Of a stretch of DNA of 64,000 nt, positions 1 through 64,000 are shown piece by piece. Under the pieces are notes generated by a model. That model was not told the DNA's origin, searched no databases, and saw only the letters and a program-made list of their open reading frames with translations. The DNA lies in NCBI GenBank assembly GCA_021734065.1, contig JAIPJQ010000002.1, positions 2,136-66,135 on the forward strand. The letters run 5' to 3'. This DNA is from Fidelibacterota bacterium (GTDB lineage: Bacteria; Fidelibacterota; UBA8477). Made by a program: the position numbers and the translations under genes. Within the stretch, counting starts at the first letter, position 1; the number at the start of each line of letters is the position of its first letter.

Positions 1-447
1 GGGTTCCAGCCCGGTCAATCCGGTATCCTTCAGCGCTTTTTCAAGATTGGCCAGAAAACGCGGCATCCGCGGACCATTGGCCATGGCGTCAATTCCCCGC
101 TTGTTCTTTATTTTCAAACCCGGTAAGCCGATTCCAATGATGACCTGGCTCTCCTGGTCATCATTGGGCAGGACAGCCTGAATCGCCCGCTGGAACGTGT
201 CAATAATGGCCTTTTCCTGCTTCTTTTCAGTCCCAGTTTGTTCAACTGCACCCTTTTCACGCTGGGATAGCTGTTTTTTCAGTGGAACCGGTTTGAAACC
301 AGACTTGTAATGATTCGAGGTATCGTAATTCACCTCCACGCACGGTTTTACTGTTGAAAACCGAATGGGATCAGTATGGACCATCACCCGGTTTACCAGC
401 ACTTTCGATGCGCCACCGTCAATGCCGAGTAGTATAAAATCTGTCAT
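1..447 (-). CDS. BadF/BadG/BcrA/BcrD-type ASKHA ATPase (N-acetylglucosamine-kinase-like), N-terminal part; ORF runs off the window start
   Basis: Minus-strand ORF with ATG at 447..445 reading MTDFILLGIDGGASKVLVNRV..., open to position 1. The ILLGIDGGASK phosphate-1 motif is typical of the BadF/NagK family. It lies 2 nt downstream of the GT2 stop. It is absent from the ORF track only because it is incomplete. Confidence 0.5.
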   Translation of the reverse strand, partial: MTDFILLGIDGGASKVLVNRVMVHTDPIRFSTVKPCVEVNYDTSNHYKSGFKPVPLKKQLSQREKGAVEQTGTEKKQEKAIIDTFQRAIQAVLPNDDQESQVIIGIGLPGLKIKNKRGIDAMANGPRMPRFLANLEKALKDTGLTGLEP

Positions 448-449
448 TC

Positions 450-1922
450 TCAACCTACTCCGTTCATTTGTTTTCGTCGTTCCAATGCTTCCAATCGCAT
501 CCAGTCTTTGGCATTGTTATTCCGGTCAACTGTCTGCTGATCAATGCTGTGATCCGTTCCACCGGAATGCCGTACCACTTTGTACACCGGATCCCACACC
601 CGGCCAATACGATGATGTTCGCTCATTCGCAATACAAAATGATAGTCTTCACCGTAATTACGGGCATACGGCGAGGTATTCATGTCCAATAATCCCAGAT
701 CCCTGGCAGCATCCACATAGAATGAACGCGGTGCTCCCGCGCCATTGATGCGCAGCAGATTGTTCCGGCCATTCTCATCGGTCCATTCGCCGTGGGTCAC
801 AACCGGAATACTATCCATGCGCACCAATTCACCCGAGGATTTTAACTCCCAGACCTCGTAAGAACCGATTACCATACCGATTTTGGGGTCCTCTTTATAA
901 ACCTTCACAATTTTTTCCACAGCGTCCGGCATTAACTGGTCATCCGAGTCCAACTGTATATAAAATTTGCCCTTTGCCGCTTCCAAACCACTGTTGAGGC
1001 AAAAACCGATATTGTTTATGTCGTGTACGATCAGGGTCACCGGTGGTTTTTCCGGGTCGTATTTCTCGCCACCCGGCAGATATGCCTGCACTGCGGGAAC
1101 AGTGGGATCGTTCTCACCACCATTCACCACGACGATGACTTCGACCTCCTTCACCGTCTGTTTAAACACCGACTCAATGGCCATTCCGATGAATTTGGGA
1201 CGGCTATTGACCGGGATGATCACTGAAGCGGTCAACGCATAGTCTTTGTCATAATAGGGAACTTTTGTATAGTGTTGGCCGGGTTCCAGATAGGCACCGA
1301 TTCGCTGCAAATACCGGCTCAGCACCCGCTCCCGCTCCAACTGCAATTCCTTGTCCGCCAAGAGGTAGGCAAAGACATTCTGGGTGTCGGCCAATTTCGT
1401 AACCGTATAAAGAGCACCGGCATATCGATTGGCGATATGCACCAACCGCCCTGCCTCACTCAGCCGCAACCGCAATTCATACAGCAGGCTCCGCTGGTTA
1501 TCCGCATCCAGAGGCATCACATCTCCCAGCTTTTCACGATTCAGCAGCCACACGAAGCCATAATCGGTGTCATCCCGCAACCGGCCGGCATGATGATCCA
1601 GTAAATGCGTTTCCTGTAATTCACCGTCAGCCACAATTTCATAATCCGAATAGATCATGGCCCAGTCCGGTTCTGTTTGAGACACCAGGCGCAGGAGATC
1701 CGGCGCACTCTTCTTCAGGGAAATGACATATTGAGACGCATCAATTACCAGCACGGTTTCCGACTTTGTTTGTTGAAATGCGTCAGATAGTTCCGCGCCA
1801 TTAATGTCACCCAGTTCCCGGGTGACCACCAGGTGTCCTTCAAGCTGCTTTAATAAGGGTTGTACATCTACCTTTGAAGTGTTTGTTAGTAGAACCACAT
1901 CCAGTTGGTTTGCCATGAGCAA
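450..1922 (-). CDS. Two-domain glycosyltransferase, family 2 (C-terminal GT-A catalytic domain with DSDD motif)
   Basis: 490 aa. ASVIIPVNSRPKFIGMAIESVFKQT...IVVVNGG plus DSDDQLMPDAV (DxD) fit the GT2 fold. The N-terminal half looks like a second, degenerate GT-A-like domain. Confidence 0.65.
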   Translation of the reverse strand: MLMANQLDVVLLTNTSKVDVQPLLKQLEGHLVVTRELGDINGAELSDAFQQTKSETVLVIDASQYVISLKKSAPDLLRLVSQTEPDWAMIYSDYEIVADGELQETHLLDHHAGRLRDDTDYGFVWLLNREKLGDVMPLDADNQRSLLYELRLRLSEAGRLVHIANRYAGALYTVTKLADTQNVFAYLLADKELQLERERVLSRYLQRIGAYLEPGQHYTKVPYYDKDYALTASVIIPVNSRPKFIGMAIESVFKQTVKEVEVIVVVNGGENDPTVPAVQAYLPGGEKYDPEKPPVTLIVHDINNIGFCLNSGLEAAKGKFYIQLDSDDQLMPDAVEKIVKVYKEDPKIGMVIGSYEVWELKSSGELVRMDSIPVVTHGEWTDENGRNNLLRINGAGAPRSFYVDAARDLGLLDMNTSPYARNYGEDYHFVLRMSEHHRIGRVWDPVYKVVRHSGGTDHSIDQQTVDRNNNAKDWMRLEALERRKQMNGVG

Positions 1923-2078
1923 TTGTTCCTTTCGCTATATTATCAGCATCATTTTCATTTTCGAAGAACCACAAATCCTGAACGACAATAGGGTAGTTTT
2001 TCAGGTCGTTCACACAACAAAAATTGTTTGCTAAACATCAATGATTTGTAGGTTTGTAAATCAATTTTTACCAAATAT

Positions 2079-3164
2079 CTATTCATCATCATAAACGCGC
2101 TCTACTCTGGGAGAAATACCGCAACATATTTCATAAGGAATCGTTCCCAGGCGCTGACTTACAACAGCAACAGCGGTATTTTTATTTTTTCCACCCAGGA
2201 CCGTGAAATATTGACCCGGCTTCACATCCGTCTCACCCAGATCGATCATGATATGGTCCATGGTAACGGTTCCCACCACCGGGAATTCATACCCTTCACA
2301 GGTTACCAGTCCACGATTGGACAGGGCTCTGCGATACCCATCCGCGTAGCCGATGCGCAGGGTACCAAGGCGCGATTTTGTGCTGGTCCGCCAAGTCTCG
2401 CCATAACTCACCGGCTCTCCTGCTGACAGGATTGATTGGCGAACCAAGGGCGCGGTTACCGTCATTACCGGTTTTAGGTCAGCTAAAAATTTTTGCTCCG
2501 GTGTGGTATCGTAACCGTAGAGTCCGATACCGAGTCGAATGGCATCATAGGACAGTTCCGGATGGGTGAGAATGCCAGCGGAATTAGACAAATGTTTGAG
2601 ACCCTCAAACCCTTTTTCGTTTAGGCGGTCGCAGAGTTGGTTAAAGGTGTGTTTTTGTTTCAATACTGATACTTCGTTCGGTGTATCCGCTGAAGAGAGA
2701 TGGGAATACACGCCGGTGATATTCAAATATCTGGAGGTGTGCTTTAAAACTGCCAAAACTTCGTCCGGAGCCAAGCCCAGCCGATTCATACCGGTATTCA
2801 CATTCAGATGTACGGAAATGGGACGGGTAGCCGCTCGGTCCAGTTGAACATAGTCTTCCCAACTGGTGATGGTACCGATAGCTCGCGGTGGTAAATCATT
2901 CAGTTCATGAGGAAATATTCGTGAGAAAACCAGAATATCCACATCCGGATACACTCGGGCCACTTCCTGCGATTCCTCCAGGGTCGCCACAGCAACAAGA
3001 GGAATCTCAAAATCCTCCCGCAAAATCTTCATAACGGGAATTGCCCCGTGACCATAAGCATTGGCTTTCACAACCGGTATGATCAAGGCTGAATGACTTC
3101 GGATTTTGAATCGGGAATAGTTATGGATTAAGGCGTCTGCCGAAATGTGACACAGGGCTCTCAC
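2079..3164 (-). CDS. alr: Alanine racemase
   Basis: 361 aa. N-terminal PLP-lysine motif VVKANAYGHG and the overall length fit Alr. The start appears to be GTG at 3164. Confidence 0.85.
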   Translation of the reverse strand: MRALCHISADALIHNYSRFKIRSHSALIIPVVKANAYGHGAIPVMKILREDFEIPLVAVATLEESQEVARVYPDVDILVFSRIFPHELNDLPPRAIGTITSWEDYVQLDRAATRPISVHLNVNTGMNRLGLAPDEVLAVLKHTSRYLNITGVYSHLSSADTPNEVSVLKQKHTFNQLCDRLNEKGFEGLKHLSNSAGILTHPELSYDAIRLGIGLYGYDTTPEQKFLADLKPVMTVTAPLVRQSILSAGEPVSYGETWRTSTKSRLGTLRIGYADGYRRALSNRGLVTCEGYEFPVVGTVTMDHIMIDLGETDVKPGQYFTVLGGKNKNTAVAVVSQRLGTIPYEICCGISPRVERVYDDE

Positions 3165-3210
3165 GCGCAGCCCCGCTGAAGGGTATTAAAGAAACCAAGT
3201 CCGTACATTA

Positions 3211-3320
3211 AAAAAACCCGTCCTTTCCTGCTGCTTACCTCTACTCCTGCCTTATTGCAGCGTCGTGCAACGACCGTTTGTCGTTGGAGGTAAATCCGCT
3301 TGTTTAAATTGGGACGGGCG
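3211..3320 (-). promoter_or_regulatory. Structured ~110-nt element in the alr leader: several hairpins enclosed by CCCGTCC...GGACGGG, ending in a U7 tract
   Basis: Minus-strand RNA cgcccgtccc...caacgacaaacggtcgttg...gctgcaataaggcagg...gcagc...aggacggguuuuuuu. Nested inverted repeats are visible directly in the sequence. Confidence 0.3.
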
Positions 3321-3321
3321 T

Positions 3322-3358
3322 AAAAAAAAGGGACGCATGTTTGCGCATGCGCCCCTTG
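3322..3358 (-). terminator. Rho-independent terminator of hup
   Basis: On the minus strand GGGGCGCAUG-cgcaaa-CAUGCGUCCC forms a 10-bp stem (one G·U) followed by UUUUUUUU, 12 nt after the hup stop. Confidence 0.7.
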
Positions 3359-3369
3359 TGTAGCTCTGC

Positions 3370-3645
3370 TTACTTGTTGACGGCAGCTTTCAAAGCCTTG
3401 CCGGCTTTGAAACGGGGAACCGTGCTGGCCGGAACATTGATGCTGGCACCCGTACGGGGGTTGCGAGCTGTACGAGCTTTACGATCGGAAGCTTCAAATG
3501 TACCAAAGCCTACCAATGTGAGCTTGTCTTTTTTCTTCAATGTTGTGGTCACAGCGTCGGTGAAAGCGCCCAGGGCACGTTCGGCCTGTGCTTTACTAAT
3601 CCCAGCGTCAGCAGCTATCTGCGCTACTAATTCCTGTTTCTTCAT
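3370..3645 (-). CDS. hup: HU-family DNA-binding protein
   Basis: 91 aa. LVGFGTFE...RNPRTG...VPRFKAGKALK matches the HU/IHF fold. An AGGAGG ribosome-binding site lies 8 nt upstream. Confidence 0.85.
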   Translation of the reverse strand: MKKQELVAQIAADAGISKAQAERALGAFTDAVTTTLKKKDKLTLVGFGTFEASDRKARTARNPRTGASINVPASTVPRFKAGKALKAAVNK

Positions 3646-3822
3646 AAGTTATCCTCCTCTTTAAAGGTGTTGCCTGTTTCCCTGATTTATGCCAGCCAAA
3701 AAGGAATGAGCCAGTATGAGGTTTCCCTCCCTTTAAGCTGCCCTTTCAATGCAATTCCTAGGCTATGAGAGCATTGATTTTGATGCAAGTTAAGGGAATT
3801 ACATATAAAGTCAAGATATATA

Positions 3823-4311
3823 TTAACCCTTACTCCGCTTGGGTTTGCGGGCATTTTCCAGCTCTCTAAGACGCGTTTTTAACGCGCCAAAACTATCAAA
3901 TATTTCAGTAACACATCCCAGAATCCAGGATGAAATTTTCTCACGGGGAATCTCACTCACCAGATACACCGGAATGTTGTGATAAAAAGCCAGTGTCAGT
4001 TCCCCCTGCGTTCCACCGCCGGCCATTACATATTCATCCCACTTGCAAATCATATAATCCGTGTGAAATAAAATATACTTAAGGTCTTGTTTTATAATAC
4101 GATGCATGACTTCCTGGAAGCGCGGGAAATCGGCATTTTTCCACTGTCGAAATTCCTTCTGCTCCCTTGCGGTTAATACACTGAACTCGTGATGAGTGGG
4201 ATCGTGAACCGTATGGTGCAGCTCATTTTCTAAATACGGACGCAGGCTCTCACGCCATTCCCGACCACCATCCGGGGCTGCTTCCATGGCACCAGCCAGA
4301 TAGACGTTCAT
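3823..4311 (-). CDS. Nucleoside 2-deoxyribosyltransferase-like (YtoQ-like Rossmann) protein
   Basis: 162 aa. N-terminal MNVYLAGAM... and AGGGTQGELTLAF resemble the NDT-like/YtoQ family. Its ATG overlaps the stop of the upstream ABC-2 permease (ATGA). Confidence 0.35.
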   Translation of the reverse strand: MNVYLAGAMEAAPDGGREWRESLRPYLENELHHTVHDPTHHEFSVLTAREQKEFRQWKNADFPRFQEVMHRIIKQDLKYILFHTDYMICKWDEYVMAGGGTQGELTLAFYHNIPVYLVSEIPREKISSWILGCVTEIFDSFGALKTRLRELENARKPKRSKG

Positions 4312-5105
4312 GCCCTGCCTCGGTTGTCGGTAAGCAAATGAACGACACCCACCAACAGCGCAGTCTCAATAAAAGCGATGATTAAAAAAAGATTTTCAAT
4401 GGTACCACGCAGGAACCCGGACTGGGCACCGGCAACCAACGTATGGGTGGGTAGCCAGTACACCAGGGATTCAAAAACCGGCGAATAGCCGGAAATCTCC
4501 CATCCAAGTCCGGAAACCAGAAAAATGGGGAAGATGAAAAAAGTAACCAGACGTCCCAGCAACGGTCCCGGTGGTGTGTACATACCGGCTAAATGCCCCC
4601 AGGCGGCGAATTGAATGGCGGTGAGGAGCATAAAGACCAAAAATGCCTGAATATTGACGTGAATACCGGATGTGCCAGCCAAGAAGATGGTAATGAGCAG
4701 AATGATAATGCCATGCACCAATCCCTTGGTAGCACCCAAGGTGAGTTCTGCCAGCAGTAAACCGGGTTTATTGGGGAAGGCACCCATCAAAATCACCTCG
4801 TCCCACTGCCGATTTCTTCGATTTGTCACATGAAACCAAGCGAGAGAATCAAACGCTGTCAATGCAATGGTGAGAAGAACCAGGCCGGGAATCAGATATG
4901 CCAGATACGGGATGCCATCCATAGTACCCACTATCGCTTGAAACCCTAAACCGAAAAATAGAAAAAAGAGGATGGGTAATAAGAGATTCAGAATCCCTTC
5001 ACTCACCAGATTTCGCCGGTATAATGTGAGCTCCCGCCACCATAACGCCCGAAACGCATTATTCATTGATGATTTGCTCCTGCGACAAGGTGTGGATGAA
5101 TGCAT
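4308..5105 (-). CDS. ABC-2 type transporter permease
   Basis: 265 aa with six predicted transmembrane helices. It overlaps the upstream ATPase gene by 47 nt. Confidence 0.6.
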   Translation of the reverse strand: MHSSTPCRRSKSSMNNAFRALWWRELTLYRRNLVSEGILNLLLPILFFLFFGLGFQAIVGTMDGIPYLAYLIPGLVLLTIALTAFDSLAWFHVTNRRNRQWDEVILMGAFPNKPGLLLAELTLGATKGLVHGIIILLITIFLAGTSGIHVNIQAFLVFMLLTAIQFAAWGHLAGMYTPPGPLLGRLVTFFIFPIFLVSGLGWEISGYSPVFESLVYWLPTHTLVAGAQSGFLRGTIENLFLIIAFIETALLVGVVHLLTDNRGRA

Positions 5106-5991
5106 CGGCTAGCCGGGTCTTTTTGGGCATGAAGGAAATAATATTTTCTGCATCAAAAAGTTGAAGGATTTTACTGGGACTCGTCTGATACCGGGTGACA
5201 ATGGCGTACACATTTTCGTGGCGTGAGAAATCCAGAACCAACTCAGATTTTGTCAATTTCTGATACTCAGCTTCGTTAATTTCGTTTACGCGAGCTTCCA
5301 GGACCTGATTGGGTTGCTGGGCATGCAATACCGCTTCCACAGACCCGTCTACCAGAATATGGCCATGATCCATGATGATTAACCGGTCAGCTACATGTTC
5401 CACCTCGGCCATACTACTGGTGATCATGACAATCGTGAGTCGGGATCGTTGCTCCCGTAGATATTCCCATATGGCCAATGCAGTCTGACGATCCATGGAA
5501 CGGGTCGGCTCATCCAGCAGAAGAATCGACGGGTGCGTCAGCAAGGTACGCATTAGTTGAATCTTACGCTTTATGCCATATGCCAGACCATCTGGAAGCT
5601 GGTGCAATCCGTCCATCAGATTGAATCGCTCTGCGAGCCCTAAAATCCGAGCTTCGGCTTCCTCATCCGAAATACCATGCAATCGGCTATGAAATACGAA
5701 ATTCTCCAACACCGTGAGCTGTTCATCCAAAACAACCTGTTGCCCCATATAACCAATCTGCTGACGGATCTGAATGGGACGGGCGGTAAGATTTTGCCCG
5801 TTCACATATCCGGAACCCTGGGAGGGACGAACCATTGTGGCCATGATTTTGAGGAGAGTGCTTTTCCCGCTACCCGAGGGTCCCACGATGGAAAAAATGG
5901 TCCCATGCTCCACACCGAATGACAGATTATTCACAGCGGTAACCGGACCAAATTTTTTCGTGATATTTCGAAGGGTGATTGAAACTGCCAT
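5059..5991 (-). CDS. ABC transporter ATP-binding protein with degenerate signature and H-loop motifs
   Basis: Walker A GPSGSGKST, Q-loop and Walker B LLLDEPT are intact. The signature motif reads LAYGIK instead of LSGGQ, and the H-loop His is replaced (ITSSM). A C-terminal ~90-aa extension is present. Confidence 0.75.
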   Translation of the reverse strand: MAVSITLRNITKKFGPVTAVNNLSFGVEHGTIFSIVGPSGSGKSTLLKIMATMVRPSQGSGYVNGQNLTARPIQIRQQIGYMGQQVVLDEQLTVLENFVFHSRLHGISDEEAEARILGLAERFNLMDGLHQLPDGLAYGIKRKIQLMRTLLTHPSILLLDEPTRSMDRQTALAIWEYLREQRSRLTIVMITSSMAEVEHVADRLIIMDHGHILVDGSVEAVLHAQQPNQVLEARVNEINEAEYQKLTKSELVLDFSRHENVYAIVTRYQTSPSKILQLFDAENIISFMPKKTRLADAFIHTLSQEQIINE

Positions 5992-6026
5992 ACCCGCTTG
6001 CCTACTCCCTCAACTGCCAATGACCA

Positions 6027-7055
6027 CTACGCCGGGTCTGAAGTTGACTCAACTTCCGCATCAATTTTTATGCCTAATTCATCAAATGCCACCCAACAAC
6101 GAGTACTCAAACCATTTTCTTGGTCATACGTCATCAGGGGCGGCTCAGCATGCTTACAACGCTCCTCCGCCACGGGACAGCGGGGATGAAATTTACAGCC
6201 TTCCGGAAACTCGGTCGGTACGGGAACAACGCCCTCGATAACTGCGAGACGACTAACCTTTTTCCTGGGATTGGGTATGGATTTTAACAACCCCTGGGTG
6301 TAGGGATGTTTGGGTGATTTAAAAATCGTCCGGATGTCGCCCTCTTCCACGATTTTCCCGGCGTACATAACAATAACCCGCTTGGTCACTTCTGCTATCA
6401 CACCCAGGTCGTGGGTGATGATAATCATCGACATATTGAATTGCTTCTGCAGGCCGGCTATTAATTTCAAAATCTGCGCCTGCACCGTTACATCCAATGC
6501 CGTGGTGGGCTCATCCGCAATCAGCAGTTTTGGGTTACAGGACAATGCCATGGCGATCATGACCCGCTGACGCATACCGCCGGACAACTGGTGGGGATAC
6601 TCATCAATTCGCTGCTCCGGCGCCGGGATTCCCACCAGTTTTAACATTTCAATGGCTCGTTTTTTCGCTTCGGTTTTATCAACATGTTGATGCAACCGAA
6701 TCGCTTCCATGATTTGATCACCACAGGTAAAAACCGGATTCAGCGAGGTCATGGGCTCCTGGAAAATCATGGAAATTTCATTTCCCCGGATCCGGCGCAT
6801 TCTCTCTTCCGGCAATGCGCGCACATCTATACCATCAAAAGTGATTTCTCCGCTGACGATCTCACCCGGTGGAATGGGGATTAGCCGCATGACCGACAGA
6901 GCGGTGACTGATTTACCGCAACCTGATTCCCCTACGATTCCCAATGTTTCACCCTTATCCACATGGAATGTCACATCATCCACCGCTTTGGCCAGTCCCT
7001 CTTCGGTGGAGAAAAAGGTCCTCAGGTTTTTTACATCCAGTAATCGTTCAGCCAA
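6027..7055 (-). CDS. oppD: Oligopeptide/dipeptide ABC transporter ATP-binding protein (OppD/OppF type)
   Basis: Walker A GESGCGKS, signature LSGGMRQR, Walker [13 protein letters not shown]. The C-terminal KHPYTQGLL plus Cys cluster CKFHPRCP...C is typical of the OppD/F C-terminal domain. Confidence 0.8.
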
Positions 7056-7096
7056 AATGACTCCTTTATTCGGTCAGCTTCCCCGCCTCACGACGA

Positions 7097-7921
7097 TTAA
7101 GCCCTTTCTGTCTGCTTGCCCCGTTCCCGGAATGCCTGTACACCCAGGAGAATCACGATAACGGCCAGCAACCAATAGGTCGCGTGATGATATTCAGAGC
7201 CACTGAACTGGATCAGATCGTAAAAGCGTCCAATGAGCAGAGAAATTCGTCCCATCACGGCAAATCCAAAGGCCGCACCAAAGGAGATCATGAGGAACCA
7301 GATTCCCACGCGACTGATTTTCCCGAACATCCCCGTGTGTTCTTTGGAAAAGAAAAAGTAAAACAAACCGGTAAGCGTGCCAATGATGATGAGAATGGAG
7401 TTAATAGCCGTACCCCAGCCGTCGAACAGCGGCAGTGCTGATCCCCGGACCTGGGCCAGAATATTGGAATTCAGGAATCCGTACAACCGGAGCCCGGCGG
7501 CCAGACCCACTACATACGCCATGGACCAGCGCGCCAGCCAACCCAGTTTGCGGGAAAGCCGGAACAGCATGAAAATCCCAAGGATAAATGGAACCATATA
7601 GACCAGATTCATTTCATGACCTTTGTCGATTCCACCCTCCGGGAAAATTCCACTGTGGAACCAACCGAAAAAGTCGTAGATACCATACCAGGCGGCCCTT
7701 AATCCACCCATTTCTCCATCCACTTTCGGCCACAAACGCCCAAACAAATTGGGCTGGATCTGCGTCCAGAAAAATGTACTGGCCCAGTACCCGGCCGAAA
7801 CACCCACAAACAGGTGTTCAGCGGCTTTATAAAATGGATTGTCTTTATAGAGAAAACTGAAAATTGCCAGGGTCAGGAAGACCGCGAACCAGGCACCAAT
7901 AATTTCTGTTGTAAACAACAT
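7097..7921 (-). CDS. Uncharacterised multi-pass membrane protein (about 7 TM helices)
   Basis: 274 aa, strongly hydrophobic, no family recognised. It belongs to the tightly packed block between oppC and oppD. Confidence 0.5.
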   Translation of the reverse strand: MLFTTEIIGAWFAVFLTLAIFSFLYKDNPFYKAAEHLFVGVSAGYWASTFFWTQIQPNLFGRLWPKVDGEMGGLRAAWYGIYDFFGWFHSGIFPEGGIDKGHEMNLVYMVPFILGIFMLFRLSRKLGWLARWSMAYVVGLAAGLRLYGFLNSNILAQVRGSALPLFDGWGTAINSILIIIGTLTGLFYFFFSKEHTGMFGKISRVGIWFLMISFGAAFGFAVMGRISLLIGRFYDLIQFSGSEYHHATYWLLAVIVILLGVQAFRERGKQTERA

Positions 7922-7936
7922 GCTCGATCCTCCTGA

Positions 7937-8788
7937 TTAATATTTCTTCTGAGAGCGTTTGCGTTCCAGGAAATAGGTAATATTCCCGAAAATAATGAAC
8001 AGCACGATCACCAGATGCGCGATGGACTGGGCATCCATTCCCGAGATTCCCAACCCTGGTTTCCCCACCAACGCTTCATATTCCGCGGCGCCCGGCATGC
8101 CCGCGATAACACCCCGCAACTGGCCTGCATTTTCATAAGGAATAATTTCATTCACCTGAATGGAAGCCGTACCAGTGGTCATGGGCACACCCGTGGGATC
8201 ACTGCCATACTGGACCCATTCCACGGTACCGGGATATCCGGCGGAAAAGCTGAATATCAGGTTAAAATCCTTGAGACTATACACACCTGCCATCATGGGA
8301 ATGGAATCCACCAGTGTATTTTGATAATCCACAGTGTAGAGCTTGCGCAAATTGCTGGCAATGCCCTTCACTACCGCCTCATTCCCGGGACGGAATCCCA
8401 ACAGCACATAATCTTCACCATAAACCGTATCGTACAGCGGCGCAATGGCGTTGAGTGCGTCAATTGCCATGAACTGACCATCGGGCCAGAGACAAACCAC
8501 GTAGACCTTGATACCTTTCAAAAAGGCATGGTGCAACACCGCTTCGGCCATGGGGTGAATTTCCGGTTTTGTACTGGGGCCGTATTCAAATGACATTAAC
8601 AACCGGTCACCCGCCTGCAATGAATCAACCGCATTGAATGAGCGTTGCGTCGTCTCCGTCGCCCGAATGGGTAAGCCCAAGGGTTTGAGAAGCGGAATGA
8701 GCACCACAATAGCGATGAGCAGGAAAATGACCCGGCGATCCACTTTCCCCAGTTTAATCAGAATTGTAATGAATTTATTTTTATCCAT
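7937..8788 (-). CDS. Uncharacterised membrane-anchored protein (N-terminal and C-terminal TM helices flanking a ~230-aa domain)
   Basis: The track ORF 7937..8824 begins at a TTG. The ATG at 8788 (MDKNKFITIL...) lies 4 nt after the upstream stop and is the preferred start. No family recognised. Confidence 0.5.
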   Translation of the reverse strand: MDKNKFITILIKLGKVDRRVIFLLIAIVVLIPLLKPLGLPIRATETTQRSFNAVDSLQAGDRLLMSFEYGPSTKPEIHPMAEAVLHHAFLKGIKVYVVCLWPDGQFMAIDALNAIAPLYDTVYGEDYVLLGFRPGNEAVVKGIASNLRKLYTVDYQNTLVDSIPMMAGVYSLKDFNLIFSFSAGYPGTVEWVQYGSDPTGVPMTTGTASIQVNEIIPYENAGQLRGVIAGMPGAAEYEALVGKPGLGISGMDAQSIAHLVIVLFIIFGNITYFLERKRSQKKY

Positions 8789-8792
8789 GGTC

Positions 8793-9815
8793 TTATTCCC
8801 CCATGAATGATTTTTCGATTCCAAGAATGATCCGCAAACTGGTGCCGATCATTCCCAACGCAATCCCAATCATGATCGCCCTTGCACCGGCGATATTGGG
8901 CACAGTATAAATCCACTCCTGCAGTACCGGCAGAAAGAGAAATCCCGGCTTGTCCACCGGCCAACCCGTCAGCGCGCCGGCAACAGTGACAATCAGAACA
9001 CCCGCGCCGACTACCGCGAAGGTGGTCATCTTGTTTTGCCACACGATGTTGGCACCAACACCAGCCGCCAGCACGATGAGATAGGCAATGAACCAGGCTG
9101 AGATATTGGAGCCGATAGGTACGCGTCCCAGCATGATAATGATTCCGGACAATAGCAGAAGTGTTGCTTCAAAATTCCGGATACGAAATGCGCGGTATGA
9201 TGCTGAAGCCACAAAAAATGCCAGCAACGCAAACATGGTGGCCGACATGGGTGTAAACAGGTATTTGAATAACCAATTAAATACGGTTCCCTCCGCTAGT
9301 AAGTGCTCACCCCAGGATTTTTCGCGCAGTTCAACCTGAACACCGGCTGCTTTCAACTTGCTGGCATACTCCTCCGCTCCCTTGGCGCTGATGAAAATGT
9401 GGCGCACATCGTAGGTATCACTGATTTCCAGCATGGGTGTGACTTGATCAATGGTCAACTGCTCCATCTCCGCCACCACCGGCGCGACCTGTTGGATATT
9501 GGCGCTTACATCCTGAATATGGACATAATTGGCGCCCTTCCAGAAAAAGCCGGCAGTGATTGCGAAGAAAAATCCCACCACCGCCAGAATGCTGTACTGC
9601 CAATCCTTCTTCTGCCTGATGATTTTGGTCATTTGCAGTTTTAATAAATTCAGTGCACCCAAAATAATGGCAAAGCTGGCGATAATGTCAAACCACTGGG
9701 TGGCGTCATCATTCACAAACCCCTCAAAGGTCGGTGAATCCACAAACCAGCCATACAGGGTGAGTATGCCTGTGATAAAAACAATCGCGATGGGAACTTG
9801 TCGTTTCCAGAACAT
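8793..9815 (-). CDS. Uncharacterised multi-pass membrane protein with a central soluble domain
   Basis: Start moved to the ATG at 9815 (MFWKRQV...), which is preceded by GGAGTAGGAGG 7 nt upstream. Its stop overlaps the start region of the next gene. Confidence 0.5.
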   Translation of the reverse strand: MFWKRQVPIAIVFITGILTLYGWFVDSPTFEGFVNDDATQWFDIIASFAIILGALNLLKLQMTKIIRQKKDWQYSILAVVGFFFAITAGFFWKGANYVHIQDVSANIQQVAPVVAEMEQLTIDQVTPMLEISDTYDVRHIFISAKGAEEYASKLKAAGVQVELREKSWGEHLLAEGTVFNWLFKYLFTPMSATMFALLAFFVASASYRAFRIRNFEATLLLLSGIIIMLGRVPIGSNISAWFIAYLIVLAAGVGANIVWQNKMTTFAVVGAGVLIVTVAGALTGWPVDKPGFLFLPVLQEWIYTVPNIAGARAIMIGIALGMIGTSLRIILGIEKSFMGE

Positions 9816-9823
9816 AACGCCTC

Positions 9824-10702
9824 CTACTCCACCCTTAGCCATTCTTTAAAATCAATGTCAATCCAGCCCAGATCGTGGACACCATTCAGAATAAAAACTA
9901 GCAAAATGGCAATCATGACGATGAATTTGCCCATGTCCTGCCCCTTCACGCTCCCCAACAAAGCCGGCTTTTGCGACAGGTAGGCAGATGCTGTTAAAAA
10001 TTCCTCACCGATCAGCGTGTAATCACAGGCCGTCACGAAAAATGGTATCTGGGAAGGTGATGCAGTCCCCGCAATCTGGATCGCACCAATGCTGTTTCCG
10101 GTCTCCGCCAGGATCAGTGACTCCGCATAAAATTTCCCCTGATAAAAACAGGCCGCCGGCTTCTCTCGCAACATGATGCCGTCCACACCGGCGGCATAGG
10201 CGAACTGCTCATCTGTGAGGTAATGAACCATATCGTCATTAAACAGGTCGGGCCGGCCCACCGACAGGTAGGATTCCTTCACAATTTCACGACCCGCTTC
10301 CATCACGATGGATCTGGACACCGGAACATTGAGATTGGTCTCATAGGTAGCGGTCATTTTGGCCACATGTCCCAGAATAATGACACCGGCGACGGTTTCC
10401 ACCTGATCCATATCCATAATACCCGGGACATACAGTACCGGCTTGCCCATTTCGGTCGCCCGACCGACGGCTTCATCAAAAGCTTTCAATCCCGGAATGA
10501 TTCTCAGATAGATTTTTTCACCACTATTGGCCCGGGCGATGTAATACAGAATGGTAATGGATAACGCCATGACGCACACGAACATGGTCAGCCGGTTACC
10601 ATTAAAATAGGGATGCCCAAACGCGTAATAGATAATGAACAGTACCGCGAAGATTCCGGCACCCATTAAGATTGCTTTTCCTGATTTCATACACCCTCCC
10701 AT
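9824..10702 (-). CDS. Uncharacterised membrane protein (2 N-terminal TM helices, ~200-aa soluble domain, 1 C-terminal TM helix)
   Basis: 292 aa, no recognisable family. Co-directional with, and adjacent to, the other membrane genes. Confidence 0.5.
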   Translation of the reverse strand: MGGCMKSGKAILMGAGIFAVLFIIYYAFGHPYFNGNRLTMFVCVMALSITILYYIARANSGEKIYLRIIPGLKAFDEAVGRATEMGKPVLYVPGIMDMDQVETVAGVIILGHVAKMTATYETNLNVPVSRSIVMEAGREIVKESYLSVGRPDLFNDDMVHYLTDEQFAYAAGVDGIMLREKPAACFYQGKFYAESLILAETGNSIGAIQIAGTASPSQIPFFVTACDYTLIGEEFLTASAYLSQKPALLGSVKGQDMGKFIVMIAILLVFILNGVHDLGWIDIDFKEWLRVE

Positions 10703-10765
10703 TGGTCAGATCAGTTGATCCGGCAACAACAACCTCAATACCTGAAGCTGCTGCGGGTTAAATCA

Positions 10766-11122
10766 TTACCGAACTTGCGTTCCGGTGCTGGATGATTGAC
10801 GCTCCGGAGTTTTCGGAGTGCCCGTATCCTGGATCTTTTTTTTTTCTTCTTCAAGGCGCTCAATCTCTGCTACCAGCACTTCCACATTGTGGTAGTCTTC
10901 CAGCAGCTCGGTGAGCTCGTAGTAGGTTTCCGCCCGCACAAAGGCGGTGAGAATGGGGCCGAAAAAAACCATGGTCTGGCTGCCGATAAACGCAAGCGGT
11001 TTCATCATTTCCAATGCCAAAACGGCTGGTACGGTCATCCCCCGCATCACGATTTTCTCGGCGATCCGGGTTAAGATAGCCGGATCCGGCGCTTTTAATG
11101 GTTTTTCGTTAAATCCCAGCAT
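10766..11122 (-). CDS. Small hypothetical membrane-associated protein
   Basis: 118 aa with a hydrophobic core and a Lys/Glu-rich tail. It contains an A10 run (plus-strand T10 at 10836..10845). Confidence 0.4.
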   Translation of the reverse strand: MLGFNEKPLKAPDPAILTRIAEKIVMRGMTVPAVLALEMMKPLAFIGSQTMVFFGPILTAFVRAETYYELTELLEDYHNVEVLVAEIERLEEEKKKIQDTGTPKTPERQSSSTGTQVR

Positions 11123-11133
11123 GTTGAAATTTT

Positions 11134-12261
11134 TCAGTCGGTTTCCACCATCTCCAAGTTAGCCCGTGGAACCGTTTTTACATCCCCATTTTCAAATTCA
11201 ATAACCGCCACACGCACCATGGTCTCCGATTCCATTTTCTGCAATTCCGGAGGCAACTCCTTCACATGCCCCAATTTTCCAAAATAGGGCGCCCGAATAA
11301 CGCGCACCAGCGAATCTTCCCCCATTCCGGCGGACATGTCATGCTGCTTTTCCGATTCGGCGGTTTCAGCCGGGAGTGTAATGACAATTTCCGGCCGAAT
11401 CACACCCGCCCGAATTTGCGTAGCGCCATTGAGTGAGGCAAAATGCCCATCATGAGATTTTAGCAGCTCAAAGGTGCGTCGCGCCATATTCACTTTCCCA
11501 AAACCCTCGGTGACCACCATTGTCGTGGCAAGATCTTCCGACCCGGTGATTGCCACACCCAATGTGTAGCCCAGGATTTCCTTCAGCTGATTATAGTCAA
11601 ATCCACCTGTAACGATGCCCGCTATACCAAGACTGACGGCCTTTCGGTAAGCCTCCAGGGAAACATAATTTCCACCCACAAGGATCTTTCCTTTGTACTC
11701 CGGCTTAATGTCATCCGGCTTCAACTCCTCTTTCCGGTCTGAAACCAGCAACTTCAGTTCACCGCGCGTCTCACCACCAATCCCAAAAATCCCCTGGATC
11801 AGGGCTGCTTTGGATTCAATAATAACACCCTCTTCCGGAAGCACTTCACGGACGACACCTGAAATGTACGCGTCCACCTCGACCGGGATGGGAGCCTCAC
11901 GAATTACCACCTGTCCGGTAGTACTGGAAATTTGCTCAATTGTACCATCGGTGGGCGAATCTACTTTGGACTTGAACAAGCCGAATATGCCGGCACTCTC
12001 AGCCAGCATCTCGCCCTGTTTGATCGTATCCCCGGCGGATTTTTTCATCATTTCAGGCACTTCGGACGCTTCAACGTTGAGCAAATTGGCAACATTGACC
12101 ATCTGCACATTTCCAGGCAGATTGGTGGAACACACAATGCTTTCCGGTTTGACCTCCACACCTTTCTCCACCGTAACCTTCCCCTTCAGGGGCAGGATTC
12201 GCGGCTTTCTTATCGTGGTGGCGTGTAAAACTTTTAATCCGGGCGTATACGCGTGTGCCAT
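11134..12261 (-). CDS. Hypothetical protein, partner of the GlmL-like ATPase
   Basis: 375 aa. Its ATG overlaps the upstream stop by 1 nt (TAATG). No family recognised. Confidence 0.5.
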   Translation of the reverse strand: MAHAYTPGLKVLHATTIRKPRILPLKGKVTVEKGVEVKPESIVCSTNLPGNVQMVNVANLLNVEASEVPEMMKKSAGDTIKQGEMLAESAGIFGLFKSKVDSPTDGTIEQISSTTGQVVIREAPIPVEVDAYISGVVREVLPEEGVIIESKAALIQGIFGIGGETRGELKLLVSDRKEELKPDDIKPEYKGKILVGGNYVSLEAYRKAVSLGIAGIVTGGFDYNQLKEILGYTLGVAITGSEDLATTMVVTEGFGKVNMARRTFELLKSHDGHFASLNGATQIRAGVIRPEIVITLPAETAESEKQHDMSAGMGEDSLVRVIRAPYFGKLGHVKELPPELQKMESETMVRVAVIEFENGDVKTVPRANLEMVETD

Positions 12262-14105
12262 TATTCGCCCTCACTTTCCGGATATTCGTTCATGGCTGTG
12301 GACCACTGATTCAATTTCTTGATACGCTCATCATGATTTTCAGGTAGTGAAAAAGGTTGACGACCGCGGGTGTCGAAGATCAGCCCCACCACACCGCCGT
12401 ACAAGTCCATTTCAATAGGTGTTCCTTTCCCTTTACCAAGATCAAGGTGTTTGTCCGGGATTAATTCCGCTTTGGTGATCTCATGGGGCGCTTCAATGAC
12501 TTCCAGAGTGCCGGGTAAATACTCTTTCTCCACCGTTGCACCATCCGGCAGAGTGAGTTTGGCCACCAGCGCCGGTTTTCCGGCCTTCATCTTCCCCACC
12601 GGTGCGATGCAGGTTCCCAATCGAATCAAACAATCTTTCTCGAACACTTCCAGCGCTGCCTTTTCGGCACTCTCACGAATGTCTGGTTTGTCCACATTGG
12701 CCAGTACGCCAAGCTGAGGCATCATGAAAATGGAATCCACCGCCAGTTGGGTAATTCCCTCCGGCAAGAACGCGTCAATCATCATTTTGGCGGATTGAGA
12801 CCGTCTGGGTGCGTGGGACAAGACACCGCCGGAACCCACCAACAAGTCCAGCTCCATCATATCCACCAATGTTTCACCCGAGCCGGACTGTTCGAACGCA
12901 TCTGAGATGGTGCGCTCCGTCTGGATACCTTTCAGGCTCACAGCAAAGGATTTATGCTGAATGAAGCTGAGTCGTAATGCCTCCCGGGCCAGCGCCTGCT
13001 CAATTTTCAATTCCTCCAGCGACTGCGGGATGGTGGTGGGCCGAATCATCTTATTGGCGATTCGATTGGCCAATTCCTTCTCGTCAATATCAAAGGACAC
13101 CCAGCGAATCACATTCTCAATTGTTGCTTCAGCCAGAACATTGGTGATGGAATAACTCATCCCCAGATTGGCTGAAACGGTGCGGTTAAATGTCTTTTTA
13201 AATACGGAAAAAACATCCGTGGTAGCGCCGCCGATATCCACGCCCACAACAGAGATATTATCCCGTTTGGCGATCATCTCAATTAACGCACCCACCGCTC
13301 CGGGCGTGGGCATGATTGGAGCATCGGTCCAGGTCATGAGTTTTTTATACCCCGGTGCCTGGGCCATCACATGCTCCATAAACAGGTCGTGGATTTTATC
13401 ACGGGAAGGGGTGAGATTTTCACGCTCCAGAACCGGACGAATATTTTCCACCACCGTGAGATCGGTGATGTCTCCCAGTGTTTCACGGATATTGTCCTGG
13501 GCTTTGTTGTTCCCGGCATAGATCACCGGCAGTTTATAACTGCTTCCCAGACGCGGTTTGGGTTTGGCTGCTTTCAGAATTTCAGCCAATTCCACCACGT
13601 GGCTGATGGTACCACCGTCGATACCACCTGACAGTAAAATCATATCCGGACGCAATTGACGGATGCGCTCAATCTTCTGGTGCGGAAGGCGGCCATCATT
13701 GGACGCCAGCACATCCATCACAATGGACCCGGCCCCCAAAGCAGCCCGCTGAGCACTCTCTCCGGTCATGGATTTCACCACACCGGCGACCATCATTTGC
13801 AATCCACCACCGGCAGACGACGTTGAGACATAGACGTCCACACCTTTGGGTTTACCTGCGCTGTCCTTCTCCGGTCTCAGAATGGTATCACCGTCCAGAA
13901 TCAAGCGCCCGGAAAGCTCTTCCACCTCACGTACGGCATTCAGTACACCCCGGGTTACATCTTCAAAAGGAGCCTCCACGGTAGTCGGAGCCTCACCGCG
14001 AGCAGTGAGACGGTATCCTTCGTCGGTCATTTCGATTAGGATGGCTTTGGTTGTGGTGGAGCCACAATCCGTTGCCAGTATTGATTTTAGTGTTATCTCA
14101 GACAT
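12261..14105 (-). CDS. ASKHA-superfamily ATPase resembling glutamate mutase subunit L (GlmL/MutL family)
   Basis: 614 aa. Phosphate-1 ATDCGSTTTKAIL, adenosine/connect motif LLSGGIDGGT and phosphate-2 GVDIGGATTDVF match the GlmL-like architecture. Confidence 0.55.
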   Translation of the reverse strand: MSEITLKSILATDCGSTTTKAILIEMTDEGYRLTARGEAPTTVEAPFEDVTRGVLNAVREVEELSGRLILDGDTILRPEKDSAGKPKGVDVYVSTSSAGGGLQMMVAGVVKSMTGESAQRAALGAGSIVMDVLASNDGRLPHQKIERIRQLRPDMILLSGGIDGGTISHVVELAEILKAAKPKPRLGSSYKLPVIYAGNNKAQDNIRETLGDITDLTVVENIRPVLERENLTPSRDKIHDLFMEHVMAQAPGYKKLMTWTDAPIMPTPGAVGALIEMIAKRDNISVVGVDIGGATTDVFSVFKKTFNRTVSANLGMSYSITNVLAEATIENVIRWVSFDIDEKELANRIANKMIRPTTIPQSLEELKIEQALAREALRLSFIQHKSFAVSLKGIQTERTISDAFEQSGSGETLVDMMELDLLVGSGGVLSHAPRRSQSAKMMIDAFLPEGITQLAVDSIFMMPQLGVLANVDKPDIRESAEKAALEVFEKDCLIRLGTCIAPVGKMKAGKPALVAKLTLPDGATVEKEYLPGTLEVIEAPHEITKAELIPDKHLDLGKGKGTPIEMDLYGGVVGLIFDTRGRQPFSLPENHDERIKKLNQWSTAMNEYPESEGE

Positions 14106-14132
14106 AAAACATGAACCACCATTTCAAACACT

Positions 14133-15167
14133 TTATTGCTTCAACCGCGGGTCTAGTGCATCACGCAATCCTTCACCCACCAGATTATAGACCGTTACCG
14201 TAATAAAAATCGCCAAACCCGGAAATGTGGTGAGCCACCATCCGCTGGGCAACATGTCCCGGGCACTGGATAACAACGACCCCCAGGTAGCCTGCTCCGG
14301 TGGCGCTCCAAATCCCAAAAAGCTCAGTCCCGACTCGATTAATATCGCCGCTGCCACACCAAATGTTGCCGTTACCAGCACCGGTGTGAGAGTGTTGGGA
14401 AGGACATGCCGAAAAATCGTCCGGAAATCGCTAAATCCCAAAGCCTTTGCAGCGGTGACATAGTCCTCGTTCTTCACCTTGAGGAATTCACCACGGGTAA
14501 ACCGGGCCACGCCGGTCCAGCCGGTCAGTCCTAAAATAATCATAATATTCACGATGGATTGCGTCTGCACCACCGCCACGATGGTAATGATGAGAAACAT
14601 GCGCGGGAAGGTGATCATCACCTCAATTAAGCGTTGGATGATGACATCCACCCAGCCGCCATAAAAACCGGCCAGCGCCCCCAGTATCATGCCAATTATG
14701 ACATAGATTGTTACGGCCACAAATCCCACCAATAGCGAAACCCGTGAGCCGTGAATCAGCTGTGATAACACATCCCGACCCAGTTCATCTGTGCCACACA
14801 GGTGAGTGGAATTGGGTGGTGACAATTTTCGCTTCAAATCATAGTCGTTGGGTCCGAAGGGAATTACCGGCCAGACTGCCCAGTCCCCTTCTTCAAATTT
14901 ATTCGTCAACAACTTCCACTGCTGTGTTTTGAAATCATCCTGCCACTGCATCCCAAGCCATTCCACACCATACTCACGCAGGACCGGCGCGTAATAGTCA
15001 CCTTTATACTTCATAATCAAAGGTTTGTCGTTGGCCAGGAAGTCAGCGAAGATGAATATAAACAGGAGCACATAGATCACATGCAGACTGTATAGCGCCA
15101 GTTTGTTGCGGCTGAATTGACGCTTGACGATATCCAGGTAGGAACGGGATTTCTTCTGCTGTTTCAT
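14133..15167 (-). CDS. oppC: Peptide ABC transporter permease (OppC/DppC type)
   Basis: 344 aa. Has an N-terminal extension before TM1 and the conserved permease segment ESGLSFLGFGAPPEQATWGSLL. Confidence 0.8.
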   Translation of the reverse strand: MKQQKKSRSYLDIVKRQFSRNKLALYSLHVIYVLLFIFIFADFLANDKPLIMKYKGDYYAPVLREYGVEWLGMQWQDDFKTQQWKLLTNKFEEGDWAVWPVIPFGPNDYDLKRKLSPPNSTHLCGTDELGRDVLSQLIHGSRVSLLVGFVAVTIYVIIGMILGALAGFYGGWVDVIIQRLIEVMITFPRMFLIITIVAVVQTQSIVNIMIILGLTGWTGVARFTRGEFLKVKNEDYVTAAKALGFSDFRTIFRHVLPNTLTPVLVTATFGVAAAILIESGLSFLGFGAPPEQATWGSLLSSARDMLPSGWWLTTFPGLAIFITVTVYNLVGEGLRDALDPRLKQ

Positions 15168-16552
15168 TACCGGTTCCCCTCGAATGTGATGCGGGGATCC
15201 ACCAACGCATACAGGATATCAGATATTAAAATCCCTGCCAGGGTCAGAATTGCACTGAGAGTGGATACAGCCATAATGATGGGATAATCGCGATACAGGA
15301 CGGCATTGAATGCCAGCTGACCGATACCGGGAATGGAGAAAATGCTTTCAATAATGATGGACCCGGAAATAGCCAATGGCAACAGATTGGCCAGCATGGT
15401 GATGATGGGAATCAATGAATTACGCAGCGCGTGTTTATACACCACAATCTTTTCCGATAAGCCTTTCGCCCGGGCGGTACGAATATAGTCCTGACGGATC
15501 ACCTCCAGCATGGAACCCCGCATATACCGGGATAATGCTGAAAAACTACCGTATGTCCAAATGATCAGGGGCAGGATAATGTGGTGCAACATATCCAGCA
15601 GATATCCTCCGCGCCCCATGTGCTCTGAACCAACACTGTGGAGCCCGGAGACAGGAAACCAATCCAGAAAGTCGCCACCGCCAAAGAAGACGATGGCCAT
15701 GGTGGCTACCCAAAAGTTGGGGAGGGAGTATAAAATAAACAGAATCACAGTGGTGACCTTATCCCCCAGTGTGTACTGGTGTGTGGCGGAGTAAATTCCC
15801 AGCGGAATGGCTACCAGATAAGCAATAATGAACGAGGTGAGTGTGAAAATCAGCGAGACCGGCACAGTCTCTTTGAAATGCTCCCAGACCGGCCGGTTAT
15901 CCTTGATGGAATTTCCGAAATCAAGCCGGATCATGCGCCCCAGCCACCGTGGGTATTGGGCGTCCGTGAGTATCATGGTGATTTTTTTCAGCGTGGAAAA
16001 TTGGTAGTTGGATTCATCGCCCGGCTGGAATACACCACTGGAATCCGTCTCACCATAATACCACTTGTTCACATAACTTCTGGAGGCTGCCAGTGTCATT
16101 TCCGGTGTGATGGAAAGTTTCTGCTTCAGGGTCAACACTTCCAGAATCGCACGCTGTTCCACCTCCGTCAGATCCTGGTTGATGAGTTGGTCAACCAAAA
16201 ACGGTACCGCCACATCATCAGCCTGTTTCAGCGGCTCCAGCGCATCGTCCCATTCTCTGGAATTCTGGTCCGGATTGGTGACGAGAAACTGGCGCACATC
16301 ATCCCAATCCGATTCATACATGAATACCTTGAAATTCAAGAGAACCGGTTTGTCCAGTCCATAGATTTCGCGAGTCTGTTCCACCACCTGCTTGGCCAGA
16401 TTCTGGTCGGATGCCAACCCGGTCTGCTGGCTGCCCATCTTGAATGCCGTAGGATCGCCGGGCGCCATTTTAATGATGATAAAAATGATAATAGAGATGC
16501 CAAAAATGGTGGGGAAAATGAGCAGAATGCGTTTGAGGATGTAATTAATCAA
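15167..16552 (-). CDS. oppB: Peptide ABC transporter permease (OppB/DppB type) with a large periplasmic insertion
   Basis: 461 aa. N-terminus MINYILKRILLIFPTIFGISIIIFIIIKMAPGDPT. Carries a ~190-aa insertion after TM1. Confidence 0.8.
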   Translation of the reverse strand: MINYILKRILLIFPTIFGISIIIFIIIKMAPGDPTAFKMGSQQTGLASDQNLAKQVVEQTREIYGLDKPVLLNFKVFMYESDWDDVRQFLVTNPDQNSREWDDALEPLKQADDVAVPFLVDQLINQDLTEVEQRAILEVLTLKQKLSITPEMTLAASRSYVNKWYYGETDSSGVFQPGDESNYQFSTLKKITMILTDAQYPRWLGRMIRLDFGNSIKDNRPVWEHFKETVPVSLIFTLTSFIIAYLVAIPLGIYSATHQYTLGDKVTTVILFILYSLPNFWVATMAIVFFGGGDFLDWFPVSGLHSVGSEHMGRGGYLLDMLHHIILPLIIWTYGSFSALSRYMRGSMLEVIRQDYIRTARAKGLSEKIVVYKHALRNSLIPIITMLANLLPLAISGSIIIESIFSIPGIGQLAFNAVLYRDYPIIMAVSTLSAILTLAGILISDILYALVDPRITFEGNR

Positions 16553-16612
16553 GAGGGCATCCTCTCAAGCTGAAAAATTTTGATGTCATTGGCCGTTCGC
16601 GAAAAATCTTCA

Positions 16613-18466
16613 TCATGGCGCCATCCCCACTTGTGCTTCATTCGAACTCCGCCACCAGCTCACATTATTATACCCGGGACGTATGGGAATCCATTTTACA
16701 TCCTTAAATGCCCTATCATAAGCTCCGGGATCCCGCTGGTAGAACATGAAGGTGTAAGGCTGTTCCTCGTGGAGAATTTCCTGAAAGCGCCGATACATGC
16801 TGTCCCGCTTTGCTGCATTCATCTCATACCGGGCCGCCATGATCAACGAATCGGCTTCCGCATCCCTGAAGCCGATATAATTTGAACCCCGGTTCCCAAT
16901 GTTTTCCGAATGCCAGATCTGATAAGGATCAGACTGGAGCCCGCCAATCCAAAGCAGCATCACACAATCAAACTGCCGGTCACGGAGATTTTCAACATAA
17001 ACCGACCATTCCAACTGGCGGATTCCCACGACAATACCGATTTTCTGTAAATCTTCCTTCATCATGAGCGCCAGTAGCTTGGAGCCGCGGGAGCCGGCTG
17101 ATACGGAAAATATGAATTTGAAGGGAACACCGTCCTTATCACGAATACCGTCTCCGTCATGGTCAGTCCAACCGGCTTCGTCCAGTAATTCAACTGCCCG
17201 CTCAGGATCATAGGGCCAACGGGGAATTGTATCATTGTACTGCGGACTGAAGGGATAGAAGGGACCGATGGTGGGAATACCCAGATCATAGCCGATGTAC
17301 TTGTTGTAGGCATCCCGGTCGATGAGCATGGTCATGGCCTGTCGTACCCGCTTATCCCGGAAATAGGGCCGGTCATTATTCCACCCCACGTAACTGTAGG
17401 CCGGCACCACAAAGGTGACCTTCTGGAATTTCTGTAGAAAATCGGGTGTATTCGTCTGCTCGAAATACTGGATCGCCCGCATCCGTGGCAGAAAATCCAC
17501 ATCTCCTGCTTTCAATGCCGTGAGCATGGCAGTTGCATCACTGATGGACTTCACGATAATGGTATCCAGATATCCTGCTGCTTCGGCAAATCCGGGAATA
17601 TGGGGTTTCTCCGTGTTCCAGTAGTTTTTATTGCGGACCATCATCATGTACTCACCGGTAATCCAACGGTGAAATTTGTAGGCACCGCTTCCGATCAACT
17701 TCTCCGCATCCATTCCCGCCGGCCGATTCAACGGATTGGTATTGAAGGTGTCTGCCCACTCTTTGATGTCTGATTCATTGGTAAATACTTGCGGGTTTTT
17801 CAGGTCTTCGATACCGAACCGGTCCAGCATCCCGTCAGGGTCCCACTGGTGCTTGGGTAGTATCGCAAATCCGCCCATAAACTCAAGGTTCAGGAAGTAG
17901 GTGTCAGATGTGCGGATGATGAAGGTGTACTTATCCGGGGTTCTGGCTTCCACCACATTTCTGTAGTAGGCACGTAACGGCGCGTCATCAACATAAGGAT
18001 TCATAATCGCCTTCAGGGAAAAAAGAACATCTTCAGACGTAAGCGGTTTCCCATCATGCCAGGTGATATTCTCGTGGAGATGGAAGGTGTATGTTTTTTG
18101 GTCTTCGGAAATCTCGAAACTTTTTGCCAAAATGGGCCGATCATATTCCCAGGTGGTGTAATCGTAATTTACCAGCGGTTCATAGATATAATCTAAAAAT
18201 CGCTTGGCTGCTGCTGAAGTGGATGTGTAATAATTCAAATTTTCCGGTTCAGCAGACTCCGCCTTGATCAACGTCCCTCCCCGGCGTGGCGTTTCATCCG
18301 TTGGTGAGGAATTGAAGATTTTCACATCACCGGTGAGATCGACCTTCAAACCACCAGCTTGCCCTAAGATTTCATCATAATTACCGGGAGATTCCGTATG
18401 GATGAGATTGGTGAATAAAATCAGCAGTAACAGAACAGCGAGTTGTATCAGGATTGAGCGCTTCAT
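16613..18466 (-). CDS. oppA: ABC transporter substrate-binding protein, family 5 (OppA-like)
   Basis: 617 aa. Signal peptide MKRSILIQLAVLLLLILF. Size and position upstream of oppBC fit an OppA-type binding protein. Confidence 0.75.
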   Translation of the reverse strand: MKRSILIQLAVLLLLILFTNLIHTESPGNYDEILGQAGGLKVDLTGDVKIFNSSPTDETPRRGGTLIKAESAEPENLNYYTSTSAAAKRFLDYIYEPLVNYDYTTWEYDRPILAKSFEISEDQKTYTFHLHENITWHDGKPLTSEDVLFSLKAIMNPYVDDAPLRAYYRNVVEARTPDKYTFIIRTSDTYFLNLEFMGGFAILPKHQWDPDGMLDRFGIEDLKNPQVFTNESDIKEWADTFNTNPLNRPAGMDAEKLIGSGAYKFHRWITGEYMMMVRNKNYWNTEKPHIPGFAEAAGYLDTIIVKSISDATAMLTALKAGDVDFLPRMRAIQYFEQTNTPDFLQKFQKVTFVVPAYSYVGWNNDRPYFRDKRVRQAMTMLIDRDAYNKYIGYDLGIPTIGPFYPFSPQYNDTIPRWPYDPERAVELLDEAGWTDHDGDGIRDKDGVPFKFIFSVSAGSRGSKLLALMMKEDLQKIGIVVGIRQLEWSVYVENLRDRQFDCVMLLWIGGLQSDPYQIWHSENIGNRGSNYIGFRDAEADSLIMAARYEMNAAKRDSMYRRFQEILHEEQPYTFMFYQRDPGAYDRAFKDVKWIPIRPGYNNVSWWRSSNEAQVGMAP

Positions 18467-18477
18467 TATCCTTCAAT

Positions 18478-19314
18478 TCACGTGAGAAAGAAATATTTGA
18501 TATAAAAATAACTCAGAGGCACAGCGAAAAGCAGCGAATCCAGACGGTCCCAGGCACCCCCGTGCCCCGGAATCAGATTGGAGGAGTCTTTCACGCCCAC
18601 ATCCCGCTTCACCATGGATTCTGCGAAGTCCCCTACCTGCCCGAAAACACCGGCGATGATTCCCAGAATCAGAATGTCGGTGAAAGATAACTGCGGTATA
18701 AAACCCGAGATTACAAGTATGAACACCGTAAGAACCGCACCGACCAGGCCGGCCAGTGAACCTTCCCAGGATTTATTGGGGCTCACGCGGGAAAAAATCT
18801 TGTGCTTCCCGAATGCCGAACCAATGAGATAGGCAAGCATATCGCAAATCCAGACACTGAGAAACACCATCAGCACCAACCGTCCACCAAAACCACCCCA
18901 TTCCGTAAAATCGGGAGATTCCATGTTTCGCAGGAGGACGAATGTGGCCATCACCAGCCCCACAAAAACTGCACTCAAAAAGGTTACTGCCATATTTTCC
19001 AGAACGCGGTGAGCTTTGCGGAAAAGTTCTACAATAAACAGACCCACAACGGACAAATAGAGCAGCGCCGAAAAATCGGCATGGCCACCTCCCAACACGA
19101 CCACAAGCAGTGCCAGGTAAATGGCAAATCCCAAAATGACATTGGGACTTAAATCTTGCTTCTTCATGAGAGCGAAGATTTCATTCAGAACCAGTCCCCC
19201 GGCAATTATAAAGAAGATAGCGAAAGGCCATATGGTGAATAATGTGAGCGCTGCCAGCGCGGGAATGCCTAAAACAGTAACAATGGTGCGTATTTTAAAG
19301 TTCTGGAGCGTCAT
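18478..19314 (-). CDS. cdsA: Phosphatidate cytidylyltransferase
   Basis: 278 aa, multi-pass. Conserved RVSPNKSWEGSLAG signature. Confidence 0.8.
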   Translation of the reverse strand: MTLQNFKIRTIVTVLGIPALAALTLFTIWPFAIFFIIAGGLVLNEIFALMKKQDLSPNVILGFAIYLALLVVVLGGGHADFSALLYLSVVGLFIVELFRKAHRVLENMAVTFLSAVFVGLVMATFVLLRNMESPDFTEWGGFGGRLVLMVFLSVWICDMLAYLIGSAFGKHKIFSRVSPNKSWEGSLAGLVGAVLTVFILVISGFIPQLSFTDILILGIIAGVFGQVGDFAESMVKRDVGVKDSSNLIPGHGGAWDRLDSLLFAVPLSYFYIKYFFLT

Positions 19315-19449
19315 GGGTACGGCGGCAAACTTATCCTATCCCCCTCCTTGTTACAACAGCTTTTGATGAGCCTAACCCGCTACCAGGCTTGATTTTGGGG
19401 AAAAATTCGCCACTGGTATTTGATCCTAAAGGGCAAGCTAAAAATCACA

Positions 19450-21429
19450 CTATTTTTCTTCTGGTTTATCCGGGTCCCGGTCACGCCTGCCGTCTTGAAC
19501 CTCATCCCTCCCCGTGGGTAATTCTTCCGTTTGCGCATCGGTCTCGGCTTCCACTGCCGTTTCCTGGTCCGTAAGGATATCCAGCCGATCCCGGGCAATG
19601 TCCGCCCACTCTGATTGGGGATATTCCTTGCTGAAAGTCTGGTAATAGGAAACGGCCTGCTCCTGATCCAACAGATAGTGGTCATAAACCCAACCCAGAT
19701 TAAAGAGCGATCGTTCCCGCAAGGGGGAATCTTTGGTTTGAGTGGAATCTGCCACAATTTGTTCGTACAACTGAACGGCAGTTGTTCGATCGTTGTTTAG
19801 AAAGGCTTGTTCAGCTTCCTGAAATCGAGCCTCACTGATCAAATTCTGCCGGGGTTGCTGGTTCATCTCGAAAAATCTTTCGTAGGCAGCAGGGTATTCT
19901 GACTTGATATGGTCTCTCACAGCCGCAGCCCGGTCAGAATCCCCCTGAATCTCCGCAGCCAGATAATACTGCATGTATGCCGCCTGGGCTTTTAATGCCG
20001 TATCAGGCGACGATTCCTCAATGGCGGTGAGGAGCGTACGCGTTGAGTCATAGAACTGAAATCCAAACACAAAGTGTTCCGCCAGTTCGTACCGGTTTTG
20101 CATCATCCGTTCCACGATCTGCAACGAATCTTCCCGGGTGATTGTGGATGAACCGGTGGAATCCGTGCCAGCAATGTCTAGTGTGTCCGGATCGGATTCA
20201 GCGGGTTGGTCCGCATTGTCCGGCTCACCGCGATCGGCATCTGGGCGTCCGTGTGGCCGGCGTTGGGGTGTGGATCGTCCCGGGCTCTTAGGCGTATTAC
20301 GATTGGGTTGGGGTTTTGCCTCCGGCGGTAACCCCGCCAGCTCCCGCTCCAGATTATGATAGGCGAACTGCAAATCCTGATAGCGTTGAATCTGCTGCTT
20401 CCGTTGATCCGATAGAGCCATGTACGCTGATTTGCGGTCATGATAGGAGACGTTCCCAAATGCTTCCACTGCTTCATTGTACTGGTGAAATTGATTCAGG
20501 TAGAGTTCACCCAGCCAGTACGCGGCTTCGGCAGCGTAAGGTTTCAACCGGTAATCCTCCATTACCTGCTCAAAGGTAGCAATGGCGTCATTGCTCCAAC
20601 CTTCCTCATAATAAGCCTTGCCAAGCTCCACCTGTAATTGTCCCTGGATGTCATCAAATTTCTCATCCTCCAACATCTGCTGGATCATCTCAATTGCCAC
20701 ACTGCCCCGCCCCAATTTCTGGAGCATACGGTTCTGATTGATGATTGCTTGGATCTTCAGGCTTTCGTTGGGATTGTAGCGATTCACACGCTGGAATGCC
20801 TGCAACGCCTCTTCATGCTCACCGGACGCCGCCAACAGATTCCCGATCTGAAACTGTGCCCGGGCACGAATTTCCCCGTCGCGTGATTCAGAGATGACCC
20901 GTTCCAGATAATTTTTGGCTACCGTCAGACTGTCTTCAGAAAGAGCGATTTGCCCCAGCAGGAGATAGCTCTCCACCTGTAATCGTGAAGCGGTGGATTT
21001 CTCCATAGTGCGTCGCGCTTCATGCTTGGCCATGGCCAGATCACCCTGCTTCATGAGACACCGGCCAAGCCAGAGGGGTACTTCAGCAGCAAAGGGTGAG
21101 TCGGGAAACTGCTTGGGTAATTCCTCCAAATAGCGCCGCGCCAGACGATAATCCTGCCGGTAATAATACGACTTGGCGATGATAAACTGGGCATCATCCC
21201 GATATTTGCTGTCAGGGAACTTGGTGAGCAATCGTTTGGATTTGTCGATGGCTTTGGCGTAAAGTTGAATTTCCTCCCGGCTGATCTGGTCCGTTTGATT
21301 CATCTCCGTAGATTTCTGTGCCTCGGCATAATAGGATTTGGCGTTGTAAAATGTGTTGTAATAGGCACAACCGTTGAAGAAAACGGCCATGAGCAATGTG
21401 AGTTCACTGAATTTAAGCCAGCGCTGCAT
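19450..21429 (-). CDS. Tetratricopeptide-repeat lipoprotein with a Pro/Arg/Asp-rich low-complexity segment
   Basis: TPR-like repeats throughout. Lipobox LLMAVFFNGC follows the ATG at 21429. The track's 5' extension to 21528 is rejected. Confidence 0.6.
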   Translation of the reverse strand: MQRWLKFSELTLLMAVFFNGCAYYNTFYNAKSYYAEAQKSTEMNQTDQISREEIQLYAKAIDKSKRLLTKFPDSKYRDDAQFIIAKSYYYRQDYRLARRYLEELPKQFPDSPFAAEVPLWLGRCLMKQGDLAMAKHEARRTMEKSTASRLQVESYLLLGQIALSEDSLTVAKNYLERVISESRDGEIRARAQFQIGNLLAASGEHEEALQAFQRVNRYNPNESLKIQAIINQNRMLQKLGRGSVAIEMIQQMLEDEKFDDIQGQLQVELGKAYYEEGWSNDAIATFEQVMEDYRLKPYAAEAAYWLGELYLNQFHQYNEAVEAFGNVSYHDRKSAYMALSDQRKQQIQRYQDLQFAYHNLERELAGLPPEAKPQPNRNTPKSPGRSTPQRRPHGRPDADRGEPDNADQPAESDPDTLDIAGTDSTGSSTITREDSLQIVERMMQNRYELAEHFVFGFQFYDSTRTLLTAIEESSPDTALKAQAAYMQYYLAAEIQGDSDRAAAVRDHIKSEYPAAYERFFEMNQQPRQNLISEARFQEAEQAFLNNDRTTAVQLYEQIVADSTQTKDSPLRERSLFNLGWVYDHYLLDQEQAVSYYQTFSKEYPQSEWADIARDRLDILTDQETAVEAETDAQTEELPTGRDEVQDGRRDRDPDKPEEK

Positions 21430-22162
21430 AAAGCTCCTCAAATAGTTGGGGCAACACCACACCGGAGGGTGCATGCATAGCCAGATCCGCGTGGGAGGTA
21501 AAAGGGGTTTGATCAGGATTAATTTCAATCACCACAGCACCGTTATTCCTGGCATCGAATGGAATTTGAGCGGCGGGATAAACCGCTGTAGACGAACCAA
21601 TCGTAAACAATACATCAACCTGCTGGACCTGCGTCATTGCGTCACTTAATGTCTGCACGGGGAGCGATTCACCAAACCACACCACGCCCGGACGCGCCAG
21701 GCCACCACAATCACACCGGGGAATTCCTTCCTTCGCGGGATCAAAAATCATCGGCACGTCCATTTCCTGCCTGCATTCCAGACAGCGGGTGATGAAAATA
21801 TTTCCGTGCAGTTCATAAATGTTCTGATTTCCGGCCTGTTTATGGAGCCCATCCACATTCTGCGTTATTACACAGGAATCGGGAAAAAGTTTCTGGAATT
21901 TGGTAATGGATGCATGACCCGGATTGGGTTTCACCGACATAATTTTTTCGCGACGGTAGAGGTACCAGTTCCACACCAATTCCGGATCAGCCTCAAATCC
22001 CTGCACACTGGCCAGCCGCATGGGGTCATACTTTGACCAGTAGCCGTCCTTGTCCCGAAATGTGGGGATCCCGCTCTCGGCAGAAATACCCGCACCGGTA
22101 AAAAACGCTATTCGGGTTTCAGGGGTGAATCGGCGGAGCAAATGGTCGGGTAGATTGGGCAT
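21413..22162 (-). CDS. cobB: NAD-dependent protein deacylase (Sir2 family)
   Basis: FFTGAGISAESGIPTFRD, catalytic His, and zinc ribbon CxxC...CxC. Confidence 0.85.
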   Translation of the reverse strand: MPNLPDHLLRRFTPETRIAFFTGAGISAESGIPTFRDKDGYWSKYDPMRLASVQGFEADPELVWNWYLYRREKIMSVKPNPGHASITKFQKLFPDSCVITQNVDGLHKQAGNQNIYELHGNIFITRCLECRQEMDVPMIFDPAKEGIPRCDCGGLARPGVVWFGESLPVQTLSDAMTQVQQVDVLFTIGSSTAVYPAAQIPFDARNNGAVVIEINPDQTPFTSHADLAMHAPSGVVLPQLFEELYAALA

Positions 22163-22215
22163 GGTGAATTAATATAGGCGGTTGCGGCCGCTTCCCAAAG
22201 ATTGGTATCTGTTCA

Positions 22216-22845
22216 TCACTCCTCCGCACGACCGATTTTTCCAAGTACCGGAACGATCTGGGAGGAAGCGTACCCCTGTCGCAGCAGATAATTCCAAATA
22301 CGCTGGCGCTCCTTGTCTGTGATGGTTGATTTGCCTCTCAGCTTCTTTTCCACCAGTGCAGTGATGGTTTCTTGAATCTGCGTCTGATCAAAGGCTGTCT
22401 CCAGCACGCGCTCAATAATCGCCTTTTCCACACCCTTCAAATACAATTCTTTGCGGATACGCTGCGGCCCCCATCGCTTCAGATTGATCTTGTCCCGGGT
22501 GAAGAGTCGGGCGAACCGCTCATCATTCAGGTAATCTTTAGCCTGCAGGTTTTGAATAACCGCATCGGCAAACTCGCCCAATTGTCTGGCATGGAGCTTT
22601 TGTCGAATTTCACCCTCGCTACGTTCCCGCTGTGCCAGCATACGCATGGCAATTCCCCGGGCTTCGGTAAATCGCACCCGATATTTTATCTCGTTACGAA
22701 GCGCATCCGGGAGCGGCATATCCTGATGGAGTTTTAATTCGGTAACAATCTCAATCGGCACGGTCTCCCACAGCATCCCATCGACGAACAATTCCACGTT
22801 ATAGGGCGGTTTGGGGAGTGTATGGAGTTTGGTAATGACAGACAT
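22216..22845 (-). CDS. recX: Regulatory protein RecX
   Basis: 209 aa, helical repeat protein lying immediately downstream of recA. Confidence 0.7.
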   Translation of the reverse strand: MSVITKLHTLPKPPYNVELFVDGMLWETVPIEIVTELKLHQDMPLPDALRNEIKYRVRFTEARGIAMRMLAQRERSEGEIRQKLHARQLGEFADAVIQNLQAKDYLNDERFARLFTRDKINLKRWGPQRIRKELYLKGVEKAIIERVLETAFDQTQIQETITALVEKKLRGKSTITDKERQRIWNYLLRQGYASSQIVPVLGKIGRAEE

Positions 22846-22935
22846 GCGATTCTAAATGACAAACACGGCCAAAAAGCAGTCAACTCCTTCCTGACCGTGT
22901 TCCACATGGTTTACCTCCAGGGGCATGACGAGGGC

Positions 22936-24009
22936 TTATTTTTTTCCGGCAGCACTCTCCGGTGCTTTCTCGTCTTCTTCAGCAGCCTCCGGTGCTTCAT
23001 CCAGCATTCCCAGAAAACCCTTCACTTCATGTTCCAGTTTTTCCAGAATTTCCGGATTATCCTTTAAAAACGCCTTCACATTCTCGCGGCCCTGTCCCAG
23101 GCGCTCTTCACCGTAGCTGAACCAGGATCCGCTTTTCTGAACGATATTGGCATTCAAAGCCACATCCAGCAGGTCACCTTCGTAGGAGATGCCCACGCCA
23201 AACATAATGTCAAATTCGGTTTCCCGGAACGGCGGCGCCAGTTTGTTCTTCACCACTTTTACACGCACGCGATTGCCCACATTATCGGTGCCCTCTTTCA
23301 CCTGACCAATGCGGCGAATATCGAGACGGACAGAGGTGTAGAATTTGAGTGCGCGACCACCGGATGTTGTTTCCGGACTGCCAAACATGACGCCCACCTT
23401 CTCCCGCAGCTGGTTGATAAAAATAACGCTGGTATGGGAGCGACTCACCGAACCGGTGAGCTTCCGCAGCGCCTGAGACATTAAGCGCGCCTGCAGTCCC
23501 ACATGGGAATCGCCCATCTCCCCTTCCAATTCAGCCCGGGGTACCAATGCCGCCACCGAGTCGATGATGATAATGTCCAGTGCATTACTGCGCACCAAAG
23601 TGTCGGTTATTTCCAGTGCCTGCTCCCCGGAATCGGGCTGAGATATGAGCAGATTTTTAATGTCCACACCCAAATTGCGGGCGTAGTTGGGATCCAATGC
23701 ATGTTCGGCATCAATGAAGGCTGCGTAACCGCCATTTTTTTGAGCATTGGCGATCAGGTGGAGCGTGAGGGTGGTTTTACCGGACGCTTCAGGGCCGTAA
23801 ATTTCACAAACTCGTCCACGGGGAATGCCACCGATCCCTAAAGCGGCATCCAGCGACAAAGCGCCGGTGGAAATCGTACCGATTTTTACCCGGGAGTCCT
23901 TGTCCCCCATACGCATGATGGCGCCTTTTCCATATTGCCGCTCAATCTGAGAGGTGGCCAGATCCAGGGCTTTCGTTTTTTCATTATTTTGGTTATTCGC
24001 AGCGCTCAT
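22936..24009 (-). CDS. recA: Recombinase RecA
   Basis: [13 protein letters not shown] Walker A. Full-length RecA similarity. Confidence 0.95.
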
Positions 24010-24590
24010 GCCGAACCTCCCTTATTCAGGTTATATACTTTCAATGTTGAATACTCCGCACCAGATGGCTGCAATATACTGCGGTACCAGTTCACCGAAT
24101 GAACCTGCCATTCCAATGGCGGTAACACCGTGGATAACAGGCTGTGCAATAGCTCTGATGCTGGTTTAAGAAACTTGACCCGACCCAGAGTAATGTGCGG
24201 AACAAAGTGGCGACGGTCAACATCAAATCCTGCGGTCATCACGATCTCATCAATCTGCTTTTTCAATGCCGTCAGACTCAGACTTTCATCTGCTACGCCC
24301 GCCCACAGCACACGGGGATGATTGGCGTGGGGAAACACGCCGGTTTCATTGAGGGCTAACTGAAAAGGAATGAAATCCTCGCAGATGCGCTGGATTTTCG
24401 GACTTAACGCTTCAAGCACGTCCTGCCGGGTACCACCTAAAAATGTGAGGGTGAGATGGGAAGCTTTCAAATCCGTCCATTTAATGCGTCCGGGCAGGGA
24501 TTTAAGCCGCTCCTGAAGCTCCGTCAGATACGCACTCGCTGCCGCCCCGATCTCCACACCGATAAAGGTTCGCATGAGGTCGTCGTTCAT
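24006..24590 (-). CDS. thpR: RNA 2',3'-cyclic phosphodiesterase (2H phosphoesterase, LigT/ThpR)
   Basis: Two H-x-T-x motifs: HLTLTFLG and HITLGR. Confidence 0.75.
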
Positions 24591-25834
24591 CGTTTCAAAT
24601 CCGCCAGAAGTTTAATGCGTAATAAATTCAACGCCGCCATGGCCGTCATCTCTTTGTTCAATATGCGGTCCCGGCCAAATTGGAACCGCTTTACAACCAA
24701 ATCATTTTTTCGCCCTGCCCCGATGTACACCAGACCAACCGGCTTTTCAGCCGTACCACCGGTGGGTCCGGCGATTCCCGACACAGCCACTGCGTATTCG
24801 GCTCCCGCTGCCTTGAGTGCGCCATTCAGCATAGCCTTTACCGTGGCTTCGCTCACCGCTCCTTCAGTCTCCAGAACCTCCAGCGGCACGCCAAGCACCG
24901 CATGCTTTACACGATTTGCATAGGTAACATAGCCTGCTTCAAAATAATCACTGCTACCACTCACATCCGTAAGCATGCTGGCAATCAAACCACCGGTACA
25001 GCTTTCGGCAGTAGCCACCCGGGACTCAAGTTCCCGTAATAAATCCCCAACTACTTTCGGAAGTGTATCATCATCAATACCATAAACAGCCTCGGGAAGC
25101 AATTGCCTCACATTGGATATAATCAAATCTAACTGCGACCGGGCTGTTGATACATCCTCCGAAACCAGTGACAGGCGAATGGTCACGCCGGTATGTTTTG
25201 GCAGATAGGCGACTTTCAGATTGGGATGATCCAGAAAAACAGAGTGGATGGATTCATAGAGTCTGGATTCCGGTACGCCGGTGGTGTGTAGGTTTATCCG
25301 TACCATGCGGGTGGAAGTGCGGTCTTTTAAGCGGGGTAGAATTTCTTCCCGCATGATCGCCTGCATTTCGCGGGGGACGCCCGGCATGGAATAAACCACC
25401 TTCTCTCCCACCTGAAATGCCATACCTTGAGCCGATCCGGCAGAATTATTCAGCAATTCTGCGTTTGCCGGATACTCTGCCTGATTCCTGTTGATTTTGG
25501 GGAGCTTATATCCGCGTCGTTCAAATCGTCGCTTGATTTTTTCCAGAATTTCCGGGTATAACTTCAGGTCAACCTGGAAGTAATTGCACAATGCCTTTTT
25601 GGTCATGTCGTCATGGGTGGGTCCCAAGCCGCCGGTGAGTGTGACCACATCGGCCCGGCTCAATGCCCGCTCCAACGCATCTTTAATGTCATCCAGATCG
25701 TCGCCCACAATTGTCTGCCAGCGGGTCACGATGCCCAGCGCTTCTAATTCCTGTGCAATGAATACGCTATTTGTGTTCAGCGTGAGACCTGAAAGCAGTT
25801 CGTCACCAATGCCGATCGTTTCCGCCAATATCAT
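24587..25834 (-). CDS. cinA: CinA (competence/damage-inducible protein; MoCF-binding domain plus NMN deamidase domain)
   Basis: N-terminus MILAETIGIGDELLSGLTLNTN...LTGGLGPTHDD. 415 aa. Confidence 0.85.
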   Translation of the reverse strand: MILAETIGIGDELLSGLTLNTNSVFIAQELEALGIVTRWQTIVGDDLDDIKDALERALSRADVVTLTGGLGPTHDDMTKKALCNYFQVDLKLYPEILEKIKRRFERRGYKLPKINRNQAEYPANAELLNNSAGSAQGMAFQVGEKVVYSMPGVPREMQAIMREEILPRLKDRTSTRMVRINLHTTGVPESRLYESIHSVFLDHPNLKVAYLPKHTGVTIRLSLVSEDVSTARSQLDLIISNVRQLLPEAVYGIDDDTLPKVVGDLLRELESRVATAESCTGGLIASMLTDVSGSSDYFEAGYVTYANRVKHAVLGVPLEVLETEGAVSEATVKAMLNGALKAAGAEYAVAVSGIAGPTGGTAEKPVGLVYIGAGRKNDLVVKRFQFGRDRILNKEMTAMAALNLLRIKLLADLKR

Positions 25835-26289
25835 AATATTACAGTGTAAAGTTGAATGAGAATAAATGTGGCAATACCAGCCAGAATATCATCCGCCATG
25901 ACGCCCCACCCGCCTGGCCACGCCTGGATGCTGTCAATCCACAATGGTTTCCAGATATCGAACATTCGAAACAACACAAAGGCCGCCAGCCAGAATCCCC
26001 AATGAGGCGGGACAAGTAACAGTGCAATCCACTGCCCCACAAATTCATCAATCACCACTTCAGAAGGGTCCTCCACACCGGTGGATTTGGCATACGCTTC
26101 AGACGAAAGGGTCCCCAGCCAGGTGAGTAGGAAAATGACCGCCAGTGTCCAGCCTAAAGAAATCTTCAAAATCACATGCCACAGCACCACAAACAGCAGT
26201 CCTACCAGACTGCCGGCCGTCCCCGGAGCGACAGGAAAGCGCCCCACATATCCAACCGTGCTGATGAATTCAGCCAGTGATTTGTTCAT
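25831..26289 (-). CDS. pgpA: Phosphatidylglycerophosphatase A
   Basis: 152 aa with PGTAGSL, VIDEFVGQ and FRMFDIWKP motifs. Confidence 0.75.
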   Translation of the reverse strand: MNKSLAEFISTVGYVGRFPVAPGTAGSLVGLLFVVLWHVILKISLGWTLAVIFLLTWLGTLSSEAYAKSTGVEDPSEVVIDEFVGQWIALLLVPPHWGFWLAAFVLFRMFDIWKPLWIDSIQAWPGGWGVMADDILAGIATFILIQLYTVIL

Positions 26290-26876
26290 TGACTGAGAAG
26301 CTCTTTTAATGGTTTACGATTCACCCAAAAATAATGGAACCCTGTATAGGCGGTGATTATGCCAGTGAGGGTAAATATACCAATAACCACTGACCATTCC
26401 TCCAGCCATTGAACCAGACTTTCAAGCTGTTGCCATTGGCCCATCAAAATGATGACCAGACCCACATACATGGAGATGTATTGAAAGGTGGTTTTCCATT
26501 TGGCCACACGACTGGTTTCCATCGAATGTCCCTGATTCAGCATTCCCCAGCGTAAAAGTGTCACCGCGGCATCCCGGAACACCACCACGCCGGTGATCCA
26601 GACCGGAACGATTTCCAGAATGTTCAGCGTGATGAATGTGCCATTCACCAAAATCTTATCCGCCAGCGGGTCCATGAACTGACCAAATTCACTTACCACC
26701 TCCAGACGCCGGGCGATGATGCCATCAAACAGATCAGAGAGGGAGGCCAGCAGGAAGAGGATAAACGCGGTGAGATGGATATAAAAATTCCCGAAACCCA
26801 ATAAAAACCAGATGATAATGGGCGTGGCCACGATTCGAAAAATGGTCAGCATGTTTGGTATAGCCCGGCGAATCAT
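26286..26876 (-). CDS. pgsA: CDP-diacylglycerol--glycerol-3-phosphate 3-phosphatidyltransferase
   Basis: CDP-alcohol phosphatidyltransferase motif DLFDGIIARRLEVVSEFGQFMDPLADK. Confidence 0.85.
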   Translation of the reverse strand: MIRRAIPNMLTIFRIVATPIIIWFLLGFGNFYIHLTAFILFLLASLSDLFDGIIARRLEVVSEFGQFMDPLADKILVNGTFITLNILEIVPVWITGVVVFRDAAVTLLRWGMLNQGHSMETSRVAKWKTTFQYISMYVGLVIILMGQWQQLESLVQWLEEWSVVIGIFTLTGIITAYTGFHYFWVNRKPLKELLSQ

Positions 26877-27466
26877 AGGGGATTTCTTTCCTCCAGTGCG
26901 CGTCCCAAGGTGGCTTCGTCAATATACTCCAGATCGCCTCCCATGGGCACCCCCCTTGCCAGTCGTGTCATTTTTATCGGTCGCTCACGCAGTAAACGCG
27001 CCAGATACAGGGCTGTTGTTTCACCTTCAACGCTGGGATTCAGTGCAAGAATTACCTCGTCCACTGCATCGAGCCGTTGGATGAAGGATTCAATATTCAA
27101 CTGGTCCGGGCCAACTCCTTCCAGGGGAGAGAGAATCCCACCCAGAATATGATACTTTCCCCGGTACCGTCCGGTGCGCTCAATAGCCACCACATCCATG
27201 GTATCTTCCACCACGCAAATGACACTGCTATCCCGATTCGGATGGGCGCAAATAGGACAGGGATCAGTTTCTGCTATCAATCCACAGATACTGCATGTCC
27301 CGATTTTATCCACACTGGCTTTGATTAACTCGCCCAGACGGCGCACATCATCCGCCGGCCATTTCAGCAGATCGAACGCCATTCGCTGGGCAGTTTTCTT
27401 CCCAATTCCAGGGAACCGCGATAATTGTTCGGTTATAAGTTCCAGTGTTTCAGGAAGCAGCTTCAT
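26873..27466 (-). CDS. recR: Recombination protein RecR
   Basis: HhH segment FPGIGKKTAQR, C4 zinc finger CxxC..CxIC, and a Toprim domain. Confidence 0.9.
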   Translation of the reverse strand: MKLLPETLELITEQLSRFPGIGKKTAQRMAFDLLKWPADDVRRLGELIKASVDKIGTCSICGLIAETDPCPICAHPNRDSSVICVVEDTMDVVAIERTGRYRGKYHILGGILSPLEGVGPDQLNIESFIQRLDAVDEVILALNPSVEGETTALYLARLLRERPIKMTRLARGVPMGGDLEYIDEATLGRALEERNPL

Positions 27467-27469
27467 GAA

Positions 27470-27799
27470 TTACATACCAGGAATTTTCATGCCGGGAGGT
27501 AACATACCACCGGTAATTTTCCCCATGTGCTCCTGGGCGGCCTCCTGGGCATTGGACAGCGCTTGATTCACCGCAGCCAGCACGAGATCTTCAATCATCT
27601 CTTTTTCATCCTGCAGCACTTCCGGGTCAATGGTCACCGCCAGCACTTCCATCTTCGCATTGGCACGAACGGTCACCATGCCACCACCGGCCGTTCCCTC
27701 CACCTCAATATTCACCAGCTCTTCCTGCGCTTCTGCCATCTTCTGTTGCATTTGCTGGGCTTGCTTCATCAAATTGCCCATTCCACCTTTAGGTAACAT
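27470..27799 (-). CDS. ybaB: Nucleoid-associated protein YbaB/EbfC
   Basis: 109 aa. MGNLMKQAQQMQQKMAEAQEEL. Confidence 0.85.
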   Translation of the reverse strand: MLPKGGMGNLMKQAQQMQQKMAEAQEELVNIEVEGTAGGGMVTVRANAKMEVLAVTIDPEVLQDEKEMIEDLVLAAVNQALSNAQEAAQEHMGKITGGMLPPGMKIPGM

Positions 27800-27840
27800 G
27801 GTATCTCCTCTATGCTCTGTAAATATCGTTCATTGGGTTG

Positions 27841-29553
27841 TTAATCTTTAATAATCTCCCCGTCAAACAGGCTCAATACATGCTGAGCCACCGGATGACT
27901 CCAGACCTCATCTTCTTTCTTGGGTTTGGGCTTGAAATCAGATCTGATTTCAAGACGGAAGGATACCGGTTGCTGGAAAACCGATTCCAATGCTTTTTTC
28001 AGCAAGTCCCGCTCTTTCTGTAGTTTTTCTACCTGAAAATCGTGCTCCGCACTGAAGAATACCTGCAGGGTGTTTTTCTTAAATCCCCCCGGTGCGCCCT
28101 CTTCCAGAAATGTGGCCAGCATGGGCTTCAATTGACGCATCGCAGCAACCACATCGAGCCATTTTTCCTGAATTCCCTCAAGTGTAAGCGGTTCCCTGGG
28201 AGCAGCTTCAGTAACGGTCTCAGCCTGGTTGTCAACGGCAGATTCACCATCGGCAACTTTCTGCTTTGGGGACTTTGGACTATCCGCTTTAACTTGCTGT
28301 GTATCAGCAGGTTTATCTGGATTAGCTTGTGCAGGTTTTTCGTGGTTTTTTTCGAATGAATCAGATTCCCAGGATGGAAATTCTACTTTGGGTTCACGGG
28401 TTCCAACCGGACTTTTTTTTTCCGGTGTGCTCATATTCCCCTGTAGCAATTCATCCAGGTGAATTGCCCGGGTCATCTTGGTCATTTTCACCAATAATAA
28501 TTCGGCTGCCACACGCTGATTGGTGGCTTGCCTGAGTTGCTGGAGCGTATCAATCGTCATATTCTGGATGCGAATCAGGTCGCGCTCATCAAAGAGCTTA
28601 CTCTGTGTCATCATCCGTTCCTTCACCGACTCGGTCAAGTTGAGTAAATCAGTGCTGCTGGTGAGCCGTACAATCAGCAGTGAGCGCACATGTTCAGCCA
28701 GGCCGGTAAGGAATTCCCCCACATCGGCTCCGCCGGACAACAATTCATCCAGAGCATTCAAAATCACATCCGACGACTGGCTGGCGATGGCATCCATGGT
28801 ATTAAAATAGATTTCCACATCCACAATGCCCAGAACCTGCCGCACCGTATTCAAATCAATGTCCTCAGGAGCAAATGCGATAACCTGATCCAGTAGACTC
28901 TGCGCATCCCGCAAACTGCCGTCCGCTTTGTTAGCGATAAGGATCAGGGAATCCATATCTGCCTGAATATGCTCTTCGGTACAGATATCCTGGAGCTGTT
29001 TCACCATGTCCCGACTGCCGATGCGTTTGAAGTCAAAGCGCTGACAGCGAGAAAGAATCGTGGCAGGGACTTTGTGGGGTTCTGTTGTGGCAAAAATAAA
29101 CAACACATGCTCCGGTGGTTCTTCCAGCGTTTTCAATAAAGCGTTGAAGGCTTCCTTGGTGAGCATGTGGATTTCGTCAATGATATAAACCCGGTATTTG
29201 GAATGTGTGGGTGGATATTTTACAACTTCCCGTAATTCGCGGATGGAATCAATTCCCCGGGTGGAGGCGCCATCAATTTCCTGCACATCCATACTGCGCC
29301 CTTCTGTAATCTCCGTGCAATGCACACACTGATTACAGGGCTCGCTATTGGTGGGCGATTCGCAATTCAGCGCTTTAGCCAGAATTCGGGCAGTGGTGGT
29401 TTTTCCGACGCCCCGGGGGCCGGTGAAGATGTATCCCTGCCCCAGGCGGTCCCGATGAATGGCATTCCGTATGGTAACGGTGACATGCTCCTGCCCCACA
29501 ACATCAGCAAACTGCTGGGGACGGTATTTAATGGATAGGACTTTATAGGACAT
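27841..29553 (-). CDS. dnaX: DNA polymerase III subunit gamma/tau
   Basis: GPRGVGKTTTARILAKALNCE, zinc module and domains I–III. Carries an A9 run at codons ~377–380. Confidence 0.9.
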   Translation of the reverse strand: MSYKVLSIKYRPQQFADVVGQEHVTVTIRNAIHRDRLGQGYIFTGPRGVGKTTTARILAKALNCESPTNSEPCNQCVHCTEITEGRSMDVQEIDGASTRGIDSIRELREVVKYPPTHSKYRVYIIDEIHMLTKEAFNALLKTLEEPPEHVLFIFATTEPHKVPATILSRCQRFDFKRIGSRDMVKQLQDICTEEHIQADMDSLILIANKADGSLRDAQSLLDQVIAFAPEDIDLNTVRQVLGIVDVEIYFNTMDAIASQSSDVILNALDELLSGGADVGEFLTGLAEHVRSLLIVRLTSSTDLLNLTESVKERMMTQSKLFDERDLIRIQNMTIDTLQQLRQATNQRVAAELLLVKMTKMTRAIHLDELLQGNMSTPEKKSPVGTREPKVEFPSWESDSFEKNHEKPAQANPDKPADTQQVKADSPKSPKQKVADGESAVDNQAETVTEAAPREPLTLEGIQEKWLDVVAAMRQLKPMLATFLEEGAPGGFKKNTLQVFFSAEHDFQVEKLQKERDLLKKALESVFQQPVSFRLEIRSDFKPKPKKEDEVWSHPVAQHVLSLFDGEIIKD

Positions 29554-29609
29554 GCTGTCAAATGCTTTTGGGTTGCCGGGTTATGGTTGAACCGATTCGA
29601 GAGTCTCTT

Positions 29610-29735
29610 CGCATGCGAGCCGTTGCCTGTTCCTGCCCGGGCATCCTCCCGGCACATGGTTTCGCCACTTACCGCTGCTTCCTTCCGGACCTGACGGGGT
29701 TCAGCAGGATTCCATTGCGAGAGACCCGGAGCAGG
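29610..29735 (-). ncRNA. ffs: Signal recognition particle RNA (small 4.5S type)
   Basis: Minus strand contains UCUCUCGCAAUGG...CCCCGUCAGGUCCGGAAGGAAGCAGCGGUAAG...AUGUGCCGGGAGG, a near-exact match to conserved domain IV of E. coli 4.5S. A closing 12-bp helix GCCUGUUCCUGC/GCAGGAACAGGC bounds it. It sits immediately upstream of dnaX, as in many bacteria. Confidence 0.8.
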
Positions 29736-29873
29736 AACAGGCATCAGCCCGTAAGTCGGACATAATTTCCGTTCTGAATTAACTCCTGAAATCGGCTGAC
29801 AAAAAGCTTGGAAATGTAAACGGCGGCTTCACCTCTTCCAAGTCGGAAGCAGATTCAACCGGAATTTATTGAA

Positions 29874-31847
29874 TTACTGCAGCAGCTCTTTGATTTTTTC
29901 ACTGCTGAATCCGAATTCAGAAAAAATGCGCTCCGCAGGCGCAGAAGCGCCAAATGTGGTCATCGCCAGAATATTCCCCTGAGCGCCCACAAATTCATGC
30001 CATCCCAGCGGCGAACCGGCCTCCACGGCTAATCGTTTGCTGATTCCGGGCAACAAAACATCATCACGATACGCTGCCGGTTGTCTGCGGAATAATTCCC
30101 AACTGGGCATGGAAACGACCCGGGTCGCTTTTCCGGCGGCTGTGAGTTCCCGGGCAGCTTCCAGTGCAATACCCACCTCCGATCCTGTGGCAATGATCAA
30201 CCGCTCCGGATCATCGGCATCCAAAAGTGTGTACCCACCCCGGGCAACCGCATCAGTGGGAATTTTTGGTAACGCTGCCGTCTTCTGGCGGGTAAAAACC
30301 AGGACCGTGGGACCATCTTTCCGCTCCAATGCAATTTGCCAAGCCTGAGCGGTTTCCTGTCCATCGGCCGGTCTTATAACCACAAGGTTCGGAATAGCCC
30401 GTAACATGGCCAGTTGTTCAATCGCCTGGTGTGTGGGACCATCTTCCCCCACACCGATGCTGTCATGGGTAAAAATGAAGATACTGGGCAATTTCATCAA
30501 TGCCGCTAATCGGATTGCCGGTTTCATATAGTCAGCGAACACCAGGAATGTCCCGCCGTAGGCGCGTAAGCCGCTGAGGGTGAGTCCATTCACAATAGCA
30601 CCCATAGCGTGCTCACGCACACCAAAATGGAGATTGGGACCGGCGTAGCTACCGTACGCAAAATCAGCGGCATCATTGATATTGGTCTTATTGGAGGGTG
30701 CCAGATCGGCTGAGCCGCCCAGCAATCCGGGGAAAAATGGCTTCACCGCATTCAACGCTTTACCGTTGGCCGCCCGGGTAGCCATGCCGGTTTCCGGCTC
30801 CATTAATCCATCTAAGGCTTCCCGCCAGCCGATTTTTCCTTCACCGGTTAACAGTTGTGTCAATTCCGCGGCATCATCAGGAAATTGCTCCTGATACGAC
30901 TGCCACATTTTCTGCCAGCGTTCATAAGCCCGCATGCCCCGTTCACCGGCTTTCTCAAAATGACCACGCACAGCATCCGGTATATAAAAGGGCTGAGTGT
31001 GCTGCCAACCCAGTGTCTCTTTCACCAATGCAATTTCGTCCTCCCCCAGTGGCGCACCATGGGCATCGGCGGAATCCACTTTGTTGGGACTGCCAAAACC
31101 GATGTGGGTTTTGCAGATCACCAGCGTGGGTTTGGTGTCATCAGCCATCCCCATTCGAATGGCATTTTCCACGGCGGTAATGTCATTTCCGTCCACGAGC
31201 CCTGTCACATGCCAGCGGTATCCTTCAAAACGCTTCCGCACATCATCGGAGCAGGTCAATGAAGTGGCGCCTTCGATCTGGATATTGTTGTCATCGTAGA
31301 GAAAAATCAGTCGGCCGAGTTTTAAATGTCCCGCCAGGCTGGCGGCTTCTCCCGTAATGCCTTCCTGCATGTCTCCGTCACCCATGAGTCCAAAAATAAA
31401 ATGGTCAAACAACTTGTGTTTGGGGCGATTAAACCGGGCGCCCAGGTGCGCCTGAGCCATGGCCATCCCCACCGCCTGGGCAAATCCCTGTCCCAACGGT
31501 CCGGTGGTGGTTTCCACGCCGGGAGTGAGTCCATATTCAGGATGTCCGGGTGTGATACTGTCCCACTGCCTAAATTGCTTGATATCGTCAAGACTCAATG
31601 CATAACCGCTGAGATGCAATAAACTATACAGGAGCATGGACGCGTGCCCTGCAGACAGGACGAACCGGTCGCGATTCAACCACTCCGGATCCCGGGCATT
31701 GAAACGCATGATCCGATGGAAAAGTGTGAACCCCAAAGGCGCCGCCCCCATGGGAGCGCCGGGATGACCCGAATTGGCTTTCTGTACCGCTTCTGCTGAT
31801 AAAATCCGAATCGTATTTATGCTCAATTCATCAATTTTGGATACCAT
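29874..31847 (-). CDS. tkt: Transketolase
   Basis: 657 aa. N-terminal [12 protein letters not shown] thiamine-diphosphate motif. Confidence 0.9.
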
Positions 31848-31958
31848 ATCAACCCTATTCTTCTGATTTATAATGACTTACCAGTCCAAGGTCACACACG
31901 GTGAAAATGGAGGTATTGCGTGGGCAAAACCTTCATTAACATGCCCTCGCCAATGCTG

Positions 31959-33293
31959 CTATACTTTCCATAAATCCTCTTTTTCAAAAAATCGCTGCAA
32001 AACTTTGATCATCATGGCTGAATCAGCCGAGCCGCATGTCTCCCGCACCGAATGCATGCTCAACATGGCCGTTCCCACATCCACCACCGGAATTCCCAAG
32101 TTCGTGGCAGTGATGGGGCCAATGGTTGACCCACAGGGTAAATCCGTGCGATGGATATAATGCTGAACCGGGACAGACACATCTTTGCACAGTGTTTTGA
32201 AAATTGCTGTGGTATCACTATCCGTGGCATATCGCTCGCGGGCGCTGTGCTTGATCACCGGACCACCGTTCATCTGTACCTGATGCTGACTGTCATGATA
32301 TTCGGCATAATTGGGATGCACAGCGTGTGCTCCGTCTGCTGAGATGCAGAAAGTTTTTGCCAACCCGCGCTGAAACGCATGGTCCGGGCGTTTTCCCGAT
32401 TCCAGCACGCGCTGAACCACGTGACGGATAAAGGGCGACGCCCCACCGGCAGCCGTATTGGAACCCACCTCTTCGTTATCAAACATGACCATCATACTGG
32501 TCGCGGCAGGTGTCTTTTTCACCTGTTGTAATGCCACCAATTGCGCATGACACATGGCCAGATTATCGATACGGCCACTGAAAATGAAATCGTCTTTCAA
32601 TCCACCCAATTGCCCCGGCTGCAAGTCAATCAGTTCCAATTCCCAACTCACGATGTTTTCAGGCTGAACCTGCAATTCTTCACTTATGATATCATTGATA
32701 ACCGACTGTCTATCAACCACTTCATCTGCATTTGATAAAGTCACAATTGGTGGGATGTGCTGTTGCTGATTTAACACCAATCCTTCATCGTTCACCTTCC
32801 GGTTCAGATGAATCGCCAGTTGGGCAATGCGCAGAATGGGTCGTTTGATCCATACCGGCATCGCCTGAATCGTACCTGCTTTTTCCACCAATACCCGCCC
32901 GGCTATGGATAAATCCCGGTCTGTCCAGGAAGCGATGAGCGGACCGCCGTAAACTTCGATCCCAAATTGCAGGTACCCAGCTTTGGTATAGGCCGCGTTT
33001 GGCTTAATCCGGAATCCGGGTGAATCCGAATGCGCACCAATGAGCCGAATGCCCGATTCCCATGCCGGTTGTTTCCCCATCTGCCAGGCAATTAGTGCCG
33101 TATCTGAACGGCTGGTGTAGTACTTTCCACCGGCTTCCAGCCGCCATTCGTCCTCTTCATTCAATTCCTTGTATCCGCTGTTATTCAACCGGTTACGGGT
33201 TTCGATTACAGCATGGTAAGCCGTGGGACTGGCATTGATAAACGCCAGTAAATCTTTAGCGGTCTTCATTGCACGATCTGTTTTGCCACTCAT
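31959..33293 (-). CDS. M18-family aminopeptidase
   Basis: LLAFINASPTAYHAV N-terminus typical of M18. Start set to the ATG at 33293 to avoid overlap with dprA; the 33314 start is also possible. Confidence 0.7.
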   Translation of the reverse strand: MSGKTDRAMKTAKDLLAFINASPTAYHAVIETRNRLNNSGYKELNEEDEWRLEAGGKYYTSRSDTALIAWQMGKQPAWESGIRLIGAHSDSPGFRIKPNAAYTKAGYLQFGIEVYGGPLIASWTDRDLSIAGRVLVEKAGTIQAMPVWIKRPILRIAQLAIHLNRKVNDEGLVLNQQQHIPPIVTLSNADEVVDRQSVINDIISEELQVQPENIVSWELELIDLQPGQLGGLKDDFIFSGRIDNLAMCHAQLVALQQVKKTPAATSMMVMFDNEEVGSNTAAGGASPFIRHVVQRVLESGKRPDHAFQRGLAKTFCISADGAHAVHPNYAEYHDSQHQVQMNGGPVIKHSARERYATDSDTTAIFKTLCKDVSVPVQHYIHRTDLPCGSTIGPITATNLGIPVVDVGTAMLSMHSVRETCGSADSAMMIKVLQRFFEKEDLWKV

Positions 33294-33297
33294 GGTG

Positions 33298-34398
33298 CTA
33301 TCCTTTGCGCACAAATTGTTTTCCCGGAAGCTGTTGAGCCAATCCCTTCAGCTCCAATTGCAGTAACGTACCCAACAGGGCAAATGTGGTGGTATCCAGT
33401 TTCTCCGCTAACTGGTCAATGTGCTGCGGTTCACTGTTCAGCGCCTCAAAAATTCGCGCTTCTTCCCCCTCCAGCCCGATGGGCATTGCCATCTGTCCCT
33501 GGGATACACCCAGGCCAAACCGACCACCAATTTCCTGTAAAACATCCTCAATACCGGTCACCAGCTTCGCGCCCTGTTGAATAAGCCGATTGGTCCCCAT
33601 ACTCTGACTATTGTAAATAGAACCCGGTACGGCAAAAACCTCCCGATTCTGATCCAATGCCATATAGGCTGTGATCAACGCGCCACTTTTCGCCCCGGCT
33701 TCCACCACCACGATTCCCTGGGATAATCCACTGATAATGCGATTCCGGCGGGGAAAATTGGGCGCGTCCGGCTTGGTGCCAACCATGAACTCCGACAATA
33801 GCAGGCCATTGGACACCATTTTTTCAAACAGGTGGCGATTTTCCGCGGGATACACCCGATCCACACCGCATCCCAGCACCGCGATGGTGGATGCTTCGTA
33901 CCGCAACGCTGTTTCATGGGCGGTGGTGTCCACACCACGCGCAAACCCACTTACCACAGTCACGCCGGCCTCCGCCAGCCCCTGAGTCAATTCCCTGGTA
34001 ACCCGCTTTCCGGCAGATGTGGGCGCCCGGGTGCCCACTATTCCCAGCATGGGATTTTGCAGTAATTCAATATTTCCCCGATAGAACAACACCACTGGTG
34101 GATCATAAATGCGTTTCAGTGGCTCGGGAAATTCATCGTCCAGAAAGGAGAGAATGCCCACCTCGAACTTTTCCAGCAGCTTCACCTGACCATCGAGCAA
34201 TTCCGTATCCGGTGGTGCCAAAATACTTTTCACCAATCCCTCATGAATGCCGGGGGTTTTGCATAAAATTTTCGGGGATGTGTTGAAAATGGCTTCCGGA
34301 TTCCCCACATGGTGCAGCAGGTCAATCGCTTTGCGCGGACCCACACCTGGCACCGCCAAGAGGCGCAGTAGGGCAATTTGGTGATCAGTCAGCTGCAA
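33298..34398 (-). CDS. dprA: DNA-processing protein DprA
   Basis: GIVGTRAPTSAGKRVTRELTQGLAEAGVTVVSGFARGVD Rossmann core. Confidence 0.8.
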   Translation of the reverse strand: MQLTDHQIALLRLLAVPGVGPRKAIDLLHHVGNPEAIFNTSPKILCKTPGIHEGLVKSILAPPDTELLDGQVKLLEKFEVGILSFLDDEFPEPLKRIYDPPVVLFYRGNIELLQNPMLGIVGTRAPTSAGKRVTRELTQGLAEAGVTVVSGFARGVDTTAHETALRYEASTIAVLGCGVDRVYPAENRHLFEKMVSNGLLLSEFMVGTKPDAPNFPRRNRIISGLSQGIVVVEAGAKSGALITAYMALDQNREVFAVPGSIYNSQSMGTNRLIQQGAKLVTGIEDVLQEIGGRFGLGVSQGQMAMPIGLEGEEARIFEALNSEPQHIDQLAEKLDTTTFALLGTLLQLELKGLAQQLPGKQFVRKG

Positions 34399-35377
34399 TC
34401 GTCTCCGCCAGGTATTTGATCAACGCGTCCAAGCCGGTTCTATTCAGCGAACTGATGGGAAATACTGGGATATTTTCCGGAAATTCAATTTCAGGAACCT
34501 CTGTGACAGAATCAATTTTTGTCACGGCAATGGCGCGCGGCTTTTTCATCATCCGGTCATTATACTGGGACAATTCGTGGACGAGTTTTTCATAGGTAGC
34601 CAGGGGTTCCGGGTCGTTCACATCCACCATGAATAGCAGAACCTTGGTGCGCTCCACATGCCGTAAGAAACGATCGCCCAGACCTTTACCCTTATGGGCA
34701 CCTTCAATCAAGCCGGGGATATCCGCCATTAAAAAACTGGTATATTCACCCGATTTCACAATGCCCAGATTGGGTACCAGCGTGGTAAATGGATAATCGG
34801 CCACTTTAGGCCGGGCTTTTGATACGACCGATAATAAGGTGGATTTTCCGGCATTGGGGAATCCCACCAAGCCCACATCCGCTAACAGTTTTAATTCCAG
34901 ACTGATCGCCCGAAATTCGCCCGGTTTCCCCTCTTCCGCGCGCCGCGGCGTTTGGTGGGTGGAGGATGCAAAATGGGCATTACCACGCCCGCCCTGACCA
35001 CCGTGTGCAACAATAATCTCGTCCTCCGCGAGTTGCAGATCTGCGATAATCTCTTCCGATTTTTCATCTTTTACAATGGTTCCCGGCGGTACCTGGATGA
35101 TCAGATCCTGCCCGCTGCGACCATTTTTCCGGCTTCCCTCGCCATGCCGGCCGGCTGGTGCCTTGTACTGCTTATGGTAGCGGATGTCCTGAAGTGTGTG
35201 AAGTTGCGGATTCACAGAGAGGATAACATTGCCCCCATTTCCGCCATCGCCGCCGGAGGGACCGCCTTTGGGAACGAATTTTTCACGCCGGAAAGCCACC
35301 ACACCATTCCCGCCACGGCCACCTTCCGTCGTGATACGAACAAAATCGATAAATACAAAGCCACCGTCAGTACTCAT
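34385..35377 (-). CDS. obg: GTPase Obg
   Basis: Gly-rich Obg fold GGRGGNGV...GGPSGGDGGNGG, followed by a G domain. Confidence 0.9.
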   Translation of the reverse strand: MSTDGGFVFIDFVRITTEGGRGGNGVVAFRREKFVPKGGPSGGDGGNGGNVILSVNPQLHTLQDIRYHKQYKAPAGRHGEGSRKNGRSGQDLIIQVPPGTIVKDEKSEEIIADLQLAEDEIIVAHGGQGGRGNAHFASSTHQTPRRAEEGKPGEFRAISLELKLLADVGLVGFPNAGKSTLLSVVSKARPKVADYPFTTLVPNLGIVKSGEYTSFLMADIPGLIEGAHKGKGLGDRFLRHVERTKVLLFMVDVNDPEPLATYEKLVHELSQYNDRMMKKPRAIAVTKIDSVTEVPEIEFPENIPVFPISSLNRTGLDALIKYLAETIAAD

Positions 35378-35430
35378 GGTCGTTTACAATATCTTGGTTT
35401 AGGTAAAAAATACAATGATTGTTTGATTAA

Positions 35431-35910
35431 TTACGGAGAGCTCTGCATTTTTTGACGGAGGATCTCGTCATTTTCCAGTGCATTGGCCACCAACTCCCTC
35501 GATGCGTCTTCATGGAGCTTCAAAAGCACCCAATATTTGCCACCGCTTGAATAGGTATCTTCAATCTGTGTTTCCAGTAGCAACATGTCCAACATCGCGG
35601 GTAAAATTTGCTTCAGGTAAAAATACTGTTCCTCGTTGATCATTCCGGCCCGACTCACCACATAATTTTCCATCCACGCCAGGACCATGGGTTGCAGAGC
35701 CTTACTCATCTCGTCCCGTCCCTGTTGAGCAGCCAGTTCAGCGCCATTCTCCCGACCTTCCTGAATACCGATCGCATAAAAATATCCCGGCAAAACCGGA
35801 TCGCGCTGTGTCCAGGCTGGAGGCGTACGCAACAGGTTCCCGGATTGACTGCAAGCAGTTAATCCAACCAGAGCCATCGTTAAAATCGCAATCTGTAAGC
35901 GTCGCGCCAT
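35431..35910 (-). CDS. Hypothetical lipoprotein
   Basis: 159 aa. Lipobox LVGLTAC. Confidence 0.45.
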   Translation of the reverse strand: MARRLQIAILTMALVGLTACSQSGNLLRTPPAWTQRDPVLPGYFYAIGIQEGRENGAELAAQQGRDEMSKALQPMVLAWMENYVVSRAGMINEEQYFYLKQILPAMLDMLLLETQIEDTYSSGGKYWVLLKLHEDASRELVANALENDEILRQKMQSSP

Positions 35911-35990
35911 GCCACCTCCCGGATGAATGAAAAATCTATTTATCGTAAATAATATAGACTGTCAGTTATGCCATCTCCAACCACTGGTCG

Positions 35991-37175
35991 CTACCGAACG
36001 CGCAAAATAAAACCCTTCAGATAGCGTGACTCAGGAAAAGCCAGCCGAATGGGGTGATCCGGTGCCTGACCGAGCTGTTCCAGGATCTGGACATCCCGCC
36101 CGGCGTCCAGCGCTGCGTAATGCAAAATGCGTTGGAAATGCTCCCGACTCAGTGATCCCGAGCAGGAAAATGTTACCAGGATTCCATCCCGATTCACCAA
36201 TTTCATGGCCCACAGGTTAATATCTTTGTAAGCGCGTTCAGCGTGTTTCAGCGTAGCACGCGTCGGCGCAAATTTGGGCGGATCAAGAATGATCACATCG
36301 AAAGAGCGGGCAGCATCCCGGTAGGTGCGTAATGCCTGAAAAACATCCCCTTCATCAATAGCAACCCGCGATTCATCAATATCATTTAATGCCAAATTCT
36401 GCTTCAGCATCTCCAAGGCCGGTTGGGAAGTATCCAGAAAGCGTACAGATGTTGCCTGGGCATTAAGGGCGTGCAATCCAAACCCGCCCGTGTAACAGAA
36501 AGCATCCAACACCGATTTATCCTGACAATACCGGGCAACGGCGTGGCGATTTTGCGCCTGATCCAGGTAAAAACCGGTTTTTTGAGATTCGTCCGGTTGG
36601 AGCATGAAGCGGGTCTCCCCTTCTTGGATCATGATCTGACCGGGATCGGTCCCGTGATGCCACATAACCCGTGGGTCCAGACCTTCCAACTTCCGGACTT
36701 CCAGATCGCTGCGTTCCAGAATCCCGGCCGGTTGATATTGAGCTAAAAGGTGTTGTACAAGTATATCGAGCACCCGCTCCATTCCGGCACTGAGGATTTG
36801 CATCACCAGATAGTTCCCGAATGCATCCAGGATGAAGCCCGGCAGTTGATCCGATTCACTGAAAATGAGTCGTCGCGCTACATGAGGCTGAAGTTTTCCG
36901 TCCGGGAATCGCAGATGAATGGCGCGATCCATCTGATGCTCATACCACTGGCGATCAATACTGTCCGATTCATCCCAGGAGACCAGGCGTAAAGCGATTT
37001 TGGACTGGGGTGAGAAATGGGCGTATGCCAGAAATTGACCCGATTCATCCAGCACCTGAACAGTTTCACCCGACTGGGGCTCTCCGCTCATTTGAGCGAT
37101 ACCCTGACTGAAAACCCAGGGGTGAAAATGTCTGGCCTGGACGGCTGCTTTTGGTTTTAAATGCACTTTTATCAT
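35991..37175 (-). CDS. rlmI: Class I SAM-dependent rRNA methyltransferase (RlmI/RlmK type, PUA plus methyltransferase)
   Basis: 394 aa. DAFCYTGGFGLHA SAM motif and DPPKFA motif. Confidence 0.7.
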   Translation of the reverse strand: MIKVHLKPKAAVQARHFHPWVFSQGIAQMSGEPQSGETVQVLDESGQFLAYAHFSPQSKIALRLVSWDESDSIDRQWYEHQMDRAIHLRFPDGKLQPHVARRLIFSESDQLPGFILDAFGNYLVMQILSAGMERVLDILVQHLLAQYQPAGILERSDLEVRKLEGLDPRVMWHHGTDPGQIMIQEGETRFMLQPDESQKTGFYLDQAQNRHAVARYCQDKSVLDAFCYTGGFGLHALNAQATSVRFLDTSQPALEMLKQNLALNDIDESRVAIDEGDVFQALRTYRDAARSFDVIILDPPKFAPTRATLKHAERAYKDINLWAMKLVNRDGILVTFSCSGSLSREHFQRILHYAALDAGRDVQILEQLGQAPDHPIRLAFPESRYLKGFILRVR

Positions 37176-37254
37176 TGTAGCGCTATCTTAATGTGTGAAC
37201 CAACATTCCATACACTTTTTATCACGCAGTCCCAGACTGAGAGAGGATTAGAAA

Positions 37255-38193
37255 ATGGGGAAAATCGCGTTCGCTGTCCATGGTGGGGCTGGTGTCATTC
37301 TCAAGGAAAACATGACACCGGAACGTGAAGCGCAGGTGCGAGTCGGGTTAAAAAAAGCGCTGGAAGTCGGACAAAATATTTTGACCACAGGCGGTTCGAG
37401 TCTGGATGCAGTGACAGAAGCCATCGTGATTCTGGAAGATTTACCGGAATTCAATGCCGGTCGGGGATCGGTATTCAATCATTTTGGGAAACATGAAATG
37501 GATGCGGCGCTCATGTCCGGTCGCGAACTAACCACCGGTGCGGTAGCCAGTGTCACCGGCGTCCGAAATCCCGTTCGCCTGGCCCGGGCAGTGCTGGAAA
37601 AGACGCCCCATGTCCTGCTCACCAGCGAGGGCGCTGAAGCGTTGGCGCTGGAGTTGGGTCTCCCCTTCGAGTCGGAGGAGTATTTTTACACTGACCATCG
37701 GTATAAACAGCTCCAGCAGGCGTTGGAACGGAATCAGACGCAGTTGGATCATGCGGACGATGGGGAGGAAGATAAAAAATTTGGGACGGTGGGTGCGGTG
37801 GCGCTGGATCAACACGGGGATCTAGCAACGGGTGTTTCTACCGGTGGAATGACGAATAAAAAATATGGTCGTATTGGTGATTCCCCTATCGTGGGTGCCG
37901 GCCTGTATGCAAATAACAGAACGTGTGCGGTTTCCGCCACGGGTGAGGGCGAGTATTTCATCCGAGGCGTGGTTTGTTATGACATTTCAGCCCGGATGGA
38001 ATATTTGGGTGAAGACCTTACCCGGGCTGCCCAAACGGTAATTATGGACCGACTGAGTGACCTCGGTGGCTCGGGCGGCATCATCAGCGTTGATGCGTCA
38101 GGATGTATCTCCATGCCGTACAATACACCGGGGATGTATCGGGGATTTCTCAACGACAAGGGTGAAGCGGTGGTGCGGATCTGGGAATATTGA
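37255..38193 (+). CDS. iaaA: Isoaspartyl peptidase / L-asparaginase (Ntn hydrolase)
   Basis: HGGAG..., autoprocessing site GTVGAVALD, and GVSTGGMTNKKYGRIGDSPIVGAG. Confidence 0.8.
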   Translation: MGKIAFAVHGGAGVILKENMTPEREAQVRVGLKKALEVGQNILTTGGSSLDAVTEAIVILEDLPEFNAGRGSVFNHFGKHEMDAALMSGRELTTGAVASVTGVRNPVRLARAVLEKTPHVLLTSEGAEALALELGLPFESEEYFYTDHRYKQLQQALERNQTQLDHADDGEEDKKFGTVGAVALDQHGDLATGVSTGGMTNKKYGRIGDSPIVGAGLYANNRTCAVSATGEGEYFIRGVVCYDISARMEYLGEDLTRAAQTVIMDRLSDLGGSGGIISVDASGCISMPYNTPGMYRGFLNDKGEAVVRIWEY

Positions 38194-38201
38194 TCAACCA
38201 A

Positions 38202-38237
38202 AAAGCCCGAAGCCTGTTGCCAAGTCCGGGCTTTCTT
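38202..38237. terminator. Bidirectional intrinsic terminator between the convergent iaaA and CBM9/DUF5916 gene
   Basis: AAAAGCCCG-(16-nt loop)-CGGGCTTTCTT hairpin, with an A run on one side and a T run on the other. Confidence 0.55.
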
Positions 38238-38278
38238 CACCTATGATGCTGGAGATGAAGTTTTGTGCCTAAGATTTC

Positions 38279-40945
38279 TTAAAGGTTGAATAAATAGCTG
38301 GCTTTGATGAGGAAAATGTCGTTGGGAGAGCTGCTGAACAACGTATTCAGGTCATCGCTCAGGGCGAATTCTCCCTGATTCATAGAATCAGTACGTCCCT
38401 GAGACCATACCAGATACAGGGTACTTCCGGGGCGGTATTCCCAGCGCAAGACCAGATTGGAATTGTACTGCTTGTAATTGAAATCCCGTTGCGGGAGCGA
38501 GAAGTTCATCACGCCATCCTGCTCCACATCCACTTCATATTGTTCAGCGGTAGCATCCCAGATGATTTCATTGCCCTGTAATTTGTGGTAGCGCCGGGAG
38601 ATTTCACGAGCTTCCGGGTCCACAACCATTAAATGTTGCGTATATCCACCGGCAGTGATAAAAGGTGATGCGTAATACTGCAGTGTGAGTTCAGGTGTCA
38701 AAGTCACATCCACCCGTAAGGTTGTGTTCAGTGAACGCTGATTCAGTTTGGCCACGATATAGTGTTTTTCACCGGTTTGGTCATCCACCGGATTGGCATA
38801 CCAGGCGGTATTATCAATGGTATGATTCAAATCGGCAGACAGATTCAGCACCACATTGTAAAAGGGCCGGTAAGTGGTGTAAAAACTGGTTCCTCGCCAA
38901 TTGCTCCCATCCACATTTTGTCCGGAATGACCATTGTAACCCACTATCCAGTCCTTACGATAATCGGTCTGCATGCCCCACCAACCATTGACTGCCGGAT
39001 CAATGTACAGCCGCGGTCCACCACGTAACAGGTTCACCGAATACCGCCACTGCGAGTAATTGATACCCATATTCATACTCCAGTAATTGGGAAAATGATA
39101 CCACCCATTCGTATTCAGGTTGAATCCCAGTTTCTCACCACTATTGGTATACGACATGGACTGATTGAAGTTAATCCCAATACTATTATAGTAACGGGTC
39201 GCTTCATTCTTGCGGTAGCCCAGCCAGATAAATTCCATCTGATTGTCCACTGCCTGGTGAAACCCCAGATCATTGGCTTCGAAACCCGGTGAATATCCGA
39301 TAAATCCGATAGCACCACGCCAGTCACCGCCACCGGATTTTCCGAAAACAACTTTATGGGCGACACCACTTAAGGACGTTGCGCTGGAATCCAGCTTCAA
39401 ATAGTCCGCACCTTCACCCGGGCGCTGAAAAAAGTGGGACGGACTCGTCTGTGTATTCAGAATCGCGTCAGTGGATCCTAGTACATGGGTGCCTGCCAGG
39501 GCAAGTTGAATATAATAACGATCTTTCCAGAAGTTGTGGGTCAGGTCCATACCGCTGGCGTAGGCGTCGCGCCGTAACCAGCTCAATTGCGGTTCATTGG
39601 AAAGGTTGCGATTGGTAGCGGTCAATATCCCACCAATGGCCGTTCGACCGTCATTAAAATCGCGCTGGATTCGGGAGACAAAATAATTGGTGGGTGGCTC
39701 AACTGTCTCCGTGAAATCTGATGCGATATCAGAACGCAGTGTAGCTGTTTCCCGGGCTGTGATGGCATCCAGAACACCGATGGACCAACCGGATTGGGTA
39801 CGCCCACTGACTTTCACGGCCGTTCGGATATTGGTGCTGTTGGGCATGTCCACATGGTAGCCGGAATCCGGATCAACGGAGGGGTAAGATTGTGGTGAAC
39901 GACCGATGCGGCGGGAATAAAAGAGGGACAGATTTTGCAAATCCCCGTCACCAAACCCCAGCGAATAATGAAAAATGTTGCTCCCTTCTACAAAAAAGGG
40001 GCGCTTCTCAGAAAAGTAGCTCTCGAAAGCCGATAGATTTAATTCAGCGGGATCAGCCTCCACCTGACCAAAATCAGGATTGATGGTCACATCCATGGTA
40101 AGGTCATTGGTAAGTCCGTATTTGATATCCACGCCCATTTTTTTGGAAAAGTTATAATCGTCCCCGTGTGTTTCATTCACCAACTCTGAAGATCGGTTAT
40201 AAGTGCTATTGGCGTAGGGTGCTACATAGAGACGCCTCTGTCGGGGGATATCGTCCAGCCCGGTCAATCCTCCAAAATGGCGAACAAAACCCGATTCATT
40301 CTGCGGCCAGTAAGCCCACCAGTCCTCCTCGCCAAGTCGGCTGATATTGCGATAGATCTGTAATCCAAAGGTATGGCTGTTGGCATCGGAAAATCGCAAT
40401 TCGCGCAAAGGGATTTTGAACTCAGCCGACCAACCGTCTCCCTCCACCGATGTTTTCCCCTCCCAGAGCGCATCCCAATTCTGGTCTTGTCCGTCGTCAT
40501 TAAACCAGCGCATATCCGACTTGACACCAGCCGGATTCAGTCCAAATCCAAACCCGGTCCGATTGTCATTATAGCTGTCAAAACCCACATAAACCCAATC
40601 TGATGGTGAGTCTTCGTCCCGACGGGTGAGGATACTTCTTATCTTATCAACTTCAGAATCATAGGCATAGATGCCCACATACAGATATTTTTCATCATAA
40701 AGAACCGTAAACCGGGTGGTCTCTGAAACTGATATGCCATCATAAGGCTGACGCTGGACAAGGTCTGATCGAAATGTCGCACGCCGCCAGGCCGGGTCAT
40801 CCAACTTCCCATCAATGTGAATTGCCTCAGGAGCAACTCGCATGGCAGTAAATACCTTGTTGGAGGATCGGGACCAGGCGGATTCAGACTGGCTTCTTCC
40901 GAACATTAGAGCAAATAAGAGCAGGGATAGAATCGCTATACGCAT
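38279..40945 (-). CDS. Secreted CBM9-like / DUF5916-type protein (signal peptide; large β-rich C-terminal region)
   Basis: 888 aa. Signal peptide MRIAILSLLLFALMF. The CBM9 hallmark IDGKLDDPAW lies near the N-terminus. The C-terminus ends ...KASYLFNL. Confidence 0.55.
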   Translation of the reverse strand: MRIAILSLLLFALMFGRSQSESAWSRSSNKVFTAMRVAPEAIHIDGKLDDPAWRRATFRSDLVQRQPYDGISVSETTRFTVLYDEKYLYVGIYAYDSEVDKIRSILTRRDEDSPSDWVYVGFDSYNDNRTGFGFGLNPAGVKSDMRWFNDDGQDQNWDALWEGKTSVEGDGWSAEFKIPLRELRFSDANSHTFGLQIYRNISRLGEEDWWAYWPQNESGFVRHFGGLTGLDDIPRQRRLYVAPYANSTYNRSSELVNETHGDDYNFSKKMGVDIKYGLTNDLTMDVTINPDFGQVEADPAELNLSAFESYFSEKRPFFVEGSNIFHYSLGFGDGDLQNLSLFYSRRIGRSPQSYPSVDPDSGYHVDMPNSTNIRTAVKVSGRTQSGWSIGVLDAITARETATLRSDIASDFTETVEPPTNYFVSRIQRDFNDGRTAIGGILTATNRNLSNEPQLSWLRRDAYASGMDLTHNFWKDRYYIQLALAGTHVLGSTDAILNTQTSPSHFFQRPGEGADYLKLDSSATSLSGVAHKVVFGKSGGGDWRGAIGFIGYSPGFEANDLGFHQAVDNQMEFIWLGYRKNEATRYYNSIGINFNQSMSYTNSGEKLGFNLNTNGWYHFPNYWSMNMGINYSQWRYSVNLLRGGPRLYIDPAVNGWWGMQTDYRKDWIVGYNGHSGQNVDGSNWRGTSFYTTYRPFYNVVLNLSADLNHTIDNTAWYANPVDDQTGEKHYIVAKLNQRSLNTTLRVDVTLTPELTLQYYASPFITAGGYTQHLMVVDPEAREISRRYHKLQGNEIIWDATAEQYEVDVEQDGVMNFSLPQRDFNYKQYNSNLVLRWEYRPGSTLYLVWSQGRTDSMNQGEFALSDDLNTLFSSSPNDIFLIKASYLFNL

Positions 40946-41213
40946 GTCTTTACCTTATTTTAGTTCCATGTTGCGCACCTTAGACCAGCCAAATGAAAAG
41001 GGTTGTCATTTGAAACTTTTAAAATTAACTACCGCCCTGAAATTGACCGGCTGGAAACATAACAACCGGGATCGGAGATTAGAAAATGGTTATCGCCATA
41101 CTCGTTACCAGGGACAATCGAAATTCAGAAACTGAAAATTTGGGATATCCGACCGCTGTCCAGATAATGCAACGACACTCTTTAGTGAGTACTCAAGGGA
41201 ACACCCAATAACC

Positions 41214-44200
41214 ATGCGCGTTTTCATTTCCATGCGATTTTTAACACTTTTCCTCATCAGTACCTGCGTTTTGGCATTACAAATCGAACAAATCTCTCAG
41301 GGCGAATCCGATCTGCTGGTGTCACTGGAGATTAAAGCATCGACCTATGAGACTGTCTTCACAGTGGGTGATCGTCACCTGAACTTACCGGCAGTACCAG
41401 ACGCGGATTGGACCTATTTTCCCGGCCGGAATACGCTACGACCGCTCATAACCATTCCCATTGTACTGCCCCCCGACGGCCGACTGCCCACGCTGCAGGT
41501 GCTGGACCAGACAGTCACCCAATTATCCTTTGAATTTCCCGAATTTTCACCACAGGAAGCAGAACTTTCCGGCGTCTCCCGTGCGGATGGCTCCCTGGAT
41601 CCCAATGCAGCGGCTCAGGTGGTAAGGACCGGGCGTAGTGGACAACGCTGGTTCGGCGCGGTGCTCATTCAGCCACTCACGCTGGAGGGGCAACAAATCA
41701 CCGCCCTGTCCCTGCGTCTGGATTTTGGTCAGACACCGCAACTTCAGGTTGATTCCGGACCGGTGAAGATCCCGGCATTGAATGCCGAAATGGCAAAAGG
41801 CTGGACGATTCCCCGGGGAAAAAAACTGTCCCGGCGTGTTGACAACCCTCCGGAGGGCTCCTGGTACAAAATCCCCATCCGTGAAAATGGAGTTTATGCC
41901 ATCACGCGCACCAGCCTGTCCGGATCGCTGCCCCAGATCGCGCCGGAGAAATGGCGGCTCTTTGCCCCCTACTCGCAAGGGAGAACATTACCACAGAACC
42001 TGGAAGTTGATGGCGTCATACCACCCAATCTGATTGAGATCAGTTATCAGGGTATGGGACTTGGTGATGGTGAACTAAACGAGGGTGATCAATTGCGCTT
42101 TTTCGCCCGGGGACCCAATGGCGACCTGCATGGCGACCATGTGACCAATCCTTTTTTTAATGAAGTGTACTATTGGCTGCTCATTCCCTCCGATCCCAAC
42201 GCGGAGGGCAAATCCATTCCAACTCTCACATCCCTGGATGGCGATACCGACACCATCATCAATACCTACAAAGAGGTGTTCTATCACGAAAAAGAGCAGA
42301 AAAACCCTCTGCGGTCCGGCCTTACCTGGTTCGGTGAACAATTCGTGGGAACCAGCACAACCCTTACACTAAAGTTTGACGCCTGGGACCCTGTTACCAC
42401 GGGTGATTTGACGGTTTCAGCCCGCTTTTACCCCAGCCTGGAAAGCAGCTTAGGTTCTGATAATCATTCGGTTTCCATTCTGGCAAATCAGACAACCCTG
42501 CGCCAGTACAATACCACCGGCACAATGCCGTTTAATGTGTTCGGAACGGCCAATGCCGGGGTGCTGAACCAGGGTGAAAATCAAATTCGATTACATTATC
42601 AGTCCAATCGCAGTCAGAGCGAAATCTACCTGGACTCACTACGCCTGAGTTACGAGCGCCCTTTAGCGCCGAAATCCGGCGAAATCGTCATGGCTCATCT
42701 GCATTTGGACGCAGGTCTGAATCGGGTGGTGTTCACCAATCTGAATAGCAACGATCATTTTTGGGATGTGAGTGATCCGGCTGCTCCGGCTCAATTGACC
42801 ATTCAGGCGAATCAATTTCAGTTGAACGGACCAGGCGCCTTACATCTGCTGGGATTCAGCGATGATGATGTTCGAACCGCCACAACCATAGAAGTGTCAG
42901 ATTTTACGTATCAGTTGCGGCGCCCGGAAATTGATGGTGAATATATCGTCATTGCACCTAAGATTTTCAGTCAGGAAGCCGAACGAATCAAGGATCTCCG
43001 GGAAAACCGGGTGCTTCCAGAGGATCGAATGACGGTGAAGATCGCCTATATAGAGGATATTTATCGGGAATTCGCAGCCGGCGCCCAGGATCCCATCGCC
43101 ATTCGGAATTTTATCAGTTATGCCTATTGGAATTGGCAAACCCAGCCTGGCTATGTTTTCATTTTAGGAGATGCTGATTATGATTACCGAAATTATACCG
43201 GCCAGTCCAAAATTTTAGTTCCCGTCTGGGAAACGGACGGAACCAGCAGCGGCAATCTGAGTGACATTGCAACACGCGCTACAGATGATTTTTACGTCTA
43301 TGTAGTCGGTGGACCCGGTGACCGTGCACCTGACCTGGCCATTGGGCGATTACCGGCGCGAGATTTAACTTCACTCACCATCATGGTGGATAAAATTGAC
43401 GCCTATCAGACCAATCCGGTGCCCGGGGTCTGGCGAAATACGGCGATTCTGGTCGGTGACGATCCCTTACGTCCGTCTGTGGGTGAAACAATGCATATTG
43501 GACAATGCGAGGACCTTTACAATCGTCTGCCGGCTTCTTTCATCACCAAAAAAATCTACCTTACCGAATACCCGGATGTACAGGATCCCACATCTGCTTA
43601 TGTACGCAAACCGGATGCCCGGGAAGATTTGCTACAGAAGATTTATGATGGCGCTGCCATTATTACCTATATGGGTCATGGCAGCCCCACAGTCTGGGCG
43701 CAGGAACGGGTATTCACCCAAAGCGATTTACCCCGCCTGGACACGGGGATGAAATTACCCTTCTGGGTAGCTGGTACCTGTGACTGGGGCTATTTCGATG
43801 ATGTGAACAGTAATTGCGTGCCTGAAACGATTCTCAATATGCGGGACGAAGGCGGTGTTGGCATTCTCACAGCAACCCGTAAAGTGGGTTCTTTTTCCAA
43901 TGCCACACTGATGAAATCGGTCTATGAAGGTTTGTTTCAATATGGTGATCGCAGCACATCCAATACATTGGGCGATGCGGTTCGTCTTGGAAAATCAAGC
44001 AGTTTTAATACAATGAATGATGAGAAGTATGTACTCTTTACAGACCCGGCACTGAAGCTGGTCAGCCCAAGGGACAAGGGCGTCATGGAGCAGGTTACAC
44101 CATCTCAACCCCGCGCTCTGGGGAAACTAGCCTTTTCCGGAGATGTCCAATCGGACGCGCCATTGGATGGCCAGGCTGTGGTGACCGCGTATGACTCCAA

Positions 44201-45125
44201 ACGGAATGTGACGCGTCATTATTCCGGGTATGTCCCCAACAGCTCCCAGGGGTATTATGAAGGCGATATCTCCTACATCCTGCCGGGTCAGCGCATTTTC
44301 CGCGGGCTTATAAGCGTTACTTCTGGTGCATTCAGCGGTGAATTCACCATTCCCAAAGACATTCGCTACGTGGGCCGTTCCGGAATTTTGAATGTTCAAT
44401 ATTGGGATACGCAGGGGCATTCAGGTGTCGCTTTTGTGGATACGCTGAGTTTTACAGGCAGTGATTCCACCAGCACTGACGAAACCGGGCCTGATATCCA
44501 GTTCTACTACTTTGGACAGCCGTTGATGAATGGATATCAGGTGCTGGGAAGTGACAATCTCACGATTGAAATCTACGATGAAAATGGCATCAACCTCACC
44601 GGTGTTGCCGGACACGGCATTTCGCTGGCCATTGATGAAGATTGGGTCAATGCGGTGGATGTAACCGAACTCTATGAATATGATGTGGATCGCACCGACC
44701 TGGGCAGACTCGATGTTCTGCTTGCCAATATGGAGGAGGGGACCCACACGGTGAGTGTGAAAGCCTGGGATAATTTCAACAATCCAAATGTGAGCACCAT
44801 TTCCCTCAACTTTACCAGTTCCACTGAATTCCAGATCGTGGATATTTACAATTATCCCAACCCCATGACCTCGGAGACAATTTTCTGGTTCCGGTTAACC
44901 GATGCAGCCGATGTGAAAATTAAAATATTTTCCCTGGGAGGACGCATGGTACGCACCATTTCACTGGGGAGCGTGGGAAAAGGCTATCATATGGGGCACT
45001 GGGATGGCCGGGATGAGTTTGGTCAGTTACTGGCGAATGGTGTCTATCTGTATGTGGTGGAGGCAAAGTATGACCTGGCTGCTGATCCGCGACAGGCGAT
45101 TCAGAAATTGGTGATTTCTCGATGA
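41214..45125 (+). CDS. Peptidase C25 (gingipain-like) family protein with a T9SS C-terminal sorting domain
   Basis: 1303 aa. Signal peptide. C25 catalytic motifs ITYMGHGSPTVWA (His) and FWVAGTCDWGYFDD (Cys). C-terminal ~80 aa (FQIVDIYNYPNP...KIKIFSLGGRMV...GVYLYVVEA) resembles a T9SS type-A C-terminal domain. Confidence 0.7.
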   Translation: MRVFISMRFLTLFLISTCVLALQIEQISQGESDLLVSLEIKASTYETVFTVGDRHLNLPAVPDADWTYFPGRNTLRPLITIPIVLPPDGRLPTLQVLDQTVTQLSFEFPEFSPQEAELSGVSRADGSLDPNAAAQVVRTGRSGQRWFGAVLIQPLTLEGQQITALSLRLDFGQTPQLQVDSGPVKIPALNAEMAKGWTIPRGKKLSRRVDNPPEGSWYKIPIRENGVYAITRTSLSGSLPQIAPEKWRLFAPYSQGRTLPQNLEVDGVIPPNLIEISYQGMGLGDGELNEGDQLRFFARGPNGDLHGDHVTNPFFNEVYYWLLIPSDPNAEGKSIPTLTSLDGDTDTIINTYKEVFYHEKEQKNPLRSGLTWFGEQFVGTSTTLTLKFDAWDPVTTGDLTVSARFYPSLESSLGSDNHSVSILANQTTLRQYNTTGTMPFNVFGTANAGVLNQGENQIRLHYQSNRSQSEIYLDSLRLSYERPLAPKSGEIVMAHLHLDAGLNRVVFTNLNSNDHFWDVSDPAAPAQLTIQANQFQLNGPGALHLLGFSDDDVRTATTIEVSDFTYQLRRPEIDGEYIVIAPKIFSQEAERIKDLRENRVLPEDRMTVKIAYIEDIYREFAAGAQDPIAIRNFISYAYWNWQTQPGYVFILGDADYDYRNYTGQSKILVPVWETDGTSSGNLSDIATRATDDFYVYVVGGPGDRAPDLAIGRLPARDLTSLTIMVDKIDAYQTNPVPGVWRNTAILVGDDPLRPSVGETMHIGQCEDLYNRLPASFITKKIYLTEYPDVQDPTSAYVRKPDAREDLLQKIYDGAAIITYMGHGSPTVWAQERVFTQSDLPRLDTGMKLPFWVAGTCDWGYFDDVNSNCVPETILNMRDEGGVGILTATRKVGSFSNATLMKSVYEGLFQYGDRSTSNTLGDAVRLGKSSSFNTMNDEKYVLFTDPALKLVSPRDKGVMEQVTPSQPRALGKLAFSGDVQSDAPLDGQAVVTAYDSKRNVTRHYSGYVPNSSQGYYEGDISYILPGQRIFRGLISVTSGAFSGEFTIPKDIRYVGRSGILNVQYWDTQGHSGVAFVDTLSFTGSDSTSTDETGPDIQFYYFGQPLMNGYQVLGSDNLTIEIYDENGINLTGVAGHGISLAIDEDWVNAVDVTELYEYDVDRTDLGRLDVLLANMEEGTHTVSVKAWDNFNNPNVSTISLNFTSSTEFQIVDIYNYPNPMTSETIFWFRLTDAADVKIKIFSLGGRMVRTISLGSVGKGYHMGHWDGRDEFGQLLANGVYLYVVEAKYDLAADPRQAIQKLVISR

Positions 45126-45721
45126 TCCCAACGTTCACCTGCCCCATCACACTGGCCAGCCAATCTCCCAGGCGAATTGAATTGCTGCACAAAATCGGAC
45201 TTGAATTTTCCGTGCATCCTGCCGGAGTTCCAGAACCACCTGCTGTTCCCGGTGAAAATCCCCTGGAGTATGCACAAAAAATGGCTCTCATGAAAGCCCG
45301 CAAGGTTGCGGATGAACTTCCTGACCACCTGGTGATCGGTGCTGATACGGTTGTGGTGGTGGCGGAAAATATTTTAGGCAAACCCGCCACAGACGACGAA
45401 GCCCGCGAGATGCTGAATCTACTGGCAAATCGCTGGCACTTGGTGACCACGGCTTACGCTATGGTCAAGCAGGATCAGCAGTTTGAATTCGCCCATCAGC
45501 AGACTACCCGGGTCCATTTCCGGGCGCTTTCGACGGCAGAGATTGAGCATTACATCAATACCGGGAGTCCCTTCGACAAAGCCGGTGCTTACGGGATTCA
45601 GGATTACTCTGCCATCTTTGTGGATGCCATTGACGGGTGCTTTTATAATGTGGTGGGCTTGCCGCTGAGTCATCTGGTTGACTCGTTAATAATTGTGAGT
45701 GACCAGCTCAGCTCCGCTTGA
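45122..45721 (+). CDS. maf: Maf-like nucleoside triphosphate pyrophosphatase
   Basis: ITLASQSPRRIELL N-terminus. Its start overlaps the upstream stop (ATGA). Confidence 0.8.
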   Translation: MIPTFTCPITLASQSPRRIELLHKIGLEFSVHPAGVPEPPAVPGENPLEYAQKMALMKARKVADELPDHLVIGADTVVVVAENILGKPATDDEAREMLNLLANRWHLVTTAYAMVKQDQQFEFAHQQTTRVHFRALSTAEIEHYINTGSPFDKAGAYGIQDYSAIFVDAIDGCFYNVVGLPLSHLVDSLIIVSDQLSSA

Positions 45722-45779
45722 TTTACCACGCGCGAAGCGTTAAAATTCCTCTAATACTGAATAACTGCTAGGAGTACCC

Positions 45780-46583
45780 GTGGCCTTCCATGAGGATTTG
45801 AAAAGTTACCGTCTGAAACAGAACATTACGCTGGAAGAAATTTCCGACCGCACAAAAATCAACATTAATACACTCAAGGCATTCGAAGAGGGCGATTTCA
45901 GTAGTTTGCCCACGACGTATGTGCGGCTATTTCTGAAAGCGTATGCCAAAGAGATCGGCATGACGGAAGAGGAAGTGCTGCGGAATTACGAAAATGAAGT
46001 TCAATTTGCCGGTCAAAGCGAATCACAGGCACGTAAAGAATCGGCTCGCCGGGCGGAGGAGCCATCATCAAATGCCAAACCTAAATCCGATGCTTCCGGT
46101 CAACGGATACTGCTCAATAGTCCGAATCAACCAGCTACCAAAAAAATAATTGTCAGCGCCATTATTCTTATCCTGATCATTGTATTTGGTAAACTGGCCA
46201 TGCGACCATCCGATGAGCCGGAGAAACAACCACCTGCCGTGATTGCTCCACCCGCTTTAAGTTTGTTTGAAAAATCCGACTCCCTATCCTGGGGATTATC
46301 CGGTTTATTATCTGATTCAAATGCTGTTGAAGTTGGAGCAAGCCTTCCCGTTACCCTCTACATCAAACGGGATTCTTTACCCACAGATACGGTCCTGGTT
46401 GACTCCGGGCAGGTCTACCTAAATTCCTTCGTCAAACGACTGGACATTTTTGCCTATCCGTCGAATGGAGCGGCATTCGTTCTCATGGATCAACCCCTCC
46501 AGCCCTTTAATCCGGCCAATTCCTGGACTCAGCTCAAGGTCCGGGGAGCGGAGAGCATTCTCTACTCCTATTCATTAAAATAA
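45780..46583 (+). CDS. rodZ: RodZ-like cytoskeleton protein (N-terminal HTH, single TM helix, C-terminal domain)
   Basis: N-terminus ITLEEISDRTKININTLKAFEEGDFSSLPTTYVRLFLKAYAKEIGM parallels the RodZ HTH. A TM helix lies at IIVSAIILILIIVF. Confidence 0.55.
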   Translation: MAFHEDLKSYRLKQNITLEEISDRTKININTLKAFEEGDFSSLPTTYVRLFLKAYAKEIGMTEEEVLRNYENEVQFAGQSESQARKESARRAEEPSSNAKPKSDASGQRILLNSPNQPATKKIIVSAIILILIIVFGKLAMRPSDEPEKQPPAVIAPPALSLFEKSDSLSWGLSGLLSDSNAVEVGASLPVTLYIKRDSLPTDTVLVDSGQVYLNSFVKRLDIFAYPSNGAAFVLMDQPLQPFNPANSWTQLKVRGAESILYSYSLK

Positions 46584-46855
46584 CCCACTTCTCCCCACAC
46601 GGGGTGTTGGTACTTTCAAACAGGCCGCTAAAATGCGGCCTGTTTTGTATTGCATAGAAATAATCCACCGGCATATCTTTTGATATTGTGGGGACTGAAA
46701 CACTTTTCCCCCACTTTTCCATCCGAAAGACAAATATTACACTAAACTATTATAATTACTATACTTTACTGCTATCACGAAATGTTCGTGTCAGCCTGTT
46801 CTTTACTGGGTACAGCACAATTTAATCCTTAGACCAACAATTTTTTCTTGTGTTG

Positions 46856-46891
46856 GTGGGGAATAGTGTGTAAGATTGGGGAAAAGTGGGG
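46856..46891 (+). promoter_or_regulatory. Candidate MraZ operator: GTGGG direct repeats with 10-bp periodicity upstream of mraZ
   Basis: GTGGG at 46856, degenerate GTGTG at 46866, TTGGG at 46876, GTGGG at 46886. They lie 26–60 nt upstream of the mraZ ATG. Confidence 0.4.
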
Positions 46892-46916
46892 TATTTTCCC
46901 ACAATCAAAGGGGCTG

Positions 46917-47378
46917 ATGACATATTTATCGTTCACTGGGGAGTATCACTACTCCATTGATGCCAAGGGGCGGGTTAACCTGCCGGCTCCGCTGCGGAAG
47001 GCACTACCTGAATCCAGTGAGGAAACAGTGGTGCTGACCCGTGGACAGACGGAGAACATCGTTGCATTCCCGCTGGACGAGTGGAAGAAAATCCAACTGG
47101 GATTAAACAAACTCTCTACGATTAACCCACTGCACCGGAACTTCATCCGGAGTCTCACACGCTGGGCATCCTATTGCAAATTTGACTCACAGGGGCGAAT
47201 CGCTATCCCCCAGAATCTCTTAGAGTACGCAAATATTAAAAGAGATGTGACAATTATCGGCCTCAACTCTGAAATCGAAATCTGGGATCCGGAACTGCTG
47301 CAACAGCACGAACAGACCGATTTCAAATTGGATCAGGAAGATTTTGAAAATCTGGCGGATGAATTGCGCCGGCCGTGA
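46917..47378 (+). CDS. mraZ: Transcriptional regulator MraZ
   Basis: MTYLSFTGEYHYSIDAKGRVNLPAPLR, containing duplicated DxxGR motifs. The track's 5' extension from 46848 is rejected; the ATG at 46917 follows AAAGGGG. Confidence 0.85.
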   Translation: MTYLSFTGEYHYSIDAKGRVNLPAPLRKALPESSEETVVLTRGQTENIVAFPLDEWKKIQLGLNKLSTINPLHRNFIRSLTRWASYCKFDSQGRIAIPQNLLEYANIKRDVTIIGLNSEIEIWDPELLQQHEQTDFKLDQEDFENLADELRRP

Positions 47379-48313
47379 CCTCCCCATCACCAGCGTCCGG
47401 CAGCCACAAATCCGTTCTCCGGAACGAAGTGGTGACCTCGTTGGTGACATCCAAACAGGGTATTTATGTGGACGGCACATTCGGGAAGGGCGGTCATACC
47501 CGGGCATTAGCCGCAGCACTTAACAAAAGTGCTACTCTGGTCGGGATTGACCAGGATGCTTCCCTGCTGGAGACGTTTGATCAATCAGGTATTGCACAAT
47601 CCCTTCATTTGGTGCATGCCAACTTCGAAAATCTGGATCAGGCTTTGAGGGCAATGGGTATTCAACAGGTAAACGGAATTCTATTTGATTTGGGGTTGAA
47701 TTCAGCCACCCTGGAGGATGCTGCCCGTGGATTTTCTTTCGATCGTAACGGTCCCCTGGATATGCGTTTCGATCAGAGTAAGTCGCTCACGGCTGCCAAA
47801 GTATTAAATGAATATGACGAGAAATCCCTGAGTAAAATCCTTTTCGAATACGGGGAAGAGAAAGCCGCCCGCAAAATGGCCGCAGCCATTACCAAGCGGC
47901 GAAAAACTACGTCCCTGGAAACCACGGCTGATTTACGCACCATCGTTGCCGAATTGACACCCCATAAGTATCTGGTCAAAGCTTTGTCCAGGGTGTTCCA
48001 GGCAATTCGGATTGAAGTAAATCATGAATTCGAAGCCTTGAGAAGTGGTTTGGAAAAAGGGTTGGACTTATTGGTACCAGGCGGCCGGTTGGCAGTCATT
48101 TCCTACCACTCCCTGGAAGACCGGATCGTAAAGCGCTATTTTCAGTCGCAAGCTTTACAATCGGCGCCCCCAGAAATCCAACCCTATCAAACCACCGTTC
48201 CCGGTCGTGTGAAATTGGTTACCCGTAAACCCATTGTGCCTTCAGTTGAGGAGATTAAGGAAAATCCCCGTGCGCGCAGCGCAAAACTCCGTGTGGTGGA
48301 GCGAATTTCATGA
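47375..48313 (+). CDS. rsmH: 16S rRNA (cytosine1402-N4)-methyltransferase
   Basis: YVDGTFGKGGHTRAL SAM motif. Confidence 0.9.
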   Translation: MTSPSPASGSHKSVLRNEVVTSLVTSKQGIYVDGTFGKGGHTRALAAALNKSATLVGIDQDASLLETFDQSGIAQSLHLVHANFENLDQALRAMGIQQVNGILFDLGLNSATLEDAARGFSFDRNGPLDMRFDQSKSLTAAKVLNEYDEKSLSKILFEYGEEKAARKMAAAITKRRKTTSLETTADLRTIVAELTPHKYLVKALSRVFQAIRIEVNHEFEALRSGLEKGLDLLVPGGRLAVISYHSLEDRIVKRYFQSQALQSAPPEIQPYQTTVPGRVKLVTRKPIVPSVEEIKENPRARSAKLRVVERIS

Positions 48314-48609
48314 AACGGCGTAACGGCACCTTTAGTGAAATTGTGAAAAGCCTGATGTACATCAGCGTCATTCCGTTGGTAGCTGGCGGACTGTTTATGT
48401 ATGTCCATATAGAGGAACAGGTCCGGGAAGCCAGTGCTCAGATTGAAAAGCTGCGGGCACAGGAAGCACAATTACGCAATCGGCAGAGTGTGTTGATTTC
48501 ACAACAGAAGCGCGCCACGCGACCGGACCAGCTCACACTGCGGGCAGTTGAACAGTTAGACATGGTTCAACCGATCCCTGAATCCATAACGATTGTGGTG
48601 CCGCAGTGA
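48310..48609 (+). CDS. ftsL: Cell division protein FtsL (small bitopic protein)
   Basis: 99 aa with a single TM helix plus a coiled coil, between rsmH and ftsI. Start overlaps the upstream stop (ATGA). Confidence 0.65.
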   Translation: MKRRNGTFSEIVKSLMYISVIPLVAGGLFMYVHIEEQVREASAQIEKLRAQEAQLRNRQSVLISQQKRATRPDQLTLRAVEQLDMVQPIPESITIVVPQ

Positions 48610-50570
48610 GTGTGAATACGTATAAGCGGTTTCGTCTGCGCATGGGCATTCTGCTCATCATGGTTGTATTGGTATGGCTGGTGATCGCGGGACAATTATT
48701 CCGGATTCAGATTTTGGATCATTACAATCTGAAACACAAGATCACCCAGCAGTTCATTAATAAAAAGCCTATCAAGGCGATGCGGGGAAATTTTTACGAC
48801 AGGAATGGTCGCCAGCTCACCCAGAATGTGATGCACTACTCCTTTGCGGTTAATCCTAATCGCGTGGAGCGTCCACAGCAATTGGCAGAACTGCTGTCAA
48901 AAGTCACTGGTGAATCCCAGTTGCATTTCCTGAAAAAAATCAACGATAAGTCCAAAATATTCACCTATCTGAAACGGAATGTCCCCAAGCAGGATTGCGA
49001 ACTGCTGCTGGCATTTCAGGATCCGGGCCTCATCAAAGAACCCTCCTTTCGGCGCTATTATCCATACGGAGAAGTAGCGGCTCCATTAATAGGTCTGGTA
49101 GGTACCGACAACGAAGGCGTCACTGGTGAGGAATACTATCTGGACCATGAGTTATCGGGTGAAGACGGCTGGATGGTTGTGGGCGCCGATGGTTTGGGTA
49201 AAGCCAGAATGCGGGGGGAATTCCCCCGGCAAGCTCCACGGGATGGAAACGATGTTTACCTCAGCATCGATCTGGAAATGCAGATCATCCTGGAGCAGGA
49301 GCTGAAAAATGCCATTAAGCGCCATCGGGCGGATGGGGCTATGGGAATTTTACTGGAACCCAATACCGGTGAGATTTTAGCCATTTCATCACTCCCCTCT
49401 TTCAATCCCAATAAGCTGGATAAACTTCCCGGACAGCCGCTGGTTCTGGCTCCGGTAACTTCCACCTTCGAACCTGGGTCAACCTTCAAAATCATCAGTG
49501 CCATGGCTGCTCTGGAAAAGGGTATCGTCAAGCCTGATGAAACCATCTATTGTGAGAATGGCAGCTATCCCATTTCTGCCGATGTACGGATCACCGACTG
49601 GAAGCCATTTCAGTATTTATCCTTCCGGGAAGTCATTCAGGAATCCTCAAACATCGGCGTGATCAAAGTCAGCGACCGGTTGGATCCCATTGACCTGTTT
49701 GCCATGGCGCGGGCTTTCGGGTTTGGAGAACGCACCGGTGTCAGCTATCAGGGCGAGTCGGATGGGGTATTGAAACCCGTTAAAGACTGGTCTGGTATCA
49801 GCCACGCTGAAGTTTCCATCGGATATGAGGTTTCCGTCACCGGATTACAACTGACGCTGGCCTATGCAGCAATTGCCAATGGTGGCTACCTCATGGAACC
49901 GGTGCTGATTCGCTATATCCGTGACCACAACAACCAATTTCTGAAGGTTGACAATGTGGGTGTGGTTCGTCAGGTAGCTACATCCAAAACAATCAATACT
50001 CTGACAGCAATGTTGGAAGATGTGGTTCGCCAGGGTACCGGGCATGCCGCCAATATTCCCCAGCTCAGGATTGCCGGCAAATCGGGAACTGCTAAAAAAT
50101 TGGTTAATGGAAACTATGTAAATCAATATATGGCTTCCTTCGTGAGCTTTTTCCCTTCTGATAATCCGGCCTACGTCCTGGCTGTAATTGTTGATCGGCC
50201 GCGTCGTGGAGGGTATACCGGTGGGCAGGTGGCTGCACCGGTCTGTCATAATGTTTTCAGTCGTATTTACAATTTGAACCAGGATGAAATCATTCTGGAG
50301 CCTGTGCCGGAAAGCCCCCGCACATCACCAGAACATCATGTGATGGCAGCCAATCTGCTTTCAAGTGTCATTCCTGTATCCAATTCCTCTACCGGTACCC
50401 TCCAAATGCCGGATGTACGGGGACTTAGCAAAATCAAAGCATTACAAGCCCTTTCCGCGGTGGGGATCACACCTCACTGGGTGGGCAGCGGTCGGGTAGT
50501 AAGACAGAGTCCTGCCCCCGGCAATGCCATTAAATCACAAACGAACTGTACGGTGTATTTGTCAGAATGA
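48606..50570 (+). CDS. ftsI: Peptidoglycan D,D-transpeptidase FtsI (class B PBP) with a C-terminal PASTA domain
   Basis: SxxK (GSTFK), SxN (ESSN) and KSG (KSGTAK) motifs. The C-terminal ~55 aa resemble a PASTA domain. GTG start. Confidence 0.85.
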   Translation: MSVNTYKRFRLRMGILLIMVVLVWLVIAGQLFRIQILDHYNLKHKITQQFINKKPIKAMRGNFYDRNGRQLTQNVMHYSFAVNPNRVERPQQLAELLSKVTGESQLHFLKKINDKSKIFTYLKRNVPKQDCELLLAFQDPGLIKEPSFRRYYPYGEVAAPLIGLVGTDNEGVTGEEYYLDHELSGEDGWMVVGADGLGKARMRGEFPRQAPRDGNDVYLSIDLEMQIILEQELKNAIKRHRADGAMGILLEPNTGEILAISSLPSFNPNKLDKLPGQPLVLAPVTSTFEPGSTFKIISAMAALEKGIVKPDETIYCENGSYPISADVRITDWKPFQYLSFREVIQESSNIGVIKVSDRLDPIDLFAMARAFGFGERTGVSYQGESDGVLKPVKDWSGISHAEVSIGYEVSVTGLQLTLAYAAIANGGYLMEPVLIRYIRDHNNQFLKVDNVGVVRQVATSKTINTLTAMLEDVVRQGTGHAANIPQLRIAGKSGTAKKLVNGNYVNQYMASFVSFFPSDNPAYVLAVIVDRPRRGGYTGGQVAAPVCHNVFSRIYNLNQDEIILEPVPESPRTSPEHHVMAANLLSSVIPVSNSSTGTLQMPDVRGLSKIKALQALSAVGITPHWVGSGRVVRQSPAPGNAIKSQTNCTVYLSE

Positions 50571-52027
50571 GAGAATTAGCCGATTTACTTGAAGGTCTGG
50601 AAGCCAGTATAACCGGTCGGAAAAACCGGATCATCACTGGTTTGGTCTACGATTCCCGAGCCGCCCGGACAGGCAATGTCTTCATCGCTATCAAAGGCGA
50701 GGTTACGGATGGTCACAAGTTCATTGATCGGGCTATTGAAAATGGCGCCATGGTCATCGTCCACGATCATGATTTGGAGCGTTATCGGGATGAAATTACC
50801 TATGTACGGGTTAAAAACTCCCGGGAAGCGATGCCCCATCTGGCCGCCCGCTTTTACTATTTCCCAGCCAACGAAATGCTCACGATTGGCGTTACCGGCA
50901 CGAATGGTAAAACCACCACGACCTACTATTTCCAACACCTTTTAGCCGCTGCACACCAGCAGGCCGCCATTATCGGCACAACCGGTGTGCGCTATGCCGG
51001 TCAGTTTGAAGAACTCCCACACACCACACCGGAATCGGTTGACCTGCAGGCAATTTTAGCAGACTTGGTGATTCACAAATGTCGTGCGTCAATCCTGGAA
51101 GTCTCTTCCCATGCCCTCATCCAGCATCGCGCGGATGAAATCAATTTCAATGCCGCCATTTTCACCAATTTGACGCAGGATCATCTGGATTACCATGCAA
51201 CTCTGGATGCCTACGCCCAAGCCAAGCAAATTCTATTTAATCAGCTCTCAACGGATTCAATCGCGCTGATTAATGGGGATGACGAATATGCAGACGTCAT
51301 GGTGGCAAAGACACCTGCAAAGGTCATTCGTTACGGTCAGGGTGAATCCTGCGATTATCGCCTGACCCGTTTCGAGCCGGGCTCAGAGACTACGCAGTGT
51401 ACGCTACAAACACCCAAGGGTGAGTTGAGCTTCGAAGCCAATATCGTGGGCTTATACAACGGGTATAACCTGCTGGCGGCAATGGCGACTGTCATGGAAC
51501 TGGGATATGACTTTGCCAAATTCCAACAAGCATTGACCAAAATGCCCGCGGTACCCGGCCGGCTGCAACAAATCTGCACATCGCAAAAAAAAGTCTTTAT
51601 TGATTACGCCCACACGCCCAGCGCCATGGAAACGGTCCTGAAAGCATTACGCCAATTCTACCCTGATTCACGGCTCATAACCGTTTTCGGTTGTGGTGGT
51701 GATCGGGATAAGGGCAAAAGACCCATCATGGGAAAAATTGCCACGGAACTGAGCGATTATACGGTGATCACGGATGACAATCCCCGCTCTGAATCCACCG
51801 AGGCCATCATCCGGAACATTCTCACCGGCTGTGTCCCCAATAGTGATTTTGAAATCATCCCCCATCGCTATGGCGCCATTCAGCGAGCTATGCAAATGGC
51901 TGAGGAAACGGATGTCATCGCCGTTCTGGGCAAGGGACATGAGAATTATCAGGAGAAGCAGGGTATTCGCTATCATTTTGACGACACGGAAGTGATCCGG
52001 CGCTGTTTGGAGGTTAATGGCTGTTAA
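50567..52027 (+). CDS. murE: UDP-N-acetylmuramoyl-L-alanyl-D-glutamate--2,6-diaminopimelate ligase
   Basis: GVTGTNGKTTTTYY and the DNPR motif (TDDNPRSE), which indicates meso-diaminopimelate specificity. Confidence 0.9.
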   Translation: MRELADLLEGLEASITGRKNRIITGLVYDSRAARTGNVFIAIKGEVTDGHKFIDRAIENGAMVIVHDHDLERYRDEITYVRVKNSREAMPHLAARFYYFPANEMLTIGVTGTNGKTTTTYYFQHLLAAAHQQAAIIGTTGVRYAGQFEELPHTTPESVDLQAILADLVIHKCRASILEVSSHALIQHRADEINFNAAIFTNLTQDHLDYHATLDAYAQAKQILFNQLSTDSIALINGDDEYADVMVAKTPAKVIRYGQGESCDYRLTRFEPGSETTQCTLQTPKGELSFEANIVGLYNGYNLLAAMATVMELGYDFAKFQQALTKMPAVPGRLQQICTSQKKVFIDYAHTPSAMETVLKALRQFYPDSRLITVFGCGGDRDKGKRPIMGKIATELSDYTVITDDNPRSESTEAIIRNILTGCVPNSDFEIIPHRYGAIQRAMQMAEETDVIAVLGKGHENYQEKQGIRYHFDDTEVIRRCLEVNGC

Positions 52028-53396
52028 TTCACAAAACTGTCGCGCACTCACCGGCGTAAAAATCTTTGGTGAATTCCAGCGACCAATACGTGGTGCTGTT
52101 ATTGATTCGCGCAAGGTTCGGCCGGGTAATTTGTTTGTCGCATTACCGGGCGAACACACGGATGGTCATGCGTTTATTCCGCAGGCAGTGGAAAATGGTG
52201 CTGGCGCAATCCTGGCGAGTCTGGAATGGGCCACCGGCAATGTCTGGAACGCTTCAATTCCCCTCATAGCCGTTCCTGATGTGGAAAAAGCGCTGGGTGA
52301 ATTGGCGCATTTTCATCGCCAACGATTTGATATTCCCGTTTTGGCCATTACGGGTACCAACGGCAAGACCACCACAAAAAATATGGTTGCCGCAGTTCTG
52401 GAAACCCGCTATTCGCTCTTGAAAACTCAGGGCAATCTGAACAACCAACTGGGACTGCCCCTTACCCTGCTGGATATGGATGAAAATCATACCGCTGCCG
52501 TGTTGGAAATGGGAGCCAGCCGTGTCGGCGACATTGCCTATCTCTGCGATATTGCAGAACCTACAGAAGGATTGATCACCAATATTGGTCGGGCGCACCT
52601 GGCATTTTTCCATTCCCTGGAGCGCGTTCAACAGGTGAAGGGGGAACTTATCCAATTCCTGCAGAACCGGGGACGCGTATTCGCCAATACTGACGATGAA
52701 CGGGTGATGGAATTGGCGCGGGATGTGGAGCAGGTCATTCACTTTGGTCGCAATCAGGTTGCCGAATTGCAGATGCAGGACCTGGGTCCGGACGATTGGG
52801 GCTGCCATTCCATCCAGGTGAACGGGAAAGTTACCATGAAGCTACACGTGAGTGGCGCAGCAATGGTTTCCAATGCCGCAGCGGCCATCGCGGTGGGGTT
52901 GGCGCATGATGTTTCGCTGGAAAATATTTCCGCTGCCCTGGCCGGTTATTCCGGTGAGCCAGGACGGATGGAGCATCTGGATATGGCAGGCTTTGCCGTT
53001 ATTCATGACGCCTATAATGCCAATCCGGAAAGCACGCGAATCAGTCTGGAGACATTGGCTCAACTTCCGGTGGATGGTCGGCGGATTGTGGTCTTCGCGG
53101 ATATGCTGGAATTGGGCGAAAGCAGCAAAACCGAACACATCCGGGTTGCGGATGAAATGACGCGCACCTGCGTGGATGTTGCATTTCTGCTTGGACCGGA
53201 AAGTTTGGCAATCCAGGCTGTCCTGGCACCAACCGATCGGGTCAAAACACACCATTTTGACGATTTGAAAGCGCTGGGGACAGCGTTGATGGAATTTATC
53301 CAACCCGGGGACATCGTTCTGCTGAAAGGCAGTCGCGGGATGGGGCTTGAGAAATTGTTACCCATGCTAAAAGGAGTGACGCTCAATGCTCTATAA
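52017..53396 (+). CDS. murF: UDP-N-acetylmuramoyl-tripeptide--D-alanyl-D-alanine ligase
   Basis: ITGTNGKTTTKNM. Confidence 0.9.
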   Translation: MAVNSQNCRALTGVKIFGEFQRPIRGAVIDSRKVRPGNLFVALPGEHTDGHAFIPQAVENGAGAILASLEWATGNVWNASIPLIAVPDVEKALGELAHFHRQRFDIPVLAITGTNGKTTTKNMVAAVLETRYSLLKTQGNLNNQLGLPLTLLDMDENHTAAVLEMGASRVGDIAYLCDIAEPTEGLITNIGRAHLAFFHSLERVQQVKGELIQFLQNRGRVFANTDDERVMELARDVEQVIHFGRNQVAELQMQDLGPDDWGCHSIQVNGKVTMKLHVSGAAMVSNAAAAIAVGLAHDVSLENISAALAGYSGEPGRMEHLDMAGFAVIHDAYNANPESTRISLETLAQLPVDGRRIVVFADMLELGESSKTEHIRVADEMTRTCVDVAFLLGPESLAIQAVLAPTDRVKTHHFDDLKALGTALMEFIQPGDIVLLKGSRGMGLEKLLPMLKGVTLNAL

Positions 53397-54495
53397 GCTG
53401 CTTTACAGCCTCACCGAATATGTATCCGGATTTAATCTGATGCGGTATATCACGTTCCGCTCTGCCATTGCCGCCATTACTGCGCTGCTGTTCTCTTTCA
53501 TTTTAGGACCCCGCATTATCAAAAAACTCTCTGCCATGCAATTGACCGAGACCATCCGTGCCAGCGGTCCCACAACCCACCAGGTGAAGGCGGGCACACC
53601 GTCCATGGGCGGACTGATCATTTTGGGAGCCACGCTGCTCCCCATGCTGCTGTTTGGTGATTTATCCAATATCTATGTCCAGCTCATTCTCATCGCCATG
53701 GTCTGGATGGGACTGGTTGGATTTCTGGATGATTATCTGAAGACGGTGAAGCGGAAAAAAGAGGGGCTCATCGCCCGCTACAAACTGGCCGGGCAGATTG
53801 CTCTGGGCATTTTTATCGGAGTGGTATTCTATCTGCATCCGGACTTTGCAGATCTGGGCACGAAAACCACCATCCCCTTCTTTAAAAATTATGTTCTGGA
53901 TTTTCAGTGGTGGTGGCTCTACATCGCGTTCATTGTATTCGTCATTACGGCCACCAGCAATTCGGTGAACCTGGCAGACGGATTGGATGGACTGGCGTCC
54001 GGATTAATGGCCATTGCCATTCTGGTATTCGCGGCCATTGCCTACATTTCCGGCCGGGCTGATTTCTCCCAATATTTAAATATTTTCTATCTCCCTGGTG
54101 CAGGGGAGCTCACCGTCTATTGTGCGGCTCTTATTGGCGCGATTCTGGGATTCCTGTGGTACAATGCCCGACCTGCAGAGGTTTTTATGGGCGATACCGG
54201 ATCTCTTGCCATGGGAGCCGCCTTAGGCGCACTGGCAGTTATGTTGCGGAAGGAGTTTCTCCTTCCCTTCGCTGCCGCCGTATTCATTATCGAATCCATT
54301 TCCGTCATTCTTCAGGTGCGGTACTTCCAGTACACGAAAAAGAAATACGGTGAGGGACGCCGCCTTTTCAAAATGGCGCCGTTACACCATCATTTCGAGC
54401 TCAAAGGCTGGAATGAGAACAAAATCGTCATCCGGTTTTGGATTCTGGGAATTCTATTCGCCATGCTAACCCTAACCACCTTCAAGATCCGCTGA
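53386..54495 (+). CDS. mraY: Phospho-N-acetylmuramoyl-pentapeptide-transferase
   Basis: 369-aa polytopic protein with MraY signature regions. Confidence 0.9.
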   Translation: MLYKLLYSLTEYVSGFNLMRYITFRSAIAAITALLFSFILGPRIIKKLSAMQLTETIRASGPTTHQVKAGTPSMGGLIILGATLLPMLLFGDLSNIYVQLILIAMVWMGLVGFLDDYLKTVKRKKEGLIARYKLAGQIALGIFIGVVFYLHPDFADLGTKTTIPFFKNYVLDFQWWWLYIAFIVFVITATSNSVNLADGLDGLASGLMAIAILVFAAIAYISGRADFSQYLNIFYLPGAGELTVYCAALIGAILGFLWYNARPAEVFMGDTGSLAMGAALGALAVMLRKEFLLPFAAAVFIIESISVILQVRYFQYTKKKYGEGRRLFKMAPLHHHFELKGWNENKIVIRFWILGILFAMLTLTTFKIR

Positions 54496-55874
54496 TGAAG
54501 CCGACTGAGATAAAGAATAAGCGTGTGACAATCCTGGGAGCAGAGCGTTCCGGGTTGGGTGCGGCCAAATTATTGGCTCATCATGGCGCCAGACTGCTGG
54601 TCAGCGAAAAGGATGCCCTCAAGTTCACCGCAGAGAAACGGGAATTTTTTGCATCAATCAATGCCAAGTTTGAATTTGGGTACCACTCGGATGATGTCTT
54701 CGATGCTGATTTCATCGTGGTTTCACCCGGCATACCTGAAAACGCCGAGATAATGGCGAAAATTAAGGCGAAACAAATTCCGGTCTATTCTGAAGTCGAG
54801 GTGGCCAGTTGGTTCATTGATGAGCCCATCATAGCCGTGACGGGTTCAAATGGCAAAACCACCACGGTTAATCTGATTCATCATGTCTTGACAGCCTGTG
54901 GCATCAACACCTTTCTGGGGGGCAATGTTGGTCAGGCAATTTCTGAGGTCATTTTAGCCCGACAGGCCAGTGATGCTGAAAATGCTGTATTTGTACTGGA
55001 GGTGAGCAGTTTTCAACTGGACCATGTGGAGCGTTTTCACCCCAAAGTCGCAATGATCCTGAATCTCTCTCCGGACCACCTGGACCGGTATGACTCGGTG
55101 GAGGATTACTACAGCAGCAAATTGGGGATCTGGCGGAATCTGGGCGGGCAGGACCTGATCGGTTTTAATGTGGATGATGAGCGGTTGGTGCGTGCTGAGA
55201 AACCCAATGCGAAGCTCCTGGGATTTGGAACGACTGACTCGCCACAGCTTTTTGCCACTGTTCGTGACGGCGAATTGGGAATTATCCAAAACGGTGGCTT
55301 TCAAGCCATTATCCCTGCATCCGAATTGCCTATTCCCGGTCCGCACAATGTGAGTAATGCCTTGGCTTGCATCACGGCAACCAGTGCGTTCGTCCCTGAT
55401 TTGGGAGATATTGGCGCGGCATTACGCACCTTCACACCCGTCCCCCACCGCATTGAGTATGTGGAAACCATCAAGGGCATTCGCTTTTACAACGACTCCA
55501 AGGCTACCAATGTGGCCTCCACAGCTGTGGCAATCCAAAGTTTTAATGAGCCTGAATGGGTCATTCTGGGGGGTAAAGATAAGGGCGGTGAATTTTACAC
55601 ACTGGCAGTGGATTTAGCCCGCCACGCCCGGAAAGTGCTGTTGGTGGGGAAGGCAGCACCGATCATCGCCGAGCAGTTGGCGGGTGCCGTGGAAATGGAA
55701 ACGGTGGGCACCATTGGTAATGCCATTGACTACGCTCTCCGGTACGGTCAGGCAGGCGATGTGGTACTCTTGAGTCCCGGATGTGCCAGTTTCGACCAGT
55801 TTGATAATTACGAGCAGCGTGGTGAATTTTTCATCTCCATCGTAAAGCAGCGGAAGGAGCGGTTGGCGCAATGA
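54495..55874 (+). CDS. murD: UDP-N-acetylmuramoylalanine--D-glutamate ligase
   Basis: GSNGKTTT. Start moved to the ATG at 54495 (MKPTEIKNKRVTILG), overlapping the mraY stop (ATGA). Confidence 0.9.
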   Translation: MKPTEIKNKRVTILGAERSGLGAAKLLAHHGARLLVSEKDALKFTAEKREFFASINAKFEFGYHSDDVFDADFIVVSPGIPENAEIMAKIKAKQIPVYSEVEVASWFIDEPIIAVTGSNGKTTTVNLIHHVLTACGINTFLGGNVGQAISEVILARQASDAENAVFVLEVSSFQLDHVERFHPKVAMILNLSPDHLDRYDSVEDYYSSKLGIWRNLGGQDLIGFNVDDERLVRAEKPNAKLLGFGTTDSPQLFATVRDGELGIIQNGGFQAIIPASELPIPGPHNVSNALACITATSAFVPDLGDIGAALRTFTPVPHRIEYVETIKGIRFYNDSKATNVASTAVAIQSFNEPEWVILGGKDKGGEFYTLAVDLARHARKVLLVGKAAPIIAEQLAGAVEMETVGTIGNAIDYALRYGQAGDVVLLSPGCASFDQFDNYEQRGEFFISIVKQRKERLAQ

Positions 55875-57016
55875 TTCAACGGGTACCATTGGATCGAATT
55901 CTGTTGATATTGGTGCTGGGCTTATTCCTGTTCGGCTCGGTTTCCATGTATTCCGCCTCCACCACCGTAGCGGAACAGGAGTATCAGGATGCCAGTTATT
56001 ATCTGAAAAAGCATTTACGCAATTCCATGGTGGCCATCCTGGTTTTCGTCATTTTTTCCCAATTCAATCATCAGTATTTCCGGAAAATGACAAAGCCCAT
56101 TCTCTTTATCGCTTTGAGCTTACTGGTGGTGGTGATTGCTCAGCATCGCATGTCCAATATTACCCGGCCGGCACGCTGGCTGTATCTGGGGGCATTCAGT
56201 ATTCAGGTTTCGGACCTTGCCCGGTTGGCATTCATCATCTTTATGGCCGATTACATCCATCGAATACAACCCCGGTTGACCGAATTTAAGACCACAATCA
56301 TGCCCATGTTTCTGATAACAGGTCTTACCTGCACACTGGTGGTCTTTGAACCGGATCTTTCCTCGGCAATGATGATTTTGGCCATTGCCATAGCCATGTT
56401 TTTCATGGGTAATGTGCGTATCAGTCACATTTCCGGATTTTTAGCCGCTTCCATTTCCGGCGCCATGATCATGGCGTGGGTGACGCCTTATATGCGCCAA
56501 CGCATTCTAACTTTTTTTGACTCCAGCCGTGATGTCACTCATGCTGGCTATCAAATCCATCAGTCCCTGGTGACGTTAGCGCATGGCGGATTGAGCGGCG
56601 TGGGCCTCGGGGATAGCTTTGGTAAAGCGCTGTATCTTCCCGAGCCCCATACAGATTTTGTATTTGCCATTATTGGTGAGGAATGGGGCTTTATCGGGAC
56701 ATTCCTCCTCCTGTCCCTGTTCCTGCTCATTTTTCTGCGCGGTATGCGTATCGCCCGGAATTCTTCCGATATCTACAGCATGTTATTGGCGGAGGGACTG
56801 AGCTTATCCTTATTCCTGTATGCACTGGCCAATATCGCTGTCGTTGTGGATTTGGTTCCTACTACCGGATTACCGCTTCCGTTGGTGAGTTATGGCGGAT
56901 CCCACCTGATGATCACCGCTGCTATGCTGGGCATTCTTTTCAATATCGCCGGGTCCAATGGCACGGGCGTACTAAAACAATCCGTAGGGAGTATCAGTCG
57001 GCTGTATGACGCCTAG
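55871..57016 (+). CDS. ftsW: Cell division SEDS-family protein FtsW (peptidoglycan polymerase)
   Basis: 381 aa with ten TM helices, in the dcw position. Confidence 0.85.
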   Translation: MIQRVPLDRILLILVLGLFLFGSVSMYSASTTVAEQEYQDASYYLKKHLRNSMVAILVFVIFSQFNHQYFRKMTKPILFIALSLLVVVIAQHRMSNITRPARWLYLGAFSIQVSDLARLAFIIFMADYIHRIQPRLTEFKTTIMPMFLITGLTCTLVVFEPDLSSAMMILAIAIAMFFMGNVRISHISGFLAASISGAMIMAWVTPYMRQRILTFFDSSRDVTHAGYQIHQSLVTLAHGGLSGVGLGDSFGKALYLPEPHTDFVFAIIGEEWGFIGTFLLLSLFLLIFLRGMRIARNSSDIYSMLLAEGLSLSLFLYALANIAVVVDLVPTTGLPLPLVSYGGSHLMITAAMLGILFNIAGSNGTGVLKQSVGSISRLYDA

Positions 57017-58166
57017 AAAACAGCTACGCGTAGCCATCGCAGGTGGCGGAACGGGTGGCCATATCTTCCCCGGATTGGCCATCGCGGAGGGCATTCGTTC
57101 CTTCATTACCACCAGTGCGCGATTCAGCTCGGTTGAATTTGTTTTCTTCGGAGGCAAATACGGTATGGAGAACAAGCTGGTTCCAAATGCCGGTTATCGC
57201 CTCATCCCCCTGTGGATCAAGGGATTTCATCGCACACTCAGTCTGCGCAACATTTTACAGAACCTGATTTTTCCCTTCCGGGTTTTGGTTGCGAATCGCC
57301 AGGCCAGAAATTGGCTGAAATTATTCCAACCCCATGTGGTGATTGGTACCGGGGGATATGCCAGCGCGTTGCCGATTCGTCAGGCAGTGAATCTGGGCAT
57401 TCCGGTTATCCTGCAAGAGCAGAATAGTTACCCCGGCGTTGTGACCCGCCGCTACGCTGCCAAGGCCAAACGGGTCTTCCTCACCTATCCGGAAGCGCTG
57501 GAGTATTTATCGAAATCAGCACCTGGTGAAGTGGTGGGAAATCCCATTCGTCCCAAAATGCGCAGTCAGGACCGACAGGTCGCCGCCGAGTTTTTCGGCC
57601 TCTCACCCCATTACACCACCATTTTCATTTTTGGCGGCTCCCAGGGCGCTCACGCCATCAACGAGCATTTCAAAAACAATCTTCACTATTACCTGGAACA
57701 CTTTCCGGTGCAATTCCTGTGGCAAACGGGTGGCCAGGACTTTTTCCGATGCCAGCAGGTGGTGGCAGGACTGGAACGGGTCCATGCGGCGGCATTCATC
57801 GATGAAATGTCCATGGCCTACTCCCTGGCGGATGTGGCGATCTGCCGCGCGGGCGCCATGACGCTGGCTGAATTGACATTTTTCGGAATTCCGGCTGTCC
57901 TCATTCCCCTGCCGGGCGCAGCCGCGAACCATCAGGAATATAACGCCCGTTCACTGGAAAAACGCGGTGCGGCAAAGGTTCAGCTACAGCAAGAATTAAC
58001 CCGAGAAAATATGGTAAATGCGCTGAAGGATCTCATTATGGACCGCGACGTGCGTGAAGCCATGGGGCGCAAGTCATTGGCGCTGAGTCAACCACAAGCA
58101 ACATCCATTATTGTTCAAACCATTTTTGATACAGCCTGGGATTATGTACAGACCAAACGAAAATAA
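57006..58166 (+). CDS. murG: UDP-N-acetylglucosamine--N-acetylmuramyl-(pentapeptide) pyrophosphoryl-undecaprenol N-acetylglucosamine transferase
   Basis: GGTGGHIFPGLAIAE. Confidence 0.9.
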   Translation: MTPRKQLRVAIAGGGTGGHIFPGLAIAEGIRSFITTSARFSSVEFVFFGGKYGMENKLVPNAGYRLIPLWIKGFHRTLSLRNILQNLIFPFRVLVANRQARNWLKLFQPHVVIGTGGYASALPIRQAVNLGIPVILQEQNSYPGVVTRRYAAKAKRVFLTYPEALEYLSKSAPGEVVGNPIRPKMRSQDRQVAAEFFGLSPHYTTIFIFGGSQGAHAINEHFKNNLHYYLEHFPVQFLWQTGGQDFFRCQQVVAGLERVHAAAFIDEMSMAYSLADVAICRAGAMTLAELTFFGIPAVLIPLPGAAANHQEYNARSLEKRGAAKVQLQQELTRENMVNALKDLIMDRDVREAMGRKSLALSQPQATSIIVQTIFDTAWDYVQTKRK

Positions 58167-59541
58167 ATTGCACCTACACTTTACCGGTATTGGTGGCGCC
58201 GGCATGAGCAGTATGGCCTGGGTGCTGCATCAGATGGGCTATACCGTTTCCGGTTCGGATTTACGGGAAACCGACACTACCCGCTGGCTGGCTGCTCAGG
58301 GACTTGAAATTTTCGTGGGACAGACCGAAGAAAATATCACCCATGCTGACCTGGTGATCTATTCCAGCGCAGTTTCCCAATCCAATCCTGAACGCCAGGC
58401 AGCGCAGGCAGCCGGAATTCCGCAAATCCGTCGCGCTGAAATTCTGGGCGATATGCAGCGACTCTTCAAAACCAGTATCGGTGTAGCCGGAACCCATGGA
58501 AAAACCACAACCACCACCATGATCGCCCGGGCACTGCAGGCCGCCGGCGTGGATCCCTCCTGGGTTATTGGCGGGATCATGAGTGCGCAGGAAACAACCG
58601 GACACCTGGGAAATTCCGAATATTTCGTGGCGGAAGCGGATGAATATGACCGCTCCTTCCACACACTGAATCCCACCATTGCCGTAATCAATAACATTGA
58701 AGCGGATCATCTGGACATTTACCAGAGCTACGAAAAGCTGGTGGAAGGCTTTCTCACTTACTGTGATAAGGTCGCCTTTTACGGTTTTATCGCTGTGGGG
58801 ATTGATGATCCGGAGCTGAATCAACTCCTTCCCAAAATCAACCGTCGTGTGGTCACTTTCGGACTGGCGGAAGCGGCTGAATACCGGGCGGTAAATATCA
58901 AATCCGGCGGTATACGGACCAGTTTTGATCTGCTGCAGCGCGGAAGCCACCTCACAACCGTCACGCTGCAGGTTCCCGGGGAGCATAACATCAAAAATGC
59001 CCTGGCTGCTCTGACCGTGGTGGTTGAATTGGGATTACCCCTTACTGAAGCAGTGAAGGGTCTGGAAGCATATCGGGGTATTCGTCGGCGCTTTGAGCTC
59101 AAGGGTGAAATCAAGAATATCATCTTTATTGATGATTATGCCCACCATCCCGGTGAGATACGGGCGACTCTGGAAGCAGCCCGGGCGGCCTGGCCGGAAC
59201 GCAGACTGGTGGCCTTTTTTCAGCCCCATTTGTTTTCAAGAACCGAAACCCTGGCCATTGAATTCGGCAAAGCATTGACACTGGCGGATGTGGCGGTCAT
59301 CTGTGAAATCTATCCGGCACGTGAGGACCCCATACCCGGGGTTACCAGTCAGTTGGTGGCCGATGCGTGTCACATGGCCGGCGTGCCGGTGGTGCATTAC
59401 TTCACCGACACGAGAACCATCCCAAAATTTATCCACAGTCAACTGCGTCCCGGTGATGTGGTAGTGACCATGGGGGCCGGGGACATTGATCAGGTGAATG
59501 ACGCCATGCGCGCAGCCTGGGAGCAGCCGGAGCATGATTAA
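58144..59541 (+). CDS. murC: UDP-N-acetylmuramate--L-alanine ligase
   Basis: GIGGAGMSSMAWVL and GTHGKTTTT. Start ambiguous between 58111 and 58144. Confidence 0.9.
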   Translation: MYRPNENKLHLHFTGIGGAGMSSMAWVLHQMGYTVSGSDLRETDTTRWLAAQGLEIFVGQTEENITHADLVIYSSAVSQSNPERQAAQAAGIPQIRRAEILGDMQRLFKTSIGVAGTHGKTTTTTMIARALQAAGVDPSWVIGGIMSAQETTGHLGNSEYFVAEADEYDRSFHTLNPTIAVINNIEADHLDIYQSYEKLVEGFLTYCDKVAFYGFIAVGIDDPELNQLLPKINRRVVTFGLAEAAEYRAVNIKSGGIRTSFDLLQRGSHLTTVTLQVPGEHNIKNALAALTVVVELGLPLTEAVKGLEAYRGIRRRFELKGEIKNIIFIDDYAHHPGEIRATLEAARAAWPERRLVAFFQPHLFSRTETLAIEFGKALTLADVAVICEIYPAREDPIPGVTSQLVADACHMAGVPVVHYFTDTRTIPKFIHSQLRPGDVVVTMGAGDIDQVNDAMRAAWEQPEHD

Positions 59542-60301
59542 TAAGAATTTCAACACAGAGAATTTTCGCGGAATTCTATGGTCTTTCATCGCTGTTGCCG
59601 GTTTTGGTTTGCTGGGATTACTCAGCAGTCTGTATGGTGAACATGTGAATGCGGATGTGGTGCGACGGGTCACCATTTACGGGAACCGGATACTCAGTAC
59701 CGAGCGACTGGAGTCCATGCTGCAACCCTATATGTGGCAGCGACTGGAGGCCATTGACGCCGATTCGGTACAGCATCAATTTCTACAGCATCCCCTGGTG
59801 AAAGCTGTGAAAGTAAACCGCATTTTCCCGGATGAGCTTCAGGTGCATATTCGTGAAGTTCATCCCATCGCCTACCTCCAGAGTTCACGGTATTTAAGCA
59901 TTGATATGGACAACAAGGTTCTGCCGTTACCCGATTACGGGATGATCTATACCATGCCCATTATCACCAATATCGGGAATGTTGCAGAGATTGAATCCGA
60001 TGCGATTCTCCAGGATAATTACATCAACCAACTGGTGGACTTCCTGAAACAGCTTCGCAAAGCGTACCCACACATTTATTACGACATTTCAGAAATCAGC
60101 TACTCAGATAAGGAAGGATTAAAAGTTATCACCAGTACAAACAGTACCCCGGTCTACCTGGGAACATACGACCAACTCCCCCTCCGCGTCGCAACGCTGG
60201 ACGCGTTTATCAGACAATTGGATCAGGGGCTGGTTCTCCCGGCGTATCGTTATATGGACCTACGATTTGCAAACCAAGTGGTGGTAAAGGAACGCAATTA
60301 A
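59534..60301 (+). CDS. ftsQ: Cell division protein FtsQ (POTRA domain)
   Basis: Bitopic. Start at ATG 59534 (MINKNF...), overlapping the murC stop. Confidence 0.7.
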   Translation: MINKNFNTENFRGILWSFIAVAGFGLLGLLSSLYGEHVNADVVRRVTIYGNRILSTERLESMLQPYMWQRLEAIDADSVQHQFLQHPLVKAVKVNRIFPDELQVHIREVHPIAYLQSSRYLSIDMDNKVLPLPDYGMIYTMPIITNIGNVAEIESDAILQDNYINQLVDFLKQLRKAYPHIYYDISEISYSDKEGLKVITSTNSTPVYLGTYDQLPLRVATLDAFIRQLDQGLVLPAYRYMDLRFANQVVVKERN

Positions 60302-61554
60302 TGGCACAGTATCAATCAATCGTCATGGGGGTAGATGTAGGAAGCAGCGAAATCTGCACGTTGGTAGCCGGTTCACATCCGGAAACCGAACAAATTGTGT
60401 TGTTGGGAATGGGCGTGACACCCAGCACCGGCTTACGGCGTGGCATGGTGGTGGACATTGACAGTATGAGTCGCGCCATTGGTGACTCCATTGAACTGGC
60501 AGTGAAGGAAGCCGGTGTGCATCCTGACCAGGCGTATGTGAGTATCGCAGGTGAGCACATCGTGAGCCTGAATTCCACTGGTGTCATCGGTATTTCCAAA
60601 CGTGGCAACGCACCGGCAACGATTGCAGAAATCACGGAAGATCATGTAGCGCAGGTACTGGAAGCTGCCAAAGCCATGAAGCTCCCGGAAGGTCGGGAAA
60701 TTATACACACCATCCCCCAGCAGTTTGCTGTAGACGAAGAGCACGGAATTCTGAACCCGGTGGGAATGACCGGCCGCCGTTTGGAGTCCCAGACGCACCT
60801 CATTACCGGTTCACAATCCGCCACGCGGAATCTGGTGCACGCTTTTACCTGGTCGGGTACGAAAGTCCGCCAATTCGTCTTCAGTGCGCTGGCGGCTTCC
60901 CGGTCAACCCTGAGTAAGGACGAGCAAAATATCGGTGTGGGACTGCTGGATATTGGGCGGGACGCCACCACCTGTGTTGTCTTTAATGAATTTGATGTTC
61001 AGTACTCCGATGTACTGTCCATCGCCTCCGGCGCAATCAGCAGTGACATTTCCCAGCTATTACGCATTACAGCCAGTCAGGCTGATGAATTGAAAATTAA
61101 GTACGGCTCCTGCTGGGTGGAGGATACCGCCCGGGACAAGCTGTTTGAAGTAAAGGGTGTGGGTGGCCGGCCCGATGAGAATGTGAGTGAAACTGAATTG
61201 GCTGAATATATCGAAGCCCGTATGGATGAGATCCTGCACCTGGAACGGGATCGCATGTTCCGGGCGGGCGTGTTGAAATATTTACACTCAGGTATCGTCA
61301 TTACCGGTGGCGGTGCGCGACTGCGTGGTCTTATTCCTTTGGCTGAGAAGATCTTCCAGGTTCCGGTTCGTATTGGTACGCCCAGGGACATTTCAGACCC
61401 CAATAATCCCGCGCGTTTACAGGACAGTGCCTACTGCACCGCCGCCGGTCTGGTTTTATACGCCATGGAAGACGCAGGCGGTGGCCGGTGGAACCGCAAG
61501 CAGGTGGGCAAATTCCTGGGACGGATAAAAGATTTTTTGAAGGACAACTTTTGA
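60301..61554 (+). CDS. ftsA: Cell division protein FtsA
   Basis: Actin-fold protein. MGVDVGSSEI. Confidence 0.9.
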   Translation: MAQYQSIVMGVDVGSSEICTLVAGSHPETEQIVLLGMGVTPSTGLRRGMVVDIDSMSRAIGDSIELAVKEAGVHPDQAYVSIAGEHIVSLNSTGVIGISKRGNAPATIAEITEDHVAQVLEAAKAMKLPEGREIIHTIPQQFAVDEEHGILNPVGMTGRRLESQTHLITGSQSATRNLVHAFTWSGTKVRQFVFSALAASRSTLSKDEQNIGVGLLDIGRDATTCVVFNEFDVQYSDVLSIASGAISSDISQLLRITASQADELKIKYGSCWVEDTARDKLFEVKGVGGRPDENVSETELAEYIEARMDEILHLERDRMFRAGVLKYLHSGIVITGGGARLRGLIPLAEKIFQVPVRIGTPRDISDPNNPARLQDSAYCTAAGLVLYAMEDAGGGRWNRKQVGKFLGRIKDFLKDNF

Positions 61555-61581
61555 AAAAAGTAAGAATACAAGGAGGTTCAC

Positions 61582-62820
61582 ATGTTGTTCGAATTTGATG
61601 ATCTCGCCAGACAAAAAGCGAAGATGCGTGTTGTTGGTATCGGTGGAGCCGGTGGCAATGCGATTAACCGAATGATCAACGCCCAATTATCCGGCGTGGA
61701 ATTCATCGCCGTGAATACCGATGCTCAGGCATTGGATAATAATCTGGCAGATGTCAAACTCCAGATCGGTAAACAGCTCACCAAAGGATTGGGAGCCGGT
61801 GCGAATCTGGAAATCGGCCGCGATGCAGCTGAAGAGGATCAACAGGCCGTTTCAGCAGTACTGGACGGTGCTGATATGATTTTCATCACCGCCGGAATGG
61901 GTGGCGGAACCGGCACCGGTGCTGCCCCGGTCATTGCGAAAATTGCCAAGGAGCAGGGTGCACTGACGGTTGGTATCGTCACCACGCCGTTCCGATTTGA
62001 AGGTCCGCTGCGCACCAAGCGTGCGTTGGAGGGGATTCAGTATCTGAAAGACCATGTGGACACACTCATCGTGATCCCCAATCAGCGTCTTTTGGAAGTG
62101 GTGGAACGCGGTACCAGCATTACGGAAGCCTTTCTCGTGGCTGACAGCGTCCTGCATCAGGCGACCAAGGGCATTTCTGACCTGATCAACATCCATGGTC
62201 TCATCAATCTGGATTTTGCAGATGTAAAGACCATCATGTCCGGTATGGGTGATGCCATCATGGGTACCGGTCAGGCGACCGGCGAAGAGCGTGCGGTTCT
62301 GGCTGCGCAATCAGCCATTTCTTCCCCATTGCTGAATAACACCGATATCAATGGTGCCCGGGGCTTGTTGGTGAATGTCACTGGCGGTCCGGATCTTTCG
62401 CTGATGGAAGTGGACGAGGCCATGAATATCATCTACGATGAAGTTGGTGAAGAAGCCAATATCATCTTCGGTGCGGTGATTGATGAGGAGATGGAAGGGC
62501 AGATCAGCGTTACGATTATCGCCACAGGTTTTAACCAGGAATCGGTGCGTAAGGTGGAAGAAAAGCGGGACGAGCCCAAGATTGAGCGGCGCCCGGATTT
62601 CTCCTACAACGATCAGCCGGCTATCGCGACCGAAACACCGGTAAATGGCGATGCAGCCCAGGCTTCCATGGATAAACAGAAGGAAAATTACCTGGATGTA
62701 CCGGCCTATAAACGCCGGATTGAGCGACAGGAATCGGGCAGTGAGAGCAAATCGGTGACGCATCACTTCGGTGATGACTTTGTGATTCCCGAATTCTCGA
62801 AACGGCCTTCATTCCGGTAA
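61582..62820 (+). CDS. ftsZ: Cell division protein FtsZ
   Basis: [13 protein letters not shown] tubulin signature. AAGGAGG ribosome-binding site. Confidence 0.95.
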
Positions 62821-62844
62821 AACCGGGTCACACTTTCGTGGTCC

Positions 62845-62892
62845 GTGAGGCACAACATGGAACCTCACCGTGTTGCAGTGAAATCACACGGT
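62845..62892 (+). terminator. Post-ftsZ hairpins (possible terminator)
   Basis: GTGAGG...CCTCAC, then ACCGTGT-(12 nt)-ACACGGT followed by TTGTATAT. A further GGGGGTC/GACCCC hairpin lies at 62911..62927. Confidence 0.35.
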
Positions 62893-62959
62893 TTGTATAT
62901 CCACCTCCGGGGGTCGATCTGACCCCTGGGGGCTTACTTCTCTTCATCTACTGATTTCT

Positions 62960-64000
62960 GTTTTTGTGGAATGGGATTGGTTTCAATATAAGTATATTTT
63001 CGATGGAATATAATTAATTAAAGCACTCCGTGCCTACCGGGCTTCTTTACTACCATATATTATATTTTTTATAGATTCTTTTATATTTATTTCAACCTTA
63101 TAATTACGTATGAAAACTATATGCTATTTGCGTGAGCCCCTGATATATTATACCACTTGGAGATAATAGAACTTGGGGAATTTATTGTGAATGACCAGCC
63201 AATCTTGATTAAATCGATTGACCAGATTAAGAAGAATTCAGGTCTCTACCAATATGCCGAAGATAAAGTTAAGCAGACAATAATTCTACAGATACTTCAA
63301 AACTGTGGTTGGGATATTTTTTCAGCTAATGAGGTACAGCCAGAATATCCAGTAAATGCTGGAAAAGATGGCCGGGTTGATTACTGCTTGATGATAAATA
63401 ATTACCCAAAATATTTCATTGAAGCTAAAAGGGCTTCTGAGGATCTCTCAAATCACGAAGAACAGCTAATCAAGTACTGTATAGCTTATGGGGTAAGTCT
63501 AGCCATCTTAACAAACGGCCATACATGGTGGTTTTATCTTCCTCTAACGGAAGGCAAGTGGGAGGAAAAGAAATTTTATTCTATTGACCTTGGAGAACAG
63601 ACTAGCATAGATATTGCCGATCGGTTTGTTCAATTTTTACAAAAAGATAACGTCTCAAATGAGGAAGCTCTTACTGCTGCGAAAGAGCTATATAACAGCA
63701 GAAAAAAGAATAAAATTATTCGACAAACACTACCAGATGCTTTGAACCGTATTATATCTGAACCGGATGAGTTTTTCGTTGAATTATTAAGTGAAACGGT
63801 TGAAAAAATTTGTGGATATAAACCAAATGACAGGGTGATACTTGATTTCATCAAAGAGTCAAATTTTCTGCAACCTAAAAATGAAATTCAAAGGGTAAGA
63901 GAGCGTCATAGCCCCGATCGCATTAATCCTATAAAAACCAGGGAGATCCATCCTCAGCAACAAAAAAAATCTCTAATATGGCAGATTGAAAATGTCCAAC
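62960..64000. other. AT-rich (~33% GC) compositional island beginning ~140 nt after ftsZ and truncated by the window end
   Basis: A sharp drop from about 52% to about 33% GC is visible by eye. Confidence 0.5.
63187..64000 (+). CDS. PD-(D/E)xK nuclease-fold protein with a type I restriction enzyme HsdR-N-like domain (5' partial; runs off the window end)
   Basis: Open frame from GTG 63187 (or TTG 63157) to position 64000 with no stop. Contains RVDYCLMINNYPKYFIEAKRASEDL (D...EAK) and GVSLAILTNGHTWWFY, as in HsdR_N/Mrr-like domains. Not in the ORF track because it has no stop. Confidence 0.5.
   Translation, partial: MNDQPILIKSIDQIKKNSGLYQYAEDKVKQTIILQILQNCGWDIFSANEVQPEYPVNAGKDGRVDYCLMINNYPKYFIEAKRASEDLSNHEEQLIKYCIAYGVSLAILTNGHTWWFYLPLTEGKWEEKKFYSIDLGEQTSIDIADRFVQFLQKDNVSNEEALTAAKELYNSRKKNKIIRQTLPDALNRIISEPDEFFVELLSETVEKICGYKPNDRVILDFIKESNFLQPKNEIQRVRERHSPDRINPIKTREIHPQQQKKSLIWQIENVQ

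Follow-up and report, generated by a model that had tools for sequence, protein, structure and literature searches.

The seven-gene block and its flanks

Seven co-directional, closely packed open reading frames (7097-14105, minus strand), here called g1 to g7, lie between oppABC and an Opp-type ATPase gene in the window, by which we mean the whole 64 kb stretch of DNA that was analyzed. Gene calls and domain content agreed with the first-pass annotation on this layout. They also bore out its claim of a single Opp-type ATPase, with no second one retrieved by a tblastn search of the 64 kb window. The best NCBIfam matches of this ATPase were DppD/OppD, both under the cut-off. The features are listed below, the four opp flanking genes being outside the proposed system.

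g1, 12261-14105, minus strand: 614 aa, PF13941 MutL, NCBI MCF7800475, named "glutamate mutase L"
g2, 11134-12261, minus strand: 375 aa, soluble partner of g1
g3, 10766-11122, minus strand: 118 aa, conserved hydrophobic hairpin and charged C-terminal helix
g4, 9824-10690 with the NCBI start (longest ORF to 10702), minus strand: 288 aa, PF20539 DUF6754
g5, 8793-9815 with the NCBI start (longest ORF to 9842), minus strand: 340 aa, polytopic membrane protein
g6, 7937-8788 with the shorter start (longest ORF to 8824), minus strand: 283 aa, one transmembrane (TM) segment per end
g7, 7097-7921, minus strand: 274 aa, polytopic membrane protein
oppA (flank), 16613-18466, minus strand: SBP_bac_5
oppB (flank), 15167-16552, minus strand: BPD_transp_1 and BPD_transp_1_N
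oppC (flank), 14133-15167, minus strand: BPD_transp_1 and OppC_N
OppD-type ATPase (flank), 6027-7055, minus strand: ABC_tran and oligo_HPY

The junctions first described were confirmed. Base 12261 is common to the g1 stop and the g2 start (TAATG), and with the NCBI starts the gaps are 8 nt for g4-g5 and 4 nt for g5-g6; the shorter-start proteins of g4, g5, and g6 (288, 340, and 283 aa) are exactly MCF7800472, MCF7800471, and MCF7800470. Given this one-base overlap in the window and a spacing of 19 nt in independent gene calls, g2 is predicted to be translationally coupled to g1. The gaps toward the flanking genes are 27 nt (oppC-g1) and 41 nt (g7-oppD). The surrounding array, initially given as about 19 kb from cdsA to an ABC-2 exporter, is indeed co-directional but longer, spanning at least recA (24009) to alr (2079), and it also holds recX, a sirtuin, a TPR protein, cdsA, and the ABC-2 exporter at gaps similar to those of the block. 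Because unrelated genes of the array are packed equally tightly, the junctions alone imply no functional link to Opp.

Domain content and predicted topology of g1 to g7

The assignment of g1 to the GlmL-like ASKHA ATPases was upheld. PF13941 matched g1 with 418 bits (cut-off, 27), above the gathering score for membership of Pfam MutL, with residues 9-473 covering model positions 1-439 of 450; a conserved C-terminal extension of ~140 aa follows the Pfam domain. The phosphate-1 motif D13-x-G15-S-T-T-T-K20, the phosphate-2 motif D290-I-G-G-A-T-T-D297, and the motif G424-S-G-G427 were invariant in 30/30 sequences from several phyla, and g1 conserves the phosphate-1, phosphate-2, and adenosine motifs that define the ASKHA superfamily. 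Mean column identity across phyla was 67% (30 sequences). On the strength of these invariant motifs and the PF13941 match, g1 is predicted to be an active ATPase of the GlmL/MutL family with intact catalytic motifs. Its scores were below the cut-offs of the NCBIfam GlmL equivalog NF040745 (228.6 vs 475), NF040744 (Or-4; 210.2 vs 600), and the subfamily model TIGR01319 (167.1 vs 204.05). Hydropathy gave no TM segment for g1, and no sequence relative was found in the PDB.

The second protein, g2, likewise has no TM segment by hydropathy, and its mean column identity is 69-78%. It consists of a barrel-sandwich hybrid, a swiveling domain, and an SH3/KOW-like domain. The middle domain was compared with the mobile domain of PEP-utilizing enzymes, which carries a catalytic phospho-histidine in a G-G-x-T-S-H motif. 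By hydropathy, g3 has a single weak TM segment or hydrophobic hairpin at residues 44-62; its gene occupies the g2-g4 interval in Marinimicrobia, and in Zixibacteria and Fermentibacteria it precedes g1.

The remaining proteins had been described as four multi-pass membrane proteins, which is roughly right: hydropathy gave 3 TM segments in g4, 8 in g5, 2 in g6, and 5 above the threshold in g7, the two of g6 being separated by a large loop domain. The claim that none of the six partners of g1 belongs to a known family needs a small amendment: searches of Pfam, NCBIfam, and the PDB placed g2, g3, g5, g6, and g7 in no sequence family, but g4 belongs to the uncharacterized DUF6754, as PF20539 scored 387.7 bits against a gathering cut-off of 27. 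DUF6754 itself is a Pfam family without a described function. Two N-terminal TM segments, a very conserved region of ~200 aa, and one C-terminal TM segment make up g4, for which AF2 modeling was unsuccessful (pLDDT, 56.7). Relatives of g4 fell into 2020 representative clusters (50% identity level) at E ≤ 1e-3, with 49-75% identity over the domain among the matches listed. Homologues from other phyla carry N-terminal extensions led by signal peptides, with a BamB-like PQQ propeller in 20/69 and fn3 domains in 4/69, and these extensions place the conserved ~200-aa region on the predicted cytoplasmic side.

In g5, a lineage-specific insert at about residues 102-194 is predicted to be periplasmic; the core form has about 205-240 aa, and 272-aa forms without the insert occur. 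No Pfam family was found for g5, including among precomputed matches of a newer Pfam release. The TM segments of g6 (32-50 and 268-286) enclose a domain of ~217 aa, predicted to be periplasmic from the positive-inside rule and the K/R-rich ends (8 and 5), and g6 had no Pfam or PDB match. Among the invariant residues of g7 are D27, N28, E35, R131, R225, and R232, the charged ones lying in or near membrane segments, and g7 also has a conserved YFFFSKEHxG motif; none of 31 family members (0/31) had a significant or consistent Pfam match, and no PDB match was found. Taken with hydropathy, the positive-inside rule, and the g4 extensions, these features predict that proteins of the block span the inner membrane.

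Conservation and gene neighborhoods in related loci

Two sets of loci were compared, one of 80 genome loci in which all ORFs were clustered and one of 80 g2-centered metagenome loci. The only genes conserved around each other in these 160 related loci were the seven families g1 to g7, plus c19 in some. Within the first set, g4 (73/80), g5 (69/80), g6 (64/80), and g7 (59/80) were more frequent than g2 (36/80), g3 (33/80), and g1 (32/80), and the next commonest family, cdsA, was found in 16/80 loci, nearly all from Marinimicrobia; the same partner families recurred in the second set. The loci come from Marinimicrobia, Zixibacteria, WOR-3, Fermentibacteria, Aegiribacteria, Coatesbacteria, and Eisenbacteria, and the synteny spans at least seven phylum-level groups. 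The first-pass annotation had named a lack of synteny in relatives as grounds for abandoning its proposal of a novel system; the opposite was observed, and the comparison supports the seven genes as a syntenic, conserved, uncharacterized, membrane-associated system. We also found no publication on the block, in line with the belief that it had not been described before, and no paper in our literature search mentions DUF6754, PF20539, or PF13941.

The genes g4-g5-g6-g7 were always found as a set. Zixibacteria-type loci (L039, L045, L063, L067, L081, and L099 among others) carry two or three paralogous copies of this set in tandem but a single g1-g2 pair. WOR-3 loci have the module with no g1-g2 in the surrounding 10 kb; of the well-flanked g2 loci, about half have no module nearby, and 7/19 have no g1 nearby. 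The pair and the module are thus not invariably adjacent. Where lineages have the block dispersed, g2 lies amid housekeeping genes (accA, era, prfA, and prmC among them), which, together with the extreme conservation of g1, g2, and g4, suggests that the block serves a core function.

In most Marinimicrobia (about 15 loci), cdsA leads directly to g1, and independent gene calls for the abundant marine type gave the order TPR-DHODH-SpoU-DPBB-lipid kinase-cdsA-g1..g7. Only the window, L011, and L012 have oppABC in the interval from cdsA to g1, and oppABC upstream plus oppD downstream was found only in the window and L011, between which OppA is 38% and OppD 66% identical. In seven Marinimicrobia loci, including the window, a solo Opp-type ATPase comes directly after g7 and belongs to one of two paralogous types: orthologues of the window oppD (66-67% identical) in L007, L009, and L011, and a paralogous type (~42% identical) in L003, L006, and L017. 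No opp genes adjoined the block outside Marinimicrobia in the loci compared. The neighborhood conservation anticipated at first was therefore found for g1-g7 across phyla but not for their co-occurrence with opp genes, by which membership in the Opp system would be judged, and the notion of a machine "fused into" an Opp operon as a meaningful unit fails. The SBP_bac_5, BPD_transp_1, and ABC_tran/oligo_HPY domains, which the flanking genes do match, were found in 0/7 block proteins.

The block also neighbors envelope systems. In Zixibacteria, g1-g2 adjoins a complete Tol-Pal cluster, with the order g1-c56-g2 followed by TolQ-TolR-TolA-TolB-Pal-CpoB in L087, L089, L100, L106, L108, L063, and L076; given a spacing of about 0.5 kb from g2, the Tol-Pal cluster is probably on a separate transcript. 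A TonB-dependent receptor and ExbB-ExbD-TonB follow g7 in Fermentibacteria and Aegiribacteria, and ExbB-ExbD-ExbD-TonB lies downstream of the block in WOR-3. These amount to roughly three independent arrangements, and the adjacency is no more than suggestive of an envelope link. A tblastn search found no Tol/Ton genes near the block in the window, and no search, including Pfam, found homology of g1-g7 to TolQ/ExbB, TolR/ExbD, TolA/TonB, TolB, or Pal.

Candidate functions of the block

An accessory role in the Opp importer, for instance replacing the missing OppF or adding gating or processing, would account for the short gaps between the block and its opp neighbors in the window and L011, an arrangement that survived the divergence of OppA and OppD, and for the solo ATPases behind g7. 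However, most Marinimicrobia loci and all loci of other phyla have the block without a nearby opp gene, L012 has oppABC yet no oppD after g7, ABC-transporter domains are absent from g1-g7, and unrelated housekeeping genes share the tight packing. Distribution largely refutes such a role, which we consider very improbable. Besides adjoining each other in the window, the block and Opp/Dpp importers are alike as multi-subunit inner-membrane systems with a periplasm-facing part and a cytoplasmic ATPase (predicted for the block), but they have no sequence relationship, the ATPases have an actin fold and a P-loop, respectively, and the adjacency is confined to one Marinimicrobia sub-lineage. No more probable is a chaperone role, in which g1 and g2 would reactivate a cofactor-dependent enzyme (a B12 mutase, for example) in the manner of GlmL, the membrane genes being incidental. 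The known systems nearest to this are the GlmL/MutL accessory protein of glutamate (methylaspartate) mutase and the related Or-4 and EutA/DdrA-type reactivases, which are chaperone-like ASKHA ATPases; g1 matches PF13941 strongly and retains every ASKHA nucleotide-binding motif, and the swiveling domain built into DdrA resembles that of g2. Diol dehydratase reactivases (DdrA/DdrB) pair an ASKHA ATPase with a swiveling domain through which the client is engaged. GlmL proper is encoded with B12-dependent mutase subunits (glmS/glmE, oraS/oraE). In contrast, g1 scores far under the equivalog cut-offs and also under TIGR01319, has its own C-terminal extension, and has no B12-dependent mutase subunit gene in the block or among the conserved neighbor families of the 160 loci; its sole conserved partners are five orphan proteins and one DUF, a set that includes four integral membrane proteins, and in many phyla g1-g2 and the membrane module are kept in synteny.

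A polymerizing actin-like g1, forming with the other proteins a cytoskeleton and membrane anchor that would act in cell shape or division as a scaffold resembling an elongasome or divisome, is unlikely, although several features fit it: the actin/Hsp70 (ASKHA) fold family of g1, the extreme conservation and housekeeping neighbors, the adjoining Tol-Pal cluster of Zixibacteria (Tol-Pal acts in cell division), and the RlpA-like DPBB gene upstream in Marinimicrobia. In PilM-PilN-PilO, GspL-GspM, and MreB-MreC-MreD/RodZ, an actin-fold protein is docked on bitopic or polytopic membrane partners, and the block recalls this layout of a cytoplasmic ASKHA-fold protein and membrane proteins with periplasmic domains. 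However, we know of no polymerization among GlmL/MutL relatives, no MreB, FtsA, or PilM model matched in Pfam or NCBIfam, subunit number and topologies are unlike, and the two to three paralogous modules with variable periplasmic domains better fit diversification of substrates or partners. That the block is a divergent Rnf/Nqr-type redox complex translocating ions is disfavored and less probable than either the Opp or the chaperone role. This reading draws on a single small domain, the first of g2, which has the NqrA/RnfC N-terminal barrel-sandwich hybrid fold, but Fe-S, flavin, and NADH-binding domains and NqrB-F/RnfADEG homology are absent from all seven proteins, and Rnf/Nqr offers no counterpart of the ATPase g1. 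Least probable is a chance grouping of seven unrelated housekeeping genes, or a recent cassette, in a long co-directional array that does mix unrelated functions. It is rejected on the conserved synteny; moreover, the block shows no GC anomaly, no repeats or tRNA genes were found flanking it, and the flanking genes scanned contain no integrase or transposase domains.

We therefore favor, at somewhat better than even confidence, a self-contained ancient gene cluster encoding an autonomous, ATP-driven, envelope-spanning inner-membrane machine that is not an Opp accessory. Established above are the synteny and conservation of the genes, their domain content and predicted topology, and their independence from Opp; we infer that the proteins form a physical complex, that it is coupled to ATP, and what kind of cargo it handles. 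The cytoplasmic pair would comprise the ASKHA ATPase g1 and the three-domain adaptor g2, with g3 as a small membrane-hairpin protein, perhaps a tether for g2, and g4-g7 as an inner-membrane module of four subunits. This module would face the cytoplasm with the conserved g4 region and the periplasm with the g6 domain and the g5 insert, to which other phyla add the beta-propeller/fn3 extensions of g4. ATP would be hydrolyzed by g1, g2 would relay the movement so produced to g4 at its cytoplasmic region, and g4-g7 would turn it into work across the inner membrane. The g1 motifs and the swiveling domain of g2, by analogy with the reactivases, make ATP-driven conformational "prying" of a partner protein a plausible working principle. 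The work may consist in transporting or remodeling an imported substrate or a component of the envelope, functionally close to the Tol-Pal/Ton systems, beside which the block repeatedly lies. The block is predicted to resemble those systems in reaching both faces of the inner membrane and, in some phyla, in having a periplasmic beta-propeller; they differ in running on proton-motive force, whereas the block carries an ATPase. As many as three paralogous membrane modules could share a single g1-g2 pair, much as shared ABC or ECF energizing modules use one ATPase for several membrane modules of different transporters. As counterpoints, the adjacency of g1-g2 and the module is not universal, Tol/Ton genes are absent near the window block, and the role proposed for GlmL relatives is that of a chaperone for B12 mutases rather than a membrane energizer.

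Collectively, the observation made in the first-pass annotation was confirmed and its interpretation partly supported. As parts of the reading that we favor, and with the same modest confidence, the embedding among opp genes would be a local accident of gene order in this Marinimicrobia lineage, and the cluster would count as a core trait of several FCB-group phyla, which are mostly uncultured.

Gene order and conservation of the block

The seven genes of the block (g1 to g7) carry the locus tags K9N34_00485-00515 of a Marinimicrobia/Fidelibacterota MAG, in which NCBI lists six of them as "hypothetical protein" and only g1 by name, as "glutamate mutase L". g2, g3, g5, g6, and g7 were also absent from the precomputed matches of a newer Pfam release.

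Genes of the window in order (ORF list and domain scans, unless a match is given)
before cdsA, minus: recA, recX, sirtuin, 692-aa TPR protein
18478-19314, minus: cdsA
16613-18466, minus: oppA
15167-16552, minus: oppB
14133-15167, minus: oppC
12261-14105, minus: g1, 614 aa; Pfam MutL/GlmL PF13941, 418 bits
11134-12261, minus: g2, 375 aa; ORF without Pfam or NCBIfam match
10766-11122, minus: g3, 118 aa; ORF without Pfam or NCBIfam match
9824-10702, minus: g4; DUF6754 PF20539, 388 bits
8793-9842, minus: g5; ORF without Pfam or NCBIfam match
7937-8824, minus: g6; ORF without Pfam or NCBIfam match
7097-7921, minus: g7; ORF without Pfam or NCBIfam match
6027-7055, minus: Opp/Dpp-type ATPase (oppD)
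after the Opp-type ATPase, minus: ABC-2 ATPase and permease, 162-aa protein, alr

The tight junctions described in the first-pass annotation were correct: base 12261 is common to the stop of g1 and the start of g2, and the shorter starts of g4 (10690), g5 (9815), and g6 (8788) correspond exactly to the deposited NCBI proteins, with gaps of 8 and 4 nt. The gaps at the opp flanks are 27 nt (oppC-g1) and 41 nt (g7-oppD), and the window does contain a single Opp-type ATPase, with no second one.

The DUF6754 family of g4 comprises 2020 representative clusters at 50% identity; the relatives listed were 49-75% identical over the domain, and the signature gave at least 590 matches with one genome per species. 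According to the titles of the deposited records, from which all taxon names are taken, the best 80 of these matches are from Marinimicrobia, Zixibacteria, WOR-3, Stahlbacteria, Eisenbacteria, Coatesbacteria, Aegiribacteria, and Fermentibacteria, together with a few bins otherwise labelled. Related loci (L numbers) were taken from two scans, as the best 80 of the at least 590 DUF6754 matches and as 80 metagenome loci around a non-Marinimicrobia g2, a choice that biases each sample to close relatives of its query. ORF calling in these loci was naive (longest ORFs with an overlap filter), and at least one gene was mislabelled (g1 in L146).

Unsupervised clustering of all ORFs, in agreement with tblastn using all window proteins, revealed g4 (73 loci), g5 (69), g6 (64), g7 (59), g2 (36), g3 (33), and g1 (32) as the only conserved families in the best 80 DUF6754 loci, the counts of g1-g3 being held down by contig ends. 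The next family was cdsA (16 loci, nearly all Marinimicrobia). Identical partners were found in the metagenome set. Since the same families are conserved in both locus sets, the block is a real and ancient functional unit of seven genes, or eight in some phyla, under very strong purifying selection. Synteny in related genomes was thus upheld, and the chance insertion that the first-pass annotation had considered is not what these loci display. Insertion by a mobile element was likewise rejected, as the block shows no GC shift, flanking direct or inverted repeats, or tRNA gene. Elsewhere the genes are dispersed, with g2 amid accA/era or prfA/prmC; another partner system for stand-alone g2 was discarded, since its neighbors are common housekeeping genes: accA, era, prfA, prmC, and the gene of a cNMP-binding protein.

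The opp flanks

The block had been described initially as a novel membrane machine fused into an oligopeptide transporter operon. A functional fusion with the Opp operon did not hold up, the opp flanks being a lineage-specific gene order that is stable inside one sub-clade. g1 comes directly after cdsA in about 15 Marinimicrobia loci, and independent gene calls in the abundant marine type gave TPR-DHODH-SpoU-DPBB-lipid kinase-cdsA-g1..g7, then guanylate cyclase. oppABC between cdsA and g1 is confined to three loci (the window, L011, and L012), and L012 has no oppD after g7. Solo Opp/Dpp-type ATPases with oligo_HPY directly follow g7 in seven Marinimicrobia loci, including the window.

Solo Opp/Dpp-type ATPases directly after g7
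window, 6027-7055, minus
L003:3617-4513
L006:13541-14512
L017:13562-14533
L007:13656-14657
L009:9360-10343
L011, c. 13798-14769

These ATPases form two paralogous groups with about 42% mutual identity, as expected of OppD versus OppF. oppABC is missing upstream in L006 and L017, unrelated genes come after the ATPase in L017, and no opp genes were found beside the block in loci outside Marinimicrobia. It is therefore very probable that the block is an autonomous conserved system and not a part of Opp. Unrelated neighbors in the array are packed equally tightly. The opp flanks and the block may nevertheless be co-transcribed in the window organism; no terminator-like sites stood out in the inter-gene gaps, where counts at or below shuffled expectation are uninformative on co-transcription.

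Several flanking genes have features of their own. OppB (15167-16552) is unusually long (461 aa), with about 170 residues separating its N-terminal domain (1-79) from the permease domain (248-456); its orthologue in L011 (367 aa) is without most of this stretch. The 692-aa TPR protein upstream of cdsA (19450-21528) has TPR_6 and YfiO/BamD-like matches and weak similarity (E 0.01) to a Zixibacteria CpoB-like protein, and a relative of its gene stands first in the conserved Marinimicrobia array, in which the DPBB protein is RlpA-like. The 162-aa protein after the ABC-2 permease (3823-4311), with only a weak nucleoside 2-deoxyribosyltransferase-like match, is conserved in L012 at the identical position (57% identity).

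Protein anatomy, module copies, and neighbors

No hydrophobic segments were found in g1 or g2. The ASKHA nucleotide-binding motifs of g1 did not vary across 30 orthologues of several phyla, with 67% mean column identity over the full length, and the C-terminal domain of g2 is a KOW/SH3-like barrel, as in NusG/Spt5, PetP, NdhS, and PsaE. Judged by its sequence, g1 is an intact ASKHA ATPase, with predicted activity, that is translationally coupled to the three-domain soluble partner g2. g3 combines a single conserved hydrophobic hairpin with a charged tail.

Topology in the block was derived from hydropathy and the positive-inside rule alone. g4 has two transmembrane (TM) segments at its N-terminus, about 200 very conserved residues, and one TM segment at its C-terminus. 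Its homologues in other phyla begin with a signal peptide and an extra domain before the conserved TM segment (a BamB-like PQQ propeller in 20 of 69 homologues, fn3 in 4 of 69), which places the conserved residues in the cytoplasm. g6 has a TM segment at either end, and its K/R-rich termini indicate that the middle domain of about 217 aa should be periplasmic. Eight hydrophobic segments were counted in g5 and five above threshold in g7, which has the invariant charged residues D27, E35, R131, R225, and R232. Together, g4-g7 constitute a membrane module of four subunits, with domains predicted on both its cytoplasmic and its periplasmic side. An insert in g5 (residues ~102-194; gene 8793-9815) is lineage-specific and periplasmic, and is missing from the 272-aa forms of many other Marinimicrobia and the ~210-aa forms of other phyla.

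The AF2 model of g4 had a pLDDT of 56.7, and below 50 in the conserved region, likely because the alignment was shallow, with all sequences at least 67% identical. Although g4 and g6 look alike by eye, paralogy among the seven proteins was rejected (21 of 21 profile-profile comparisons at or below 1.9% probability). Comparison of N- and C-terminal halves by hhalign gave no internal repeats in g4-g7, and PDB sequence searches with profiles or single sequences of g1, g2, g4, g6, and g7 returned nothing significant. Weak Pfam matches of g7 proved to be scattered chance matches across 31 orthologues, and no cross-family ("Rosetta stone") fusions occurred among 150 DUF6754 representatives and odd long ORFs.

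In the loci examined, g4-g5-g6-g7 always move together as a set. Zixibacteria-type loci hold two to three tandem copies with differing periplasmic g4 extensions, alongside single g1-g2 (and g3); the module is triplicated beside a single g1-g2 pair in L039, L045, L048, L052, L057, L062, L063, L067, L070, L081, and L099. Some phyla thus have several modules per ATPase pair. A further protein without a Pfam match, c19, is about 140 aa long and has two TM segments and, in a conserved C-terminal domain, the motif SPF..PSRL..FRG. Its gene lies ahead of g3-g1 in Zixibacteria, Fermentibacteria, Aegiribacteria, and two Marinimicrobia-like loci; tblastn found none in the window. Tandem g1-g2 pairs, two each with g3 between, occur in L124:33-4606 and L137:64-5451, where the first g2 copy has a duplicated N-terminal barrel-sandwich region (475 aa in L137).

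Recurrent arrangements in related loci
L039:10001-19948: triplicated module (example), DUF6754 subunits with different periplasmic N-terminal extensions
L039:2579-3031; L067:4989-5444; L080:5690-6109; L019:8725-9171; L020:8731-9171: c19
L087, L089, L100, L106, L108, L063, L076 (example L089:2072-11035): g1-c56-g2 and Tol-Pal
L038, L046, L053, L055 (example L053:13000-17971): WOR-3 module and ExbB/ExbD/TonB

Seven Zixibacteria-type loci carry g1, the periplasmic anchored protein c56, and g2, followed after a gap of about 0.5 kb by TolQ, TolR, TolA, TolB (TolB_N and PD40), Pal (OmpA family), and a CpoB-like TPR protein, a complete Tol-Pal cluster first predicted from gene sizes and afterwards confirmed. 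Two to three g4-g7 modules lie divergently upstream on these contigs. In Fermentibacteria and Aegiribacteria, g7 is followed by a TonB-dependent receptor, ExbB, ExbD, and TonB, and in WOR-3 by a DUF4388 protein, four conserved genes (the three scanned had no Pfam family), ExbB, two ExbD, and TonB. The four WOR-3 loci have no g1-g2 within 10 kb on either side.

Naming, mechanism, and rival readings

GlmL/MutL is the nearest named family of g1, which falls inside the Pfam family but fails the equivalog and subfamily thresholds, scoring under every NCBIfam GlmL-type cut-off, and is not encoded beside the mutase genes that define GlmL. "Glutamate mutase L", the deposited name (12261-14105), is probably misleading, since the 160 loci contain no mutase genes and the score is under the GlmL equivalog cut-off. 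DUF6754 provides g4 with a name to which no function is attached. Literature searches found no paper on DUF6754, PF20539, or PF13941, and nothing relevant on GlmL with ASKHA, GlmL with glutamate mutase, the carrier phyla jointly, or Marinimicrobia with Tol-Pal. As nothing beyond GlmL/MutL and DUF6754 could be assigned either, we rated the cluster, from the absence of matches and its conserved context, as apparently outside known kinds of system.

We propose that g1-g2, tethered by g3, dock onto the cytoplasmic region of g4, and that ATP used by g1-g2 would be converted into conformational work in g4-g7. This work may act on the envelope or drive uptake across it, given the recurrent Tol-Pal/Ton neighbors, the BamB-like propellers, and the lipid-gene neighbors (cdsA, lipid kinase) in Marinimicrobia. 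A novel ATP-energized envelope machine or transporter is a tentative reading, to which we give less than an even chance. The fuller reading, a new class of ASKHA-powered envelope machine that acts with Tol-Pal/Ton and belongs to the core of FCB-group phyla, is held just as cautiously. A GlmL-type actin-fold ATPase with a swivel-domain adaptor would here take the place of a P-loop ATPase or proton-motive force and energize one to three interchangeable four-subunit inner-membrane modules, which, together with Tol-Pal/Ton, would move or remodel either an imported substrate or a component of the envelope. Such a machine would be core, and possibly essential, in Marinimicrobia, Zixibacteria, WOR-3, Fermentibacteria, and related FCB-group phyla.

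The main rival, a cytoskeleton- or divisome-like scaffold, appears unlikely. PilMNO, GspLM, and MreBCD, in which actin-fold proteins dock on membrane partners, are loosely similar in layout with no detectable homology, and the same is true of shared-ATPase transporters and of reactivase chaperones. With no mutase beside it, a GlmL reactivase is highly improbable, and an Rnf/Nqr-like complex is given at most a very slight chance. An accessory role in Opp, suggested by the opp flanks in the window, is scarcely credible for a block that lacks them outside Marinimicrobia, and assembly by chance has a minimal probability at best against the synteny observed. The Bat aerotolerance operon, whose vWA proteins have TM segments at both ends, was set aside because its Pfam signatures are absent, as were GldF/GldG, Mla/Lpt/MCE systems, and exosortases.

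Read literally, the name "glutamate mutase L" would lead metabolic reconstructions of these uncultured phyla to include glutamate fermentation in error. DUF6754 carriers include SAR406/Marinimicrobia, which are among the most abundant deep-ocean bacterial groups. The proteins of the block are as conserved as core cell machinery, but no role is known for any of the seven and five belong to no family. Should the ATPase indeed drive the membrane module, bacteria would have a new way to power inner-membrane work, and the GlmL/MutL branch of the actin/Hsp70 superfamily, so far poorly understood, would gain a function.

What the first reader, a model, noticed from the sequence alone, without database searches (positions are those of the whole stretch)
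12261..14105. 614-aa ASKHA ATPase of the glutamate-mutase-L (GlmL/MutL-like) type with all three nucleotide-binding motifs, in a transporter context
Phosphate-1 (ATDCGSTTTKAIL), connect/adenosine (LLSGGIDGGT) and phosphate-2 (GVDIGGATTDVF) motifs are intact, so it is probably an active ATPase. It is about 150 aa longer than clostridial GlmL, and no glutamate mutase catalytic subunits (GlmE/GlmS) are nearby. GlmL-like proteins outside glutamate fermentation are essentially uncharacterised. Here it is translationally coupled to a 375-aa partner and lies upstream of membrane proteins. This could point to an actin-like or chaperone-like role for a membrane complex.
Basis: partly seen in the sequence, partly recalled or inferred. 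Interest (0 to 1): 0.55.

Follow-up and report, generated by a model that had tools for sequence, protein, structure and literature searches.

The report
GlmL-like ATPase in conserved membrane module
The gene is a real, probably active ATPase related to the glutamate-mutase helper GlmL. It has nothing to do with glutamate mutase here: with an obligatory partner protein it belongs to an undescribed seven-gene, membrane-associated module found in many mostly uncultured bacterial phyla.

Summary
The ORF is real: window 14105..12261, MINUS strand, 614 aa, in a Ca. Marinimicrobia MAG. It scores 418 bits on Pfam MutL/GlmL (PF13941) but falls below every curated GlmL cut-off. It is 28-31% identical to true GlmL and carries an extra conserved ~140-aa C-terminal beta domain. 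No glmE or mal gene occurs in the window or in 164 related loci, and only one locus has a GlmS-like B12 domain. The 375-aa partner overlaps it by one base (TAATG). The two are fused into one polypeptide in 44 of the 150 best family representatives. Across at least nine named phyla the pair sits in a conserved set: small protein p118, GlmL-like ATPase, partner, DUF6754, and three membrane proteins with no Pfam family. The four membrane genes can be tandemly duplicated beside a single ATPase pair. Opp-type ABC genes join the set in three phyla in three different arrangements. My best reading (confidence about 0.4) is that ATPase plus partner form the cytoplasmic ATP-driven unit of an undescribed membrane complex. 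The main rival is a soluble hydantoinase-like enzyme with its own uptake system. No literature on the module was found. Its function remains inferred.

The parts
12261..14105 (-). GlmL-like ASKHA ATPase, long form, 614 aa. It comprises an ASKHA core with an inserted alpha/beta domain (aa ~90-220) and an extra C-terminal beta domain plus helix (aa ~474-604).
   Evidence: PF13941 at 418 bits. It falls below the NCBIfam GlmL cut-offs. AF2 model pLDDT 82, pTM 0.82. Foldseek places it in the ASKHA fold. Motifs are conserved in 48 diverse representatives.
11134..12261 (-). Obligatory partner 'p375', 375 aa. It has an N-terminal barrel-sandwich-hybrid (RnfC_N/biotinyl-like) region, a small alpha/beta domain, and a C-terminal KOW/SH3-like domain. 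No TM segment is predicted.
   Evidence: One-base overlap with the ATPase gene. Fused to the ATPase in 44 of 150 representatives. Present in 63 of 80 genome loci. AF2 pLDDT 81.6. Foldseek finds KOW and sandwich-barrel hits only. Relatives pass the Pfam RnfC_N and Biotin_lipoyl cut-offs.
10766..11122 (-). Small protein 'p118', 118 aa, with a conserved moderately hydrophobic 35-aa segment. It may tether or adapt the ATPase.
   Evidence: Family found in 47 of 82 loci plus the window, usually just upstream of the ATPase outside Marinimicrobia. A p118-like domain is fused to the N-terminus of the ATPase in representative P0277. No Pfam hit.
9824..10702 (-). DUF6754 membrane protein, 292 aa: two N-terminal TM segments, a ~190-aa highly conserved domain predicted to be cytoplasmic, and a C-terminal TM. 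In other phyla the N-terminus is a signal peptide plus an fn3-like periplasmic domain.
   Evidence: PF20539 at 388 bits. TM prediction. Sequences from other phyla. Weak fn3 hit. 50-70% identity across phyla.
8793..9842 (-). Polytopic membrane protein 'm349', with no family assignment. The Marinimicrobia version carries a ~125-aa insertion; elsewhere the protein is about 210-225 aa.
   Evidence: Conserved position after DUF6754. No Pfam, NCBIfam or PDB match. Weak sub-threshold TMD0_ABC hits in 12 of 26 members.
7937..8824 (-). Bitopic membrane protein 'm295': N-terminal TM, a ~210-aa domain predicted to be periplasmic, and a C-terminal TM. No family assignment.
   Evidence: Conserved third position of the membrane set. 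TM prediction and charge distribution. No Pfam or PDB match.
7097..7921 (-). Polytopic membrane protein 'm274' (~5-6 TM). Strongly conserved motifs FSFLYKDNPxYKxAEH and YFFFSKEHxG...FGASFGYTVMxRxSLLIGR. No family assignment.
   Evidence: Conserved fourth position of the membrane set. Alignment A8. No Pfam or PDB match.
16613..18466 (-). Family-5 (Opp/Dpp-type) ABC substrate-binding protein, 617 aa. It is an associated gene, not a universal part of the module.
   Evidence: PF00496 in the syntenic locus L001. Recurrent next to the module in Marinimicrobia and Latescibacteria, more divergent in Eisenbacteria.
15167..16552 (-). OppB-like ABC permease, long variant (461 aa).
   Evidence: BPD_transp_1. 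Aligns end to end at 39% identity with the module-linked 433-aa OppB of Latescibacteria.
14133..15167 (-). OppC-like ABC permease, 344 aa. It ends 27 nt upstream of the ATPase gene.
   Evidence: PF00528 and OppC_N. NF045476 Opp4C at 317 bits, below its cut-off of 350.
6027..7055 (-). OppD-like ABC ATPase, 342 aa, starting 41 nt downstream of m274.
   Evidence: ABC_tran plus oligo_HPY. An OppD-like gene follows m274 also in L013, L041, L045, L054, L055, L057 and L065.

Best explanation
The 614-aa protein is a long-form member of the GlmL/MutL branch of ASKHA ATPases. With its partner p375 it forms one functional ATPase unit.

In this genome, and in a large clade of bacteria, I propose that this unit is the cytoplasmic, ATP-driven component of a so far undescribed inner-membrane complex. 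The complex would be built from DUF6754, m349, m295 and m274, with the small protein p118 as adaptor or tether.

Proposed working: the pair docks on the conserved cytoplasmic domain of DUF6754. ATP binding and hydrolysis in the ASKHA cleft drive a domain closure, as in Hsp70 or the B12-enzyme reactivases. That movement is passed to the membrane subunits. Their periplasmic parts (the m295 domain, and the fn3-like domain of DUF6754 in other phyla) then act on a substrate or structure in the envelope. Given the recurrent Opp link, a role in uptake or handling of peptides is the most likely theme.

Shown: family membership, intact motifs, partner fusion, conserved gene set, topology predictions.
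Inferred: the physical docking, the direction of energy flow, and the substrate.
For: 1. Intact, conserved ATP-binding motifs. D13/G15/T17-19/K20, D290/G292-G293/T295-T296/D297 and S425/G426/G427 are invariant in a 19-sequence alignment spanning several phyla and are shared with true GlmL.

2. Rosetta-stone fusions. 44 of the best 150 family representatives are fusions of GlmL-like protein and p375, 900-1190 aa long. One representative has a p118-like domain fused N-terminally, and one carries an N-terminal TM anchor.

3. Conserved synteny. In 80 species-representative genome loci, p375 accompanies the ATPase in 63 and all four membrane genes in 36. Among the 37 loci with at least 8 kb on both sides, the figures are 31 and 23. 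The taxa include Marinimicrobia, Eisenbacteria, WOR-3, Ignavibacteriales, Calditrichota, Zixibacteria, Latescibacteria, Elusimicrobia and Nitrospira, plus one MAG labelled Bacillota.

4. The four membrane genes always keep the order DUF6754-m349-m295-m274. They are tandemly duplicated two or three times next to a single ATPase pair. This pattern resembles shared energising modules.

5. Even fused ATPase-partner genes sit next to the membrane set in L095 and L111.

6. In the window the genes are packed with overlaps or gaps of at most 63 nt, and no convincing intergenic terminator is found.

7. The only function proposed for a family member (GlmL/MutL) is a chaperone-like action on a protein client (PMC4682846). 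The long form shares all family-specific motifs with it.

8. The partner's barrel-sandwich domain is of the RnfC_N/NqrA_N type. By my own knowledge of the Rnf and Nqr complexes, that domain type heads the peripheral cytoplasmic subunits of those membrane complexes.
Against: - No interaction is shown; gene order is the only link to the membrane proteins.
- In 5 of 37 full-flank loci the pair occurs without membrane genes within 8-10 kb, and in 6 loci the ATPase has no partner nearby.
- More distant fusion proteins are solitary, with unrelated neighbours. Some carry an N-terminal XRE or GntR helix-turn-helix or a zinc ribbon. So the pair can work without the membrane set.
- The closest solved structures are ATP-dependent enzymes (N-methylhydantoinase, acetone and acetophenone carboxylase, caprolactamase), not motors.
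- The reactivase role of GlmL is itself only an analogy to diol dehydratase reactivase.
- I know of no precedent for a transporter or envelope machine powered by an ASKHA ATPase.
Confidence: 0.4

Rival explanations
1. The ATPase plus partner is a soluble ATP-dependent enzyme of the hydantoinase / oxoprolinase / acetone-carboxylase kind. It would activate a small amide, lactam or carbonyl compound, or a peptide. The four membrane proteins, and the Opp system where present, would simply import that substrate.
For: The top Foldseek hits to solved structures are N-methylhydantoinase 9h03, acetophenone carboxylase 5l9w, acetone carboxylase 5m45/5svc and caprolactamase 6yra (E 3e-10 to 1e-6), ahead of Hsp70 and FtsA. 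There are weak Hydantoinase_A and Hydant_A_N hits. Those enzymes also need a second subunit (own knowledge). The pair occurs alone in many genomes. Opp genes are adjacent in three phyla.
Against: Hydantoinase_A scores 21.8 bits against 418 for MutL, and it is below its own cut-off. TM-scores to those enzymes are only 0.25-0.35. p375 shows no similarity to HyuB-type partners. All family-specific motifs are shared with GlmL, whose proposed client is a protein. Three copies of the membrane set beside one enzyme would be unusual for a catabolic operon. No further catabolic genes are conserved nearby.
Confidence: 0.2
2. The pair is a nucleotide-dependent sensor or regulatory switch. Its output differs by lineage: gating or regulating a membrane complex here, and DNA binding where it is fused to a helix-turn-helix domain.
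For: Fusion proteins carry N-terminal XRE-type or GntR-type HTH domains or zinc ribbons (P0330, P0353, P0285, P0323, P0333, P0359, and the 1014-aa ORF in L092). ROK-type regulators are a precedent for ASKHA domains joined to HTH domains (own knowledge).
Against: Most family members have no DNA-binding domain. The window protein has none. A regulator would not normally be among the most conserved proteins of its operon, yet the ATPase is 63-77% identical across phyla.
Confidence: 0.12
3. It is an actin-like, filament-forming ASKHA protein. p118 and DUF6754 anchor it to the membrane, and it organises an envelope complex in space.
For: The ASKHA fold has FtsA and MreB among its structural neighbours. 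It lies in a membrane-protein context, and there is a possible small tether protein, p118.
Against: FtsA, MreB and similar proteins rank behind the hydantoinase-type enzymes and Hsp70. The protein carries two large extra domains and a 1:1 fused partner, which known bacterial actins do not have. GlmL relatives are not known to polymerise (own knowledge). No polymerisation interface can be tested here.
Confidence: 0.08
4. It is a true B12-enzyme reactivase, as GlmL is thought to be, serving a cobalamin-dependent mutase encoded elsewhere in the genome.
For: It belongs to the same Pfam family as GlmL and shares its motifs. One solitary fusion gene (L088) lies 4 kb from a protein with a GlmS-like B12-binding domain.
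Against: There are no GlmE or Mal hits, and only that single GlmS-like hit, in the window plus 164 loci, about 2 Mb of flanks. The protein falls below all curated GlmL and Or-4 cut-offs. Its conserved neighbours are membrane proteins, not mutases.
Confidence: 0.05

Closest known systems
GlmL / MutL, the accessory protein of coenzyme-B12-dependent glutamate (methylaspartate) mutase (PF13941; NF040745; TIGR01319)
   Same: Same Pfam family (418 bits). 28-31% identity over aa ~5-470. Shared phosphate-1, SSAGGGL, PDxxLLxGGxDGG, phosphate-2 (DxGGATTDV) and GSGG motifs.
   Different: Below all curated cut-offs: 229 against 475, 210 against 600, and 167 against 204 bits. It is ~150 aa longer, with a conserved C-terminal beta domain that includes an invariant D578 in a DxRGRP motif. 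It is never next to glmS, glmE or mal. It always travels with p375, which true glm operons lack.
Reactivating factors of B12 enzymes (diol/glycerol dehydratase reactivase DdrAB/GdrAB, EutA)
   Same: These are ASKHA ATPases that act on a protein client together with a second subunit. This is the mechanistic paradigm invoked for GlmL (PMC4682846).
   Different: No B12 enzyme is in the neighbourhood. These reactivases are not among the top 50 structural hits. The partner p375 has a different architecture: barrel-sandwich hybrid plus alpha/beta domain plus KOW.
ATPase subunits of the hydantoinase / oxoprolinase / acetone carboxylase / caprolactamase family (Hydantoinase_A, PF01968)
   Same: These are the best solved structural neighbours (E 3e-10 to 1e-6). 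They are multi-domain ASKHA proteins of similar size that work with a second subunit.
   Different: The sequence signal is marginal (21.8 bits, below the cut-off of 22.9). TM-scores are 0.25-0.35. No HyuB-like partner is present, and no catabolic context is conserved.
Membrane-associated ASKHA proteins of envelope machines (FtsA, PilM, MreB) and Hsp70
   Same: They share the fold, nucleotide-driven domain closure, and action at or on membrane complexes. They appear in the Foldseek list.
   Different: No specific sequence relationship. The inserted domains differ. There is no evidence of polymerisation or of a peptide-binding domain.
RnfC / NqrA N-terminal barrel-sandwich-hybrid domains
   Same: The partner family reaches the Pfam cut-off for RnfC_N in several members: 42.3, 35.8 and 26.6 bits against 25.6. 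RnfC and NqrA are peripheral cytoplasmic subunits of membrane complexes (own knowledge).
   Different: Only this one domain is shared. There are no flavin, NADH or Fe-S domains, and the membrane partners are unrelated to Rnf or Nqr subunits.

Membership tests
Pfam MutL (PF13941), the GlmL/MutL family | Profile score above the gathering threshold (27 bits) over the full model | tested here: met
   418 bits, E 6e-125, aa 9-473 against profile positions 1-439 of 450.
GlmL proper (NCBIfam NF040745 equivalog, methylaspartate mutase accessory protein) | Score at or above the equivalog cut-off (475 bits) | tested here: not met
   228.6 bits.
GlmL proper | Encoded between or next to glmS and glmE, usually with mal | tested here: not met
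   True GlmL loci L165 and L166 show glmS-glmL-glmE-mal. tblastn with those GlmS, GlmE and Mal proteins gives nothing in the window, and one GlmS-like hit in 164 related loci. The rest of the genome could not be searched.
GlmL proper | Size of ~460 aa with no C-terminal extension | tested here: not met
   614 aa. True GlmL proteins are 461-462 aa and align to aa ~5-470 only.
TIGR01319 glmL_fam (subfamily model) | Score at or above 204 bits | tested here: not met
   167.1 bits.
NF040744 GlmL-related ornithine degradation protein Or-4 | Score at or above 600 bits | tested here: not met
   210.2 bits.
ASKHA ATPase superfamily | Phosphate-1, phosphate-2 and adenosine motifs in canonical order, and the two-lobed actin-like fold | tested here: met
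   DCGSTTTK at aa 13-20, DIGGATTD at aa 290-297, VGSGGVL at aa 423-429. AF2 model pTM 0.82, with 317 PDB matches at E <= 0.001; the top 50 listed are all ASKHA proteins.
ASKHA ATPase superfamily | ATP hydrolysis or phosphotransfer activity | not testable with these tools
   Only motif conservation speaks for activity.
Hydantoinase_A / oxoprolinase family (PF01968) | Profile score above the gathering threshold (22.9 bits) | tested here: not met
   21.8 bits on a 46-residue stretch around phosphate-2. Structural similarity is present, but with TM-scores of 0.25-0.35.
Actin-like filament formers (MreB, ParM, FtsA, MamK) | Nucleotide-dependent polymerisation | not testable with these tools
   Only general fold similarity.
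B12-enzyme reactivases (functional class) | Genetic linkage to an adenosylcobalamin-dependent enzyme | tested here: not met
   None in the window. One possible case (L088) among 164 loci.
Opp/Dpp-type ABC transporter operon | The ATPase pair and membrane set are constant companions of SBP5-OppB-OppC-OppD | tested here: not met
   Opp-type genes are adjacent in 13 of 80 genome loci plus the window (L023 excluded, weak hits only), in three phyla and three arrangements. They are absent near the module in Nitrospira, Ignavibacteriales, WOR-3, Zixibacteria and Elusimicrobia.
Known anti-phage defence systems (PADLOC) | Any of the seven proteins matches a defence-system model | tested here: not met
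   No hits at E <= 0.01.

The most novel reading that the evidence does not exclude
The seven-gene set (p118, GlmL-like ATPase, barrel-sandwich partner, DUF6754, m349, m295, m274) encodes a new class of inner-membrane machine. Its energy source would be an ASKHA-fold ATPase rather than an ABC, P-type, AAA+ or rotary ATPase: either a primary transporter or an envelope-remodelling device. It is widespread in FCB-group candidate phyla, Nitrospirota, Elusimicrobiota and others. In some lineages it would be coupled to a special long-OppB peptide ABC importer.
Probability: 0.3. Interest if true: 0.85.

Novelty: new variant of a known kind. Interest (0 to 1): 0.62.

Why it matters
GlmL/MutL proteins are annotated everywhere as 'glutamate mutase L' or even 'methylaspartate mutase'. 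For the whole long-form clade, hundreds of 50%-identity clusters, that label is misleading. It would wrongly imply B12-dependent glutamate fermentation in metabolic reconstructions of Marinimicrobia, Nitrospira, Latescibacteria and others.

Three of the seven proteins of the module have no family at all, and a fourth is a DUF. Even so, the set is among the better conserved gene clusters in many uncultured phyla, which points to a basic cell-envelope or nutrient-uptake function that model organisms lack.

If the ATPase pair really energises the membrane complex, it would add a new energy-coupling principle to bacterial membrane biology. The natural fusions, the duplicated membrane sets and the Opp-linked variants give concrete handles for experiments.

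Tried and rejected
1. I read the given coordinates on the + strand and found only stops. The gene is on the minus strand.

2. I tested for paralogy between DUF6754 and m295, suspected by eye. hhalign gives probability 1.7%, so I rejected it. No pair among the nine neighbourhood families compared is detectably related.

3. I asked whether p375 is a lipoyl or biotinyl carrier. The hairpin lacks the modified-lysine motif (inspection). I treat it as an unmodified barrel-sandwich domain.

4. Profile searches of p375, m349, m274 and m295 against all PDB sequences gave nothing significant. A single-sequence search with the ATPase gave no PDB relative.

5. Relaxed Pfam scans of many members of m349, m274 and m295 gave only scattered sub-threshold hits.

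6. PADLOC gave no defence-system match.

8. The first attempt at a genome scan with the 48-sequence alignment failed for lack of a conserved stretch. It was repeated with 19 sequences.

9. Literature searches for DUF6754, PF13941, GlmL-like, TIGR01319, and ASKHA with barrel-sandwich returned nothing relevant. One early search was swamped by 'g/ml' matches.

10. The neighbourhoods of distant solitary fusion genes show no common theme.

11. I checked whether second ATPase-partner pairs are degenerate paralogues. In L084 and L117 both copies keep intact motifs, although some distant representatives do have degenerate motifs.


Full report
**What is there**

The finding's coordinates hold a 614-aa ATG-to-stop ORF on the minus strand, 14105..12261. 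The plus strand is closed in that frame. An identical protein is on record from a Candidatus Marinimicrobia MAG under the name 'glutamate mutase L'.

All three quoted peptides are present. Pfam MutL (PF13941) matches aa 9-473 at 418 bits. The curated NCBIfam models are not reached:
- GlmL equivalog: 229 bits against a cut-off of 475.
- Or-4: 210 against 600.
- TIGR01319: 167 against 204.

The protein is therefore a member of the GlmL/MutL superfamily but not a GlmL in the curated sense.

**Comparison with true GlmL**

A tblastn search of plasmid records found annotated glmL genes. In Peptoclostridium acidaminophilum and E. coli they are 461-462 aa and lie in glmS-glmL-glmE-mal operons. They are 28-31% identical to the window protein and align only to its aa ~5-470.

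The alignment shows that phosphate-1, SSAGGGL, PDxxLLxGGxDGG, phosphate-2 and GSGG are shared by both forms. In the model it lies in an alpha/beta domain inserted into ASKHA domain I. The motif in the canonical adenosine position is LVGSGGVLSHAP, aa 421-433.

The last ~140 residues are an addition. The AF2 model (pLDDT 82, pTM 0.82) folds them with high confidence into a helix, a beta domain (aa 493-578) and a terminal helix. D578 is invariant, and G559, G561, G574 and R580 are conserved in at least 90% of 48 diverse representatives.

tblastn with GlmS, GlmE and methylaspartate ammonia-lyase found nothing in the 64-kb window. In 164 related loci it found no GlmE or Mal at all, and a single GlmS-like B12 domain, in L088.

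**Structure neighbours**

No PDB chain is related by sequence. By fold (Foldseek, PDB), the best matches are the ATPase subunits of N-methylhydantoinase, acetophenone carboxylase, acetone carboxylase and caprolactamase (E 3e-10 to 1e-6). Hsp70/DnaK, FtsA, Ppx/GppA, MreB and sugar or acid kinases follow. TM-scores are low (0.2-0.35) because the extra domains differ.

At structure level, the nearest solved relatives are hydantoinase-type enzymes. This keeps an enzymatic reading alive.

**The partner**

The next gene (12261..11134, 375 aa) starts inside the ATPase stop codon (TAATG), with a GAGGG upstream. It has no TM segment.

Its model (pLDDT 81.6) has three regions: an N-terminal beta-rich region, a small alpha/beta domain and a C-terminal SH3/KOW-like barrel. 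Foldseek finds only KOW domains, the sandwich-barrel insert of T. maritima NusG and biotinyl domains. Relatives pass the Pfam cut-offs for RnfC_N (up to 42 bits) and Biotin_lipoyl, and show KOW motifs.

The decisive fact is that 44 of the best 150 50%-identity representatives of the ATPase family are single polypeptides of 900-1190 aa. In these, a p375-like region follows the GlmL-like region. The two proteins are therefore one functional unit.

**The module**

Transcription on the minus strand runs through these genes, with overlaps or gaps of at most 63 nt:
- family-5 substrate-binding protein
- OppB-like permease
- OppC-like permease
- GlmL-like ATPase
- p375
- p118
- DUF6754
- m349
- m295
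- m274
- OppD-like ATPase

A scan of one genome per GTDB species returned 80 loci. The named taxa are Marinimicrobia, Eisenbacteria, WOR-3, Ignavibacteriales, Calditrichota, Zixibacteria, Latescibacteria, Cloacimonadota, Elusimicrobia, Nitrospira/Nitrospinae, Brocadia/Planctomycetota, Poribacteria and others.

tblastn and ORF clustering show a recurrent set: p118, ATPase, p375, DUF6754, m349, m295, m274.
- p375 is present in 63 of 80 loci.
- All four membrane genes are present in 36 of 80 loci.
- In the 37 loci with at least 8 kb on both sides, the figures are 31 and 23.

Outside Marinimicrobia, p118 precedes the ATPase. In one representative it is fused to the ATPase N-terminus.

The four membrane genes keep their order. 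They are repeated two or three times beside one ATPase pair in WOR-3, Ignavibacteriales, Zixibacteria and metagenomic loci. A MAG labelled Bacillota (L084) and L117 have two ATPase-partner pairs, both with intact motifs.

m349, m295, m274 and p118 have no Pfam, NCBIfam, PADLOC or PDB relatives. The fourth membrane protein is DUF6754.

Hydropathy and charge distribution place the very conserved DUF6754 domain in the cytoplasm and the m295 domain in the periplasm. In other phyla DUF6754 begins with a signal peptide and an fn3-like domain. These topologies are predictions.

**The transporter context**

Opp-type genes adjoin the module in three phyla, in three different arrangements:
- Marinimicrobia: the module is flanked by them, with SBP5, OppB and OppC before the ATPase and, in the window and L013, OppD after m274.
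- Latescibacteria: they are inserted between the ATPase and p375, with OppD after m274.
- Eisenbacteria: they follow the module.

The Marinimicrobia and Latescibacteria OppB proteins are an unusual long variant and align end to end. In two Latescibacteria loci only OppD/F-like ATPases remain next to m274.

Elsewhere no ABC genes are nearby: Nitrospira, Ignavibacteriales, WOR-3, Zixibacteria and Elusimicrobia. The Opp link is thus real but lineage-restricted. The universal companions are the four membrane proteins.

**Limits of the association**

A metagenome scan seeded with fusion proteins showed fused genes directly beside the membrane set in L095 and L111. More distant fusions are solitary, with unrelated neighbours. 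Some carry XRE or GntR helix-turn-helix domains or zinc ribbons at the N-terminus. The ATPase-partner unit is therefore the evolutionary core, and it is used in more than one context.

**Interpretation**

I commit, at about 0.4, to the reading that in this genome the pair is the cytoplasmic ATP-driven unit of an undescribed membrane complex. p118 and the DUF6754 cytoplasmic domain are the likely docking points, and peptide uptake or handling is the most likely theme. Every step after 'conserved gene set with fusions' is inference.

The rivals, with my confidence in each:
- A soluble hydantoinase-like enzyme with its own uptake system (0.2).
- A nucleotide-dependent sensor or regulator (0.12).
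- An actin-like scaffold (0.08).
- A B12 reactivase for a distant mutase (0.05).

The remainder is 'something else'. The chaperone role of GlmL itself rests on analogy to diol dehydratase reactivase (PMC4682846).

**Novelty**

Full-text searches for DUF6754, PF13941, GlmL-like, TIGR01319 and related terms found no description of the long form or of the module.

The protein is a new variant of a known family. The module as a system is undescribed and could be a new kind of machine, but its function is unknown. Current database names for this clade ('glutamate mutase L', 'methylaspartate mutase') are misleading.

Noticed in passing
window 15167-16552 (-); L041, L054, L055, L065: The OppB-like permease is 461 aa, about 130-150 aa longer than usual. 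It aligns end to end (39% identity) with the 433-aa OppB that sits inside the module in Latescibacteria. This long-OppB subfamily seems to travel with the module.
   Followed up: partly
L045 16504-18430; L057 16464-18460: In two Latescibacteria genomes, OppD- and OppF-like ATPase genes directly follow m274 although no Opp permease or binding-protein gene lies within 10 kb.
   Followed up: no
L018, L022, L025, L014, L035, L109, L121, L161: The four-gene membrane set DUF6754-m349-m295-m274 is tandemly repeated two or three times next to a single ATPase-partner pair.
   Followed up: partly
representatives P0330, P0353, P0285, P0323, P0333, P0359; L092 3084-6128: Some ATPase-partner fusion proteins carry an N-terminal XRE-type or GntR-type helix-turn-helix domain or a zinc ribbon. 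This suggests a regulatory use of the same unit in other lineages.
   Followed up: partly
window 8793-9842 (-) and alignment A7: 12 of 26 members of the m349 family give weak, sub-threshold hits to Pfam TMD0_ABC (PF24357, best E 6e-4). This may be a compositional effect, or a distant link to ABC-transporter accessory domains.
   Followed up: no
L018, L070, L043, L014, L073: Glycine-cleavage genes (gcvT, gcvH, gcvPA, gcvPB by sequence inspection) lie directly upstream. In L018 and L070 a lipoate-protein-ligase-like gene lies directly downstream of the module, so the module appears inserted into a gcv-lpl cluster.
   Followed up: no
L022, L025, L051, L121, L141, L159, L161, L163: In Ignavibacteriales, Zixibacteria and Calditrichota-type loci, a ~258-aa protein with a signal peptide and a C-terminal TM sits between the ATPase and p375. 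In the three genome loci whose downstream genes were inspected (L022, L025, L051), tolQ/tolR/tolB/pal-like genes follow.
   Followed up: no
L088 1189-3321 (-): A 710-aa ORF whose C-terminus resembles the B12-binding GlmS domain (31% identity) lies about 4 kb from a solitary ATPase-partner fusion gene. It is the only B12-type neighbour seen in 164 loci.
   Followed up: no
representatives P0249 and P0243: Two representatives have large N-terminal additions to the GlmL-like region: a Peptidase_M1 domain (1332 aa) and bacterial TSP3 repeats (1304 aa). They may be real fusions or gene-call run-ons.
   Followed up: no
L084 5923-13001; L117 7974-14830: Two consecutive ATPase-partner pairs occur: a ~635-aa ATPase with a 450-460-aa partner, then a ~605-614-aa ATPase with a 373-390-aa partner. 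Both have intact ATP-binding motifs. L084 comes from a MAG labelled Bacillota.
   Followed up: partly
window 29632-29731 (-): Bacterial small SRP RNA (RF00169, 67 bits). No tRNA genes occur anywhere in the 64 kb.
   Followed up: no
window 62001-64000: G+C drops to 0.434, against about 0.50 in the rest of the window.
   Followed up: no
window 4308-5991 (-): A second, unrelated ABC system lies directly downstream: a DrrA-like ATPase plus an ABC-2-like permease. It is syntenic in other Marinimicrobia (L001, L004) even where OppD is missing.
   Followed up: partly

What the first reader, a model, noticed from the sequence alone, without database searches (positions are those of the whole stretch)
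62960..64000. Abrupt AT-rich island right after ftsZ encoding a PD-(D/E)xK, HsdR-N-like protein (truncated by window end)
GC falls from about 52% to about 33% within ~150 nt of the dcw terminator hairpins. The first gene of the island (63187 onward) has the D...EAK nuclease motif and the TNGxxWWFY segment of type I restriction HsdR N-terminal / Mrr-like domains. This suggests a horizontally acquired restriction, defence or mobile-element-associated gene. Insertion next to the highly conserved ftsZ end of the dcw cluster is notable.
Basis: seen in the sequence. Interest (0 to 1): 0.55.

Follow-up and report, generated by a model that had tools for sequence, protein, structure and literature searches.

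The report
Acquired solitary restriction-type nuclease gene after ftsZ
Right after the cell-division gene ftsZ of a Marinimicrobia bacterium sits a foreign, AT-rich gene. It encodes a stand-alone restriction-type DNA nuclease, an ordinary kind of horizontally acquired defence gene, and the window end cuts it before its DNA-reading domain.

Summary
GC is 0.46-0.55 in all 63 preceding 1-kb bins and 0.353 in the last one (z = -8.7). The drop starts 3-35 nt after the ftsZ terminator.

The ORF from 63187 (271 codons, cut by the window end) passes Pfam HSDR_N (55 bits against a cut-off of 25). It has D65, E79-A-K81 and TNGHTWWFY. Its AlphaFold model matches the nuclease domains of HsdR, BpuSI and DrdV.

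It is not a type I HsdR. Its relatives are 330-380 aa stand-alone proteins (453 clusters at E<=1e-30). They share an N-terminal nuclease-plus-helical module of about 222 aa and carry swappable C-terminal DNA-reader domains: SeqA-C-like (confirmed by fold), RAMA/DUF4357 and DUF5655.

These genes are usually solitary, single-gene, low-GC islets. The two closest relatives of this organism (92% and 81% DNA identity) have ftsZ, a spacer of about 0.65 kb, then a convergent aminotransferase gene, with no nuclease gene.

Best reading: a recently acquired, probably single-gene, restriction-type and possibly modification-dependent endonuclease, inserted in a permissive convergent spacer.

The right boundary and the protein's C-terminal domain could not be recovered. 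This is a new member of a computationally known but biochemically untested kind, of low to moderate interest.

The parts
61582..62820 (+). ftsZ, last gene of the dcw cluster (context; host-like GC)
   Evidence: 412-aa ORF. Pfam Tubulin and FtsZ_C on the identical protein in L001. GC3 is 0.579.
62821..62966 (+). ftsZ 3' trailer, conserved in relatives, with a terminator-like hairpin at 62904-62932. Synteny with relatives ends here.
   Evidence: Terminator scan. The alignment with L002 is conserved to about 62966. L169 (92% identical) aligns to 62935.
62967..63186 (+). AT-rich non-coding leader of the acquired segment (GC 0.295), the presumed promoter region of the nuclease gene
   Evidence: GC value. 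No similarity to L002 or L169 beyond the breakpoint. One promoter-like match at 63140-63167, but the number of matches is not above chance. No Rfam match.
63187..64000 (+). 5' part (271 codons) of a stand-alone HSDR_N-type restriction-like endonuclease gene, cut by the window end
   Evidence: Translation. Pfam HSDR_N at 55.1 bits. Homologues of 330-380 aa. AF2 model with pLDDT 86.9.
63253..63591 (+). PD-(D/E)xK nuclease core (residues about 23-135), with D65 (63379-81), E79-A-K81 (63421-29) and TNGHTWWFY (63511-37)
   Evidence: Invariant columns in the 72-sequence alignment. Strand/helix pattern of the model. Foldseek hits 3h1t, 7lo5, 3s1s, 3ijm and EcoR124I HsdR.
63604..63858 (+). Conserved helical domain (residues about 140-224) that always follows the nuclease core in this family
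   Evidence: Helices H140-224 at pLDDT above 88. The motifs ISEPDE and EKICGY are conserved. DrdV and BpuSI alignments extend over about 200 columns.
63859..64000 (+). Low-complexity linker (residues about 225-261) and the first ~10 residues of the missing, variable C-terminal domain
   Evidence: pLDDT below 50 from residue 245. Homologues diverge here into different C-terminal domains.

Best explanation
The last ~1 kb of the window is the left part of a small, horizontally acquired DNA segment, most likely a single-gene islet of about 1.4-2 kb. It is inserted in the convergent intergenic spacer between ftsZ and a class-III aminotransferase gene of a Candidatus Neomarinimicrobiota (Marinimicrobia) bacterium.

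The gene encodes a stand-alone restriction-type endonuclease of the HSDR_N / 'COG2810-like predicted type IV' kind.

Shown:
- An N-terminal PD-(D/E)xK nuclease core has intact D-(x13)-E-x-K catalytic residues, followed by a conserved helical domain.
- The family is hundreds of 50%-identity clusters of 330-380 aa proteins.
- In the family this constant module is joined through a disordered linker to interchangeable C-terminal DNA-binding domains. Those identified so far are SeqA-C-like (the most common), RAMA/DUF4357 and DUF5655; other C-terminal variants are unassigned.

Inferred:
- The C-terminal domain selects the target DNA and tethers the nuclease, which then cuts nearby.
- The readers are of m6A-associated types, and about 90% of family members have no methyltransferase within 3 kb. 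The enzyme therefore probably attacks DNA carrying a foreign modification or sequence pattern (type IV-like) and serves as innate defence against phages and other mobile DNA.

Which reader domain this particular protein carries is unknown, because the window ends about 10 residues into it.
For: Foreign composition:
- GC is 0.350 against 0.505 +/- 0.018, and GC3 is 0.325 against 0.58.

Absence in relatives:
- L169 (92.2% nucleotide identity over window 53458-62935) and L002 (81%, to 62963) both go from ftsZ through a 0.64-0.70 kb spacer to the aminotransferase gene on the opposite strand, with no nuclease gene.

Junction confirmed:
- A second assembly reproduces it.

Nuclease identity:
- Pfam HSDR_N passes its threshold.
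- D65, E79 and K81 are invariant.
- The AF2 model has pLDDT 86.9, above 90 over residues 1-225.
- Foldseek finds HsdR, DrdV and BpuSI nuclease domains at probability 1.0.

Family architecture:
- The SeqA-C fold of the commonest C-terminal domain is confirmed: 1lrr_A at rmsd 2.1 A over 85 columns, 3sk7_A at 2.0 A over 88, probability 1.0. The GRKRxYF and TN motifs are shared with V. cholerae SeqA.

Solitary context:
- Six looked-up loci have unrelated neighbours: housekeeping genes, toxin-antitoxin modules, and one integrase/IS21 element.
- Unbiased neighbour clustering over 79 loci found no partner family in more than 7 loci. A motif-based search found a methyltransferase candidate within 3 kb in about 9 of the 79 loci.

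Single-gene low-GC islets:
- In 9 loci with host GC of at least 0.45, the gene is 13.5 points lower, the 1 kb upstream about 5 points lower, and downstream about 0.
- A homologue in the same phylum (L082) has 0.354 against 0.556 and 0.477 in its flanks.

Mobility of the wider family:
- Relatives occur in temperate phages (phrog_4225, E = 2.6e-28) and on plasmids.

Literature:
- HSDR_N with COG2810 is listed as a predicted type IV REase (PMC3424549).
- REase-fold nucleases fused to RAMA, and RAMA fused to SeqA, are proposed as m6A-discriminating modules (PMC4738411).
Against: - The right boundary of the segment and the last ~80-110 residues of the protein are not visible. They could not be recovered from any collection. 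Single-gene size, lack of a downstream methyltransferase and the reader domain are therefore extrapolated from homologues.
- No integrase, tRNA or direct repeat marks the left boundary.
- About 1 in 9 homologous loci does have a DNA methyltransferase nearby, some Dam-like with DPPY. Some members may be classical R-M nucleases that cut unmodified DNA.
- No member of this family has been tested biochemically, as far as the searchable literature shows.
- PADLOC has no model for it as a system.
- The Pfam SeqA and RAMA hits are below the curated cut-offs.
- In the sister assembly L001 the ORF is broken at residue 187.
Confidence: 0.7

Rival explanations
1. The nuclease is the first gene of a larger multi-gene restriction-modification or defence island that continues beyond 64000, for example with a cognate methyltransferase. 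It would then cut unmodified DNA (type II-like).
For: A motif-based search found a methyltransferase candidate within 3 kb in about 9 of 79 homologous loci. One Dam-like DPPY gene lies directly upstream (L148) and one MTase overlaps the 3' end (L146). One homologue (P0030) gives a weak hit to the DpnII/MboI REase family, E = 7e-5 and below threshold. L083 lies in a mobile element with integrase, IS21 and HNH genes.
Against: About 90% of the loci show no methyltransferase and no conserved partner. In higher-GC hosts GC returns to host level immediately after the gene. Nothing upstream of the window's gene but ftsZ.
Confidence: 0.17
2. It is an ordinary resident gene with a non-defence role, for example DNA repair or recombination, or SeqA-like replication control. 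Its low GC would come only from its amino-acid composition.
For: No mobility genes are visible. The family's gene GC correlates partly with host GC (r = 0.71, slope 0.44). The SeqA-C fold is known from a replication regulator.
Against: GC3 is 0.325 against 0.58, so synonymous sites are foreign too. The non-coding leader is even more AT-rich at 0.295. The gene is absent at this site in relatives at 92% and 81% DNA identity. Homologues have a patchy distribution across phyla, archaea, phages and plasmids, at about 50% identity. The catalytic triad is intact.
Confidence: 0.06
3. It is an assembly chimera: the AT-rich end belongs to another organism and was joined to the dcw contig by mistake.
For: The source is a metagenome-derived genome. 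The sister assembly L001 diverges from the window at 63747 for its last 137 nt, so at least one of the two contigs has a problem, or a real variant, inside the gene.
Against: L001 independently reproduces the ftsZ/AT-rich junction and 780 nt beyond it at 100% identity. The window's version after 63747 continues the family-conserved sequence (ISEPDEFFVELL...EKICGY), so the window is the intact form.
Confidence: 0.03
4. The gene is a decaying or inactive remnant with no current function.
For: In L001, from the same population, the ORF is interrupted at residue 187. Two metagenomic homologues appear split or frameshifted (L102, L160).
Against: In the window the frame is open for all 271 visible codons, and every invariant family residue is kept.
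Confidence: 0.04

Closest known systems
N-terminal endonuclease domain of type I restriction HsdR subunits (Pfam HSDR_N PF04313; EcoR124I HsdR 2w00, V. vulnificus HsdR fragment 3h1t)
   Same: The PD-(D/E)xK core has the same D-x13-E-x-K spacing. The Pfam score is above threshold. 3h1t is the best Foldseek hit.
   Different: There is no SF2 helicase/translocase part. Relatives are only 330-380 aa. No hsdM or hsdS lies next to it as a rule. NCBIfam HsdR equivalog scores are far below cut-off.
N-terminal nuclease plus helical connector of type IIG/IIL enzymes (BpuSI 3s1s, DrdV 7lo5; PADLOC REase_MTase_IIG)
   Same: Structural alignments cover about 200 columns, taking in the nuclease core and part of the following helices. 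The PADLOC hit covers residues 6-117.
   Different: Those enzymes are 870-1,010 aa and have fused methyltransferase and target-recognition domains. Here the module is followed by a small reader domain of about 100 aa. TM-scores over the whole query are low (0.3-0.37).
DpnI-like and winged-helix fusion type IV endonucleases (m6A-dependent; PMC11037411)
   Same: It would work the same way: a PD-(D/E)xK nuclease fused in one chain to a small domain that reads adenine-methylated DNA. It is solitary and has no cognate methyltransferase.
   Different: Modification dependence has not been tested for this family.
SeqA C-terminal DNA-binding domain (PF03925; 1lrr, 3sk7)
   Same: The commonest C-terminal domain of the family has this fold (rmsd about 2 A, probability 1.0) and keeps the GRxRxYF and TN motifs.
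   Different: The Pfam score is just below cut-off (22.7 against 25.5). There is no SeqA N-terminal oligomerisation domain. It is not known whether the window's own protein carries this domain.
REase-RAMA fusions predicted by Iyer, Zhang and Aravind 2016 (PMC4738411); COG2810 'predicted type IV restriction endonuclease' (PMC3424549)
   Same: Same architecture class. JGI names several homologues with the COG2810 label.
   Different: These are computational predictions only. COG2810 membership was not scored here, because no COG library is available.

Membership tests
PD-(D/E)xK nuclease, Pfam HSDR_N (PF04313) | Profile score above Pfam's gathering threshold | tested here: met
   55.1 bits against 25.1, E = 1.2e-14. 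HSDR_N_2 scores 29.1 against 25.
PD-(D/E)xK nuclease, Pfam HSDR_N (PF04313) | Catalytic D ... (D/E)-x-K residues present | tested here: met
   D65, E79 and K81 are invariant in 72 aligned family members and can be read directly in the sequence.
PD-(D/E)xK nuclease, Pfam HSDR_N (PF04313) | Restriction-endonuclease-like alpha/beta core fold | tested here: met
   AF2 model with pLDDT 86.9. Foldseek finds 3h1t, 7lo5, 3s1s and 3ijm at probability 0.99-1.0, although E-values are only about 1e-3.
Type I restriction enzyme R subunit (HsdR) | SF2 helicase/translocase motor domains after the nuclease domain; protein of about 800-1,100 aa | tested here: not met
   No helicase domain in the 271 visible residues. 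266 family members are mostly 325-400 aa, with the module at the N-terminus. NCBIfam HsdR equivalogs score 20.6 against a cut-off of 550 and 15.7 against a cut-off of 729. The window's own C-terminus is not visible.
Type I restriction enzyme R subunit (HsdR) | Adjacent hsdM and hsdS genes | tested here: inconclusive
   Upstream is ftsZ and downstream is outside the window. In 79 homologous loci only two have an NPPF-type (HsdM-like) gene within 3 kb.
Type IV (modification-dependent) restriction endonuclease | Nuclease and a modified-DNA reader domain in one polypeptide | tested here: inconclusive
   The nuclease is present. The reader domain of the window protein is cut off. In relatives the C-terminal domains are SeqA-C (by fold), RAMA/DUF4357 (sub-threshold) and DUF5655 (32.5 bits against 24).
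Type IV (modification-dependent) restriction endonuclease | No cognate methyltransferase | tested here: inconclusive
   None upstream in the window, and downstream is unseen. About 70 of 79 homologous loci have none within 3 kb.
Type IV (modification-dependent) restriction endonuclease | Cleavage requires modified DNA | not testable with these tools
   This needs biochemistry. No experimental report was found.
Type IIG/IIL restriction-modification enzyme (BpuSI/MmeI/DrdV type) | Fused gamma-class N6-adenine methyltransferase and target-recognition domains | tested here: not met
   PADLOC and Foldseek matches cover only the N-terminal nuclease part. Relatives are too short and have no MTase domain.
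Genomic island / horizontally acquired segment | Composition deviating from the host genome | tested here: met
   z = -8.7 for the last kb. GC3 is 0.325 against 0.58.
Genomic island / horizontally acquired segment | Absent from the same site in close relatives | tested here: met
   L169 (92% nt) and L002 (81% nt) have ftsZ, spacer and aminotransferase without the gene. Synteny stops at 62935 and 62963-62966 respectively.
Genomic island / horizontally acquired segment | Integrase, tRNA target or flanking direct repeats | tested here: inconclusive
   There are no tRNAs in the window and no meaningful repeats at 62700-64000. The right end is not available.

The most novel reading that the evidence does not exclude
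The family this gene belongs to would be an uncharacterised class of single-chain, modification-reading restriction endonucleases. A constant HsdR-type nuclease-plus-helix module would be retargeted by swapping small readers. Its commonest form, with a SeqA-C reader, would cut Dam-type (hemi)methylated GATC DNA, making it a functional analogue of DpnI built from different parts. The gene would spread as a self-contained single-gene islet of about 35% GC into genomes of any composition, here into a Marinimicrobia dcw-cluster flank.
Probability: 0.3. Interest if true: 0.45.

Novelty: new member of a known kind. Interest (0 to 1): 0.25.

Why it matters
For this genome it marks a strain-level accessory gene and a variable site directly downstream of the dcw operon. 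That is useful for strain tracking and for judging contig ends in Marinimicrobia MAGs.

More generally, the family is large: 453 50%-identity clusters at E<=1e-30. It is modular, untested in the laboratory and absent from the PADLOC defence library searched here. The nuclease-SeqA-C and nuclease-RAMA forms are ready-made candidates for new m6A-dependent restriction enzymes. These would have value as phage-defence determinants and as reagents for mapping adenine methylation.

None of this is surprising to a specialist. The architecture class has already been predicted computationally.

Tried and rejected
**Extending the contig beyond 64000**
- An exact-protein look-up of FtsZ found only L001, which ends earlier.
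- A metagenome scan with the lineage-specific FtsZ C-terminus found nothing.
- A viral-contig scan with the nuclease fragment found nothing.
- The protein search returned no hit above 56% identity, so the full-length protein is not in the 5.8-billion-protein set.
- I then searched for the expected right-flank gene, the aminotransferase of L002. Its closest relatives yielded two further related loci, L169 (ftsZ and aminotransferase adjacent) and the more distant L170, but not the window's own right flank.

**Other negative results**
- Rfam has no match in 62700-64000.
- The promoter scan is not above chance.
- Repeats at the boundary are only short chance-level pairs.
- The 137-nt divergent tail of L001 has no match in the window, the loci or the plasmids.

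**Ideas rejected**
- The cupin gene next to homologues in two phyla looked like a possible partner. It is rejected: 27% identity over 52 aa, and host-like GC.
- I tried to assign the window's C-terminal domain from its last 10 residues (SLIWQIENVQ). Weak alignments to P0043 and P0084 are not decisive.

**Not run**
Full report
**1. The observation**

The end of the window carries the distal dcw cluster: murG 57006-58166, murC, ftsQ, ftsA 60301-61554 and ftsZ 61582-62820, all on the + strand. The identical genes in a public contig have the matching Pfam annotation.

Composition changes abruptly after ftsZ:
- GC lies between 0.462 and 0.546 in each of the 63 preceding 1-kb bins (mean 0.505, sd 0.0175).
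- It is 0.353 in the last bin, z = -8.7.
- No 1,034-nt window upstream falls below 0.453. The segment 62967-64000 has 0.350.
- A terminator-like hairpin lies at 62904-62932.
- The non-coding stretch 62967-63186 has GC 0.295 and the ORF 0.365.
- GC3 of the ORF is 0.325, against 0.57-0.58 for ftsZ, ftsA and murC.

The ORF opens after a stop at 63133-63135. It most likely starts at GTG 63187, which is preceded by GGGGAA and agrees with homologue N-termini and with the gene call in L001. It runs off the window after 271 codons.

**2. Source organism and reality of the junction**

An exact-sequence look-up of FtsZ found one public contig, L001 (GCA_021734585.1, JAIPIS010000003.1). It is 100% identical to window 51582-63746. 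A second assembly therefore reproduces the ftsZ/AT-rich junction and 780 nt beyond it.

L001 then ends with 137 nt unrelated to the window. After that point the window's version continues the sequence conserved across the family, so the window holds the intact form.

The closest species-representative genome is a Candidatus Neomarinimicrobiota MAG from 'Tobar14m' (L002, FtsZ 98% identical).

**3. Comparison with relatives**

- L002 is 81% identical in DNA to window 51583-62963. The similarity ends there, after the conserved ftsZ trailer and terminator.
- Downstream, L002 has about 0.70 kb of spacer and then a class-III aminotransferase gene on the minus strand, followed by a response regulator, a histidine kinase and a TonB-type receptor. 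GC stays near 0.5 and there is no nuclease gene.
- Searching for that aminotransferase led to a closer relative, L169 (Logan SRR16297628). It is 92.2% identical to window 53458-62935 and has the same ftsZ, 0.64-kb spacer, aminotransferase arrangement.
- The L169 spacer carries REP-like hairpins.
- A more distant relative, L170, has a Y1-transposase gene flanked by such hairpins next to the 3' end of the aminotransferase gene.
- Still more distant Marinimicrobia have a dusB-like gene after ftsZ.

The AT-rich segment therefore sits in a convergent, repeat-prone intergenic spacer that varies between relatives. It is absent from the two nearest genomes available.

I could not recover the right-hand boundary. 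The source contig is not in the metagenome, viral or exact-protein collections.

**4. The protein**

Sequence-profile results:
- Pfam gives HSDR_N at 55.1 bits (cut-off 25.1) and HSDR_N_2 at 29.1 bits (cut-off 25).
- PADLOC gives only partial hits, to the N-terminal parts of type IIG and type I proteins.
- NCBIfam HsdR equivalogs score far below their cut-offs.

In a 72-sequence alignment these residues are invariant: E25, W42, P52, D65, E79, K81, Q93, T109-N-G111, W114 and Y117-L-P-L. D65-x13-E79-x-K81 is the PD-(D/E)xK signature.

An AlphaFold2 model built with this alignment has mean pLDDT 86.9, and above 90 for residues 1-225. It shows:
- an alpha/beta nuclease core at residues about 23-135;
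- a helical domain at residues about 140-224;
- a disordered tail from residue 245.

Foldseek against the PDB returns the V. vulnificus HsdR fragment 3h1t, the type IIL enzyme DrdV (7lo5), the type IIG enzyme BpuSI (3s1s), a Spirosoma REase-like protein (3ijm) and EcoR124I HsdR. Probabilities are 0.99-1.0, although E-values are only about 1e-3.

**5. The family**

- The word-indexed search found 335 relatives, the best at 44-56% identity. Nearly all are 330-380 aa, and Pfam recognises only HSDR_N in them. Some are named 'predicted type IV restriction endonuclease' or 'type I restriction endonuclease' by their sources. They come from many bacterial phyla and from archaea.
- The exhaustive search of 1.84 billion cluster representatives with residues 1-225 gave 453 hits at E<=1e-30 and 1,955 at E<=1e-10. 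The module is almost always at the N-terminus.
- The first ~222 residues are conserved. After a variable linker the proteins carry different C-terminal domains.

C-terminal domains found:
- The commonest has the motifs F-x-F-x-G-x-x-Y, GRKRPYF and ETNLSAN. It gives sub-threshold Pfam SeqA hits (22.7 bits against 25.5) and a phmmer alignment to V. cholerae SeqA that shares the GRKRxYF and TN motifs. An AlphaFold2 model of the full-length member P0007 (pLDDT 89.7) matches SeqA C-terminal domains: 1lrr_A at rmsd 2.1 A over 85 columns and 3sk7_A at 2.0 A over 88, both at probability 1.0.
- Other members carry RAMA/DUF4357-like domains (sub-threshold), DUF5655 (32.5 bits against 24) or other, unassigned domains.

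The window's protein ends about 10 residues into this domain. Attempts to assign it from those residues were inconclusive.

**6. Genomic context of relatives**

- Six looked-up loci show unrelated neighbours: housekeeping genes, BrnT/BrnA, HicA and PIN toxin-antitoxin modules, and in one case an element with integrase, IS21, HNH and ParAB genes.
- Eighty further metagenomic loci were fetched. All-against-all clustering of ORFs within 3 kb across 79 loci found no partner family in more than 7 loci. That family is a set of DNA methyltransferases. A separate search for methyltransferase sequence motifs found a candidate within 3 kb in about 9 loci.
- The gene's GC is 0.35 +/- 0.05, whatever the host's GC over the range sampled. 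The regression slope on host GC is 0.44.
- In the 9 loci with host GC of at least 0.45, the gene is 13.5 points lower, the kilobase upstream about 5 points lower, and the downstream flank is at host level.
- A homologue in another Neomarinimicrobiota MAG (L082, 54% identical) is exactly such a single-gene islet: 0.354 against 0.556 and 0.477 in its flanks.
- Distant relatives (about 30% identity) occur in temperate phages (phrog_4225 'endonuclease', E = 2.6e-28) and on large plasmids.

**7. Interpretation**

Shown:
- The segment is compositionally foreign and is absent at this site from the nearest relatives.
- It encodes a PD-(D/E)xK nuclease of the HsdR-N type with an intact catalytic signature.
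- The protein belongs to a large family of short, stand-alone, modular proteins.

Inferred:
- The segment is a single-gene islet, by analogy with homologous loci.
- The missing C-terminal domain is a DNA reader that directs the nuclease.
- The enzyme restricts incoming DNA, probably in a modification-dependent (type IV-like) way. The reasons are that most members lack a methyltransferase and that the readers are of m6A-associated kinds.

This architecture class has been predicted before. Steczkiewicz et al. 2012 list HSDR_N with COG2810 as predicted type IV REases (PMC3424549). Iyer, Zhang and Aravind 2016 describe REase-fold nucleases fused to RAMA, and RAMA fused to SeqA, as m6A-discriminating modules (PMC4738411). 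Helbrecht et al. 2024 name RAMA fusions as untested candidates (PMC11037411).

I found no experimental characterisation.

**8. Rivals**

- A larger R-M or defence island continuing beyond the window (0.17). A minority of loci with methyltransferases supports it.
- A resident non-defence gene (0.06). GC3, the AT-rich leader, absence in relatives and the patchy distribution contradict it.
- An assembly chimera (0.03). The second assembly contradicts it.
- A decaying remnant (0.04). The L001 variant hints at this, but the window's frame and all invariant residues are intact.

**9. Verdict**

Three points need correcting:
- It is not a type I HsdR.
- It is probably one gene rather than an island.
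- The site next to ftsZ is a permissive convergent spacer rather than a notable target.

It is a new member of a computationally known, experimentally untested kind. Interest is low to moderate (0.25). The most novel reading not excluded is a SeqA-C or RAMA-guided, m6A-reading, single-chain restriction enzyme family. I give that a probability of about 0.3 and an interest of about 0.45 if true.

Noticed in passing
window 63747 onward; L001 12166-12302: The public contig L001 (GCA_021734585.1) is 100% identical to the window up to 63746. It then ends with 137 unrelated nt of about 50% GC, which break the nuclease ORF at residue 187. The tail has two direct copies of CGGACACC and one inverted copy. 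It may be the end of a mobile element in a subpopulation or a chimeric contig end. It has no match in the window, the fetched loci or the plasmid collection.
   Followed up: partly
L169 about 1890-2528 (spacer); L170 1541-2350: In relatives the ftsZ/aminotransferase spacer carries REP-like hairpins (CACGACC...GGTCGTG). In L170 it carries a Y1-transposase (RAYT-like) gene flanked by CCACGACAT...ATGTCGTGG hairpins. The spacer looks like a recurrent landing site for mobile DNA.
   Followed up: partly
L089-L168, L082-L088 (homologous loci): Genes of this nuclease family keep GC near 0.35 (sd 0.05) in hosts whose GC ranges widely, with a slope of 0.44 on host GC. In higher-GC hosts they form sharp single-gene GC dips.
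   Followed up: yes
L093, L118, L137, L146, L148, L155, L159: A minority of family members have DNA methyltransferase genes within 3 kb: Dam-like DPPY, SPPY N4/N6 or NPPF HsdM-like. In L148 one lies directly upstream and in L146 one overlaps the 3' end. Some members may therefore be true R-M pairs.
   Followed up: partly
L086 6370-6964; L087 1950-2138; L083 1220-1865; L085 4124-4797: Toxin-antitoxin modules (BrnT/BrnA, HicA, PIN) lie close to several homologues, directly beside them in L086 and L087. This suggests shared small accessory-gene hot spots.
   Followed up: no
L082 6971-7465; L085 7287-7781: A 164-aa cupin gene lies next to the homologue in two unrelated phyla. The two cupins are only 27% identical over 52 aa and have host-like GC, so this is a coincidence.
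   Followed up: yes
window 62821-62966: The ftsZ 3' trailer of about 145 nt, including the terminator hairpin at 62904-62932, is conserved with L002 and L169, although the gene that follows differs. There is no Rfam match.
   Followed up: partly
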